A stretch of DNA of 64,000 bases, taken from the NCBI GenBank assembly GCA_002269645.1, contig NIVC01001069.1, positions 186,001 to 250,000 of the forward strand. The letters run 5' to 3'. Position numbers and translations under genes: made by a program. The stretch comes from Macrostomum lignano. Lineage: Eukaryota. The notes beneath the pieces are model-generated. The model was given only the letters and a program-made list of their open reading frames with translations, was not told the DNA's origin and did not search any database. Shown piece after piece: positions 1 to 64,000 of the stretch (its first letter is position 1; each line of letters starts with the position of its first letter).

Positions 1-2265
1 AGCTAGATCGGTAGCCTCTCCAATCAGCTGGATCGGTAGCCTCTCCAATCAGCTGGATCGGTAGCCTCTCCAATCAGCTAGATCGGTAGCCTCTCCAATC
101 AGCTGGATCGGTAGCCTCTCCAATCAGCTGGATCGGTAGCCTCTCCAATCAGCTGGATCAGTAGCCTCTCCAATCAGCTGGATCGGTAGCCTCTCCAATC
201 AGCTGGATCGGTAGCCTTTCCAATCAGCTAGATCGGTAGCCTCTCCAATCAGCTAGATCGGTAGCCTCTCCAATCAGCTAGATCGGTAGCCTCTCCAATC
301 AGCTAGATCGGTAGCCTCTCCAATCAGCTGGATCGGTAGCCTCTCCAATCAGCTGGATCGGTAGCCTCTCCAACCAGCTGGATCGGTAGCCTCTCCAACC
401 AGCTGGATCGGTAGCCTCTCCAATCAGCTGGATCGGTAGCCTCTCCAATCAGCTGGATCGGTAGCCTCTCCAATCAGCTGGATCGGTAGCCTCTCCAATC
501 AGCTGGATCGGTAGCCTCTCCAATCAGCTGGATCGGTAGCCTCTCCAATCAGCTAGATCGGTAGCCTCTCCAATCAGCTGGATCGATAGCCTCTCCAATC
601 AGCTGGATCGGTAGCCTCTCCAATCAGCTGGATTGGTAGCCTCTCCAATCAGCTGGATCGATAGCCTCTCCAATCAGCTGGATTGGTAGCCTCTCCAATC
701 AGCTGGATCGGTAGCCTCTCCAATCAGCTGGATCGATAGCCTCTCCAATCAGCTGGATCGGTAGCCTCTCCAATCAGCTGGATCGGTAGCCTCTCCAATC
801 AGCTGGATCGATAGCCTCTCCAATCAGCTGGATCGGTAGCCTCTCCAATCAGCTAGATCGGTAGCCTCTCCAATCAGCTGGATCGATAGCCTCTCCAATC
901 AGCTGGATCGGTAGCCTCTCCAATCAGCTGGATCGGTAGCCTCTCCAATCAGCTGGATCGGTAGCCTTTCCAATCAGCTGGATCGGTAGCCTCTCCAATC
1001 AGCTGGATCGGTAGCCTCTCCAATCAGCTGGATCGGTAGCCTCTCCAATCAGCTGGATCGGTAGCCTCTCCAATCAGCTGGATCGGTAGCCTCTCCAATC
1101 AGCTGGATCGGTAGCCTCTCCAATCAGCTGGATCGGTAGCCTCTCCAATCAGCTGGATCGGTAGCCTCTCCAATCAGCTGGATCGGTAGCCTCTCCAATC
1201 AGCTGGATCGGTAGCCTCTCCAATCAGCTGGATCGGTAGCCTCTCCAATCAGCTGGATCGGTAGCCTCTCCAACCAGCTGGATCGGTAGCCTCTCTAATC
1301 AGCTGGATCGGTAGCCTCTCCAATCAGCTGGATCGGTAGCCTCTCCAATCAGCTGGATCGGTAGCCTCTCCAATCAGCTGGATCGATAGCCTCTCCAATC
1401 AGCTGAATCGGTAGCCTCTCCAATCAGCTGGATCGGTAGCCTCTCCAATCAGCTGGATCGGTAGCCTCTCCAATCAGCTGGATCGGTAGCCTCTCCAATC
1501 AGCTGGATCGGTAGCCTCTCCAATCAGCTGGATCGGTAGCCTCTCCAATCAGCTAGATCGATAGCCTCTCCAACCAGCTGGATCGGTAGCCTCTCTAATC
1601 AGCTGGATCGGTAGCCTCTCGAATCAGCTAGATCGGTAGCCTCTCCAATCAGCTGGATCGGTAGCCTCTCCAATCAGCTGGATCGGTAGCCTCTCGAATC
1701 AGCTAGATCGGTAGCCTCTCCAATCAGCTGGATCGATAGCCTCTCCAATCAGCTGGATCGGTAGCCTCTCCAATCAGCTGGATCGGTAGCCTCTCCAATC
1801 AGCTGGATCGATAGCCTCTCAATCAGCTGGATCGGTAGCCTCTCCAATCAGCTGGATCGGTAGCCTCTCCAATCAGCTGGATCGGTAGCCTCTCCAATCA
1901 GCTGGATCGATAGCCTCTCCAATCAGCTGGATCGGTAGCCTCTCCAATCAGCTGGATCGGTAGCCTCTCCAATCAGCTGGATCGATAGCCTCTCCAATCA
2001 GCTGGATCGGTAGCCTCTCCAATCAGCTGGATCGGTAGACTCTCCAATCAGCTGGATCGGTAGCCTCTCCAATCAGCTGGATCGGTAGCCTCTCCAATCA
2101 GCTGGATCGGTAGCCTCTCCAATCAGCTGGATCGGTAGCCTCTCCAATCAGCTAGATCGATAGCCTCTCCAATCAGCTAGATCGGTAGCCTCTCCAATCA
2201 GCTGGATCGGTAGCCTCTCCAATCAGCTGGATCGGTAGCCTCTCCAATCAGCTAGATCGATAGCC
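1..2265. repeat. 25-bp minisatellite (AGCTGGATCGGTAGCCTCTCCAATC)n, ~90 copies, inside an intron of the ankyrin gene
   Basis: Tandem unit read directly; array ends ~26 bp from the GTGAG donor at 2291 (minus). Confidence 0.97.
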
Positions 2266-2291
2266 AAATAACCAGACCAATACCACCTCAC

Positions 2292-2466
2292 CGTCCTTAT
2301 CCGGCAGCTCCGGGTCCACATTGTGACGCACCAGCAGTCGCACAACATCATTATGCCGCATCTCGCAGGCGTAGCTCAGTGCCGTCCTCCCGGAGTCGTC
2401 CTGATAGTTTGGCTGAGCGCCGTACGCCAGCAGCATCTGCATAATTCTCTGGCGACACTTTTCCTC
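2292..2466 (-). CDS. Ankyrin-repeat protein (ANKRD34-like), coding exon 2; gene continues beyond the left edge
   Basis: EEKCRQRIMQMLLAYGAQPNYQDDSGRTALSYACEMRHNDVVRLLVRHNVDPELPDKD; acceptor ctacag| at 2467, donor GTGAGG at 2291; joins exon 10340-10609 in phase 0. Confidence 0.85.
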
Positions 2467-2585
2467 CTGTAGAAGTTTTTTTGAAGTTTCAGATGTTTAA
2501 GTGGCATTCAAGTGCTTCATTCCTTTTTAATTGTTTTATCAAACCCAGTTTATCCGGAAAACCCTGTTTACATGTACACAAATAT

Positions 2586-3131
2586 AGGGGCGCCAGCACC
2601 AGGGGCGCCAGCACCAGGGGCGCCAGCACCAGGGGCGCCAGCACCAGGGGCGCCAGCACCAGGGGCGCCAGCACCAGGGGCGCCAGCACCAGGGGCGCCA
2701 GCACCAGGGGCGCCAGCACCAGGGGCGCCAGCACCAGGGGCGCCAGCACCAGGGGCGCCAGCACCAGGGGCGCCAGCACCAGGGGCGCCAGCACCAGGGG
2801 CGCCAGCACCAGGGGCGCCAGCACCAGGGGCGCCAGCACCAGGGGCGCCAGCACCAGGGGCGCCAGCACCTGGGGCGCCAGCACCTGGGGCGCCAGCACC
2901 AGGGGCGCCAGCACCAGGGGCGCCAGCACCAGGGGCGCCAGCACCAGGGGCGCCAGCACCAGGGGCGCCAGCACCAGGGGCGCCAGCACCAGGGGCGCCA
3001 GCACCAGGGGCGCCAGCACCAGGGGCGCCAGCACCAGGGGCGCCAGCACCAGGGGCGCCAGCACCAGGGGCGCCAGCACCAGGGGCGCCAGCACCAGGGG
3101 CGCCAGAACCAAGGGCGCCAGCACCTGGGGG
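2586..3131. repeat. 15-bp minisatellite (GGGGCGCCAGCACCA)n, ~36 copies
   Basis: Tandem unit read directly; source of spurious GAPAP/RGAST ORFs. Confidence 0.97.
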
Positions 3132-3851
3132 GCCAAAGCCACTGCAAAGGGCGCACTAAAGCTAGTCAGCGCCAGGTGAAGGGAACAGTGAGTTTTTCGA
3201 ATCAATTTTTGTAATAGTTCAAGTGTCCTTGATAAGTCAAACAGTAATAAATTGACACCTTTGAGCAGTATACTCAAGCCGGGTGAAAATTCAAAGTTTT
3301 ACTTTGACTTTTCTATCGCAATAGCAATTGAAATTGTCAATGTCGAAATTTACATGTAGAAATCGTTGATAAAATCAATTAAGGCAGAGGCGAAACTGCA
3401 GGTAGATGCTGACTGACACATTCATCAACCCTTTCTGCACTACGAGAGCGTATTAGGAGTTCACAGAGAGCTTCTTAGCTGATCACCTGTGACAGGTGTG
3501 GTGAGGGAGAGGAACTAAAGTACACGTTGACAGGAGATTTTTACAAAAAATCGAGAGAAAAATCTGAGATGAAGAAACCGCGTCAGCTGAGCAGGATGAC
3601 ACGGGGCTCACGGATGCTACAGGCTTAATGAGCGACAGGCAGGTGAACTCCTGGTCAGCTTATACAGTTGCACTCTTGCCTGCAAGCAACAGTATAGGCT
3701 GATCCGTTCGACTCAAATTGCTTGTTTTTCGTGGCCTATCATTTTTCTGCTGGCAATTTTTTGTTCAATTTCTTGAGCAAGTGAGGATAAGATATGAAAA
3801 AGGAGGGGAAGATAGGAGAAAGAAGAGAGGATGGGGGAGAAGGAAGTGGAG

Positions 3852-4883
3852 GGGAGATGAGGGGGATCGAGAGGGAGATGAGGGGGATCGAGAGGGAGAT
3901 GAGGGGGATCGAGAGGGAGATGAGGGGGATCGAGAGGGAGATGAGGGGGATCGAGAGGGAGATGAGGGGGATCGAGAGGGAGATGAGGGGGTCGAGAGGG
4001 AGATGAGGGGGATCGAGAGGGAGATGAGGGGGATCGAGAGGGAGATGAGGGGGATCGAGAGGGAGATGAGGGGGATCGAGAGGGAGATGAGGGGGATCGA
4101 GAGGGAGATGAGGGGATCGAGAGGGAGATGAGGGGGATCGAGAGGGAGATGAGGGGGATCGAGAGGGAGATGAGGGGGATCGAGAGGAAGATGAGGGGGA
4201 TCGAGAGGGAGATGAGGGGGATCGAGAGGGAGATGAGGGGGATCGAGAGGGAGATGAGGGGGATCGAGAGGGAGATGAGGGGGATCGAGAGGGAGATGAG
4301 GGGGATCGAGAGGGAGATGAGGGGGATCGAGAGGGAGATGAGGGGGATCGAGAGGGAGATGAGGGGGATCGAGAGGGAGATGAAGGGGATCGAGAGGGAG
4401 ATGAGGGGGATCGAGAGGGAGATGAGGGGGATCGAGAGGGAGATAAGGGGGATCGAGAGGGAGATGAGGGGGATCGAGAGGGAGATGAAGGGGATCGAGA
4501 GGGAGATGAGGGGGATCGAGAGGGAGATGAAGGGGATCGAGAGGGAGATGAGGGGGATCGAGAGGGAGATGAGGGGGATCGAGAGGGAGATAAGGGGGAT
4601 CGAGAGGGAGATGAGGGGGATCGAGAGGGAGATAGGGGACAGGGAAAGGATGGGGAGAGGAGGGGATCGAGAGGGAGATGAGGGACAGGGAAAGGATGGG
4701 GGAGGGGGGAAGGGAGAGGTGGGGAGAGGAGAGGGAGAAGGAAGAGGAGGGGGAGAAGGGAGAGGTGGGGAGAGGAGAGGGAGAAGGAAGAGGAGGGGGA
4801 GAAGGGAGAGGAGGGGAGAGAAGGGGGAGGAGGGGGAGAAGGGAGAAGAGGGGAGAGAAGGGGGAGAAGGGAGAGGAGGGGGA
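3852..4883. repeat. 21-bp purine-rich minisatellite (GAGGGGGATCGAGAGGGAGAT)n grading into GA low-complexity DNA; continues at 9224-9390 after the LTR insertion
   Basis: Tandem unit read directly. Confidence 0.95.
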
Positions 4884-7800
4884 TGTTGTGGGTTGATGGC
4901 TTTGCCATAGACATTTTTGTTACGCGACTGCGTTGATGAATTGAACCATGCTATTGAGTTATGAAATAAATGATAGACGCGTCAGAGGTCAACAGACCGC
5001 TAGACTGACAATAGCTAAAGGCTAAAGCCAAAAGCACAACAGTGGCGTCGGCAAGCATAGGCTACGAAAATGCCTGGAAGTACGCCAGCATCGCCAACTA
5101 AAGGAGTTGGTAAAACGATTTCGAGCGACAAAGCACCACCGCTTGCGATCTCGTCGAAATCAGTCCAAGCGACAAAGTCGGCAACAGCGACAGCGCAGAA
5201 CCCAAGCGCACAAGTATCGAGAGGACAGCAAGTTGACATCGAAAAACTCGATGAAAGTTCGAACTTCCAGAGGTGGTTGGACCGATTCACACTGTGCAGC
5301 GAAATCAACGGCTGGCAGGACAACACGAAAAACAAGCTGCTGCTGATGAAGCTCAGCACCAAGCTGTACGACGCATTGGCCGATCGAGCCGCTCCCAAGA
5401 AGCCGGGAGAAAAGAGCTTCGATGAACTGACCAAACTACTGGCCAGCATCCTGGAACCAAAGACGTTCGTCATGGCTGAGAGATTCAATTTCCAGCATAT
5501 CACTCGCACGGCATCAATGAGCATTCGTGAGTATGCACAGCAACTCTGCATGTAGGCAGACAAGTGTCAGTTTGGCCTATCCAGAGATGAGAGACTGAGA
5601 GATCAGCTCGTATTCGGTTTGAATGACAAGGTGGCCATCAGCAAGTTATTGGAACAGGACTTCAGCACTCTCACGTTTGAGACAGCTATCAACATCGCTG
5701 AGGCGCACCAGAACCTATCACAAACGCAAATACTAAAGGGTTGCACCAGTCAGCCGCAGTCTTCTGAAGTAATGAAAATTTCAGCATCGGTGGCCAGAGG
5801 CTCCCACTCTACAAGCTCCAAGTGTGGCAGATGTGGCACAATGCATGGCTCCAATGGAGGGTGTCCTGCGAAAGGAAAAACGTGCAACAAATGTGGCATG
5901 CAAAACCACTTCGCAACAGTTTGCAAAACGAAATCAACTGGTTTTGGCAAAGGCCGAAAATCGTTCAAAAGCCCGTCAGCATCTGGTCAATTTAGGCGAG
6001 CTGCAGTGTGGCCAAGGACCACAAGCTTTGTAGATGCAAGCGAAGCTGAACAGGAGGATTGTTTTCACATTCGACATCCCGTTGATAGCTACACCGTGCC
6101 TGTTAGGCTCAGACACACGAGCGGGTCGATGCTTAGCGTGAACGCACAAATCGATACTGGGGCAGGAGTTTCGGTAATGTCAAAAACGATCTGGAAACGA
6201 TTGGGTTGTCCAAAGCTGACACCTACAGACACTGTTCTGACAACATACGCTGATACGCAGATGAAGGTCTTTGGAACACACGACACTGAGTTGGAGTACA
6301 ATGACGAGTTCATTCCAATCACATTCTTCATTGTGGAATCGCAGAGAAACTTTGTTCTGGTTGGCCGAGACAAGCTCAATTTCACGCTAAACGCTGTAGA
6401 CAACAGCTGCACATCGGCAACCCAGTCATGCGAATTTCCACCAGTAACTCTTAAGATCAAGGAAGGAACCACTCCAATTCATTGCAAACCCAGGCCGCTA
6501 CCCTTCGCACTCAGACAGGGAGTCAAGGATGAAATCGATCGGTTGCTTGAAGAAGACACCATCAAGCCCGTCAAGTTCAGTGAATGGGCCTCACCAATTG
6601 TCGTGGTCAAGAAACCTTCTGGAAAGCTCAGACTTTGCGTCGACTACAAGGTGACAATCAATTCTCATCTTATCAGCGATTCATATCCGATGCCTGCACC
6701 TGACGAAGTGATTGCAACTGCTGCTGGCAGCCGGATATACACTCGTCTGGACCTAGAGAAAGCTTATCACCAGATCCCACTAGATGAAGCTTCCAAAGAG
6801 CTGACAGTAATGTCAACACCATTTGGGATGTTCGCTTTCAACAAGCTTCCATTCGGAGTGAAAACAGCACCTGCGATCTTCCAGCGGTACATTAGCCAAG
6901 TCCTACAAGGAATTCCTGGCGTCATTGCCTACGTAGACGACATATTGATATGCGGCAAAGGCGTAGAACAATTGGCAGTTCGTGGGACGGAAGTATTGCA
7001 TCGACTAAACCAGCAAGGATTGAAGATCAACACGGCGAAAAGTGAATTCCGCAAGACTTCGATCAAGTTTCTAGGCTACTTATTGGAAGGAGATCAGCTC
7101 AAGCCGGACCCAGCCAAAGTGAAGGCAATCCAGGACATGACACCACCGCAGAACGTTGGCGAGCTTGAATCCTTCCTGAGTCTCGTAAATTTTAGCGGCA
7201 AGTTCATCAGAAACCTAGCTGCACTGACCAAGCCTCTCAATCGACTAAGAAAGAAAAATGAGGACTTCGAGTGGACAAAGGAGTGTCAAATAGCATTTGA
7301 CGAAATCAAAGTCACTCTCTCTGATCAATCAAGTCTTCAAATATTTGATCCGGAGAAGCCCATTGAACTGGAATGCGACAGTTCTCAGCGAGCTCTGGGC
7401 GGAGTGTTGACACAAAGCGGTCAAGTCGTGCTGTACATGAGCAAGACTCTGTCTGACGCCGAAACAAAATATTCGCAAATAGAGCGTGAAGGCCTGGCAC
7501 TGGTTTGGTGCATTCAAAGATGCCATCGGTTCTTGTATGGCCGGAGGTTCACACTGATAACTGATCACCGGCCCCTCACATACATATTCGCGCCAGACAA
7601 ACAGCTGCCCACCAGAGTTTCAGCTCGACTACAACGATGGGCAATCATGCTAGCTGCTTATGACTATGTCATACAGTATCGACCATCAAAGCTAATGCTG
7701 TCGGATGCGCTATCTCGACTGGTGCCCGCTAAGCCGAATGCACAGACAGCATCGATCGGACTCCTCGAAGCTGACAACCCGGGAGTAATTCAGCTGGATC

Positions 7801-9223
7801 GCATTGCACACGCAACCAGAGAGGACCCGGAGTTCAGATGCCTGGGCGCAGCCATAATTAACAATAATCTATTTGACGACCCACACCTACTCAGCTACTC
7901 GAAGGTTCAAGATGAGCTAACTGTCAACGATGGAATTATTTACAGAATGAACAGAATTGTATTGCCTCGTGTCCTGAGAGAAACTGCCCTGGCAGCTGTA
8001 CACTCAACGCACCTTGGGGTGGAAAAGTCAAAGTCAATTTTGAGGGAACAGTTCTGGTGGCCACAGATGGACCGTGACATCGCTGACTACATTGGACGAT
8101 GCAACGTGTGCAACGCGTACAAGTCCAGAAATAAGAACTTTCGGCACTCGTGGCCAGAACCTGACAACCCCTGGGAGCGAGTGCACATTGATTTTGCCGG
8201 TCCGATAGAGGGCAAGTACCTACTCATCATTGTGGATGCGCACTCGAGCTACCCGGAAGTCTTCATCACGAGCGACATGAAGGCCGACACAGTCATTTCC
8301 AGACTTAGAAGATTGTTCTCACAACAGGGGGTGCCCAAGTGTCTCGTGTCAGACAACGGCCCTAGTTTTGTGAGCGAAGCGGTGACCGGCTGGCTCACCC
8401 AGATTGGCTGTTCGCACATCACAACGCCCGCCTACCATCCACAGAGCAACGGCATTGCAGAGCGAATGGTGCGAACCGTCAAAGAGACAATCAAGACCAA
8501 TGGTTTATCCCAAAGAAGTATTGACAGATTTCTACTGTTCTACAGAGCTGCCAAAGAGAAGCAGCAAGCATCACCGTCCGAGTTGTTGAACGGCAGACAA
8601 ATAAGACTCCCCATCTCGGAGAGCAGCACTCAGTCCAAGTGGATCCCAGGAGAATCACTCATCTACCGTGCATCGAGTTCTCATGAGCCACGAACTGTGA
8701 GATTCGCCAAAATGCTTGGCAGCAACACAGCAGTCGTCACCACAGAGACTGGACGAAATCTAAAGACCCACCTCGATCAACTACGAATCGGTGAGGTACC
8801 TGAGGCTCACGGAACTACGGAAATGGGGGATTCCAAGCCCGGTGGCAACGGTCCAAGTGACGACGGCCAACAGACGCGTCCGTCATCGACAGACACTGAG
8901 ATACTACCGGGAACAGAACAAGCTGAGAGAGCACAACAGCAACAGACTGAGGCCGGAGTTCAATCCAAGCCGTCACCCAGGCGAAGCGAACGCTTGGCCA
9001 AGAAAACTAGAATTTTTTATCGCACCTGAGTGATAATTGTACACCTACCTATAGAAGAGGGAGGGTGTTGTGGGTTGATGGCTTTGCCATAGACATTTTT
9101 GTTACGCGACTGCGTTGATGAATTGAACCATGCTATTGAGTTATGAAATAAATGATAGACGCGTCAGAGGTCAACAGACCGCTAGACTGACAATAGCTAA
9201 AGGCTAAAGCCAAAAGCACAACA
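4884..9223 (+). mobile_element. Full-length Ty3/Gypsy LTR retrotransposon (Mag-like), antisense in ankyrin gene intron
   Basis: Identical 158-bp LTRs 4884-5041 and 9066-9223 (TGTTG...CAACA); 5-bp TSD GGGGA (4879-4883, 9224-9228); putative PBS TGGCGTCGGC at 5043; PPT AGAAGAGGGAGGG 9053-9065. Confidence 0.97.
5070..9029 (+). CDS. Gag-Pol polyprotein in one frame with one in-frame TAG at 5553-5555
   Basis: Gag core; two Cys/His knuckles (CGRCGTMH...CNKCGMQNHFATVC); protease IDTGA; RT YVDD; RNase H ECDSS; integrase HHCC plus DFAG/SDNG/AERMV. ORFs 5070 and 5619 are in the same frame. Confidence 0.93.
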
Positions 9224-9883
9224 GGGGAGAAGGGAGAGGAGGGGGGAGAAGGGAGAAGAGGGGAGAGAAGGGGGAGAAGGGAGAGGAGGGGGGAGAAGGG
9301 AGAGGAGGGGGAGAAGGGAGAGGAGAGTTCAGATGGGAAAGGGAGAGGAGAAGAGGATCGGAGAAGTGGGGAGAAGAGGAACTGGGAGAAATTTCAGGTA
9401 CATGGAAAAGATTGAGATGGGCAAACTACAAGCGTGCATATGGGATGAAGCAAGCATCAGACTCTACATGGATTATGTACACAAAGCATCTGCAGCAGGC
9501 TGCATAGTCTGAGTAAACGCTCCGCATTCCGGATAAAGAAATGCAAATAAAAAGAGCTGTATGATGAGACAGGGTCAGGAACTGCGGCAAAGGCATGGCA
9601 GGTTAGTGGGAGAAACCAGCTGAGAACATCGGGACATGCAAGACAAGGCTAAACGCAATCAGAGAACATGGAAGCCACTTGTAGCGCATTGCAATCAGAT
9701 TATGCTTGAGGCTATAGATGCAGGACAGCCTGCATGCAACAGTGCAGTATACTCGCATAATCCATTTGTTTATTGTGACCATTGGCCATACGTAGATGAA
9801 TTCAGTTTATAGTTAAACAAACTTTGAATAGAATTGTAATATTGCTTGTATAAGAAGCCCGTAAATCTTTGTTCCTTTATTTG

Positions 9884-10254
9884 GCACCAAGGGGCGCCAG
9901 CACCAAGGGGCGCCAGCACCAAGGGGCGCCAGCACCAAGGGGCGCCAGCACCAAGGGGCGCCAGCACCAAGGGGCGCCAGCACCAAGGGGCGCCAGCACC
10001 AAGGGGCGCCAGCACCAAGGGGCGCCAGCACCAAGGGGCGCCAGCACCAAGGGGCGCCAGCACCAAGGGGCGCCAGCACCAAGGGGCGCTAGCACCAAGG
10101 GGCGCCAGCACCAAGGGGCGCCAGCACCAAGGGGCGCCAGCACCAAGGGGCGCCAGCACCAAGGGGCGCCAGCACCAAGGGGCGCCAGCACCAAGGGGCG
10201 CCAGCACCAAGGGGCGCCAGCACAAAGGGGCGCCAGCACCAAGCGGCGCCAGCA
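9884..10254. repeat. 16-bp minisatellite (GGGGCGCCAGCACCAA)n, ~23 copies
   Basis: Tandem unit read directly; one base longer than the unit at 2586. Confidence 0.97.
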
Positions 10255-10339
10255 TAATCCCAATGGAAACACTTACAGCCCTTAATTGCAGCATAGGTTA
10301 TGGAGCCACCACAATCCGGAATGCAATGCTTGCGCTCAC

Positions 10340-10609
10340 CGTAATATACACAGCTCTAATTAGCGGCGTTTTGCCTTTGAAATCGCGAAAATTTGTTGCC
10401 AACTTGACGTCGCCTTCGCAAGCTTCCAATATAAATTTGGCCAGGTGGCTTTTGCCGCGATTAACCGCGTCAAGGAGCGCATTGGCCGCTGTCTCCATGC
10501 CGGGCTGGTCGCGGGCGGTCTTTGCAGCCGAGCTCTGCAGCTGTTGCTGGGGCAGAGCTGAAACTTTTCCTGCAGCCTTCATCTGGCTCTGAGGATAGGA
10601 GCGGTTCAT
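10340..10609 (-). CDS. Ankyrin-repeat protein (ANKRD34-like), coding exon 1
   Basis: MNRSYP...ALLDAVNRGKSHLAKFILEA...DFKGKTPLIRAVYIT then GTGAGC donor at 10339; ankyrin GKTPL motif; repeat arrangement resembles the ANKRD34 N-terminus. Confidence 0.82.
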
Positions 10610-10863
10610 CTTTGAGAATCCAGGTATTTACCTCTCTATTGTAAACGCTCTGGGGAGAGGCGATCGCGGAACTTTAAACCGTATTTTCTGTTCAATAAGC
10701 ATATTTCGCTGTTTCTGCTCTCAGGTGCAGAGCCAATCGGGCATCAGATGGGAAGCAGTCGGAACTTCTCTGGGAACTTTCTAGCCAAGAAGTCCAGCAA
10801 CCAGAACCTGGACTAGCGCATCAACTGATTTTATACAAATGGGTTATGAAAGAGAGTCGGCCT

Positions 10864-11078
10864 GTTCAGTCCAAGACCTGGGGGGGGGGGGGTCGCCACA
10901 TATGCTCAATTACCCCCAGCTAATGCTGCGACCTCCATTGTACAGCTGGGTGAACTAAAGCAATGCAGAGTTAAGTGTCTTGCTCAATGACACAAATTGT
11001 TCCGATCGTGAGTCGTGAATCGAACCCACGACCTTCAAGTCGCGAGTCCGACGCTCTGACCACTAAGGGTTCAACCCC
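10864..11078 (-). mobile_element. tRNA-derived SINE with CORE-like central domain, copy 1
   Basis: Minus strand: TTAGTGG (A-box-like), GGTTCGATTC (B box), then CATTGAGCAAGACACTTAAC...CAGCTGTACAATGG; homologous to 12745-12953. Confidence 0.8.
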
Positions 11079-11477
11079 CTGTAAATCCATGGTCTGGCTG
11101 TTGGGTCTCCTTGACTACATGTAGACTGACTGCATGCATGGCCCAACCCCGGAGAGAAAGATTTCTTTGATGTGTTCACTTCAGCCTCGATCTAATTGGC
11201 AATTAACTTACAGTCGAAAAATTGCGTGCGCGTTTTTAATGATCGAACTGGAGCAAAAGTACACTTCCTAAAAAGTTAATTCTAAATCTTAGGATTATTA
11301 GTGCTGAACTTTTTAAATGCTGCTACGAGAGGGAGGTTTGCTTTCAATGGTTCAACATTTTTTTATTACGTAACGGTGCATGCAAACGTGGTTTAGATGC
11401 TAGACAGATAACACAGTAAAATAGACAAGCCCACTTGGTCGCAGTACAGAAGAAACTCAAAGAGTAGCTTCTCAAGG

Positions 11478-12527
11478 GCGATGGTAGGTTCTCAGGGTGC
11501 CACGGTAGATTCTTAAGGAGCCACACAGTAGTTCTTAAGGTGCCACGGTAGATTCTCAGGGTGCCACGGTAGATTCTTAAGGAGCCACACAGTAGTTCTT
11601 AAGGTGCCACGGTAGATTCTTTAAGGAGCTACGGTAGATTCTTAAGGAGCCACAGTAGATTCTTAAGGAGCCACAGTAGATTCTTAAGGAGCCACAGTAG
11701 ATTCTTAAGGAGCCACAGTAGATTCTAAAGGAGCCACGGTAGATTCTTAAGGAGCTACGGTAGATTCTTAAGGAGCCACAGTAGATTCTTAAGGAGCCAC
11801 AGTAGATTCTTAAGGAGCTACGGTAGATTCTTTAAGGTGCCACGGTAGATTCTTTAAGGAGCTACGGTAGATTATTTAAGGAGCCACAGTAGATTCTTAA
11901 GGAGCCACGGTAGATTCTTAAGGAGCCACAGTAGATTCATAAGGAGCCACAGTAGATTCTTAAAGAGCTACGGTAGATTCCCAAGGAGCCACAGTAGATT
12001 CTTAAAGAGCTACGGTAGATTCCCAAGGAGCCACAGTAGATTCTTAAGGAGCTATGGTAGATTTCCAAGGAGCCACAGTAGATTCTTAAGGAGCCACAGT
12101 AGATTCTTAAGGAGCTACGGCAGATTTCCAAGGAACCACAGTAGATTCTTAAAGAGCTACGGTAGATTCCCAAGGAGCCACAGTAGATTCTTAAGGAGCT
12201 ACGGTAGATTTCCAAGGAGCCACAGTAGATTCTTAAGGAGCTACGGTAGATTTCCAAGGAGCCACAGTAGATTCTTAAGGAGCTACGGTAGATTTCCAAG
12301 GAGCCACAGTAGATTCTTAAGGAGCTACGGTAGATTTCCAAGGAGTCACAGTAGATTCTTAAGGAGCTACGGTAGATTTCCAAGGAGTCACAGTAGATTC
12401 TTAAGGAGCTACGGTAGATTCCCAAGGAGCCACAGTAGATTCTTAAGGAGCTACGGTAGATTTCCAAGGAGCCACGGTAGATTCTTAAGGAGCTACGGTA
12501 GATTTCCAAGGAGCCACGGTAGATTCC
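11478..12527. repeat. 21-bp minisatellite (GTAGATTCTTAAGGAGCCACA)n with alternating variants
   Basis: Tandem unit read directly. Confidence 0.95.
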
Positions 12528-12744
12528 AGAGCGTAGTTCCTTTTAGTTTTTAGATGTATGTTGAATATGCAGTATTATTTTTCTGTGCAAAATGCAGTGC
12601 AGTGCATATGCAGTGCAAAATTTAATAGCCATGATTTCAATAAGAATTATTTTTCGTCTCGATCGCCTTGCACACGCAATAATAATTGAATAATTTAGTA
12701 CAGCTGCCTTATTGAGCGCGGCGCATCTGAAGGCTGCGTACTGC

Positions 12745-12953
12745 GGTTCAGTCCAAGGACTGTGGGGTCGCTACACACAGCCTCAATTACCCCAGCTAAT
12801 GCTGGCACCCATTTTACAGCTGGGTGAACTGAAGCAATGCATGGAGTTAAGTGTCCTACTCAAGGGACATAAATTGTCCGAGTGAGACGGGAATTGAACC
12901 CCCGACCTTTCAGTGGTGAGTCAGACGCTCTGACCACTAAAAGCTACAACCCC
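12745..12953 (-). mobile_element. tRNA-derived SINE with CORE-like central domain, copy 2
   Basis: Minus strand: TAGCTTTTAGTGG A box, GGTTCAATTCC B box, CCTTGAGTAGGACACTTAAC...CAGCTGTAAAATGGG resembling the MIR/CORE motif. Confidence 0.82.
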
Positions 12954-13991
12954 GTAAAGACGAAAAAAAGTATAATTTTTATTATGTAACAATCAATGAC
13001 AAAGTCAATAACGCTCGTACTTGGAACTTAGTGTCTGGATCATAATTAGTACATCTCTTGTATCGCATCTACTACTGCTAATAGCAATGTCAAGTTTTTT
13101 TAACTTGTTAAATTAACAAAACTTTGACAACGACCCACACAAAGCAATCAATAAAGTTTGATAGGAAATGTCTCGTGAAACATTACGGAATGATAAAAAT
13201 ATACATCTTAATACTGCAATATATTTTAATAGATAGTAATAAACAATATCCAGAAGAATTAAAACAAGCCACAGATGAAAATCATATTGCTAGATGCATA
13301 AAATGAACAATTAAACAAGGCAAGGCACATATTGGTTTCAGTTCACAGCGAGGATCACAATAAAAATTAATGACTAATAATCTGGCTAGTTAAGGTGCTT
13401 TGACCTTCAATTGTCTAGTGCAAAAGAAAAGTACGACGGTACCTAAAAATAATAAAATCTTTGGTTTTATCACCAGACCAAAGGAATCGACCGAATTGGA
13501 AATTAAATAAAGCTATTGGGCTCATTATTTATGCAATAATTATGCAATAGTGAGCAAAGAGGATTACATAACTCGTAAATGTTTATTTATTAGTTTTTTA
13601 TTAACAGCTAAGCTGTTTTAAATAACAGAGCTATTGCACACAATCGACATTAAATACTGGATTGCAGACCGTGCAATGACGTCATCGCAACCACTATTTG
13701 ACCTTCAATTGTCCACAATTGGCACCGCAGCACTGCGGTCTGGCGCGCCGCTCTGATGTACCTGCTTGCCAGCGACCCAGGCTCTGCCTTGTGCAATTAA
13801 AGCCATAGAAGTGTACACGTTTAACTATGAAATAAAGTCATAGGGCCGCTGTACACTCTTGTGTGCCTGCTCAGGGGAGTCGGCGGAATGGGCAGTAATG
13901 CCTCTCGCCGCTTAAAGTGCGTCAGGGTGCACAAAGCCCTAGCCTATCTATATAACTAAACTAACACCGATCCTATTTGACCTTCAACTGT

Positions 13992-14990
13992 TCACCTGTC
14001 GGTTTTATCCGCCCCAGTAGCACCAGAAGAATCCGCCGACACAAGCGCCATAGCGGCAGTATAAACGCTAGTAAAAGAATAGCCTTCAGCTCCGAGCATG
14101 TGGCTATCGTCTAGAAAGTACTCAATGTACTTTAAATGGCAGAGCAGAGCCGGCTGGCCGGAGGTGGCCACAACGAATGCCAGCACGGGCACCAGATCGT
14201 CGGCGCCGATTTCGCCGGCCCCGGCGGCCGATCGCATCGCCGCTAAGGCGCTGTTCAGAGTGTCCTGCAACAGTTGGCACTTTGCCAAAGGCGTACCAGG
14301 CGAGGCGCACAGTCGGCGCAGTAGGTCGCGCGATTCCGACAACGGCGCTAAATCGGTTGTTAAACTGTCGAATCGTTGACCGACGCCGCACAGTTTAGCA
14401 ACGGATTCTAACTGAGAGGAGACCTGACAGTCTGCCTGTTTGTCCCCTGCTACTTCGATCATGACAGCGGCCAGTCTGCTGAGATGAGGCCGCAGTACGA
14501 TGGCCAGTCGGGCCAGGGCGCACGACTCCACCCGGGGGGAGAGCAGGCGGCCAGACAGCAGCGCGGAGCACGCGGCCACCTCGTGACTGGCTAATCCGCC
14601 ATCGCTGCCGCCGCCGCCGCAGAGAAGACAGGCGGCCGGAGCCAGCCGACGCAACAGGCGACAGGCGACGCGGCCGACTCTGGCTGAGGAATCGTCGCGA
14701 TCGGCGTCGAGCAGCAGACTGTCGGTCAGGCTCAATAGTTCAACGTCGGGAGCCTCGACAGAGTCGGCAGGGGTTGGCGGCGCTACGGACAGCCGATTGG
14801 CCAGCCGGTCGGAGAATGCGGCAATAAAAGCAGCCAGTGGGTGGTCGGGAATGGACAGCACGTACTGCAGGCGGGCAGGCGGCTGGCCGGCGGATTTCTG
14901 GTACAGCTGATCCCGGTACAGCACCAGGTAGTCGAACTCGCTGCACCGGCAGTACAGGGTGCGCAGCTCGGCGGCATCGATGGCCTTTTC
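13992..14990 (-). CDS. VPS9D1: VPS9 domain-containing protein 1, last coding exon
   Basis: VPS9 GEF motifs IGADDLVPVLAFVV and GAEGYSFTSVYTA; LSIPDHPLA matches the VPS9D1 LSLPDHPIA motif; acceptor cttcaag| at 14991, phase 0. Confidence 0.88.
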   Translation of the reverse strand, partial: EKAIDAAELRTLYCRCSEFDYLVLYRDQLYQKSAGQPPARLQYVLSIPDHPLAAFIAAFSDRLANRLSVAPPTPADSVEAPDVELLSLTDSLLLDADRDDSSARVGRVACRLLRRLAPAACLLCGGGGSDGGLASHEVAACSALLSGRLLSPRVESCALARLAIVLRPHLSRLAAVMIEVAGDKQADCQVSSQLESVAKLCGVGQRFDSLTTDLAPLSESRDLLRRLCASPGTPLAKCQLLQDTLNSALAAMRSAAGAGEIGADDLVPVLAFVVATSGQPALLCHLKYIEYFLDDSHMLGAEGYSFTSVYTAAMALVSADSSGATGADKTDR

Positions 14991-15007
14991 CTTGAAGGGG
15001 GTGGGGG

Positions 15008-15535
15008 CACCGAATCTTATCGCCTCTGACACTGAATCTTATCGCCTCTGACAGTGAATCGTATCGCCTCTGACAGTGAATCGTATCGCCTCTGACACTG
15101 AATCTGATCGCCTCTGACACCGAATCTGATCGCCTCTGACACTGAATCTTATCGCCTCTGACACCGAATCTTATCGCCTCTGACACTGAATCTTATCCCC
15201 TCTGACACTGAATCTTATCCCCTCTGACACTGAATCTTATCGCCTCTGACACCGAATCTTATTGCCTCTGACACCGAATCTTATCGCCTCTGACACCGAA
15301 TCTTATCGCCTCTGACACCGAATCTTATCGCCTCTGACACCGAATCTTATCCCCTCTGACACTGAATCTTATCGCCTCTGGCACCGAATCTTATCGCCTC
15401 TGACACCGAATCTCATCACCCCTGACATCGAATCTTATCTATCTAACCTGACACCGAATCTGATCACCCCTGACATCGAGTCTTATCTATCTAACCTGAC
15501 ACCGAATCTGATCACACCTGACACCGAATCTTATC
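15008..15535. repeat. 22-bp minisatellite (GACACCGAATCTTATCGCCTCT)n filling the VPS9D1 intron
   Basis: Tandem unit read directly; starts ~17 bp from the acceptor. Confidence 0.95.
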
Positions 15536-15600
15536 CTAGCAATAATTATCAAACACTGACTGACACAAAGGAAAATATCACAGAATCCTTAAAGCCAAAC

Positions 15601-16266
15601 CTCATCAGACTCCACAGGTCCGTCATCATATTCGAATACCTCCGTATGCAGCTGAAACAGGCGGCTACAGTCGGTCCGTTTAGCCAGCAGATCATCCTGC
15701 AGAGCCTGTTCAAAAGCCGCCTGTTTCGGCTTAGCCAACTGCAAATTCTCTTCTATTCGGCGTTGCAAAGCCAGGTGTAAATTAACCCGGCGTGGGTCAC
15801 CTTTGGGCAGGGCGCTGGTCCTAGCCAGATGGGCGCTGTAGAGCCGCCTGTTCAGCTCCATCGCTTCTTGCATGGGGGATTTACGCGGACCAAGATAGGC
15901 TGGAGCTGGAGGAAGTGGAGAAGAGGCAGTACCCGCAAGCTGCGCCGGAGTCTGGGCCGCTGCTTGATGAGGCGGCGGCTTACCCGGTTGCTGGGGTGTC
16001 CGATTACCAGGAGGGGCGGCATTTAATAACGCGTCGCTTCGTTCTAAACACAATTTCATCAATCGCATCAACTTCCGCTGCTCATCCAACTGTTGAGCTG
16101 ATAATTGAGCAACTGGGACAGCCTGAGAGGCGGCAGCAGCAGCTGAAGCAACAGCCGCAGCCAGGACCTGCTGCATGCAGGCTAAATAAGGGAAATAGCA
16201 TCGTTCGCTTTGGCCTTGTTCGTCCTGACGGAGAACGTCTAGGACTGCCGTCACGGCCGTCTGTGA
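15601..16266 (-). CDS. VPS9D1: VPS9D1 first visible coding exon (MIT-like N-terminus); no ATG, starts at a phase-0 acceptor
   Basis: LMKLCLERS, SPMQEAMELNRRLYSAH and LALQRRIEENLQLAK parallel human VPS9D1 motifs; donor GTTTGG at 15600; acceptors ctgcag| 16267 and cacag| 16261; in-frame TAA at 16284-16282. Confidence 0.85.
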
Positions 16267-16384
16267 CTGCAGCGGAATTTTTTAATCAAATCAAAATTTG
16301 CGGTATAATAAGTTATTCTTTTACGCCAATAATAGTTCCAATCCAAAAAGCACTGCATCTTGAGAACCTTTCCGGGAGTCAATC

Positions 16385-16915
16385 ATCTAGATAAACTTTC
16401 CTAGAAACCGTTATGTAGATAAACTTTCCTAGAATCTGTCATCTAGAAAACTTTTCCTAGAATCAGTCATCTAGAGACCTTTTCCTAGAATCTGTCATCT
16501 AGAGAACTTTTCCTAGAATCAGTCATCTGGAGAACTTTTCCTAGAATCTGTCATCTGGAGAACTTTTCCTAGAATCAGTCATCTAGAGACCTTTTCCTAG
16601 AATCAGTCATCTGGAGAACTTTTCCTAGAATCTGTCATCTAGAGAATCTTTCCTAGAATCAGTCATCTAGAGACCTTTTCCTAGAATCTGTCATCTAGAG
16701 AATCTTTCCTAGAATCAGTCATCTAGAGACATTTTCCTAGAATCAATCATCTAGAGAATTCTTTCTTAGAATCCATCATCTAGAACTTTTCCTAGAATCC
16801 ACCATCTAGAGAATTCTTTCCTAGAATCAGTCATCTAAAGAACTTTTCCTAGAATCAATCATCTAGAAAATCATTCCAAGAATCTGTCATCTATACAACC
16901 ATTCCTAGAATCAAT
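16385..16915. repeat. 28-bp minisatellite (TCTAGAGAACTTTTCCTAGAATCAGTCA)n between rpL13 and VPS9D1
   Basis: Tandem unit read directly. Confidence 0.92.
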
Positions 16916-17058
16916 AAAGAACATTTCTCAGAATTCCTAGAAAAAACATTTTAGAAACTTTCGTATTTCCGCATAACAGAAAAAAAAACTAGAAAGACTT
17001 GAAATTTTTAATCCATCAATCAAATTGGGCACGCGCAAGTGTATTTAACGGTGTCAAT

Positions 17059-17064
17059 TTTATT
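17059..17064 (-). terminator. Putative rpL13 polyadenylation signal AATAAA, followed by a U-rich tract at ~16975-17000
   Basis: AATAAA on minus ~85 bp after the rpL13 stop; TCTTTCTAGTTTTTTTTTCTG downstream. Confidence 0.6.
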
Positions 17065-17147
17065 CAAGTTGTTAGTTAAGCTTTTAACGCACAAAGTGAG
17101 AAACAGCCACCATTAGATCAGCTATATAGCTCAGCTTAGTTAACTCA

Positions 17148-17771
17148 TCACTTCTTCTCCTTCTCAGCCTGCTCGGCTTTCTTCTTGCGCAGTCCGTCGA
17201 GCCGCTTGTTCGCCCGAGCCTGTCGGATAGCGTGGAAGGCGTGGAACTTCTTGTCGTCCTCCGATTGGACGCGAGCCTTCACGCGGCGCAGTCGGCGGCC
17301 CGGAGCCACCACAGGCGGCAGCGGACGCTGTACAACAGACCGGAGCTCCTCCTCCGAAGCTTCGCCAGCCTTCGGCGCCTTGGGATTCTTCGGGAATAGG
17401 ATCAGCTTGCCGCGGTAGGCCTTCAATCGCTGGGCATTGCGCTGCAGACTCTCGGCTGAGCGATTCTTGCGCCGATGATCAACGGCGATGCCGATGGTTT
17501 GGGCGAGTCGGCGATTGATGCCGGCGGCCTTGAGCTCGTCCAGGCTGAAGCCGCGGCCGGGGCGGACACGCATGTTGTACCTGATGGTCTGGCAGCGGAC
17601 CACCGGGCGAAGAGGCCCGTTCACTGGCCGGGGCGCTATAAGGCGCGCCTTCTCGACGCGAGCTTTACGACGGCGCTCCTTGCGAGCGGGCTGGTTGAAC
17701 CAGGTGCGAACAAAGCGCTGCCAGTCCTTGTGGAAGTGGGCATTCGGTATGATGTTCTTGCGCTTCACCAT
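17148..17771 (-). CDS. RPL13: 60S ribosomal protein L13 (eL13), 207 aa, uninterrupted CDS
   Basis: [31 protein letters not shown]...[14 protein letters not shown]...[17 protein letters not shown]; ATG at 17771; acceptor ttttccag|cag| just upstream. Confidence 0.98.
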
Positions 17772-17919
17772 GGCGACCGGAACTGCTGGAAAATGTGCAA
17801 TTGCAAAAGTCAAACTTTGTTATTACTATGAGTAGGTTGACTGGATTATTTGTTTTTTTATTGAAGAAGTTAGATCTAAACTATTAGTTAGAGGACTCAA
17901 ATGGGGACCTTTGACCAAC

Positions 17920-18300
17920 ATTTCTGAGCTAAAGGATATTGATGCTATTCAAACAAATTTCTACAAATACCTTTTCAACCTACCGAAGCATCTTTTTAGC
18001 AATAGTATTATTTAAGCTGAGCTCAGCATCTTGCCAATTTCCTACACCAGATCCATAAAGCCTTTTAAATTTATTTAGTTAAAACTAAGACACAAAAACA
18101 CTAGCAACACCCCCATTGAACTCTGAAGCAAACACAAGCTCACAAAATCTATGGAAAATTAATAATGTAACTAAAATACTACATGGCATCAATTTGGAAT
18201 GCATGACCACAATGAACCCAGACAAAAAATCTCTGTTTTACATTACCTTCCCACTCCCAAATCTTATATACATGCCAGAAAATTCCAACATATAACAGAT
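17920..18300 (+). mobile_element. Highly decayed non-LTR retrotransposon C-terminal fragment
   Basis: Broken translation DIDAIQTNFYKYLFNLPK...N...AELSILPI resembles the L2/CR1-type ORF2 tail. Confidence 0.4.
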
Positions 18301-20160
18301 AAATTTTACTATATGAATGATATATAGCTGATACAACTGCATAATCTTGTAGTTGACAATAATAATTGTGAGTGGCTGTGGTGCTAAAATGAGTGCCTAC
18401 GGCACTAAAATGGGACCTGCAGCACCAATCTATGACATTGTTTTAATAATTAACTTATTTTATATAAAAAATGATCAATTTTTGCAATTGATTTGTTACT
18501 AATATTACTGCATGCCATAGGTTAAATGTTCTGATGCAAATATTCCATGCAAATGTGTCATCCATATGCATACTTAACTCAAATTCTAACCCATATACAT
18601 CTGTGTGTTGATGAATCTTGAGCATATGTGTGTTATGTGACCATATCTGCATTTATATTGGTCTAGCAAAATGCATTAAGAACAAGAACTACACTATAGT
18701 CCCTATGGAGTCATGAAAATTAGTGAACTGTGTGCACAAGTTCCTATTCCCCTACCTTGCTATACGCAGTCAACCAAAGCTGATTCCCTATAACAAGTCT
18801 TGATATCCAGTTATGCTCTTGGAGAATATCATGCACGATTCACATGCATCATGCCATATTGTATAATGCATTTCACTCTGTCATGCTTAATACTAGGCTT
18901 CTGTAAGCTGGTCTAAAAGGAAGCAATACCTATCAAAGAAATGGAAAAATGCTATATGTTCTATTTCTATGACATATGTTATTCTAATTCAAATCCAAAA
19001 AGAAACATTGTATCATACTTATCAGTCATTAGTACTTAGTGAGTTGCAAGATTTAGATTTGACTAAGCTTGAAAAGAAGACTTTTGACTCATTATAATCA
19101 ATTATTCTTTACATGTATAATTTTTGTTTTAGGAATACATTATAATATATGTTTTTTTTGTGTTTGCAATGTTTTTAATTGCAATTTTTAGTGGCAACAT
19201 AGGGCAAGAACAAATGTCATTTTAGGCTAGCAAAGCATTGTTTAGATTGCTATTTTATGGAAGTTTAAACAGAATCCAAAATCTTAAAATAATCAAGATA
19301 GCATATTTATTATTGAAGTTTCATACTTTTGATTTTTATCATTTTCATTTAGAAATAAAAAAAACAAATTTTGATCAAATTGTTTGTGTGGTCTAACTTG
19401 AAAAATTATTGAAAACATTTTATATTTCTTGTAATTTTCTAATAAATAAACAAAGCACCTTTGCTCATGTTTGAATTTATCATCAAATGTAAACCAAAAA
19501 TAAGTAAAGGCTCTAACATTTTGACTTTTATCAATAAATAAACTTGAAATAAAAAACTATTTTAAGAAATCTAGTCATTTCTAGAAATTAAATTAGAAAT
19601 GAAATGTATTATAACAATTGATTATGACAATTCATATTTTATAAGTCAGAAATGTTATTATTGATCAAACATAATATATACTTAGAAAGTTAGTAAAGTA
19701 ACCATTGATCAAACATTGTATACTTGGGAAGTCAGTAAAGTAACCATTAATAAAACATTGCATATTGGGAAAATAAATAAAGTAGGCCTAACTATAAAAA
19801 ACATGACATACTTTCTAAAACAACTATATATCCATTAGAATAAAACATGGAGACTTTTAAAGTAGGCCTATTCCTACAACTTACATGGTAAACTTGGCAA
19901 ATATATATATTATTACTTGCAATTAAAGACCAATGTCTATTTTCCAAGTACTTTCCAAGTTAGTAGTGCTTTTTCTAGGTATTAACTAGGCCTAATAACT
20001 AGGCTTTGCCTATCAAGTTAGTCATCTCCAATGGCGGATCCATAAAAGGGGAGGTTGCCTCCCCCTTTTGCCATGGCAAAACTTGCATATAAGGGGGGTA
20101 TTGCACTCTTTGGCTTATTTAGAGTTAGGCCAATCTACCCAGGATTGCCACTCCCCTAGG

Positions 20161-20708
20161 AATTACAATCACTTTGGCAACAAGTCACTTTGGCGACAGT
20201 CACTTTGGTGATAAGTCACTTTGGTGACAGTCATTTTGGTAACACATTTGGATAACTTTGGCAACAATTAATAACAGCTAAAGGACATATTTTTGCCAAT
20301 GAAACTTCACAACTAAAAAGTGTGATTCATCCTGCCCCCTCCACGCCTCATGCCACCTTTCTCATCCCTATTCTAATTGGTTAACATACGAGTACATAGT
20401 AGGCGTAGGCCTAATGCATGCACATTTATAATCCCCCGCTAGAGCTTGTATTAAACTGCCTTCTACTTATTAAATTGAGAATAAATATACCTAGCTAAAT
20501 ACCTAAATATATATAAATATAAATTTGTGTTGCTTTTTTAATCATGCAGTTTCATTGGCAAAAATTATTATATTCTAAATGCATTTTTAGCTGTTATTAA
20601 TTGTTACCAAAGTGATCCAAATGTGTTGCCAAAATGATTGTCGCCAAAGTGACTTGTTGCCGAAGTGACTGTCACCAAAGTGACCTGTCGCCGAAGTGAT
20701 CGGTGACC
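20161..20708. mobile_element. MITE with ~140-bp inverted arms built of TCACTTCGGCGAC units and a 9-10-bp TSD (Mutator-like by TSD length)
   Basis: (C)TCCCCTAGG at 20151-20160 and 20708-20717; arms ~20168-20306 and ~20549-20700 are reverse complements. Confidence 0.8.
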
Positions 20709-20949
20709 TCCCCTAGGAGCCTAGGCCTACTTTAAAAATCCTGGATCTATTACGGGTTATTTCAAGGTTTTTTTGCTGAAAAATTTAGTTTTTTGTGGCC
20801 ATGGTGGGGTTAGTTAATTGGCAGTTAATGAAGTGATCATAGGCAAAAATAAAAACTTTTAAAAAATGAGCTCTAGCCTCCAAGTACAACTTACAAGTCT
20901 AATATTAGACTTGTAAAACATATTTATAAATCAACCTACAAAGGCTGCC

Positions 20950-21431
20950 GGCATAACTATGGTTTTGTTCGTTATATTATTTTATTTAAAAAAGCAACAA
21001 GTTCTTAGAGATTACGACAAACTGTACTCAGAGAAGTTCAGAAAAGATGACCCACCACCAAAAAAGTTTAAATTAGAGTTCGAAGTCACGAGAAAGATAA
21101 TTAAGGGATAATAATGTGACACCCAGTAGAGAAAGTTGCCAAACACATTCCATGGATATAGACGGCGCCACAGAAATTCCTGCAGATGAGTTTCGAATAG
21201 ACCATCACTCGTCCCATACATATTGCGAAACTTTGCCTTGCAATGCGCCCACGTTCCCTCGATAGTGTTTGTATGAACCTTTGGGTCCTGGGGGTCCACA
21301 AAATGGAGCCGGTGGTTTACAGACGCGTGGAATGATTGTCGTAGGAGCCGGTGGTCGTCCAGCCATTTTTTCGTACGCTGGAACAAATTTGAAACAAGAA
21401 ATAATATAACGAACGAAACCATAGTTATGCC
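20950..21431 (-). mobile_element. Internally deleted Merlin (IS1595-like) DNA transposon
   Basis: TIR GGCATAACTATGGTTTyGTTCGTTAT; 8-bp TSD AGGCTGCC (20942-20949, 21432-21439); transposase C-terminus VNH...FVDP...HTNTIEGTW...LQEFLWRR. Confidence 0.9.
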
Positions 21432-21712
21432 AGGCTGCCTACTACCTACTACTATTAGAAAGGGACATAATCATTGTCCAAACTGGCATCATTATAATAT
21501 GCCGTGTTTTCTAGGTCAAATTTGTAGACAAGACATTGAGAAGTTATGCCAAATTTGTAGACAAGACATTGACAAGACACTGACTGTCTGACTTGAACTA
21601 GCCTAGAACTAGTGAAGGCTCTGTTGCCCTCGCAATGAGTCCTCATCAGATTCAGCAACATACTGAATAACATGGATAGGCCTACTAGAATTAAACTAGA
21701 AAACTTGCAAAC

Positions 21713-22075
21713 GAAAGAGGTCCTTAAAACGTTCTAAGGACTAGGGCTAGCCTAACAAATTACAATTTCAAACTTATACTAAGACAGGCAATGATTAGTC
21801 TGCTTTAAGCAGCTAGACGTGTAGAAACATGAAATCTTGCTTGCTTGGCCTACAAATGATTTAAAATTGTTACAATGTATAACAAACCAAAATTCTCTAT
21901 AATTAAGCAACGTCAGTTGTTAAAAGACATTATGTAATTATACTTATTTAAAAATATTCTTTTATTAAAGTCTACTAATATTGTAATTACAGTTTTTAAT
22001 ATAACGAAAAGTCTGTTGAAATATTTCAAGAAAAAAATACTAATGCTATAGCAAGCAACTTTGCAAGCCTCTCAC
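21713..22075. promoter_or_regulatory. Candidate bidirectional promoter with TOP/TCT-type starts: rpL13 (minus, CCTCTTTC 21720-21713) and rpL36 (plus, CTTTGCAAGCCTCTCAC|GTAAGG, donor 22076)
   Basis: Pyrimidine initiator motifs typical of ribosomal protein genes, each followed by a possible donor and pointing at an RP gene whose ATG is preceded by an acceptor. Confidence 0.55.
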
Positions 22076-22932
22076 GTAAGGCGGGCGGTCGGGAGTCGGG
22101 ACTAACAATAGCTGGCTATGCCACTATGCTAGCCTGCTTAAAGATGAACATCGAATACTAAACTTTGTCTTATACTAAGTTACTAAGTTTTTACATATTT
22201 TGCCGTTAGATAAGGTCTAAGTCTAAGCCCTAAAAGGGAGACTAAGGTCTAGGCCTACTATCTGATGATCTAAATATTTGATAATTAGGCTTAAGTCAGA
22301 AATTTTAGGTCTTTATATTTTATTAGGCCTCATTGCCCCCCTAGGCCAAACTTTAAAGTTCACTAATAAAATATAAAAAATAATTGTTTCATCTTAGACT
22401 TAGGCCTAGTTAGAATTAGATTAGAATTATAGGCCTATATAAAATTAAAATAGGCCTATTAAAATAGGCCTGGGGGGACTAATATTAGAAAAAAGCAAAG
22501 AATATTTCATATTTGCATTTCATATGCCCTTATGATACTTTTTATGTATTATGTAAAGATGCATTGCCCAAAATTTCTCCTCATGGCAATGACCCATGGC
22601 AATGGCCGGCCATTGCCTAGAATTCCAATTCCAATGCAACCAATTAATTCAAGCCAGTTTTTATCCAGCATCTTGCAAAGCATATTTTGCATCAGTCAAT
22701 TCAAAACGTTTATTTTAAGATGTAAATAATTAAACTGGCACAGGAATTGCAAAATCGACAGTACAAAAAGCACAGTGTCAGTATACCATGTAAACTTTTT
22801 TGTCGATGATGAACATCATACTGGTTGTTAAAGTCATTAAATAAAAAATATTAAACTAGACTGTCGTTCTTATTCTTTCAGTAATTCTACGAGTACAATT
22901 TACTGATTCCTGTAGAAGTAAAGATTGCATGC

Positions 22933-24521
22933 CTAATTAATGGAACATCCATGAAAGGTGCAATTGTTGAAGGCAAACTTTATACCAACAGAATAGGCAG
23001 CTTCAGTGCTAACACTAACCTCCATTGATACTGCAATCTCACCGACGATCTCAATAGCATCAGCATGTTCGGGTGGCCCAGCTTCTTGCTCTAGATCATG
23101 ACGATTCAACGCCACCTGAACAGACTCACTCGTCTTTTGAAGCAACCGGTCGCGACGCTTGGCTAGGTACCTCCTAGTCGTTCGCTCGCTCAGCTGTCCA
23201 GTAATGCTCATTATATCGCTCATGCTGTGCCCTGCCACCTCGAGATCGCATATTCGCGTGACCCTGTTTTAGAGTGCAAATTTATATAGTTGGATTCATG
23301 AGTAATTGGTAACATAACATGTATCATAACATAATTAAAGTTACTATTATTAATTTATCAGTCTTAGCAAATGCAATGATTCGTGTAGGTCTTCGCAAGT
23401 CCCGCCTTCGTACTCAAGTTTCTCATGAAGCCACTCAGATAATTCTGAGTTAGAATTATCAGAATTATCAGAATCAGAATTATCAAAATTATTAGAGTTC
23501 CATGGTTCTGCTTCGAGGAGAAAACAGGGCCTCCATCGTTGCGGCTTGCCAAAGGATGAGGAAACAGATTGTTGTCCTTCGTTGTAACTGGAAGCAGCTT
23601 GAGGTATTTCTCCACCTTTTCCACGTTGTAAATTCTGGCCTGCTTGTTGTCTGGCTGCTTCTTGGCCTTCTCTGGATCTGCTAAATTATTTTTCGAGGGC
23701 AATGGAGGCAGACAGTAAAACGGCTTTCCTTCAGAGTCGATGTGCAATTGAAGTGAGCTTCTATCCTTCAAGAACTTGAGGTGCTCCTGGCCTCGCTCGC
23801 CAAAGCTGTATATGATGTAGAATAAGAATTTGTCCTACTCAACTTCAGCTGTGCTGCCTTGGAAGTAGATCATCAGCTTCCTCATGTCCCCCTCCTCGAT
23901 TGGCTCAAACTGCTGCGTCCTCCCACCACTCTGGTGAAAGTCTCGAACCTTCACATGCAGCATGCTATTTGCAGAAGAAAAGTCTTCTCCATTGATGATG
24001 TCAACGGTTAGCTTCTTGATCATCCGCAAATAGCGCTGCAGTCCAGCCCTGATGCACACCAGCAATGCGGGCAAGTAAGGTTCGCCGTCAATCTTCTTCA
24101 GTTTAAAGTAGAAGTAGCGAATGTATTGGTTGAGCACCGAATTCGGAATGGTTTGTAAATAGCGCTGAAGATTTTCCTCTGTGAGGAATGTCTTGAACCG
24201 CTGTCCATGGCTAATCATCTGCTTCCTGCTGTCTGCTGGTAGGCTGTCAATCTTGGCAATGTCCATGGCGCTGATATCTACGCCGCCTTCCTGCAAGAGC
24301 GGCAGATGCTCATCGGGCTCCGGCTTCTTTTGAATGAATTCGAGAAATCTAGCAAACTCGTTGTCCCTTCTGTCATTGTAAGAAGCCTCCAAAACAAAAT
24401 TCAATTCGTCCTTAGTCACGTTGCCCAGCTCACTGCAGGGCAAATGCTTCCAATTAATGAGCAGTGCCTCCATCTCTGCAGCCGTCCGCTTTTCTCTATC
24501 TGAGATTTGACCTCTTGACAT
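22933..24521 (-). mobile_element. Decayed Crypton-type tyrosine recombinase (DUF3504/ZMYM-like), with a remnant intron
   Basis: One frame 24521-23364 with TAG at 23837-23835: FKLKKIDGEPY...LQRYL...FGERGQEHLKFL...FMRNLSTKAGLAKTYTNHCI; after an AT-rich intron ending aaacag| it continues VTRICDLEVAGHSMSDIMSITGQLSERTTRRY. Confidence 0.82.
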
Positions 24522-24757
24522 GCAAATATTTATATTTGTAATTAATTTAGGGGTGGGTGCAGAGTAAGGGGTGGGTGACTTCAGGTGTGCGACTTAAAGG
24601 TGAGACATAGGCGAGGTGGAGGTAACCTTATCTCAAACCCCCTTAGAAGCATTGACTGATAAGAATTCAAGATAGTGTACATAAAGTGCGTAGATTATGT
24701 AAGAGTTTTGAAATTTTAAGTCAATTGCATTGCTATTGCTATTGCATTGGTATCACA

Positions 24758-26716
24758 TTGTATCTATAGTGGTAGCTAATTTTTCCCATAGTTTATTTAT
24801 ATCAATCAATATCTATAGCTACTTAATTTCCTATAACTTCCTTAAACTTTAAATTGATATTAATTCCAATAGCAATGGTTCTTCTATCACTTAATAAAAT
24901 ATAATGAGAAAATAAAGAATTAAAGCAATAGTTTACTTAAAACTCATTTATAATATATTATTTATTTATAGTATATTCATGTGTATTATACTATAAATAA
25001 ATGTGTATTATACCCTCCATTGCATTGCTATTTTCCATGCCATGCCTTACCTTTATATCATAGATATATTAGGCCTAGGCCTAGCCTATAGAATTAAGCA
25101 ACTTCTAGCTAGCTAGGGCCTATTGGCTTAGCCAATAATAAAATTTATTAGCTATTAGCTATTAGCTATTAGTTTACTAGCTAACCTAATTTGAGCTGTC
25201 TACTAGGCCCTAGCATCTAGAATTTTATTGTTTCCCCTTGACTTTACACCTACATGGTTATACAAATTAAATCAAGTAAGGGCCTAATTATCTTGCTAGT
25301 TCGATGCAATAAGTTTTTTATTAGTTGGCTATAAATCATTTTAATATAGGGCCTAATCAAATTTAAATTAGCTATGAAGTTTTTCACTATATGCAATTAA
25401 ATTAGGCTTAGTAATAGTTAGTTGGATACAAATGCATTAAAAAGGCCTATTTAAAACAGTTTTCAAATATTTAATCCCACTTAGCAATGAGCTAGAACTT
25501 AATAAAAATATATTTATCATCTTGGGCACATTTGATATGTTTTGGGGAAGAAATTATAAAAATCAACTGAAAGCCTTTTGGGAGATTATCATTTGTATAT
25601 AAGCAAGCAAACATATATAAACTTTTTATTTTTAGTATATTTCTTGCTCTTAGGCAATTTACTGCTCTAAGGAAATCTTCTTTAGACTATTAAGTAATTT
25701 TCACTTTCAGTAGGTTTTAATTCTTCCAATGTTAGGGTTTCTTCTAAAAAAATAAAATAAATAAACTGGATAACAAACTTGATTAGTAAGCCTATCTTTC
25801 CAAATTGGAAGTTGATTTTAAAAGTTTACAAGCAGGTAGAAATACCAAGTTGTTGCTCTTTTAGTTTTTAGGCTTTTATTTATATTGGCTGTAAAGTCAG
25901 TTTCATACCATTATATAGGCCCTACCATTAGAACAAATTTATTTATAAAATATTTTTTGGAAACACTATAATTCAATGAAAATTAAGGTTAAGCTTTAAA
26001 TGCAGTATTTTAAAAAAAGAATAAGTTTTTAAAAAGAATATACAAGAAAAGAATAGGCCCTATACTAGGTCTATATAATGAATGCTATATTACTAGGCCT
26101 ATAAAAAGAGCACTATGTCACTAGCATATTCAAAAGAAAATAGTTAATAATTTTTAGTATATGGATTAATTGATCAATATTACTAAATTAAACAAGCGAA
26201 CTAGATATACAAATTATTTTCTTGTAAGTATATTTCAAGTATTTTAAGTATATACTTCAGGAAATAACTTTAGGACTTAAAGACTATTTGAGCTTTTAAT
26301 TTCATTGACTAGTAAAAAGTAAATCAATAAAAATAACTAGGTAAGTAGATGTTGTTAGTGGTATTACAAACCTTTTTAAAAGGAACTTTAAGTCATAAGT
26401 TAGAAAGATTTTCAATGCTTTATATTATGAATAAGATGAATATGATTGGGATAATAAGGTTAAATATAGATATAAAAGGTTTTATTTGAACACATGAATA
26501 TACTATAAATAAATAATATATTATAAATGAGTTTTAAGTAAACTTTTGCTTTAATTCTTTATTTTCTCATTATATTTTATTAAGTGATAGAAGAACCATT
26601 GCTATTGGAATTAATATCAATTTAAAGTTTAAGAAAGTTATAGGAAATTAAGTAGCTATAGATATTGATTGATTTAAATAAACTATGGGAAAAATTAGCT
26701 ACCACTATAGATACAA
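24758..26716. repeat. Pair of ~227-bp inverted repeats (24758-24984 and 26490-26716) around ~1.5 kb of AT-rich DNA; probable non-autonomous DNA transposon
   Basis: Reverse-complement match with only a few mismatches seen by eye; no TSD recognised. Confidence 0.8.
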
Positions 26717-27761
26717 ATATAGGCAATTGTGGGTTATAGTAGAACTCTAAGAATTAATATATTGTAGTTACATTATCAATAATATAATCTGGATTAACAT
26801 AAAAATATATATATATCTTTCTAATAATCATAATATACTACCTAAATGATAAAATAGTAGTCAAAGTTCTCAAACATATAAGTGTACCATATTATTGTCC
26901 TGTATATTATAGACCCTATTATTTAACCTTTCGGTAATAATATATTTATAGTATGGCTTAGTTATAAACCAAATATATTTTTTATAAAATGAATTATTTA
27001 TATCAGATAACCTTGTTTGTTCATTATATATGATATGATAGTTCATTATTTAAAATTTAAACCTCCAAGTAATTGTGGTAGAGTAGCTTGCTTAATAAAT
27101 AGGAATAAAATGAATGAGAGAACAAACATTAACTTGTTTTTATTTACTTTAATTCAAACGAGTTAATGTTTGTTCTCTCATTCATTTTATTCCAAGTAAT
27201 TGATATGTTTGCATTGGTTGGCATTGGTAATCCCTAAGTATGTCTATGTTATTTAGTATTCCTCATTTGTATTATATCATGGAGTATCTAAAAGAGCATA
27301 TTGAGCAAATTGCCTAATAAAAAGATTATTCATGCAAAAGTGCTTCATCTCACATGCCAGAAACACATTTTAACATAATTTTAACAACAGTTTATCTTAT
27401 TGAGAGAAATCCCTACCTAAAAATTTTTATCTAAAGGTTTTGAACTTTGAGATTTTTATTTTTCTATTTTGATTGGATTTTTTAAATAAAAATAAGCTTT
27501 TTTGTCAACTGAAATGTTAAATGTAGTAAAATGTTAAGTTATTCATGAGTGCCATGCATGCACCTGTAAAGTAAAACTCAATTGAAGCATTCTGGTAGGG
27601 ATTTGTTAGTCAGACAAGCGCTTAGAGTTTTGTCTGATGTGTTTTAGACATAAGATGAAGCACTTTGTAGTTTGCATCACCATTGTATTTGAATTTTTTT
27701 GGTCAATCTGCACTTCTAGATGCACCATAGTTGCTATTTTAATCTCTGAACTCCCGCAGAC

Positions 27762-28079
27762 ATGGCCCCAGCCTATGAGATCTGTGTCGGCCTGAAAAAG
27801 GGCCACCGCATCACGGCCAACACACCTCGCCCCAAGCCAGCCAATCGTCGGGGCAAAAGTACTAAAAATAACAAATTTGTCCGCTCCGTTATTCGCGAAA
27901 TTGTCGGCTACGCGCCGTACGAGAGGCGAATTGTTGAACTGTTGAAAATCTCCAAGGACAAGCGGGCGCTGAAGTTTGCTAAGCGTCGGCTTGGATCGCA
28001 TCTGCGCGCAAAACGCAAGCGCGAAGAGATGGTGCGAGTTGTGCAGGCGCAGCATCGCAAGAAGGAGCAGAAGGAGTAA
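27762..28079 (+). CDS. RPL36: 60S ribosomal protein L36 (eL36), 105 aa
   Basis: [18 protein letters not shown]...[52 protein letters not shown]; acceptor cccgcag| at 27759, 2 nt before ATG. Confidence 0.98.
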
Positions 28080-28244
28080 CTTGACCCGATGACCCTTGCC
28101 ATCTGTGGCTCTTTAATGTCGAGTTATGTTGTGTCCTAATTCAATTAAACAGAACACTCGACAAATGCTTGGATTGAAAAAAATCATTTTGTGTAAACAA
28201 TTAAGCGACTGTCTTTTGTTGTTCATATTGCCTTTCTTATTTAT

Positions 28245-28500
28245 AATCTAGAACATCAGTGTGAGTACAGGTGCCAGAATCTAGAACATCAGTGTCAGTA
28301 CAGGTGCCAGAATCTAGAACATCAGTGTGAGCACAGGTGCCAGAATCTAGAACATCATTGTGAGTACAGGTGCCAGAATCTAAAACACCAGTGTCAGTAC
28401 AGGTGCCAGAATCTAGAACACCAGTGTTTGTACAGGTGCCAGAATCTAGAACACCAGTGTTTGTACAGGTGCCAGAATTTATCTAGAAGATCAGTGTCAG
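28245..28500. repeat. 33-bp minisatellite (TCTAGAACATCAGTGTGAGTACAGGTGCCAGAA)n
   Basis: About 7 tandem copies downstream of rpL36. Confidence 0.9.
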
Positions 28501-28976
28501 TACAAGCGTCGAGTCTAATGCAATGTAAACATGTACGTAATGCACACGGTCTGCTGGTAAATCAAGTTCTCCAGATTGTTTATATAACGCCAAAATCCAA
28601 TAGAGTGAGGTACTTTTAATGCGTGTACGAGCGTACATGCAAAGTTATTCAAATAAAAACTCTGAGCTCCTCAACAACTGCTGATATGCATTTAGGCACA
28701 CGATTTAGGCACACGTGCTCGAAAACTGTACCCAATCAATGTGCCGCAGTGTAACTAGAGAAGTCGGTAATATTGTTGAATAATTCAAAGACATTTTCCG
28801 TTCGAGGCACGCATGCATTTACTTGAAACAAACGTGTCTTATTCCCACCCGGAGGCTAGCGTATAAAATAACCCTCAAAAACACTCATGCAGGTGTTTCA
28901 GCCCTACTCCTCGAGTGGTTCTCTTCTCTACTAGCGACTCGTGACCAGCCCTACTCGTTACCAGTCAAGTTTAACA

Positions 28977-29564
28977 ATGCAGCAATTCTGTTTACCCAGA
29001 CTGACCGTCCCGACGTTCACCCCGATGACGCCAGACGGGGAGTTGGACCTGGACAAGATCCCAGCCTACGCCCGCCTGCTCAGCCAGTCCGGGGTGCGGA
29101 GCGTCTTCATCTGCGGCAGCACCGGCGAGTTCCCCAGTCTCAGTCTGGACGAGCGCAGGCGTGTTCTCGAAGCCTGGTGTCAGGCCCGCGCTGACGGCCT
29201 AATCGACACGGTGACCGCTCACGTGGGCACCTGCTGTCTCAAGGACACCATCCTACTGGCCAGGCACGCCGTGCAAAAGTGCAACGCGGACGCTGTAGCA
29301 TCCGTGGCTCCCTGGTACTTTCCTATTGACCAGATCGACGCTACAGTGGAACTGCTGGCCAAGGTGGCTGCTGAGTGCGACGGCAAGCCCTTCTATTATT
29401 ACCACATCCCGATGTTCACCAACAGCAAGCTAGACGTGGCCCAGCTGATGCGCCGGGCCGCTGCACTTGTGCCGAACCTGGTCGGGCTGAAGTTCACGGA
29501 CTCTTCGCTTAGTCAACTGGCCGCCTGCTCGGAGGTTGTTGCACCCGACGGGCGACAGATGCAG
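28977..29564 (+). CDS. NPL: N-acetylneuraminate lyase (DHDPS/NAL family), exon 1
   Basis: TFTPM, GSTGE, FYYYHIP and LKFTD catalytic motifs; donor CAG|GTGCAG; possible TATA (TATAAAA) near 28863. Confidence 0.88.
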
Positions 29565-29624
29565 GTGCAGGCGCGAGTTTAAGTTGCCTTTATGGTTGAT
29601 TTATTATACTCTACTCAGACCTTC

Positions 29625-29762
29625 CCACACTACCCAACCTACTCAACCTACCAATCCATCCAATCTACTCAACCTACCAATCCATCCAATCTAAACCTAC
29701 CAATCCATCCAATCTACTCAACCTACCAATCCATCCAATCTACTCAACCTACCAATCCATCC
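29625..29762. repeat. 26-bp minisatellite (CAATCCATCCAATCTACTCAACCTAC)n in the NPL intron
   Basis: Tandem unit read directly. Confidence 0.85.
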
Positions 29763-29788
29763 AGTTTACTTAATCTACACCACAACAG

Positions 29789-30160
29789 GCCATAATCGGT
29801 CTGGACGACCTGACTTTGCCAGCCAGATCGGTGGGTGTCCTGGACGGCATCGGCGCCAGCTACAATCTGATTCCGGACATTGTCAATTCTCTAGCCGACA
29901 GCTTTGACTCGGGCAATCTGAGCACAGCTCGCAGCGAGTCCAGCCGCATCCGGTCCCTATTCGAGGCGATCTCATCGGCAGTGGAAGGCTACGGTATGGT
30001 GTCGCTGTTGAAAGCCACCATGTCCTTGATGCGAATGGACCTAGGACCGCCGCGTCTGCCGTTGAAGCCGCTGAATTCGTCCGCTAGAATCATTCTAGAA
30101 CAGCGACTGAAGTTCGACGGATTCTTAGCCAGGGATGAAGTGCAAGAGAAGCTGGCTTGA
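29789..30160 (+). CDS. NPL: N-acetylneuraminate lyase, exon 2 (total ~319 aa)
   Basis: Acceptor caacag| at 29788; AIIGLDD...GIGASYN...LKATM...DLGPPRLPL. Confidence 0.88.
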   Translation, partial: AIIGLDDLTLPARSVGVLDGIGASYNLIPDIVNSLADSFDSGNLSTARSESSRIRSLFEAISSAVEGYGMVSLLKATMSLMRMDLGPPRLPLKPLNSSARIILEQRLKFDGFLARDEVQEKLA

Positions 30161-30389
30161 AGACCAACTGAATTTAGAATGACTTTTTGAAGAAAATCGA
30201 CTGCCGAGTGTGATATTCAATCAAGTTTAATCCAAAGACCACTTCAAATCAAAATAAAACTTATTATTTTGAAATTACAATATTTTTAGCTTCTGGACTT
30301 AAGGTCATTTGAAGCCAATAAATACACTTCATGAATGGGTTTTCACTGCTTTGTGCAACTTCCAGTGCCAAGTAGCTAGGAATTTTAGG

Positions 30390-30790
30390 GGTATTCCTGC
30401 TACTGGGGTATTCCTGCTACTGGGGTATTCTAGCTACTGGGGAATTCTTGCTACTAGGGTATTCTTGCTAGTGGGGTATTCTTGCTACTGGGGTATTCTA
30501 GCTACTGGGGAATTCTTGCTACTAGGGTATTCCTGCTACTTGGGTATTCTAGCTACTGGAGAATTCTTACTACTGGGGTATTCCTGCTACTGGGGTATTC
30601 CTGCTACTGGGGTATTCTTACTACTGGGGTATTCCTGCTACTGGGGTATTCCTGCTACTAGGGTATTCCTGCTAGTGGGTATTCCTGCTACTGGAGTATT
30701 CTTACTACTGGGGTATTCCTGCTACTGGGGTATTCCTGCTACTGGGGTATTCTAGCTACTGGGGTATTCCTGCTACTGGGGTATTCCTAT
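30390..30790. repeat. 17-bp minisatellite (GGGTATTCCTGCTACTG)n between the convergent NPL and NuMA 3' ends
   Basis: Tandem unit read directly. Confidence 0.93.
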
Positions 30791-31521
30791 ACGGTATCCG
30801 AGAATTCCTGCTGTCGTCAAGTTTTAAGGGCCGCTGTTAGTGTAAAAAATTCAATGAAAACCCGTCAGTAATGACGACAATTTCAGTTTCAACAAAATGC
30901 ATTACAACTAAAGCAGCACAGACAGAGGTTTAATGTATTTGTGCGCTTGCAAGCAAACTTGACGTTTTGCTATTAATAGCAACAGCAACAATAAGGAAAT
31001 ATGATTTATGTAAAACAGCTTTTATTTGGTATTTGAGTGGACTATAAAATGTAAAATTAAAAAGTAACGGTTTATTTAAAGGATTATTTAGGGTATGAAT
31101 ATTTTTAGCACTAAATAATTAATTCATAAATGCGAGTATTTAAAACGGACTTGCTGTAGAAAAGACGGATGCTTAACAAAATGCCCACAACAGTAGGTTT
31201 CTTTTATAATAAATAAAGCCAAGAAAGAAGCAACAGTGACAACGAAAATGCATGCTAAATTATAATAAACTACTATGAGTAATAAAAAGCAGTAGAAATA
31301 AACAAGGAAAACAGTTTGAACTGGGGAAATAGTACATACAGCACCAGTATGTTTTGTAAGCCAAAATGCAAACTTTTCAACTCGGAAAAGATGTTTAGAA
31401 CAATAAGAAACAACAAAGGTTTTTTTATTCAAATCAATCAGAACTAAAATAGCCAACTACTACTGGTAGGCGACGCGGTATAAAACAGTTCAGTTGCTAT
31501 GGCAACGCACAGATTAATAAG

Positions 31522-32090
31522 TCAGTCGCCCATTACCAGTTTGCGTACAGTCTTAGCGCTGCTGCTGCTGCTGCTGCCGCTGCCACCGCCTGCGGGTCGG
31601 CGAGGTCCCGGCCTGCCCGGGTTCATCTCGATGCTATAGACCAGGGTTTTCTTAGCTGGCACAACCGGTTCAGCCGAGCTAGACGAAGCTGATAGAGAGC
31701 TGTTATTGTGCTGCTGCTGCCCAATGGCATGGCTGGAGCGATTCTCGCGTTCTGAGCCGCCGCTAGGCCAGCGCTGATGCTGCTGCGGCTGCTGTTGCTG
31801 CAACGTCGACATGGAAGCCGACGTATTTTTCGGCCTAGTAGAAGCGGCGGCAGATGTCGTCAACGCCAGTCTTGGCGCGGCAGATTTCGGCGATTTGAAC
31901 AGGCGCTGACGCTGAGGTGGCGGCGGCGGCTGCTGCTGCTGCTGCTGTTGCTGTTGAATTCCGCCAGCAGACAGGCGGTTACGATCGCTCAGCACAGCGG
32001 CGGATGTCGACGACCATGTCGACGCTAATGTCGATGTCAGGGCTGACGTGGCGATGGTTGAAGTGGACCGACTTGCCACGGCGGACGAAG
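31522..32090 (-). CDS. NUMA1: NuMA orthologue exon 9 (last; Ser/Gln-rich tail)
   Basis: Acceptor aatcccag| at 32091 restores frame with the phase-1 donor of exon 8; stop at 31524-31522. Confidence 0.65.
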
Positions 32091-32409
32091 CTGGGATTCA
32101 GTTTGAGGGGCAGCAAAATCAGTCTGCGAACATTGCACTGACACAAATTAACTGTCGAACGTACCTAAAGCTAAAATACCACTTATGCCGCCGTTTTCTG
32201 ATACGACTTTTCACCGCGTTGCTTCCCTGCTCTCTCTTCTCTCTCTCCCCTCTATCTTCTTCCCTTCCCCTCTCCCCTTCTCCCCTTCCACCCCCTCTCT
32301 TCCCTCCCCTCCCTTTCCTCTCCCCTCTCTTCCACCCAGGTATCACTTTTTTATCACTGAGGCTACAATGCCACTCACCAGTGGACTCAACAATAGACCT
32401 GGGCGTAAC

Positions 32410-33475
32410 AATAGAACAATAGAATGAACCAACACAGGTCAAATATTAACAGGAGGGTCGTGACTTCGGGGTCAGAGCACTTTCTCACCCCCAATCACTC
32501 GATTGCAAACTTTGTCTCCATTGCTATCGAACAAGTTCTTAATAACAACAAAATCGAACTTAGGGAAGAGATCTGGAATAAAAAACTGGGGACTGACAAA
32601 CCGCCGGGTACGAACATCAGGGTCGACAATCATCTCCGACCCATCCCATTGGTCCTTCCTTTTCACCCATCTACGGTCTGGCTCGCCAACGAGATAGCTA
32701 AAAACTTTGATAAGCTACAAAATAAACCAGGCTCCCGCATACTGCCCGCTTTTACACGGCAACGTAACTTACAGAGCCTCCTGGCTCCCAATAAGTCAAG
32801 TCTCAGCCAGGAAACCAGTAACTTACAGAGCCTCCTGGCTCCCAATAAGTCAAGTCTCAGCCAGGAAACCAGTAACTTACAGAGCCTCCTGGCTCCCAAT
32901 AAGTCAAGTCTCAGCCAGGAAACCAGTAACTTACAGAGCCTCCTGGCTCCCAATAAGTCAAGTCTCAGCCAGGAAACCAGTAACTTACAGAGCCTCCTGG
33001 CTCCCAATAAGTCAAGTCTCAGCCAGGAAACCATTGAATCATTTTAACCAATGCGCTCATTTTACCCTATTGAAGTACAATATTTATTCACGTTTATTTT
33101 TTTCAATGATTGTACTCACAAATATCGATTTTTATGCTCCTACCCTACCCCCAATACCGAAATTTCATCTAATCGTATAATATCGTATATCGTACGAGTA
33201 TAGTACTTCGAAATAACAAATTTTATATAATAAATATACTGTGTCGATTAAAATTAATGGTGGAAAGCCACTGGGACAAGTTAAAGCTAGGCAAAACAGG
33301 GTTTTAAATGTACATCCCTCACATGTACAACTACTCATCAATTTTATCAGACTAAGAAAAATAATACTTAAAAGACCAACTTGAATTGCATGACACACAG
33401 ATTTTTTGGCCTGACGAAGAGCCCAGAGGCTCGAAACCGGTAGCCAATATTAAATTAATTATTTTTTTAAACACG
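32410..33475 (+). mobile_element. Penelope-like retroelement 3' fragment (GIY-YIG C-terminal half, linker-type motif, 5x54-bp in-frame repeat, 3' region with hammerhead)
   Basis: RMNQHRSNI...EHF...HS...AIEQ...REEIWNKKLGTDKPPGTN then IPLVLPFHP...PAFTRQRNLQSLL; hammerhead at 33406-33447. Confidence 0.82.
33406..33447 (+). ncRNA. Minimal type I hammerhead ribozyme (PLE-associated)
   Basis: Stem I TTGGC/GCCAA; core CTGACGA 33411-33417; stem II GAGCC-CAGA-GGCTC; GAAAC; palindromic stem III ACCGGT; predicted cleavage after GUA at 33442. Confidence 0.82.
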
Positions 33476-33477
33476 CC

Positions 33478-34090
33478 GTGACCTCTCTTCTCTCTCTCTC
33501 TCTACCTCTCTCTCTCCCCTCCATCTTCTTTCCTTCCCCCCCTCTCTTTCCCCTCTATCTTCTTTCCTCCCCCCCTTTCTCTCCCCTCTATCTTCTTTCC
33601 CTCTATCTTCTTTCCTCCCCCCCTCTCTCTCCCCTCTATCTTCTTCCCTTCCCCTCTCCCCTTCTCCCCCTTCCACCCCCCTCTCTTCCTTTCCCCTTCT
33701 CTTCCCCCTCTTTTTACTTCTCCTCTCTTCGCTTCTTCCATCCCCCTCTCTTCCCCCTCCCTTTCCTCTCCCATCTCATCCCCCCTCCCTTTCCTCTCCC
33801 ATCTCATCCCCCCTCCCTTTCCTCTCCCATCTCATCCCCCCTCCCTTTCCTCTCCCATCTCATCCCCCTCCCTTTCCTCTCCCATCTCACCCCCCTCCCT
33901 TTCCTCTCCCATCTCATCCCCCCTCCCTTTCCTCTCCCATCTCATCCCCCCTCCCTTTCCTCTCCCATCTCATCCCCCCTCCCTTTCCTCTCCCATCTCA
34001 TCCCCCCTCCCTTTCCTCTCCCATCTCATCCCCCTCCCTTTCCTCTCCCATCTCATCCCCCCTCCCTTTCCTCTCCCCTCTCTTCCACCC
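33478..34090. repeat. CT-rich low-complexity DNA and 27-bp minisatellite (CCCCCTCCCTTTCCTCTCCCATCTCAT)n
   Basis: Read directly. Confidence 0.9.
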
Positions 34091-34131
34091 AGGGATCACT
34101 TTTTTATCACTGAGGCTACAATACCACTCAC

Positions 34132-34732
34132 CAGTGGTCTCAACAATAGACCTGGGCGTAACGCTAGCAGTCTGAGTCTCAACCGGATACGAGCTGCGCA
34201 GCTGAGCCGGCTGCCGCTGATTCCTCTGCTGCAGTTCCGCGATACGCTTCCACTCAAGCAGGTGCGCGTCCTCGTCTTCGCAGGACAGCTGGCCGCCTTT
34301 ACCGCCGCCGCCGCCACCGCCTGCGCCACCAGCAGCGGCTGAGCAGCCGTTATTACTAGCGTTATTACTAGTGCTCAGAGCGAACGGTCTGCGATCAAAC
34401 ACTGGTGAAGCGGCCATGTTCACGTCGGAGTTGGCCCGCACCAGCTGGTGCACCCGGTTCGACTGCAGCGGCGGCGTTGTCGGCAACTGGCGCTGCTCGT
34501 CGGCAGGCTCCGGCGATTCAACAACTCCACCGTTGCGACGCTGCTGTGCCGAGCGGATGTTGGCGGCCTCCTCCAGTTCCTGGCATCTCACCAGCAGGCG
34601 CTCCTTCATCTCAGCTTCTTCGTTGCGCTCTTCGATGGCTTTTTTCAACGCCGCCTTTCTACGCTGACAGGCCTCAACTAGGCTGGCCTGCTCAAGCTCC
34701 ACCTGGTGGAGATTGGACCGCAGCTTGTGCGC
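34132..34732 (-). CDS. NUMA1: NuMA orthologue exon 8 (end of coiled coil and conserved tail motif)
   Basis: CEDEDAHLLEWKRIAELQQRNQRQPAQLRSSYPVE matches the human NuMA segment CQDEPEQLDDWNRIAELQQRNRVCPPHLKTCYPLE; acceptor ccccaaag| 34733, donor GTGAGT 34131. Confidence 0.9.
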
Positions 34733-34834
34733 CTTTGGGGTGGGATGGGGTGCAAAGCAACCATGGCATAGAGAATCGTGATATGTACCAATAATCCATG
34801 GGACAATTCACTAAATCTTCTCTCACACAGGTAC

Positions 34835-35455
34835 ATAATTCCTGACACAAAACAAGAATTCCTGACACAAACCAAGAATTCCTGACACATACCAATAATC
34901 GCTGACACAAACCAATAATCCCTGACACATACCAAGAATTCCTGACACAAACCAAGAATTCCTGACAAACCAAGAATCCCTGACACATACCAAGAATCCC
35001 AGACATATACCAAGAATCCCTGACACAAAACAAGAATCCCTGACACATACCAAGAATCCCTGACACATACCAAGAATCCCTGACACATACCAAGAATCCC
35101 AGACATATACCAAGAATCCCTGACACAAAACAAGAATCCCTGACACATACCAAGAATCCCTGACACATACCAAGAATCCCTGACATATACCAAGAATCCC
35201 TGACACAAAACAAGAATCCCTGACACATACCAAGAATCCCTGACACATACCAAGAATCCCTGACACATACCAAGAATCCCTGAAACACAGAATCCCTGAC
35301 ACGAACCAAGAATCCCTGACACATGTCTAAAATCCCTGACACAAAACATAGAATCCCTGACACATGTCTAAAATCCCTGACACAAAACATAGAATCCCTG
35401 ACACATGTCTAAAATCCCTGACACAAAACATAGAATTCCTGACACAAAACTAGAA
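34835..35455. repeat. 20-bp minisatellite (CCAAGAATCCCTGACACATA)n, NuMA intron 7
   Basis: Tandem unit read directly. Confidence 0.93.
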
Positions 35456-35467
35456 ACCCCGACAAAC

Positions 35468-35950
35468 CTCCGCCTTGGATGCCTTCAACTCCTCCTCCGC
35501 AGCCTCCAGCTCTTTAGTCAGCCTATCCGTCACGGCTTTAACCTCGCGTTGAACCTCTTCGCGGGCAGCTGCCGAGGCGCGCAGCTCGGCGCCGCTGCGC
35601 TGCCGATTGCTTCGATACTGCAGCTCCTGCAGCTGGTCCTGCAGCTCGGCCAGCTCCAGCTCCGACTTCGTTCGCAACTCGCGCAGCTTGTTGGCCGCTT
35701 CGGACTCCGCCTGCAGCCGATCGCTAGTGGTCGCGAGTTCGCGCCGGAGCCTGGCCGATTCGCGCTGCAACTCGTCCTGCTGGCTGGCCGCCAAGGCCAA
35801 CCGATTGGACAGGCGATCGATCTCGGCATCTCGGCTGAGCAGCTCGTCTTCGCAATCGGCCAGGCGGCGCTGAAGGCCCTCGACTTTCCGCTGGGCTCGG
35901 TCGCGTTCCATGGCGATCGATTCCGACGCCTGCTCGGCCGCTTGGCGGGC
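35468..35950 (-). CDS. NUMA1: NuMA orthologue exon 7 (coiled coil)
   Basis: Acceptor gaacag| 35951, donor GTTTGT 35467, phase 0/0, heptad-rich. Confidence 0.85.
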
Positions 35951-36384
35951 CTGTTCGAGGTTATTATGATTTATGATCAGGTATTGTTTGCGTTTGGAGT
36001 TTCCAGCATTGCATTTTTAGCTCAGGTTTTGCTCCAGAGACTTTTTTGGCGAAATCCTGACACATTTTACAGGGCAATTCTGGCTAAACCCCATCGGGGC
36101 TGGCCGCCAGTGCTGGACTGTCAGGCGTGGGGTGGAAGGTCCGCTGGCCACGGACACGAAAGCTGGAATTACGGCCCCTCTGCTAGGGTTGACCCTGGTG
36201 GACCTGGTGGCAGGCTCGCCGACATGCCCTCTGCACACTCACGCGGCGACGCGGTGGTGCAAGGCCCCTGTTCTGTGGTGAGCGGGACATTGACAGCTGG
36301 CTGTGCCATGTTGCAGTCAGACCGTTCCCATAGGCCCAATGACCAGGTGACCCAGTTGGGCCGTCAACAACAATCAGGGCCATG

Positions 36385-37435
36385 CTGACACATTTTTAGC
36401 TTCATACTGACACCTTTTCAGCGCCATCCTGACACATTTTTAGCTTCATACTGACACCTTTTCAGCGCCATCCTGACACATTTTTAGCTTCATACTGACA
36501 CCTTTTCAGCGCCATCCTGACACATTTTTAGCTTCATACTGACACCTTTTCAGCGCCATCCTGACACATTTTTAGCTTCATACTGACACATTTTTAGCTT
36601 CATACTGACACATTTTTAGCTTCATACTGACACCTTTTCAGCGCCATCCTGACACCCTTTTCAGCGCCATCCTGACACTTTTTAGCGCCATTCTGATACC
36701 TTTTTTAATGCCATACTGACACTTTTTCAGGGCCAGGTTGACACATTTCTCAGCTTCATTCTGACACATTTCTCAGCTTCATCCTGACACATCTCTCAGC
36801 TTCATTCTGACACCTTTTTTAGCTTCATTCTGACACATTTCTCAGCTTCATCCTGACAAATCTCTCAGCTTCATTCTGACACCTTTTTAGCTTCATTCTG
36901 ACACATTTCTCAGCTTCATCCTGACAAATCTCTCAGCTTCATTCTGACACCTTTTTAGCTTCATCCTGACACATTTCTCAGCTTCATTCTGACACATTTT
37001 TAGCTTCAATCTGACACATTTCTCAGCTTCAATCTGACACATTTCTCAGCTTCATTCTGACACATTTCTCAGCTTCAATCTGACACATTTCTCAGCTTCA
37101 TTCTGACACATTTCTCAGCTTCGTCCTGACACTTTTCTCAGCTTCATCCTGACACATTTCTCAGCTTCATCCTGACACATTTCTCAGCTTCATCCTGACA
37201 CATTTCTGAGCTTCATTCTGACACTTTTCTCAGCTTCATCCTGACACATTTCTCAGCTTCATCCTGACACATTTCTCAGCTTCATCCTGACACATTTCTG
37301 AGCTTCATTCTGACACTTTTCTCAGCTTCATTCTGACACATTTCTGAGCTTCATTCTGACACATTTTTAGCTTCATTCTGACACTTTTCTCAGCTTCATT
37401 CTGACACCTTTTTTAGCTTTATTCTGACATCTTTT
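36385..37435. repeat. 23-bp minisatellite (TTCTGACACATTTCTCAGCTTCA)n, NuMA intron 6
   Basis: Tandem unit read directly. Confidence 0.92.
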
Positions 37436-37521
37436 AGCGCCTTGTTGGCACATTTTCAGCACCACCCTGTGACACCCTAATACGAGTGTAAAAGCAATCC
37501 TCCAATTGTAAATCAGCTCAC

Positions 37522-37914
37522 TTTGACGATCTCAGCGTCAACCCTCGCCTTCTCCTCCGTCGCGGTGTCCAGCAGGGCCTCCCGCTCAGCCAGGCGTTTG
37601 TCCTTCTCGGACAGGCTGTCACGCATCAGGCGCAGCTCCTCCTGGAGATCTTTGCATCGGCGCTCGAGATTTTCGGCCAGCCGGCGAGAGTCCAACAGTT
37701 CGGCGCTGGGTTCGGGTTCGGATTCGACGGCGGCGGCTGCCGTAGCGGCTGCGGTAGCGGCATCGGCTTCCAGTTGACAGATTCGCTCTTTGGCATTGTC
37801 GAGTTCGCATTGGATGTTGGTGAGCTCGCCTTCGAGTCGGAGTTGAGTGTCCGCGGCGATCACCTGCTGGGCTTCCAGCTGCTCGTGCAGGTCCGCAACT
37901 TTGCGTTGATTGGC
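37522..37914 (-). CDS. NUMA1: NuMA orthologue exon 6 (coiled coil)
   Basis: Acceptor ccccag| 37915, donor GTGAGC 37521, phase 0/0. Confidence 0.85.
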
Positions 37915-37979
37915 CTGGGGATGTTGGAGATTTTGTTGAGTTGAGTTGTGGGACTATGAGTGCTTTGAATATTCTGAGC

Positions 37980-38445
37980 TGCACAATGGGGATATTCCAA
38001 ACTACACAATGGGATATTCCAAGCTACACAATGGTATATTCCAAGCTACACAATGGGATATTCCAAGCTACACAATGGGATATCCCAAGCTACACAATGG
38101 GATATCCCAAGCTACACAATGGGATATTCCAAGCTACACAATGGGATATTCCAAGCTACACAATGGGATATTTCAAGCTACACAATGGGATATCCCAAGC
38201 TACACAATGGGATATTCCAAGCTACACAATGGGATATTCTAAGCTACACAATGGGATATTCCAAGCTACACAATGGGATATTCCAAGCTACACAATGGGA
38301 TATTCCAAGCTACACAATGAGATATTTCAAGCTACACAATGGGATATTCCAAACTACACAATGGGATATTCCAAGCTACACAATGGGATATTCCAAACTA
38401 CACAATGGGATATTCCAAGCTACACAATGGGATATTTCAAGCTAC
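37980..38445. repeat. 22-bp minisatellite (TATTCCAAGCTACACAATGGGA)n, NuMA intron 5
   Basis: Tandem unit read directly; abuts the donor at 38453. Confidence 0.95.
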
Positions 38446-38453
38446 AAGCTCAC

Positions 38454-38933
38454 CTTCACCGCAGCATCGTACGCAGCCTTCAAGTCGGCCAGTTCAGCCA
38501 GAGCCTGATCTCTGGCAGCGCGCAGTCCTTCAGCGAATTGGCGCTTCTCATTTAGCGCCGATTCGAATTCGGCGCGCGCTTCAGCTTGGCGCCGGTCGGC
38601 GTCCTCCATAGCGGCGGCGCAGCGCTCCCTGGTGTCGTGCGCCTCCTGACTGCCGGCTTGCCGGGCCAATTGAAGCTCTTCAACAGTGTGCGCCAGCTCG
38701 GCGGCCAGCTGATCCCGATCCTGCTCAAGGCAACGCTTCACTTCGTCTAGTTCGCGTTCTCGAGTTTCGAAGTTTTTGCGCGAATTAGCCAGCTCTGCTT
38801 TGACCGACGCTAGGGCCGTTTTGTGCTCCTCAGCCTGCATAAGCAGCTCGGTTTGTAGCTCTTTCACTCGTTCGTTGGCGCTGTCCAACTGCGATTCCAC
38901 GAACTTGTAGGCCTCTTGCATTTGTTCAATGAG
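38454..38933 (-). CDS. NUMA1: NuMA orthologue exon 5 (coiled coil)
   Basis: Acceptor ttgcag| 38934, donor GTGAGC 38453, phase 0/0. Confidence 0.85.
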
Positions 38934-39049
38934 CTGCAAGCGTGTGTTGTGTATGGCTTAGTGACGTATGAGCCACACTTGCCGGGTGACATGTTGGCGG
39001 CAGATAAAGTGGGATTTGCATCGAAGGAAGGAAGGGGAAACATTGTGAA

Positions 39050-42000
39050 GGGAGATTGTGAAGGGAGGGAGAAGGTGATAAAGAGAGGGAGATAAAAGCG
39101 AGGGTAAAGATGGTGATGCGAGGGGAAAGATGATGGAAGGGAGGGGAAAGATAATGGAAGGAGGAAGATGATAGTAGGGGAAGAAGATCAACGGAGAAGA
39201 AAGATGGTAAAGGGAGGGGAAAGATGGTAAAGGGAGGGGAATGATGGTAAAGGGAGGGGAAAGATGGTAAAGGGAGGGGAAAGATGGTAAAGGGAGGGGA
39301 AATATGGTAAAGGGAGGGGAAATATGGTAAAGGGAGGGGACAGATGGTAAAGTTAGGGGAAAGATGGTAAAGGGAGGGGACAGATGGTAAAGGGAGGGGA
39401 AAGATGGTAAAGGGAAGGGGAAAGATGGTAAAGGGAGTGGAAAGATGGTAAAGGGAGGGGAAAGACGGTAAAGGGAGGGGAAAGACGGTAAAGGGAGGGG
39501 AAAGATGGTAAAGGGAGGGGAAAGATGGTAAAGGGAGGGGAAAGATGGTAAAGGGAGGGGAAAGACGGTAAAGGGAGGGGAAAGATGGTAAAGGGAGGGG
39601 AAAGATGGTAAAGGGAGGGGAAAGACGGTAAAGGGAGGGGAAAGACGGTAAAGGGAGGGGAAAGATGGTAAAGGGAGGGGAAAGATGGTAAAGGGAGGGG
39701 AAAGACGGTAAAGGGAGGGGAAAGATGGTACAGAGCGTGGAAAGATGGTAAAGGGAGGGGAAAGACGGTAAAGGGAGGGGAAAGACGGTAAAGGGAGGGG
39801 AAATATGGTAAAGGGAGGGGACAGATGGTAAAGTTAGAGGAAAGATGGTAAAGGGAGGGGAAAGATTGTTAAGGGGAGGGGAAAGATGGTAAAGGGAGGG
39901 GAAAGATGGTAAAGGGAGGGGAAAGATGGTAAAGGGAGGGGAATGATGGTAAAGGGAGGGGAAAGATGGTAAAGGGAGGGGACAGATGGTAAAGTTAGAG
40001 GAAAGATGGTAAAGGGAGGGGAAAGATTGTTAAGGGGAGGGGAAAGATGGTAAAGGGAGGGGAAAGATGGTAAAGGGAGGGGAAAGATTGTTAAGGGGAG
40101 GGGAAAGATGGTAAAGGGAGGGGAAAGATGGTAAAGGGAGGGGAAAGATGGTAAAGGGAGGGGAATGATGGTAAAGGGAGGGGAAAGATGGTAAAGGGAG
40201 GGACAGATGGTAAAGTTAGAGGAAAGATGGTAAAGGGAGGGGAAAGATTGTTAAGGGGAGGGGAAAGATGGTAAAGGGAGGGGAAATATGGTAAAGGGAG
40301 GGGAAAGATGGTAAAGGGAGGGGAAAGATGGTAAAGGGAGGGGAAAGATGGTAAAGGGAGGGGACGGATGGTAAAGTTAGGGGAAATATGGTAAAGGGAG
40401 GGGACAGATGGTAAAGGGAGGGGAAAGATGGTAAAGGGAGTGGAAAGATGGTAAAGGGAGTGGAAAGATGGTAAAGGGAGGGGAAAGACGGTAAAGGGAG
40501 GGGAAAGACGGTAAAGGGAGGTAAAAGATGGTAAAGGGAGGGGAAAGATGGTAAAGGGAGGGGAAAGATGGTAAAGGGAGGGGAAAGATGGTAAAGGGAG
40601 GGGAAAGATGGTAAAGGGAGGGGACGGATGGTAAAGGGAGGGGAAAGATGGTAAAGGGAAGGGGAAATATGGTAAAGGGAGGGGAAATATGGTAAAGGGA
40701 GGGGACAGATGGTAAAGTTAGGGGAAAGATGGTAAAGGGAGGGGACAGATGGTAAAGGGAGGGGAAAGATGGTAAAGGGAAGGGGAAAGATGGTAAAGGG
40801 AGTGGAAAGATGGTAAAGGGAGGGGAAAGACGGTAAAGGGAGGGGAAAGACGGTAAAGGGAGGGGAAAGATGGTAAAGGGAGGGGAAAGATGGTAAAGGG
40901 AGGGGAAAGATGGTAAAGGGAGGGGAAAGACGGTAAAGGGAGGGGAAAGATGGTAAAGGGAGGGGAAAGATGGTAAAGGGAGGGGAAAGACGGTAAAGGG
41001 AGGGGAAAGACGGTAAAGGGAGGGGAAAGATGGTAAAGGGAGGGGAAAGATGGTAAAGGGAGGGGAAAGACGGTAAAGGGAGGGGAAAGATGGTACAGGG
41101 AGTGGAAAGATGGTAAAGGGAGGGGAAAGACGGTAAAGGGAGGGGAAAGACGGTAAAGGGAGGGGAAATATGGTAAAGGGAGGGGACAGATGGTAAAGTT
41201 AGAGGAAAGATGGTAAAGGGAGGGGAAAGATTGTTAAGGGGAGGGGAAAGATGGTAAAGGGAGGGGAAAGATGGTAAAGGGAGGGGAAAGATGGTAAAGG
41301 GAGGGGAATGATGGTAAAGGGAGGGGAAAGATGGTAAAGGGAGGGGACAGATGGTAAAGTTAGAGGAAAGATGGTAAAGGGAGGGGAAAGATTGTTAAGG
41401 GGAGGGGAAAGATGGTAAAGGGAGGGGAAAGATGGTAAAGGGAGGGGAAAGATTGTTAAGGGAGGGGAAAGATGGTAAAGGGAGGGGAAAGATGGTAAAG
41501 GGAGGGGAAAGATGGTAAAGGGAGGGGAATGATGGTAAAGGGAGGGGAAAGATGGTAAAGGGAGGGGACAGATGGTAAAGTTAGAGGAAAGATGGTAAAG
41601 GGAGGGGAAAGATTGTTAAGGGGAGGGGAAAGATGGTAAAGGGAGGGGAAATATGGTAAAGGGAGGGGAAAGATGGTAAAGGGAGGGGAAAGATGGTAAA
41701 GGGAGGGGAAAGATGGTAAAGGGAGGGGAAAGATGGTAAAGGGAGGGGACGGATGGTAAAGTTAGGGGAAATATGGTAAAGGGAGGGGACAGATGGTAAA
41801 GGGAGGGGAAAGATGGTAAAGGGAGTGGAAAGATGGTAAAGGGAGTGGAAAGATGGTAAAGGGAGGGGAAAGACGGTAAAGGGAGGGGAAAGACGGTAAA
41901 GGGAGGTAAAAGATGGTAAAGGGAGGGGAAAGATGGTAAAGGGAGGGGAAAGATGGTAAAGGGAGGGGACAGATGGTAAAGGGAGGGGAAAGATGGTAAA

Positions 42001-42330
42001 GGGAGGGGACGGATGGTAAAGGGAGGGGACAGATGGTAAAGGGAGGGGAAAGATGGTAAAGGGAGGGGAAAGATGGTAAAGGGAGTGGAAAGATGGTAAA
42101 GGGAGGGGAAAGACGGTAAAGGGAGGGGAAAGACGGTAAAGGGAGGTAAAAGATGGTAAAGGGAGGTGAAAGATGGTAAAGGGACGGGACAGATGGTAAA
42201 GGGAGGGGAAAGATGGTAAAGGGAGGTGAAAGATGGTAAAGGGACGGGACAGATGGTAAAGGGAGGGGAAAGATGGTAAAGGGAGGGGAAAGATGGTAAA
42301 GGGAGGGGAAAGATGGTAAAGGGAGGTGAG
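39050..42330. repeat. 20-bp G-rich minisatellite (GGGAGGGGAAAGATGGTAAA)n, ~3.3 kb, NuMA intron 4
   Basis: Tandem unit read directly. Confidence 0.96.
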
Positions 42331-42398
42331 GGGAACCAATGTAAAAGTGAGCAATAGGATCAACAATCAATTCCAGCAGATCCGCAGGCGTCACTCAC

Positions 42399-43065
42399 AG
42401 TTTTAGTTCTCTCAAACTGCTTCTCCAGCCGTTCCACACTGGTAGTCCTATTTTTCATTTCGGTCAGCGCGGCATCCTTGGCGGCCGTCTCGGCCTCCAG
42501 TTTGCTGGCCAACTCCCGCAGCCTGTCAGCTTCAGCCTGCAGATCGGCAACCCGATCGTTGGCAGCGGAAGCCTCCAACTGAGCAGCGTCCAGTTGGAGC
42601 TCCTTGCTGGCCAGCTCCTTGCGCAAGTTGTTCATTGTAGACTCGATTGAGGCGACAGATTTCTTAGCGGCCGCTTCGCGATCGGCGGCTGCATTCTCGG
42701 CGGCCTGCTTGATTTTCTCTGCCTCTTCCAATGCCTCCTTGGAGGTGGCGTCGGCTTCAAGGCGAATCTGCAGCATCTCCATCCGCGCGATGCCCAAATC
42801 AGCGTCCAGCTTGTTTCGTTCCTCGCGAACTTTGGCGGCATCAGCTCTGGCTGCTTCCAGCTCCTGTTCCAAGTAGTAGATCTTCTTCTCCGTGACGCCG
42901 AACAGGGTCTCGGCCGAGTCTGGCTCGGCCGCCGCAGCCATGGCCGAATCGTCCAATCTGGAGCTCATCTCGGCCAGCTGTTGGCGCATCTCGGCGCAAC
43001 GGCGCTCGGCCGCCTCGGCCGAATCTTGGGCCTCCTTTTTGGCCTGCAACAGCCGGTTGATTTCG
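42399..43065 (-). CDS. NUMA1: NuMA orthologue exon 4 (coiled coil)
   Basis: Acceptor cccacag| 43066 (phase 2), donor GTGAGT 42398 (phase 0). Confidence 0.85.
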
Positions 43066-43084
43066 CTGTGGGGGGGGCGGCGTT

Positions 43085-44213
43085 GATTCTCATGCATACA
43101 GTGAGATTTTGTGATGATTCTCATGTATACAGTGAGATTTTGTGATGATTCTTATGCATACAGTGAGATTTTGTGATGATTCTCATGTATACAGTGAGAT
43201 TTTGTGATGATTCTCATGTATACAGTGAGATTTTGTGATGATTCTCATGTATACAGTGAGATTTTGTGATGATTCTCATGTATACAGTGAGATTTTGTGA
43301 TGATTCTTATGCATACAGTGAGATTTTGTGATGATTCTCATGTATACAGTGAGATTTTGTGATGATTCTCATGTATACAGTGAGATTTTGTGATGATTCT
43401 CATGTATACAGTGAGATTTTGTGATGATTCTCATGTATACAGTGAGATTTTGTGATGATTCTCATGCATACAGTGAGATTTTGTGATGATTCTCATGTAT
43501 ACAGTGAGATTTTGTGATGATCCTGATGCATACAGTGAGATTTTGTGATGATTCTCATGTATACAGTGAGATTTTGTGATGATTCTCATGTATACAGTGA
43601 GATTTTGTGATGATTCTCATGTATACAGTGAGATTTTGTGATGATTCTCATGTATACAGTGAGATTTTGTGATGATTCTCATGTATACAGTGAGATTTTG
43701 TGATGATTCTCATGTATACAGTGAGATTTTGTGATGATTCTCATATAAACAATAAGATTTTGTGATGATTCTCATGTATACAGTGAGATTTTGTGATGAT
43801 TCTCATGCATACAGTGAGATTTTGTGATGATTCTCATACAAACAATGAGATTTTGTGATGATTCTCATATACACAGTGAGATTTTGTGATGATCCTCATG
43901 TATACAGTGAGATTTTGTGATGATTCTCATGTATACAGTGAGATTTTGTGATGATTCTCATGTATACAGTGAGATTTTGTGATGATTCTCATGTATACAG
44001 TGAGATTTTGTGATGATTCTCATATAAACAATAAGATTTTGTGATGATTCTCATGTATACAGTGAGATTTTGTGATGATTCTCATGCATACAGTGAGATT
44101 TTGTGATGATTCTCATACAAACAATGAGATTTTGTGATGATTCTCATATACACAGTGAGATTTTGTGATGATCCTCATGTATACAGTGAGATTTTGTGAT
44201 GATTCTCATGTAT
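43085..44213. repeat. 31-bp minisatellite (CATGTATACAGTGAGATTTTGTGATGATTCT)n, NuMA intron 3
   Basis: Tandem unit read directly. Confidence 0.95.
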
Positions 44214-44260
44214 ATTCGTTGTGATTTTGATATGCCAATTAACTATAGCCGAATACTCAC

Positions 44261-44613
44261 GAATTAGCGCGCATCAACTCGTCAGTGAGGTGTCCAACGT
44301 GCTCTTCGGCTTCCCGTCGAGTACAGCTGCCCTGCCTGTTGGCCTGCAGTCGTTCCAGCGTCGCTTTCATCGCCTCCCGTTCGTGCATCAGCCTGTCGAA
44401 CTCCTGCTCCAGGTAGCTGTACCGATCGGCATACCGGCTCATCTCTTGTAGCGACTCGGTCACGTGACCCAGCTGCTCGGCCTGCTCAGCTAATCGACGA
44501 TTTTCCTCTCGCAGCTCGGCCAGTTCGTTTGATTGGTGGCCGAGCTCGGACCGGCTGCGGCGGAGACGGTCTTCCAGATCGGAGCAGTCGCGCTCCCGTC
44601 TGGCCAGCTGGTT
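44261..44613 (-). CDS. NUMA1: NuMA orthologue exon 3
   Basis: Acceptor atcgcag| 44614 (phase 0), donor GTGAGT 44260 (phase 2). Confidence 0.85.
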
Positions 44614-44927
44614 CTGCGATGCGCATGAGAATGAATAAAAATACCAACGCAAAGGTAATTCTGCCGATTCTGTTTGACTTCTGAGCACATTACATGCGCG
44701 CCAATGCTGTACTCATAGAAACGCTCAGAGCTGGTGAAGGGAGGGGAAAGATGATAAAGAGGGGTAAAGATTATGAAGGGAGAAAGATGATTAAGGGAGG
44801 GAAAGATTATTAAGGTAGAGAAAGATTGTGAAGGCAGGGGAAAGATACTGAAGGGAGGATAGGATAATGATGATGAAGGGAGGGGAAGATTGTGAAGAGA
44901 GGTGAAAGATGATGAAGTAAGCACAGC

Positions 44928-45040
44928 GGTGTACAGCTCACACAGGGTGTACAGCTCACACAGGGTGTACAGCTCACACTGGGTGTACAGCTCACACAGG
45001 GTGTACAGGTCACACAGGGTGTACAGCTCACACAGGGTGT
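44928..45040. repeat. 18-bp minisatellite (GGGTGTACAGCTCACACA)n, NuMA intron 2
   Basis: About 6 copies, preceded by GA-rich DNA. Confidence 0.88.
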
Positions 45041-45107
45041 AGAGCGACCCTTTGACTTTTTATTCAGGGTGCCCACATGGGTTGTAGAAACATTAATAAC
45101 AACAAAC

Positions 45108-45680
45108 CTGAGCATCAAGCAGCTGCTGCTCGAGCATGTCCTTCATAGTCATCTCCGACTGCAGCCGATGATTCAATTGTTGAATCGCCTCCGACTCGGC
45201 AGTCGATGCCGTCCATGTCGCCGCCGCGGAAGTTGACATAGACACCGAGCCAGCTACCGAGTTTCTCTGTCGACAGCGTCGGCGAACCAGAGGCGAAGCG
45301 GCCAGGTGCAGCTTCAGCGGTGAGCAGGTAGCGGCAGTGGCAGCGTCCAGAGACCCGCCAGTTGAACCAGCGGCAGCAGCGGCGGCCGCAGCGGCGGAAG
45401 CAGCCGACGGGAACAGCACCCGAGCCAGTTGAGGACTAGCCGAAGACTTCTCCGCTGCTGCACCAGGATGATCTTCATCGTCAGCGGTAGAATCCGTGTG
45501 CAAAGCTCGAAGCTGATCCAGGCTTAGGCAGCCGTCCTCGGTGTCTAACAGCTGTCGGGTTAGCGACATCACAGTGCGCTGACTGGCTGCGCCAAGGCGG
45601 TCGGCCGCGGCGGCCACGCGAGCCTGCGAGCTGCCTGTCTGCAGCCAGGCGCCCAGCAACAGCAGGCAGAGGCGCAGGGC
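45108..45680 (-). CDS. NUMA1: NuMA orthologue exon 2 (end of CH/Hook-like domain, start of coil)
   Basis: ALRLCLLLL...QLLDTEDGCLSL...SPLK...IQQLNHRLQSEMTMKDMLEQQL parallels NuMA VLDHEDGLNL...SPMG...RRLKKQLADERSNRDELE; acceptor cacgcag| 45681, donor GTTTGT 45107. Confidence 0.85.
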
Positions 45681-45711
45681 CTGCGTGCATATTTAATCCG
45701 TTAGTTCTGAA

Positions 45712-48030
45712 CTAACTGACTCCCACTGACTCACTAGGAATCCCACTGACTCACTCACTGGGAATCCCACTGATTCACTCACTAGGAATCCCACTGATTC
45801 ACTAGGAATCCCACTGACTCATTCACTGGGAATCTCACGTGATTCACTAATAATCCCACTGACTCATTCACTGGGAATCTCACGTGATTCACTAATAATC
45901 CCACTGACTCATTCACTGGGAATCCCACTGATTCACTAGTAATCCCACTGACTCATTCACTGGGAATCCCACTGATTCACTAGGAATCCCACTGACTCAT
46001 TCACTGGGAATCTCACTGATTCACTAGTAATCCCACTGACTCTCTCACTAGTAATCCCACTGATTCACTAGGAATCCCACTGACTCATTCACTAATAATC
46101 CCACTGACTCATTCACTGGGAATCCCACTGATTCACTAGTAATCCCACTGACTCATTCACTGGGAATCCCACTGATTCACTAGGAATCCCACTGACTCAT
46201 TCACTGGGAATCCCACTGATTCACTAGTAATCCCACTGACTCATTCACTGGGAATCCCACTGACTCACTAGGAATCCCACTGACTCATTCACTGGGAATC
46301 CCACTGATTCACTAATAATCCCACTGACTCATTCACTGGGAATCCCACTGATTCACTAATAATCCCACTGACTCATTCACTGGGAATCCCACTGATTCAC
46401 TAGTAATCCCACTGACTCATTCACTGGGAATCCCACTGATTCACTAGTAATCCCACTGACTCATTCACTGGGAATCCCACTGATTCACTAGTAATCCCAC
46501 TGACTCTCTCACTAGTAATCTCACTGATTCACTAGGAATCCCACTGACTCATTCACTGGGAATCTCACTGATTCACTAGTAATCCCACTGACTCATTCAC
46601 TGGGAATCTCACTGATTCACTAGGAATCCCACTGACTCATTCACTGGGAATCCCACTGATTCACTAGGAATCCCACTGACTCATTCACTGGGAATCTCAC
46701 TGATTCACTAGGAATCCCACTGACTCATTCACTGGGAATCTCACTGATTCACTAGGAATCCCACTGACTCATTCACTGGGAATCTCACTGATTCACTAGG
46801 AATCCCACTGACTCATTCACTGGGAATCCCACTGATTCACTAGGAATCCCACTGACTCATTCACTGGGAATCTCACTGATTCACTAGTAATCCCACTGAC
46901 TCTCTCACTAGTAATCCCACTGATTCACTAGGAATCCCACTGACTCATTCACTGGGAATCCCACTGATTCACTAGGAATCCCACTGACTCATTCACTGGG
47001 AATCTCACTGATTCACTAGTAATCCCACTGACTCTCTCACTAGTAATCCCACTGATTCACTAGGAATCCCACTGATTCACTAGTAATCCCACTGACTCAT
47101 TCACTAATAATCCCACTGACTCATTCACTGGGAATCCCACTGATTCACTAGGAATCCCACTGACTCATTCACTGGGAATCTCACTGATTCACTAGTAATC
47201 CCACTGACTCTCTCACTAGTAATCCCACTGATTCACTAGGAATCCCACTGATTCACTAGTAATCCCACTGACTCATTCACTAATAATCCCACTGACTCAT
47301 TCACTGGGAATCCCACTGATTCACTAGGAATCCCACTGACTCATTCACTGGGAATCTCACTGATTCACTAGTAATCCCACTGACTCTCTCACTAGTAATC
47401 CCACTGATTCACTAGGAATCCCACTGATTCACTAGTAATCCCACTGACTCATTCACTAATAATCCCACTGACTCATTCACTGGGAATCCCACTGATTCAC
47501 TAGTAATCCCACTGACTCATTCACTGGGAATCCCACTGATTCACTAATAATCCCACTGACTCATTCACTGGGAATCCCACTGATTCACTAGTAATCCCAC
47601 TGACTCATTCACTGGGAATCCCACTGATTCACTAATAATCCCACTGACTCATTCACTGGGAATCCCACTGATTCACTAATAATCCCACTGACTCATTCAC
47701 TGGGAATCCCACTGATTCACTAGTAATCCCACTGACTCATTCACTGGGAATCCCACTGATTCACTAGTAATCCCACTGACTCATTCACTGGGAATCCCAC
47801 TGATTCACTAGTAATCCCACTGACTCATTCACTGGGAATCCCACTGATTCACTAGTAATCCCACTGACTCATTCACTGGGAATCCCACTGATTCACTAGT
47901 AATCCCACTGACTCATTCACTGGGAATCCCACTGATTCACTAGTAATCCCACTGACTCATTCACTGGGAATCCCACTGATTCACTAGGAATCCCACTGAC
48001 TCATTTACTGGGAATCCCACTGATTCACTC
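45712..48030. repeat. Composite 44-bp minisatellite (AATCCCACTGACTCATTCACTGGG + AATCCCACTGATTCACTAGT)n, NuMA intron 1
   Basis: Alternating 24- and 20-bp subunits read directly. Confidence 0.93.
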
Positions 48031-48091
48031 ATTAGGAATCCCATGGGGCCCACTGACCAAAATAAGCTAAACAGATCCCATAAAATCTTAC

Positions 48092-48433
48092 CTGTAATTC
48101 GAATCCAGAATCCTGAGCCATCAGGCACTCCCAATTAACCAGTTCAACAATTCGAACCCGATAGAACGCGTCCAGGAACTCTTCGATAGCCGCAAATCGA
48201 GCCATTGGCGTATCGATTGCAGCCGTTTGGGGCGCCGGAGCCGCGCAACAGCCGAGACTGACGCAGAGGTCGCGCAATAAGCGACCATCGGCCAAGTCTG
48301 ACTCTGTTGGCGGTCTGTTGCCCTTGCCAGCGGAGGGAGAAACAGTGCCGGATAATAGCTGGCCAATCCAGGCCAACAGGCAGGACCGCCTAGCGGGGTC
48401 TACTGGGGCGGTGGTGTCCTCGTCCTGAAGCAT
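48092..48433 (-). CDS. NUMA1: NuMA orthologue exon 1 (CH/Hook-like N-terminus); start either ATG 48433 inside the repeat or acceptor cttcag| at 48425
   Basis: CLLAWIGQL...DLADGRLL...RFAAIEEFL resembles NuMA ALLSWVNSL...QLQDCSIF...RLDFVCSFL; donor GTAAGA 48091; nine exons total 4461 nt = 1486 aa plus stop. Confidence 0.8.
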
Positions 48434-49345
48434 TTTACAGTGTGATTAAGCTGAGGCAATATGGGATCCCCAGTCCTGAAGCATTTTACAGTGTGATTTA
48501 GCTGAGGCAATATGGGATCCCCAGTCCTGAAGCATTTTACAGTGTGATTAAGCTGAGGCAATATGGGATCCCCAGTCCTGAAGCATTTTACAGTGTGATT
48601 TAGCTGAGGCAATATGGGATCCCCAGTCCTGAAGCATTTTACAGTGTGATTAAGCTGAGGCAATATGGGATCCCCAGTCCTGAAGCATTTTACAGTGTGA
48701 TTTAGCTGAGGCAATATGGGATCCCCAGTCCTGAAGCATTTTACAGTGTGATTAAGCTGAGGCAATATGGGATCCCCAGTCCTGAAGCATTTTACAGTGT
48801 GATTAAGCTGAGGCAATATGGGATCCCCAGTCCTGAAGCATTTTACAGTGTGATTAAGCTGAGGCAATATGGGATCCCCAGTCCTGAAGCATTTTACAGT
48901 GTGATTAAGCTGAGGCAATATGGGATCCCCAGTCCTGAAGCATTTTACAGTGTGATTAAGCTGAGGCAATATGGGATCCCCAGTCCTGAAGCATTTTACA
49001 GTGTGATTAAGCTGAGGCAATATGGGATCCCCAGTCCTGAAGCATTTTACAGTGTGATTAAGCTGAGGCAATATGGGATCCCCAGTCCTGAAGCATTTTA
49101 CAGTGTGATTAAGCTGAGGCAATATGGGATCCCCAGTCCTGAAGCATTCTACAGTGTGATTAAGCTGAGGCAATATGGGATCCCCAGTCCTGAAGCATTT
49201 TACAGTGTGATTAAGCTGAGGCAATATGGGATCCCCAGTCCTGAAGCATTTTACAGTGTGATTAAGCTGAGGCAATATGGGATCCCCAGTCCTGAAGCAT
49301 TTTACAGTGTGATTAAGCCGAGGTAGGATGGGATCCCCAGTCCTA
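48421..49345. repeat. 51-bp minisatellite, ~18 near-identical copies, overlapping the NuMA start
   Basis: (GTCCTGAAGCATTTTACAGTGTGATTAAGCTGAGGCAATATGGGATCCCCA)n. Confidence 0.96.
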
Positions 49346-52300
49346 CCTGGACTTCAAATTCAAGATGCTAAATTCCCTGGATCTAGAGTTCTATTCAAAT
49401 TATGGCAACAGCAATGACCCACAAAATTGTTGTTGGAAAGTATAAAATATCAGCTTTAATGTGTCAAAAAATCATCCTTTTATGCCTTTAAAAAGGTAAT
49501 CTTTTTCTATTTGAGCTAGGGTTATAGCTCTACAATATGTAATATTATAGTATATACTATATATATATACTATACTATACTACTATACTATTATATATAT
49601 ATATATTATATGTACTATATGAACTATAGTACTATATTGAACCTCCATTTTCAGGGAGCACATGTCCATCAACATATGAACCACAAGTTATTTTTTATAT
49701 ATCTGGCTCATTGCGGAGACAAGAGGCTAATTCAAAATGCTAGCATGAGAATGAACAATTAAGTCAATGACACCAACACTATATTGGGGACATTTAATAA
49801 GGAGTTTTTTGGTATTACATTATATAAACCTAACTACCTAGAATAATTTATGAGTTTCTGCTAATGTAATAAATATGATAGGCTATATATATAACTTTAA
49901 GTTCTTTTGAAATTAGTATTGTTATCATTCTATTAGTTTATTCAAATACTTTAGAGGAGCATGCAAGATGCAAGTAAAGTGTATGTAAAGGGCCCCTCCC
50001 GATTTTTTACTAAAAAATAGTCACCGATTAACCAATTTAAATCCACGCCAAAACTAAGAAATATAATTTGTTTTACTACTCATATTTTTTATAATATTTC
50101 GCGCGAGTTAATTTTTGTTTTAAATCATCATAAAAATTAGTATAAATAGAAGCGTTTTCGGTGGAGGGAGGACCAACCTCGCGCATTGCGGTTCAATAAT
50201 ACAAGTTGATAGCAATTAATAAGAGTTCCAAGAAAATAAGAATTGAAGAAGTGTTTTCTGTATTCATTCCTTTAAGAAGTAAGAGTGAAGTAGACGGAGG
50301 TGTGTACCATATATACTACTAAGAAGGAAAGTGTTGAGTAGTAAGAGAATACGAAGTAGATCTGAAGTCATACGCATAAGAATAACCGGAGGCTATGACC
50401 CTCTGATCTCAGTAACGCCCAAGGACTTGCAAAGTACATGGAATACATATACTAGTATAGCCAATAGATTACTCAGGCCAAAAGTACAGTGAACGCTACC
50501 GGAATCAGAATAAACGCTACCAGAATAACAGAGGAATAAAATCTTTAAGAGCTAATAGTTTTCTAAGAATAATACTCAGACTAAATACTCAGACTAAATA
50601 CTAAGATATATACTCAGATCAATTCTAAGAAACATTTCTTGGATTATTCTAAGATTGATAAACTCATAATTTATTAATAGGATAATCCTGGTGGCAGCTA
50701 CCAATATTTATAAGAATAGAAGTTTAGCCCTTTGACAACTTTAGTGACAACTGTGGAATCATTTAAAGAGACAGAAGAAACACACCTATGACAACTTGGT
50801 GGCAGCTAGTAAGGCTAAACAAAATAATAATTAAGAGCCCTGGGACAGCTTTTAGTAACAACAGTGGGATATTATTAAGAAGGAAGAATCACCCCTGTTA
50901 CATGTAGTCTGATGAAAGTAGCAGTTAATTACTTATTCTAACAATTTTACTAATTTTTAGTATATTTGATATACACTAAAAATGTCTTTCAAAATTAATT
51001 TTAAATAAAGTTCTTTAGGTGATGAGCCCGTTGCATCAAAAAGACCATGTAAAAAACTAAAAGGTAAGTAAATTGCAATGCCATTGGTGTGCATTAAATG
51101 ATTATTCAAATAGGCTGTCAATATATTCACCATAACATGCTCTTAAGAGTGTTTGAAGTTCAGCTCTGGTTTGAATTGACTTATTTCAATAAGTTGACAA
51201 TCTTGTTTGGCCAGTCATTAGCACCAAATTGTATCTATGGACTATGTCCTCTATAGGTATACTAGATAATAATACTTTAAAATCAAATCAAATTAAAATC
51301 AAATACTTTAAAATCAAATCAAAATAGAATTTTATATAGAGATGGCTATTACTATTATATTGGATCTAATAACCACCAACCAAGTAGTTTTTTGTTTTAT
51401 TTTCTTTCAGAAGTACAATTGCTTTAATAGACTCTTTACTCTCTTAGTTTCACATGCTACTCAGTATTTGTCAATAGCCCTTGGCACTGCTACTAATGTG
51501 GCTATACCAATAGTCCAATACCAATGATTCTAAGTGAAACTACTACTGCTGACTCAATAAGTATAAGTCTATTCTAATGAATATATATATTATGATGCCA
51601 TTACTTAACAGTTAAGAAAAAGGCTATTTTTTCTCTAATCGATCACATAGATAGATAGAGACAGACCATTTTTAGTATATAGGATGGAGTTGGCAAACAT
51701 GGAGCATTGACTAATTGCATAGATGTGCCAATTAGTCGATGGAAAAGACAATGCTATCATACATCAACCATTAAAAGTCATTGTTTAAAGAGCACTTTTG
51801 CAATAAGGCTATATTTAGTATACTTTTTAATGAAGGCTCAATTATACAGTTATACATGTTCTGCTCATTTTACTTGCTCATTATTACTATAAAAATAACC
51901 ATTTTACTATTTATACAGTCACCATAACAATTAGGCCTAATAACTACATAAGGCTAAAAAATATAATATATAATATATAATTTCAATTTTTTATTTCCTT
52001 TTTGTTTTTTAAAACTATTTTTATAGATTGAAAAATAATAATCTAGAACATAGTAATACATATTGCAAACTTTAAATACTAAACTAAAGTCCAGAAAAGA
52101 ACATTGGATAGGGGCCTACACACACTTGAACTAAGTCTAAGTCTAATGGTTCTTAACCTGTGAGTCGCAACCCTTAGTGGAGTTGCTACATTGCCTGACC
52201 ATTTTCTAGGGGTCACAGCAAGAAATATATGAGTAAGTCATACTTAATTATGCATTATATTGATTATAAAAGGGGTTGCAAACATTAAAAATTGATCTGC

Positions 52301-53140
52301 AAGTGAATAAATTGGTAGGCCCTAGTCTAGCTAGCTGTCTAGGATTAAGTAAGAATAGCTAGAGAAGGGAATGCTCTAATAGCAAATGTAAATATATTAT
52401 AATGCCAAATTATGTTCCAATCCTAACCTCAAGATACAGGCCTATAATGTTTTTTTCTCTAATATTGGAGACTGGACTAGAAGCTTGTGTGAAACAATAC
52501 TTTGCTAAATTGATTTGTCCCGCTATGACTGTGATCAACTTTACAATTTTGTTGAGCTAAGGCCCTACCTGGCCTAATCTTACAATAGTTAGGCCACTAT
52601 GCCTAGGCTAAACTAGACATAGACACTTAATATTATTTGAATGAAAAGCTATTTATATACTATTAAACCATTACACACTTCTATTCTATTCACTCTAGAA
52701 CCTAATAAATAGCTGATACAAGAAAAAACCTTAAGCATTGATAACATTGCGGATTAAATAGTAGTAGTAGTAGTAGTAAGTTTGGCTCAGGCAAAGAGCC
52801 TGTTTTGCCTATATGATTTGATGTATTTAATATTTGTTGAAAATGTTGATTTTCTTTAATAAAAAAGTCCAAACAAGAATTTGAATTGCCGCTTTTTTAA
52901 AGCGCATTGAATTATTAGCCTTTTCACGAAGTCTACTCCAGAATCGGAGTAAATTCCGATTCCAGAACCAGATTCGCTAGGAAAATGAAAAGCATCGAGT
53001 AAATTTTATTTTTTGTCAAAAATTACTTAACATTTTTAATATTTTATTTTTTCTAAGTTACTTATTTTTTGCCTTTGAAGTTATATTAGAAGTTAAATTG
53101 ACTTTAAATATTTTTCATTTTTTCCATAGAAATATGTAAA
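49345..53140. other. AT-rich, CpG-poor non-coding block upstream of NuMA (possible long first intron or outron)
   Basis: Composition resembles the block at 17830-27600; no credible ORF. Confidence 0.55.
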
Positions 53141-53184
53141 TATGTCAGCCAGCTGTCCTTCTTCCGCCCTGCGCAGGGCCCTGC

Positions 53185-53390
53185 TTGGACTCAACCGCAG
53201 GGACATCAGCTAGGGCGGTGACCATGGCCCTCTCGGGTCATGGCTGTTTTATTGCCAGGCATCGCCACCTCCCGGGAAAAATCCGCAGTGAGAGGAATTA
53301 TTGCCCATTCCACCTCTACGGTGTCGAGAATGTGGAGCACTTCATCTGTGAATTTTGTACAGTAAATTTGTCCCCGACTTAAGCATTGAT
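53185..53390 (+). mobile_element. Decayed non-LTR retrotransposon 3' end (Cys/His knuckle)
   Basis: ALSGHGCF...CPFHLYGVENVEHFICE; homologous to 55960-56090. Confidence 0.55.
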
Positions 53391-54760
53391 CTTTGGACAA
53401 ATTTACTATACAAAATAGTTACTACTCGTCAATTTTTGCGTCACACAAATATTTATTATCGTTATAGTCTCGTTAGATCCTTTTTCGTTTTATTAAAATA
53501 AACCTAGCTGAATATATGCACCACCGGAGTGCGAAACGCGTGACGACACTCGAATGTTGACTATTGGATTCCTATTCGTAGCTCGTAGCAATTCAGCGAC
53601 GCAGCTTGTTGCCTTCGCTTCTCCCGCTTCAACTCTTCATTAGCCGCAGAAACGTCAGCTGCTGCATGGCCGCTTTGTCGTCCTGTCGATAAAGCGGTCG
53701 GTGTACGCGCAGGCTAAGTTTGCGGCCAGGCTCAGACTGGGTTTTTTAAGTTTGGAAATCCAGTTGCCAGCTGGCCCTTGGGGCTCAAAATCCTGTTGCC
53801 AATGGCTATTTTCTGTTGCCCATTGGAAACTAGCCAAATTCTCGAGGATGGATATTTCCAAGGCTACGTTTGAAAAGCAGAAATTTGTTCTCTCAACTCT
53901 AAGATTGCTATATCTATGCTGCAAACAATCCAATGTACTATAAAATGAAAATCTTGATTGCTTGCTTGTATGTTTGTGCGCAATCTAACAATTCCATCAT
54001 ATCGATTCATATGACAATTTTTTACACTTTCAAAATTATTTTTGAAATTGGCAACTGGGCACACGGGGGAAAAAGAAGTTGCCAGATTGGCCTCTGATGC
54101 CGAAAATCCAGTTGCCAATGAGATTTTCAAGGGGCCAAAAAAACCCGTATGGCCCAAAAAACCAGGGATCAGTTCTATATTATGCTTCTTGTGTGCTCTC
54201 CGCCACTGTTCGACTCGCTCTCCGCTCCTTTAACTGCAGCCGAGAGCGGCCGCCTCACCAGATTCTCCATTGAGTCGAGGATGCATGGGTAGTAGGCCCA
54301 GACTCCATTGAGGAGTCTTTACCGGTAGCGGAGAACTTCGCTACAGCCCGAATCGTCATTCAATTCGCGACTGGAGATAACGAGAGCAGACATCGACTCA
54401 GCCGAGCTGCTGTTATCGGAGCAGCTCCACCAGGTGCATGGTTGCCGGTCGGTTGGCACGGTTCCAAAAAGCACCGACTTGCGCGCCGTCAAATGTGGTG
54501 GCATCAATTCTCAGATTCTCTATAAATACTGACTGCATGAGCGGTTTTCAAGTCCGCGCGACCTCCGTCGACTCGAGCAACGCCTTTTAAAGTACTAACG
54601 CCATAGAGTCAGTAAAAACAGTCTCAGCCGACAGGTTAATTGGGTCCCGATTGTCAAACGACCATTTCAGTGCTGTCCGATCGCATGGTCTACTGCTGAA
54701 CAGCTGGGTAAAGCTTGAGCCGAAGCTGACAACATTACATTTACTCCAGAAGGTAGGGAT

Positions 54761-55735
54761 TTAAGGAACAATAGGAGCGCCTCCATTGCTGAACAAAATG
54801 TTCGGACCGCTCATCGATCCGCTCCTTCTGCGCCAAGTCCCTTCGCCTGGAACAGGGGTGGCCTCGTCTAGGAATGCCGTGAGCTCAAACTCGGCCTCGC
54901 TGCTCAACTGCTCTACCAATAGAATTCAGATCGCAGGTTGCACTTCACATCGCGCAGATCTGGAAGGCCGTTCACTTTCTCCCGTAGTTTCAGTCCCGAC
55001 AGCCATGGTTGAGCTGCGGTCTGCGAAGGGCCCGAACCTTGCGACCTTGTCAAGCCGACTATCCTCAGGCTTGTACGGCTCGTATTGCGGCACGCGAACC
55101 CTTGGGATTGTGAGACTAACTTTATCTATGCTCGGCATCTCCAGCTCGACAACGCTGCTCATTTCGATTTTCACCTTGGCTCCGGCAACCACTGCTGAGG
55201 TAGCATTCCTTGAGCTCGGCCGCGAGCCGTCCACCTCGCAGTAGCCCGCATCGACAGCCGCACTGTAGGTAGGTGGCTTTGGCCTCGGTCTTTTGCGGCA
55301 CTCGCACTTGACGGTGCGATTGTTCAACTCAGCAACCAGTCGGTACACTTAGGACGGATTAGTCATCAGGAAACTTAAACTTATAACGTCGCTCAGGGTA
55401 TCTGAGCTTCGATTCTGGTACAGCGTTCCAACCGATGATGCTGACCTGCCCCGAGGACTCGACCAGGGGGCCAAGGCCGCTGATTTGCAATTGCGTAGCC
55501 GTCGTAACAAAGCCAGCAGTCCATCTTGAGCCCTTGACAAGCAAACAATTTTTAGGTGAGCGAGAGGCTGGAATAGAGAAAGGGGGCTGCAATGAGCTTT
55601 ATATAACGCCTGCAGCGCTTGTGAGAGGTTGGGGGTGTGCTTCAAGCGTAAGTAGAATATTTTTCTTCCCTTGTCGCAATCTGTCGCTCTACTACATGTA
55701 TGGTCGTATGCAACGAAACCATGAATGTCATTCAA
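54761..55735 (-). pseudogene. Unidentified degenerate reading frame with two in-frame stops
   Basis: ORFs 55735-55349 and 55348-54926 and the stretch to TAA 54763 share one frame; no family recognised. Confidence 0.3.
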
Positions 55736-55959
55736 TCCCTGTAAAATTGTGCACTTGCACTAATAGTGCGTGTACAGGAGGCCTTTTGCAAGTTGCAACA
55801 CGCATCATTTTTACTTGGGTATGAAACTGGCAGCGTACGCAAGCTTCTATTTTTAGGTCTTGAAACTGAACGCACAATCGTACACCAACAGGCACTGTAC
55901 TGATACTAACTTTTCTTAAGTAGAATTGCTTTTTAATGCTGAATATACTACTATTAGAC

Positions 55960-56090
55960 AACCATTGCCCTTCCAGGCTAAAATCCTCAGTGAGGAATCC
56001 CCATTCTGCCTCTCCGGTGTTGAGAATGCGGAGCACTTCATCTGTGACAGCCCCGACTTTGCTCAGGACAGACTCACCTACTTCGGCTTA
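55960..56090 (+). mobile_element. Second decayed LINE 3' end fragment
   Basis: SPFCLSGVENAEHFICDSPDFAQDRLTYFG, a C-x2-C...EH...CP.F...R..FG tail typical of I/R1/LOA-group elements. Confidence 0.6.
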
Positions 56091-56653
56091 AACCAGGATA
56101 TTTACGGATTTAGTGTAATTAGATGTTAACTGACTAGTGATCCTGTTCTAACCTTAGCGACAGAAACGTTTTGCGTTAAAGATATTCATTTAAAACATCC
56201 GCATACGCGTAGACCCTCGCCTAAACGATGAATAAAAATATTTATTAAGATTTTGGTCTTTAGAACTGAAACATTCATGAATTTTAGTAACCCTTCAAGA
56301 CAGATTTCTTCGATAGCCTTCATAATGCATGTACTGTATATAATGATCTATAACAAGTTCTATAACAAGATATTTTAGAACAGTTCTTGTACTGTTCTAT
56401 AACAAGAAGTTATAGAATTGATTGATTAAACTTGTTTTTTATTGATTTGCAGCTGTCTATCAAACATTAAAAAGAAACAAAAATTAACGAAAAATCAATC
56501 AGTAAACGCGAAATAGCAAACAATTCAAAGATTTTGGAGCAAGGGGTGTTTGGATAATCATGTTGAGTCAGTGTAATATTTTAAACACGATTGAGAAGGT
56601 TAAATTGGATACATTAATCAATCACTCAATTAATCAATCAGTCAAGCAATATA

Positions 56654-56911
56654 TCAATCAATAAGACGCGGCCTCAGATCACGTGATCCGCCCAGGTGCC
56701 GTCTTAAATATTCGTACAGCGCGCTCTGCAACGGCCGGTCGTTCAACGATTTCTCATCTTCTTCTTGGAGCGTCGAGTCGGCGTCGTGGATCTCGGAATC
56801 CTCGGCGTAGTCGGGTAGGTAGCGACCGTTCGCTGGAGCAGCCTGGTGATGCAGTAAGAGTAAGATCAACAGAAATAGCTTGGTTAGCGAGCTGTATGGC
56901 TCTGAGTTCAT
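56654..56911 (-). CDS. Putative secreted peptide (neuropeptide-like) precursor, 85 aa
   Basis: Hydrophobic signal LFLLILLLLH, likely cleavage near ANG|RYL, acidic spacer, dibasic RR; branch point and acceptor gctaacag| just upstream of ATG. Confidence 0.6.
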   Translation of the reverse strand: MNSEPYSSLTKLFLLILLLLHHQAAPANGRYLPDYAEDSEIHDADSTLQEEDEKSLNDRPLQSALYEYLRRHLGGSRDLRPRLID

Positions 56912-57909
56912 GCTTGCACTGACAATGACTGTTAGCTAAGTAATTTGCTTAGGTAACTTTATCCAGCTTGAAGGGCCAGCAAAGCCCGTAGCATTGTCTT
57001 GTTTATAGAGTTTTAAAACTCCCGGATGCTGTTTTTGTTCTCAAAATTATAATATCCGTCATTTTTCCGTCAAGATCAAACCAAAATTTGTTTTTTGACT
57101 GTGAGCTGAAAATATACATTAATTGTGGGGCTGGCACAATTACTCTATTGTCTGTATTGCGTCTGCCTGCCTGTTGTGGAGAAAGAGTTTCTTCGGAGAA
57201 TAAAATATAATGGACAAAACATACCCTCAACTTATAGAGGTGAATAATTACCTTTCCAAGATGCATTTCGAGTGGCAAGTTGACAAGATTTGAGATGCGA
57301 TAAGGTAAACTTGGCTATGCTCAAAGAGTTTTGCATTTCTTTAGTATCTTAGACAGACAGCAAACACATTTGCTATATGCATATTAAGGATTTCGACAAT
57401 ATTTCGGCAAGCTGGCAGATATTTTTGTTTCAGAATTTGCTAATTCACTCTTTCATAGATATACACAAAGCGCTCGTATCCACACTTAGTTGAATCACCG
57501 ACTGAAGGAACAGAGGTATAGCTTAGTTCACCTAAGCTCACTAGAAGAGCAGAAACTGCTGCAGATAAACATCTCGATGAAACATCTGTTATAGAAGTGT
57601 TCATTCACTGCTATGACGGATGTGGGAATGAATAACTGTACAAGTGAGCAAATATATGGCATTTTATAAGCCAATTGATGCTAGCAGTTTGACAAGCACT
57701 AAGGGACGACTTTTTGGCACTCTATGGTTCAACCCTGGGGCTTCGGAGCTACCAATTTAATAAACGGAGCATATAATAAAGTGCAAAATGCTATGTATAC
57801 AAATTCGCTGCATGACTCACGGAGATCAATTGCTCAAATCCCTCAAAGTCTGATTTAAGCTGAGTAAAAAGCAACAGTTTGCGAGAATCCACGACAGGAG
57901 GGACGTCAG

Positions 57910-58671
57910 ATGCCGATCAATTATGACAACGTTTTTACGGACGTCGACTTGGCCGATTCGGCCGAGTTTCTGTCGCGTCTAATTGAAGTTGAGCAATGCA
58001 CAGAATTCGAAGACGAGCTTCAGGACGAGGCGGAGGACGATGAAGAAGAGAATCCTGCAGCTGAGAAGGGCGGCCGCACAGCGTCAGGCCTATCCGGATT
58101 CAGACAGTGGCTCACGCGCACCAAGCAGCTCGGTCGGCGAGCGTCCCGCCTCCTGCAGGCGGTCGATTCGATGCACGCGCCAAGGGACCAGCGCAACCAT
58201 CTGGCCGACATGATTCGGCTCAACCTGCTGCTCGAGTGCAACAGCGCCATCGGATTCAACGCCGATGGAACTTTGCGCAACACGGAGGCGGCAGCCAGCG
58301 TTACACCCTTTGAAGACGACTTGGACGATGAAGACTCTGATAAAGATTCTGAGCATGTACGCGACGATGCCGAAGTACTCATGACCAAGGAACGCGTGCT
58401 GTCCAGCACATCGTCTGGCAGTCACAGTTTGATCATCGTCACCATTCTGATTTTGATTGGCTCCGTCGTGTCCGCGGTGGTGGCCCCTGACTGGTTGAAA
58501 TGGCAGTCCGAATGGCTGCTCCTGGTGACGTCCACCGCCGCCAGTCTGATGATCAGCGTGGCTGTTTTTGCCAGAGCCGGCCGGAGGCGGAGGTCCATTG
58601 CCGCCTACCGCGAAATGGGCAAAGAGTTGCAGAGTAACCGGATCATGCTCAGTACCATTAAGCATGGATGA
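57910..58671 (+). CDS. Acidic N-terminus plus two transmembrane helices; possibly the first exon of a vezatin-like gene
   Basis: 253-codon GC-rich ORF; TM segments LIIVTILILIGSVVSAVV and WLLLVTSTAASLMISVAVF followed by RAGRRRR; weak layout resemblance to vezatin; possible donor GTAACC near 58632. Confidence 0.55.
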   Translation: MPINYDNVFTDVDLADSAEFLSRLIEVEQCTEFEDELQDEAEDDEEENPAAEKGGRTASGLSGFRQWLTRTKQLGRRASRLLQAVDSMHAPRDQRNHLADMIRLNLLLECNSAIGFNADGTLRNTEAAASVTPFEDDLDDEDSDKDSEHVRDDAEVLMTKERVLSSTSSGSHSLIIVTILILIGSVVSAVVAPDWLKWQSEWLLLVTSTAASLMISVAVFARAGRRRRSIAAYREMGKELQSNRIMLSTIKHG

Positions 58672-59349
58672 ACGCCCGGGGGAAGTATGACCTGCGCGAC
58701 CTCGACGAGATGACGTCTTTATATAAAGTGTTACCATCAACCTCAGGTGACATCGATCGTGTCTAAAAGACGAGCGTCGCCTTCAATCAGGTGACTCCTC
58801 AACCTTGTTTATAAAAAGTACTGAAAAATGATTTGGAAGATTGATGAAGCTCTTTTAATCACTAGCTAAGCTAGCTCACTGGCAATATTAGTAGTTGATG
58901 GTATATTTTAATTAATACAGTACATGTCCATTTGTTGCAGAATTGTTATTCGAATACACGTCAACTGCCACTGGCTTGCAAAAGTATATTTGTGCATATA
59001 TCTGTTTACATGCGAAATCAAAATGGATTATTAATTTTTCAAGTCTTGCTATGCAAGAAAACTTTACAACATTGCTGTACCGTGTAGAGCAATGAGTCAT
59101 CATCTAGAGCAGTAGAATAATACTCATTTCAGTCAAGAAACAATGAAAGCGAGTTTTAAACTGCTTTAAAGTGGTTTGAAATCTGTTTCTAAGAATAGAC
59201 AAACAACGTTGGGGAATCTCAATAGACTTGGACTGACGAACAGAGGGCTTTCTGTGGATGCTAGTGATTTTAAATACTTTTGTAACACTATTTAATGTCG
59301 ATTTTAGCATAAAATTATGATAGAAAATTCTTGTCGCTAGCTGACACTG

Positions 59350-60298
59350 CTAATTCAAGACGCCCATCTCGATCAGTCTGGACAGGTAGCTGGCATTATT
59401 GGCGGCAATGAATGCCCGTACGCTGGGGTGCTCCAGATTGAAGGCGAAATGAGCTCGTTTGTGCAGTTTACCCCGACCGTCGGGCTGCATCACGCCGTAG
59501 TATTTGTTAGCCGGCCTGGTGAAGTAGTCGCGAATGCACCGACTCAGCTTCTCGTAACTCATGTGCCGATTGCGCTTGTAGCAGCCCCACAGTTCGGCGA
59601 CCTCGTTAGTGTCGGTGAACTTGAACACGCCTGGTTGAGACCACTGATCCTCCACCCAGGCCAAGCCGGAGTGCCCTCGCAGCAGCAGTAGCAGGATGAA
59701 CTGCCAGAGCAGCATCGGCCGCTCCTTCTTCTGCCATCGAGGTACGGACGACCTCGATTTCGACTCGCTGCTGTCCGTCTGCTGCGGAGCGATTGACTGT
59801 TGCGGAGCGATGGAGGTGTCTGGAAATAATTTGAGAGCGTACGAGTATATGATAGTCATGCAGGGCTCCATGCAGTGTCGAGACGCGCTCGTTTGCAACC
59901 TGAATCGGAACCTTACCGTAACAGTAGTACGAATCGCTTCGTGACATCAATGAGTCATCAAAAATCGACGACTGCTGCCTGCCGTAGCCGGGTGTAATGC
60001 TAACAACATTTTGTCCCAGCGCCTGTCCAGGAAGCCCCGATTCAGTCACTGACATGAAATCTGGTTGCTCTAAAATCGGCATGCATTGTTTGCGTTTGTA
60101 GACATCAACATTGACTAATTAATTATTTGCTTATGAGATTGCAATGATTAAGTACTTACCAAAGATTGCTTCCAAATCTTGGAAAGGTACACTAACGCCT
60201 GTTAGTTGGTGCCTCTCATTAAAGAGGTTTTGATGCTGCAGCTGCTGCGGTTGCTGCTGCTCGATGGGGTTTGAAATCATCATTGCTAGGCACTCCAT
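59350..60298 (-). CDS. Divergent ETS-domain transcription factor; exons 60298-60160, 60114-59917, 59819-59350 (268 aa)
   Basis: LLWQFILLLL...W...GVFKFTDTNEVAELWGCYKRNRHMSYEKLSRCIRDYF; GTAAGT and GTAAGG donors with phase-1 joins across 45-bp and 97-bp introns keep the frame. Confidence 0.85.
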
Positions 60299-60745
60299 TG
60301 CACGGATATCGAATGTACCAGTATTTTTCAAGGATTTATGAATAAATGTCGTCGTTCTCAAGTAGTTCAATGTCGGCTACCCGCCAAAACGAACCACAAT
60401 TTATGGAACTCGCACGAACAATAGGCCCATTGTCTCTCCTAAAGGGCCTGCATATACCAGTAGACTATTGAGTTCACGTACGCGCTGCCATTGGCTCAAC
60501 TGCGCTGGCCTGACTTGCTCAGTGCTTTTGGATTGTCGGACTCAAAAACCGGGGTTGACAGCCGAGCCATGAGCTGAGCCGAGCATATCCCAGATTTGAT
60601 TGGCCGGATCTGCATTGAGCTGCGGTGCGCCAGCAAATCCTGGAGTTGCATACGGATGCCATCCGCAAAATAATAGCGCCATTGTCATTACCACGCCACC
60701 CAAACCAGAGATTACTTTTGCTTGAGTCTAGCTAAATATAATTAC

Positions 60746-60818
<73 letters not shown>
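60746..60818. repeat. (TATC)n microsatellite
   Basis: About 18 units read directly. Confidence 0.97.
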
Positions 60819-61655
60819 GATGCGTGGGTCGACGTCAACCGGAGAAGCGGCTCAGCGTGCTTGGCTACGCCGACGACCTCGCCCTGCTGTCCTCGACCGT
60901 CGAGGGCGCCCAACGGCAGCTAGACAGGCTAGTTGCCGTTGCGGTGAGTGTCGGCCTGGTGGTCAACACGCAGAAGACAGTTGTGCTCTGCGTGCCGGAC
61001 GACATCGAGGCTGCAATATTCTGCCGAGGCGCTGACGGGCAGGCGACCGAGCTCCCGCGATGTCAGCAGTTTGTCTACCTCGGCGGTCTGGTTCCAGACG
61101 CTCGCGAGGACCTGCGACGCCGCCGCGGGCTTACCTGGGCTGCCTTTCGTTCTGTGAGGGCAGTCCTCCAGTCCGAGGCCCTACCGGACCGCCAGAGGGC
61201 GGCGCTGTTCCAGGCGGTAATCGAGACCGTCCTGCTGTACAACACCGAGACCTGGACGCTGACGGACTCACTCAAACAGCAAGTCGATGCGGCGCACGCT
61301 GGCCTGCTGCGCGCCGCCTTCAACATCGGCGTTGAGCGAGTCAACAACGCGGCACTCTATCGCCGCGCTGGCCTGCCACGTCCAAGCGATCTACTGCGCC
61401 GTCGGCGACTCCAGCTCGCAGGCCATCTTATCCGCGCCGAGTCGTACTGCCCACAGCCGGTGCAGGAGGTGCTGCTGCTCACGCTGCAGGCACCCTACCG
61501 GCGAGGTCAAGCGCAAACTCGGCGTTACGTCGACTGTCTGCTGGCTGACGCCGGCGCCCCGGACACTGCCGGTGGCGCGGCCTTTGTTCGCGCCCAAGCC
61601 ATGAAGCGCGCCCTGTGACGCTGTGATGCATCTATACATATCTATCTGTCTGTAC
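60819..61655 (+). mobile_element. 5'-truncated RTE-clade LINE with an intact RT C-terminal frame
   Basis: GYADDLALL...GLVVNTQKT...FVYLGG...LLYNTETWTL...RRRLQLAGHLIR; stop at 61618; TATC-like tail. Confidence 0.9.
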
Positions 61656-62454
61656 TTTAGTTTTTTGTTTACGAAATATGAGTGCTTAGGCCAAGGTAAA
61701 CAGCGCGCTGCTAAAGTAGTTGTGTAATTTTGCAACACTTGAGACTGGAAAGCAACCCGAAGTCCCGTGACAGTTCGTTTCACAATGCAACTTCTAACCA
61801 AGCGTTTTTCTAGACAGGGGTTGTCTAATCTATAGCTACGCATGCTATAGCTGTTGTCAAATCTGCCTCATTGTTTTAAGCTTTTTTGTAACACGACTGA
61901 GTGCTCCGCGAGTCTGACTCGAGAAGGCTGCTCCTGAGACACTGAGAAACAAGCTCAGCCGCGCCTCTTTCTTAACGAATCGAATTGCAGTCATATGTTT
62001 ATTACTGTTTTTCTACTTTAATGCTCGCACAAACCTTTCTGCACATCCGCGTGTTGAGGCTAGTTTTTTTTTAATAATTACAGTGCTCAAGTTTCAGGTT
62101 GACGTTTTATGCAGAAAGCAAAATATTTAAGAGCTAAGCTGGATTATGTTGAAATTTCGCGCATCCTGTCAGTATTTAATAACAATTAACTGTATGCATA
62201 ATACGTATCTGTGGTGTATCACAGTCTTTAAAATTGTTGCAACCAACCAAAAAGGTACTTTATGTTCACAAATCGTCGGTGGCGCCCCCCCCCCAATGGA
62301 AAATCCTGTTTACGCCACTGAGGAGGGGACGCAGGCCTAAAATGGACCCCCACAAAAAAGGCTCCTAAAAAATAAATGAAAGTGATGACCAAGCTCAACG
62401 AGGGACTGAAGCTCAGCTTTTACCCCCGCTTGGAAGTGACATATCCCGAGCGCA

Positions 62455-63538
62455 CACCAAGAGACAGAGGCGCCCACCAAGAGACAGGGGTATGCACCCA
62501 CCAAGAGACAGGGGTATGCACCCACCAAGAGACAGGGGCGCCCACCAAGAGACAGGGGCGCCCACCAAGAGACAGGGACACCCACCAAGAGACAGGGACA
62601 CCCACCAAGAGACAGGGGCACCCACCAAGAGGTAGGGAGCGCCGGAAATAGACAGGGGCACCCATCAAGAGGCAGGGGCACCCACCAATAGACAGGGGCA
62701 CCCACCAAGAGACAGAGACGCGCACAGACAGGGGCGCCTACCAAGAGACAGGGGGCGCTTACCAAGAGACAGGGGCGTCCATCAAGGACAGGGGCGTCCA
62801 CCAAGAGACAGGGACACCCACCAAGAGACAGGGGCACCCACCAAGAGACAGGGGCGCCCACCAAGAGACAGGGGCGCCCACCAAGAGACAGGGGTATGCA
62901 CCCACCAAGAGACAGGGGTATGCACCCACCAAGAGACAGGGGCGCCCACCAAGAGACAGGGGCGCCCACCAAGAGACAGGGACACCCACCAAGAGACAGG
63001 GACACCCACCAAGAGACAGGGGCGCCCACCAAGAGGTAGGGAGCGCCGGAAATAGACAGGGGCACCCATCAAGAGGCAGGGGCACCCACCAAGAGACAGA
63101 GACGTGCACAGACAGGGGCGCCTACCAAGAGACAGGGGGCGCTTACCAAGAGACAGGGACACCCACCAAGAGACAGGGGCGCCCACCAAGAGACAGGGGC
63201 ATGCACCCGCCATGAGACAGGGGTATGCACCCACCAAGAGACAAGGGCATGCACCCACCAAGACACAGAGGCATGCACCCACCAAGAGACAGAGGCGCCC
63301 ACCAAGAGACAGGGGCACCCACCAAGAGACAGGGGCACCCACCAAGAGACAGGGGCACCCACCAAGAGACAGGGGCACCCACCAAGAGACAGGGGCACCC
63401 ACCAAGAGACAGGGGCACCCACCAAGAGACAGGGGCACCCACCAAGAGACAGGGGTACCCACCAAGAGGCAGGGAGCGCCGGAACTAGAGACAGGCACCC
63501 ATCAAGAGGCAGGGGCACCCACCAAGAGACAGGGGCAC
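62455..63538. repeat. ~20-bp minisatellite (CACCCACCAAGAGACAGGGG / CGCCCACC variants) with ~400-bp higher-order duplication
   Basis: Tandem unit read directly; marker GAGGTAGGGAGCGCCGGAA recurs at ~62629 and ~63033. Confidence 0.93.
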
Positions 63539-64000
63539 TGTTGTATATTAACAGAGAAGACACAGAGTATGCCCCCAGTCCAATGTTTTGTTGTCTAGGG
63601 CACAACCTATTATTTTATAATAAAGTAGTTACAACATGAGTCAAGAGGAGTTTATATCTAACGGAGCAATACGATAGTTCGAACCGCTTAAGCGAACCAT
63701 TGCCTTCTTACTTAAATGTGGCAGCTCCAGGTCGGAGCAGAAGACATAACAGTGGCGACGAGTACAAAATCGGCAAGTTTGACGTGGCTAAACCGGATCA
63801 ATGGCTACGAAGAGCGGCTAGAACAATTTCTCGTCGTGAATGAAGTGACCGAGGAGGCACAAAAGCGAACGAGCTTGATCACAGTGATAGGCAATGACTG
63901 TTATCAATTGCTACGCAACCTGCTATCGCCTAAGAAGCCAAAGGATGTGGCATACGACGAAAAAGTGAAGACGCTGAGGGAACACTTCAACCCGAAGCCG
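63539..64000 (+). mobile_element. 5' LTR (63539-63751), PBS and frameshifted gag start of a second Mag-like Gypsy element, cut by the window edge
   Basis: TGTTG...TAACA LTR; TGGCGACGAG at 63753; IGKFD...DQW (frameshift) YEERLEQFLVVNEV...LITVIG...YQLLRNLLSPKKPKD...LREHFNPKP. Confidence 0.88.

Follow-up and report, generated by a model that had tools for sequence, protein, structure and literature searches.

How is translation of the Macrostomum lignano VPS9D1 orthologue initiated, when its conserved N-terminus is encoded without a start codon in the genome? The gene lies on the minus strand of contig NIVC01001069.1 (assembly Mlig_3_7), downstream of the ribosomal-protein gene rpL13 on the same strand. 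The window, the whole 64-kb stretch of DNA analyzed here, is identical to the M. lignano contig sequence (contig coordinate = window position + 186,000; window 16266 = 202,266). The first-pass annotation had proposed that the two genes form an operon and that the terminal AUG of a trans-spliced spliced leader (SL) provides the first methionine of VPS9D1.

The two genes and the VPS9D1 N-terminus

The features of the locus are collected in Table 1. The rpL13e protein matched the Pfam family Ribosomal_L13e (PF01294) over its full length (1.8e-74, profile positions 2–180 of 180). In the NCBI record the rpL13 CDS is 5'-partial and 210 aa long (PVA followed by MVKRK), and because its first base is 17780, the transcript start can be placed at 17780–17782, directly after the AG of the candidate acceptor. 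The 207-aa form had no exact match among recorded proteins, the public form being the 210-aa 5'-partial one. The T9 run past the poly(A) signal may represent a U-rich element that follows the rpL13 cleavage site. No SL RNA gene, Rfam family or tRNA was found in the 64-kb window. For rpL13, a highly expressed ribosomal-protein gene, and a trafficking gene there is no functional reason to expect co-transcription.

Table 1 Features of the rpL13–VPS9D1 locus in window coordinates; a slash marks a splice site.
Feature	Position	Strand	Basis or remark
Candidate SL trans-splice acceptor of rpL13, TTCCAGCAG/, exon start 17782	17783–17791	minus	Sequence and NCBI CDS start
rpL13e CDS, intronless, 207 codons + TGA	17148–17771	minus	Pfam, ORF, stop codon checked
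rpL13 poly(A) signal AATAAA	17059–17064	minus	84 nt past stop codon; same offset in all three copies
T9 run	16980–16988	minus	~70 nt past AATAAA; sequence only
28-bp minisatellite, 19.9 copies, 558 bp, most of the intergenic gap	16356–16913	minus	TRF
In-frame TAA, 16 nt upstream of 16266	16282–16284	minus	Closes outron reading frame
Predicted SL trans-splice acceptor CTGCAG/ of VPS9D1, splice between 16267 and 16266	16267–16272	minus	Motif match
Alternative acceptor CACAG/, phase 0, six nt downstream	16261–16265	minus	Sequence; no motif match
VPS9D1-like coding exon 1, 222 codons (SQTAV...SDE), without own start codon	15601–16266	minus	ORF, homology
Out-of-frame ATG, 39-codon ORF	16199–16201	minus	Sequence; met before codon 31 by a scanning ribosome
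Codon 31, first genomic in-frame ATG, within helix 2 of conserved domain	16174–16176	minus	Sequence, alignment, model
Sole cis intron of VPS9D1, 610 nt, donor GTTTGG, acceptor TTCAAG/	14991–15600	minus	Sequence, annotated protein
VPS9D1-like exon 2, 332 codons + TGA, C-terminal VPS9 domain	13992–14990	minus	Pfam PF02204, 9.2e-15
Two AATAAA, candidate VPS9D1 poly(A) signals	13586–13602	minus	~390–405 nt past stop; from the letters alone

The downstream gene is Mlig015965.g1, and joining the SL ATG to its exons gives a 555-codon ORF. Exon 1 is identical to residues 2–223 of the annotated protein PAA72661.1, which also bears out the join to exon 2 across an intron made up almost entirely of a 22-bp minisatellite (15008–15535, TRF). 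The full protein matched the VPS9 domain (Pfam PF02204, 1.1e-14), and four HMMER matches, one of them named ‘VPS9 domain-containing protein 1-like [Patiria miniata]’, align with it from the N-terminus. With its VPS9 domain, N-terminal MIT-like helices and best matches to named VPS9D1 proteins, the gene is a VPS9D1 orthologue.

Similarity to VPS9D1 had been said to begin at the first codons of exon 1, and the orthologue alignments do begin there, at query residue 6–7 and residue 10–11 of the orthologues (HMMER). The M. lignano segment QTAVTAV aligns with QTAMKAV of echinoderms, ahead of which the orthologues have 4–16 variable residues, and the family-invariant residues D16, Y25, Y28, L29 and C31 are all encoded ahead of the first genomic Met. 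An alignment-based AF2 model was usable over the 85 N-terminal residues; the confidence of the single-sequence model was too low for use. The alignment-based model has three helices, the first spanning residues 2–17 (pLDDT 76–87); its top fold matches were MIT domains, with E-values that were not significant. The orthologues gave a weak MIT match in Pfam, and a PDB profile search by sequence returned no meaningful match. Because the conserved residues, the QTAVTAV/QTAMKAV alignment and model helix 1 all fall within codons 1–30, these codons are coding and form helix 1 of a conserved MIT-like domain.

Contrary to what had been supposed, the exon is not entirely free of ATG: there is one in frame at codon 31 (16176) and one out of frame at 16201. 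With codons 1–30 left untranslated, translation could begin at codon 31, which is the earliest in-frame ATG in the genome and the start of one ML2-based model (UniProt A0A1I8HCE2), or else at a near-cognate codon. A start there would remove helix 1 with its family-invariant residues; Met31 is, moreover, a poor start because the out-of-frame ATG at 16201, with its 39-codon ORF, comes first. The in-frame near-cognate CTG (16272–16270) lies outside the annotated transcript. We regard a start at codon 31 or a near-cognate codon as most improbable.

Trans-splice acceptor and source of the start codon

Upstream of codon 31, exon 1 has no in-frame ATG, and its reading frame is closed by the TAA at the position that the first-pass annotation had given. 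The two acceptors named there, CTGCAG/ and CACAG/, are likewise both present and in phase 0. CTGCAG fits [T/C]TNCAG, the trans-acceptor motif published for M. lignano, is unique in the gap outside the minisatellite and is identical in genomic copies L002 and L003; G+C content rises from 0.30 to 0.60 exactly at 16267/16266. Of the two sites, the upstream one is favored because the annotated CDS includes the SQ codons.

The M. lignano SL, CGGTCTCTTACTGCGAAGACTCAATTTATTGCATG, is 35 nt long and ends in ...TTGCATG (PMC8629364), in line with the earlier statement that flatworm SLs end in AUG. The SL is conserved within the genus Macrostomum, where annotators take its terminal ATG as the start codon (PMC10468722), and all flatworm SLs end in ATG (PMC12582326). 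In Schistosoma mansoni, 28% of trans-spliced mRNAs carry the SL AUG in frame and over 40 cDNAs depend on it, according to Cheng et al. 2006 (J Biol Chem 281:733) as excerpted in PMC9851317; Grudniewska 2016 does not mention the SL AUG. Joined to the VPS9D1 exon as ATG/TCA CAG..., the terminal AUG of the SL reads in phase into the ORF; its sequence context for initiation is weak, with U at both −3 and +4. The exact SL–exon junction gave zero matches in a scan of metagenome contigs, as expected.

Public annotation of VPS9D1 stops at the same place. PAA72661.1 and PAA62346.1 are both flagged ‘partial’, begin with QSQTAV and have no upstream exon, so the annotated CDS opens on the acceptor's CAG at 16269, and the transcript model accordingly at 16269–16271. 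The M. lignano annotation drew on RNA-seq, SL-read peaks and poly(A) reads (PMC5730564). The annotated VPS9D1 5' end lies 3–5 nt upstream of the AG and not directly after it; the annotated 5' ends of the rpL13 copies fall exactly after their acceptors. This offset could come from SL-tail bases aligned to the genome or from an untrimmed ATG. We discarded the idea that the leading Q is an untrimmed SL ATG mapped on the genomic CAG, as the rpL13 copies do not show the uniform 3-nt offset that this would entail.

A short upstream exon with a real ATG, cis-spliced to 16267, would also account for an exon without a start codon. The ATG-plus-donor combinations checked outside the minisatellite in the first-pass annotation had been described as phase 1, phase 2 or interrupted by stops. 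That statement did not hold: among 31 ATG...GT combinations in the gap, ten are in phase 0 and stop-free, with ATGs at 17113 (three donors), 16949, 16902 (two donors), 16834, 16805, 16442 and 16386. Candidates for such an exon lie in the gap (ATG/GT at 17113, 16902 and 16805) or upstream of rpL13 (20921, 23066 and 27368, ATG...GT[AG]AG), where four combinations with a consensus donor occur within 13 kb, and the 4–16 non-conserved residues ahead of the helix in orthologues imply that a short extra exon would be tolerated. The donor consensus GT[A/G]AG is found in none of the ten combinations and is absent from the entire gap. This is a weak argument, because VPS9D1's own intron (GAG/GTTTGG at 15600) likewise departs from the donor consensus, which makes use of a weak donor conceivable. 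In both annotated full-length copies, in contrast, the evidence-based transcript model ends at the acceptor and carries the 5'-partial flag; the candidate at 23066 sits in a 2.5-kb insertion that the other copies lack, the remaining upstream ones are in AT-rich non-coding sequence, and the number of candidates equals the chance expectation. We therefore consider a cis-spliced start exon quite improbable, and a start codon supplied by the SL likely on the combined features of this exon and its acceptor.

The intergenic gap and the proposed operon

The rpL13 stop codon and VPS9D1 exon 1 are 881 bp apart on the same strand, in agreement with the ~880 bp first given, and the AATAAA, U-rich tract and minisatellite reported for the gap were all recovered. 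In two further genomic copies of the locus the distance is 1301 and 1750 bp, with 34.9 and 50.9 copies of the minisatellite against 19.9 here (TRF). The gap lengths differ among the three copies only because the copy number of the 28-bp minisatellite varies: with repeats subtracted, each measures 323–324 bp from stop codon to acceptor, or 234–235 bp from AATAAA. All three copies (L001, L002 and L003) keep the same layout: rpL13e and directly after it, on one strand, the VPS9 gene, with nothing between them and no opposite-strand gene. TTGCATG upstream of rpL13 in L002 was considered as an SL remnant that would mark a retrocopy and was rejected, being a 7-nt match only and absent from L001 and L003.

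In M. lignano, trans-splicing affects about 30% of genes, and about 15% belong to operons, whose spacers are inflated by repeats; the short mode of gene spacing is the one assigned to operons (PMC8629364). The distance rule for operons there is a repeat-adjusted intergenic distance of <1 kb (Ustyantsev & Berezikov 2021, PMC8629364); rpL13 and VPS9D1 are same-strand neighbors at a repeat-adjusted 323–324 bp and so fall within that distance.

A promoter upstream of rpL13 would then drive a single precursor containing both genes. The rpL13 mRNA would be cleaved and polyadenylated shortly past its AATAAA, and the 35-nt SL would be trans-spliced onto the unpaired acceptor CTGCAG/ at 16267/16266, from which the VPS9D1 mRNA would receive both its cap and the sole start codon it can use. 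Read from the terminal AUG of the SL, the product would be M-SQTAVTAV..., 555 aa long, with the MIT-like domain at its N-terminus and the VPS9 domain at its C-terminus, and its predicted N-terminal peptide would be (Ac-)M/SQTAVTAVLDVLR. SL addition at this site, use of the SL AUG and a shared rpL13–VPS9D1 precursor are what we infer from the locus.

The same SL addition could also take place without an operon, on a monocistronic VPS9D1 transcript with an ordinary outron and its own promoter in the stretch of about 775 bp that runs from the rpL13 poly(A) site to the acceptor. Such a promoter would leave the same sequence picture as an operon. Roughly 60% of trans-spliced genes in M. lignano fall outside the assigned operons (PMC8629364), and a ribosomal protein probably has other expression needs than a trafficking factor. 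The gap's unique segments (about 127 nt and 89 nt) are almost identical in the three copies, as expected of regulatory sequence, but the copies are 96–100% similar overall, so this conservation says little. The repeat-adjusted distance, on the other hand, coincides with the published short mode assigned to operons. We consider a separate VPS9D1 promoter possible though unlikely, and the rpL13–VPS9D1 operon plausible and somewhat favored on its gene order and spacing. A fused ML2 model, A0A1I8JR37, was set aside as evidence for a polycistronic transcript since it jumps from one reading frame to another and resembles an ab initio artifact on a noisy assembly.

The original proposal thus stands in part. 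The tests run on the SL AUG agree with it and the <1 kb distance rule adds to it, while the support drawn from a lack of in-frame ATG–donor pairs is lost. Taken together, an SL-supplied start codon and an operon make a reading with slightly better than even prospects.

Meaning for annotation and comparison with known systems

SL-AUG starts and SL-resolved operons are already known in flatworms and have been catalogued genome-wide in M. lignano. VPS9D1 is an ordinary new example, and the locus leaves knowledge of trans-splicing and operons unchanged. It is mainly useful for annotation, where the case speaks to how SL-started flatworm genes are modeled: automatic pipelines cut such genes back to an internal Met (A0A1I8HCE2) or fuse them to the upstream gene (A0A1I8JR37). 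M. lignano ‘partial’ models that begin on the CAG of [T/C]TNCAG are likely complete proteins with an SL-supplied first codon, and the same probably holds for ‘partial’ models in other flatworms. The locus also offers a compact test case with both outcomes of an SL AUG, which is out of frame in rpL13, where it would open a 6-codon overlapping uORF, and in frame and seemingly indispensable in VPS9D1.

The chances are evenly balanced that VPS9D1 has lost its genomic start codon in three homeologous copies and can be translated only after SL trans-splicing. If so, VPS9D1 would be the first individual gene outside the parasitic Neodermata seen to depend on the SL AUG, and the initiator role of the flatworm SL AUG would be ancestral to the phylum. 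The dependence would be open to test in the sole flatworm with stable transgenesis, and the operon spacer would still work after growth of its minisatellite from 0.56 to 1.43 kb.

Compared with VPS9D1 of other animals, the M. lignano protein shares the N-terminal MIT-like three-helix domain, the central helical region and the C-terminal VPS9 domain, and reciprocal HMMER matches include proteins named VPS9D1-like by NCBI. At 555 aa versus 600–1166 aa it is shorter, and its N-terminus lies one residue before the conserved helix in place of the 4–16 extra residues of orthologues.

In its proposed start, VPS9D1 resembles the SL-AUG initiation described in S. mansoni (Cheng et al. 2006, as cited in PMC9851317 and PMC12582326): the SL ends in AUG, the acceptor sits at the first conserved codon, the reading frame continues from the SL AUG, and upstream of the conserved N-terminus the genome offers no AUG. 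M. lignano differs in being a free-living member of the early-branching Macrostomorpha and not a neodermatan parasite; translation from the SL AUG was shown experimentally in Schistosoma, whereas VPS9D1 of M. lignano is known here from the genome and its annotation. Like the operons (PMC8629364) and transcriptional units (Wudarski et al. 2017, PMC5730564) of M. lignano itself, the locus has same-strand neighbors with a [T/C]TNCAG acceptor ahead of the downstream gene, a spacer that is inflated by tandem repeats and falls below 1 kb after repeat adjustment, and two genes, the commonest operon size. It departs from them in that the trans-spliced status of VPS9D1 is inferred and not read from an SL track.

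The pair as proposed also parallels the SL2-type operons of Caenorhabditis elegans, in which 3'-end formation of the upstream mRNA is coupled to SL trans-splicing of the downstream one. Ribosomal-protein genes are frequent in C. elegans operons. Unlike the nematode, M. lignano has a single SL and no specialized SL2, the nematode SL lacks an AUG, and the spacer, enlarged by the minisatellite, is 0.9–1.75 kb here compared to about 100 nt.

Coding status of the VPS9D1 N terminus

The two-exon VPS9D1 model translates to a protein that equals PAA72661.1 from residue 2 on. PAA72661.1 and the second public copy, PAA62346.1, are named "BOX15_Mlig015965g1/g2, partial" (90%-identity cluster), and the contig encoding PAA72661.1 corresponds to the present locus, with 100% identity to the window over 8 kb. 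The window is therefore bases 186,001-250,000 of Mlig_3_7 (GCA_002269645.1) scaffold NIVC01001069.1; searching with its translated ORFs gave M. lignano proteins only. The first-pass annotation had described an exon opening at the phase-0 acceptors CTGCAG and CACAG with an in-frame TAA upstream, and this was borne out. Its description of the exon as lacking ATG needs amending, as an in-frame ATG occurs at codon 31 (16176, the first in frame) and an out-of-frame ATG lies ahead of it at 16201.

Features of the rpL13-VPS9D1 locus and its surroundings (window positions unless a copy is named)
Feature	Position	Strand	Basis or remark
rpL13e CDS, intronless	17771-17148	minus	Pfam 1.8e-74
AATAAA	17064-17059	minus	sequence
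T9 run	16988-16980	minus	sequence
28-bp minisatellite	16356-16913	minus	19.9 copies in window
28-bp minisatellite, other genomic copies	L002 about 8937-9913; L003 about 6619-8044		
In-frame TAA	16284-16282	minus	sequence
VPS9D1 exon 1	16266-15601	minus	opens directly after CTGCAG
Second phase-0 acceptor, CACAG	6 nt downstream of first	minus	sequence
VPS9D1 intron, 610 nt, nearly all 22-bp minisatellite	between exons 1 and 2	minus	sequence
VPS9D1 exon 2, carries VPS9 domain	14990-13992	minus	Pfam / sequence
tRNA-like sequence	about 12880-12955	minus	about 1 kb downstream of VPS9D1
1136-codon ORF: protease, RT, RNase H, integrase domains	5619-9029	plus	domain matches
2.5-kb segment missing from both other genomic copies	about 22555-25028	minus	copy comparison
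ORF with DHDPS family match (9.5e-26)	28941-29582	plus	family match; upstream of rpL13

The first 30 codons of exon 1 are coding. When exon 1 was used as the query of an exhaustive HMMER search, orthologue alignments started at query residue 6-7, equivalent to the orthologues' own residue 10-11; the matched orthologues include a "VPS9 domain-containing protein 1-like [Patiria miniata]". SQTAVTAV at the VPS9D1 start aligns with the echinoderm motif LQTAMKAV, placing the onset of similarity at the first codons of the exon as had been proposed, and only 4-16 non-conserved residues precede the LQTAMKAV-type motif in orthologues. D16, Y25, Y28, L29 and C31 are invariant in the VPS9D1 alignment, all ahead of the first genomic Met. 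An AlphaFold model built from a small alignment contains three helices (residues 2-17, 22-48 and 58-83), with pLDDT of 76-87 across the first 85 residues. Its best fold matches were the MIT domains of VPS4B, MITD1, spartin and katanin, with target-normalised TM-scores of about 0.6-0.68 and E-values that were not significant; Pfam MIT matches VPS9D1 orthologues weakly. Internal initiation at the available codon 31 ATG would lose helix 1, and a scanning ribosome would meet the ATG at 16201 first. VPS9D1 therefore needs a start codon absent from the contiguous genome, and we consider internal or non-AUG initiation highly improbable.

The spliced leader as the probable source of the start codon

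The M. lignano spliced leader (SL), CGGTCTCTTACTGCGAAGACTCAATTTATTGCATG, is received by about 30% of genes, and [T/C]TNCAG is the enriched trans-acceptor motif (PMC8629364). CTGCAG at 16272-16267 matches this motif and is, minisatellite aside, its sole match in the gap between the rpL13 stop and VPS9D1 exon 1. G+C steps from 0.30 to 0.60 exactly at the boundary between CTGCAG and exon 1. Joining the SL at 16267/16266 places its terminal ATG in frame and yields a 555-codon ORF. We hold with good confidence that the SL AUG is the best explanation for the VPS9D1 start.

The start could instead be supplied by an unseen upstream micro-exon. ATG-plus-donor combinations checked outside the minisatellite had been reported as phase 1 or 2 or interrupted by stops, yet 10 of the 31 ATG+GT combinations in the gap are in frame and stop-free; the first-pass observation was essentially right, with one supporting detail inaccurate. 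GT[A/G]AG, the consensus for M. lignano donors, is absent throughout the gap and from all ten candidates, an argument of little weight because the donor of VPS9D1's own intron, GTTTGG, is also non-consensus. RNA-seq assemblies, split at SL-read peaks and at poly(A) reads, and TransDecoder ORFs form the basis of the public annotation (PMC5730564). Both full-length VPS9D1 copies are labelled partial there, and their CDS begins on the acceptor's own CAG (16269-16267), read as Q. A 5'-partial ORF beginning with Q implies a transcript model that starts at 16269-16271 without an upstream exon. We judge a micro-exon to be improbable.

The 5' end of the VPS9D1 model lies 3-5 nt ahead of the AG, not immediately past it; the rpL13 5'-partial CDSs start at most 2 nt after TTCCAGCAG in the window and after CTCCAG in L004, an unlinked rpL13 paralogue locus. 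The VPS9D1 offset could reflect alignment of SL-tail bases (TGCATG) to genomic TGCAG, or possibly an SL ATG that was not trimmed off, a deliberate choice in other Macrostomum species (PMC10468722). The rpL13 copies do not fit a fixed 3-nt offset. Two older ML2-assembly models (A0A1I8IGN2 and A0A1I8H5R0) begin QQSQTAV, unlike all three Mlig_3_7 copies, which encode LQ (CTG CAG) ahead of SQTAV, and a third (A0A1I8JR37) fuses rpL13 and VPS9D1 via frame-hopping exons. The fused model, and perhaps the QQ models, look like noisy-assembly artefacts.

The rpL13-VPS9D1 interval and its surroundings

The rpL13 gene, AATAAA, U-rich tract and minisatellite reported earlier on the minus strand are all present. 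M. lignano carries the locus three times (the window, L002 and L003), and in each copy rpL13 is followed by the gap and an identical 120-nt acceptor context. The gap spans 881, 1301 or 1750 bp, differing only because of the copy number of the 28-bp array (19.9, 34.9 or 50.9); with the array subtracted, it is 323-324 bp in all three (234-235 bp counted from AATAAA), the unique flanks having a constant total length. Repeats enlarge M. lignano operon spacers, and a pair is called an operon under a repeat-adjusted distance threshold of 1 kb (mode near 100 bp) when the downstream gene is trans-spliced (PMC8629364). rpL13-VPS9D1 falls within the published distance and strand criteria. On the operon reading, both genes would lie in one precursor, and the SL joined at 16267/16266 would give VPS9D1 its AUG. 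This joint reading is plausible but unproven, and we lean towards it slightly. About 60% of trans-spliced M. lignano genes are not operonic (PMC8629364), and an SL-AUG start combined with an independent promoter, for which the candidate site is the unique part of the gap (roughly 215 nt), is conceivable but rather unlikely.

A second rpL13 paralogue group, Mlig018539.g1-3, has a 93.8% identical CDS and unrelated flanks. VPS9D1 is absent after rpL13 in this group, so the linkage is specific to one rpL13 locus. In L004 (NIVC01001332.1), which belongs to this group, rpL13 at 8001-8636 is intronless and annotated as 5'-partial like that of the window, with a different minisatellite and, on the opposite strand, a methyltransferase gene after it.

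The gap and intron arrays are part of a window-wide minisatellite pattern and are not locus-specific: at least 18 long arrays with periods of 15-54 bp make up roughly one quarter of the 64 kb (for example, 1-2265, 39095-42326 and 45721-48029). One of them, a 3.2-kb purine-rich 20-mer array, raises the GC skew at 40-42 kb to 0.95. The 1136-codon ORF is a Ty3/gypsy-type LTR retrotransposon pol; it lies on the strand opposite to VPS9D1, about 5 kb beyond that gene's downstream end. The 2.5-kb segment upstream of rpL13 is probably a mobile-element insertion and holds a 228-codon ORF (23835-24521) that matches the QRICH1 domain weakly (E 7e-4). The tRNA-like sequence (GGGGTTGTAGCTTTTAGTGGTCAGAGCG...GGTTCAATTCCCG) was called by neither ARAGORN nor Rfam and may form the head of a SINE derived from a tRNA. 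The DHDPS-family ORF probably represents one exon of a gene resembling HOGA1 or N-acetylneuraminate lyase, on the strand opposite to rpL13.

A possible SL AUG at rpL13, and the SL AUG in other flatworms

At rpL13, an SL spliced at 17783/17782 would create an out-of-frame 6-codon uORF, ATG TTC CGG TCG CCA TGG TGA (MFRSPW-stop; 17769-17782, minus strand), that overlaps the rpL13 start codon and stops at the TGA inside ATGGTGAAG. The L004 paralogue (about 7999-8019) has the same arrangement, ATG CAG CCG GAC TCA CAA TGG TGA, which suggests that the SL AUG and the rpL13 AUG stand in a conserved frame relation. Whereas VPS9D1 would depend on the SL AUG, rpL13 would gain from it, if the SL is attached, an overlapping out-of-frame uORF; the two genes make a convenient comparison in which to test the effects of the SL AUG.

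Our literature search found no paper naming the rpL13-VPS9D1 locus and none documenting individual SL-AUG-dependent genes in Macrostomum. Every reported flatworm SL ends in ATG (PMC12582326). In Schistosoma mansoni, the terminal AUG was shown to serve as initiator Met (Cheng et al. 2006, as cited in PMC9851317) and, by the account in PMC9851317, 28% of trans-spliced mRNAs have it in frame and >40 cDNAs require it. M. lignano operons and their repeat-inflated spacers have been catalogued genome-wide (PMC8629364). SL-AUG initiation and SL-resolved operons are already known, and rpL13-VPS9D1 would be a further example, of practical value mainly for gene annotation.
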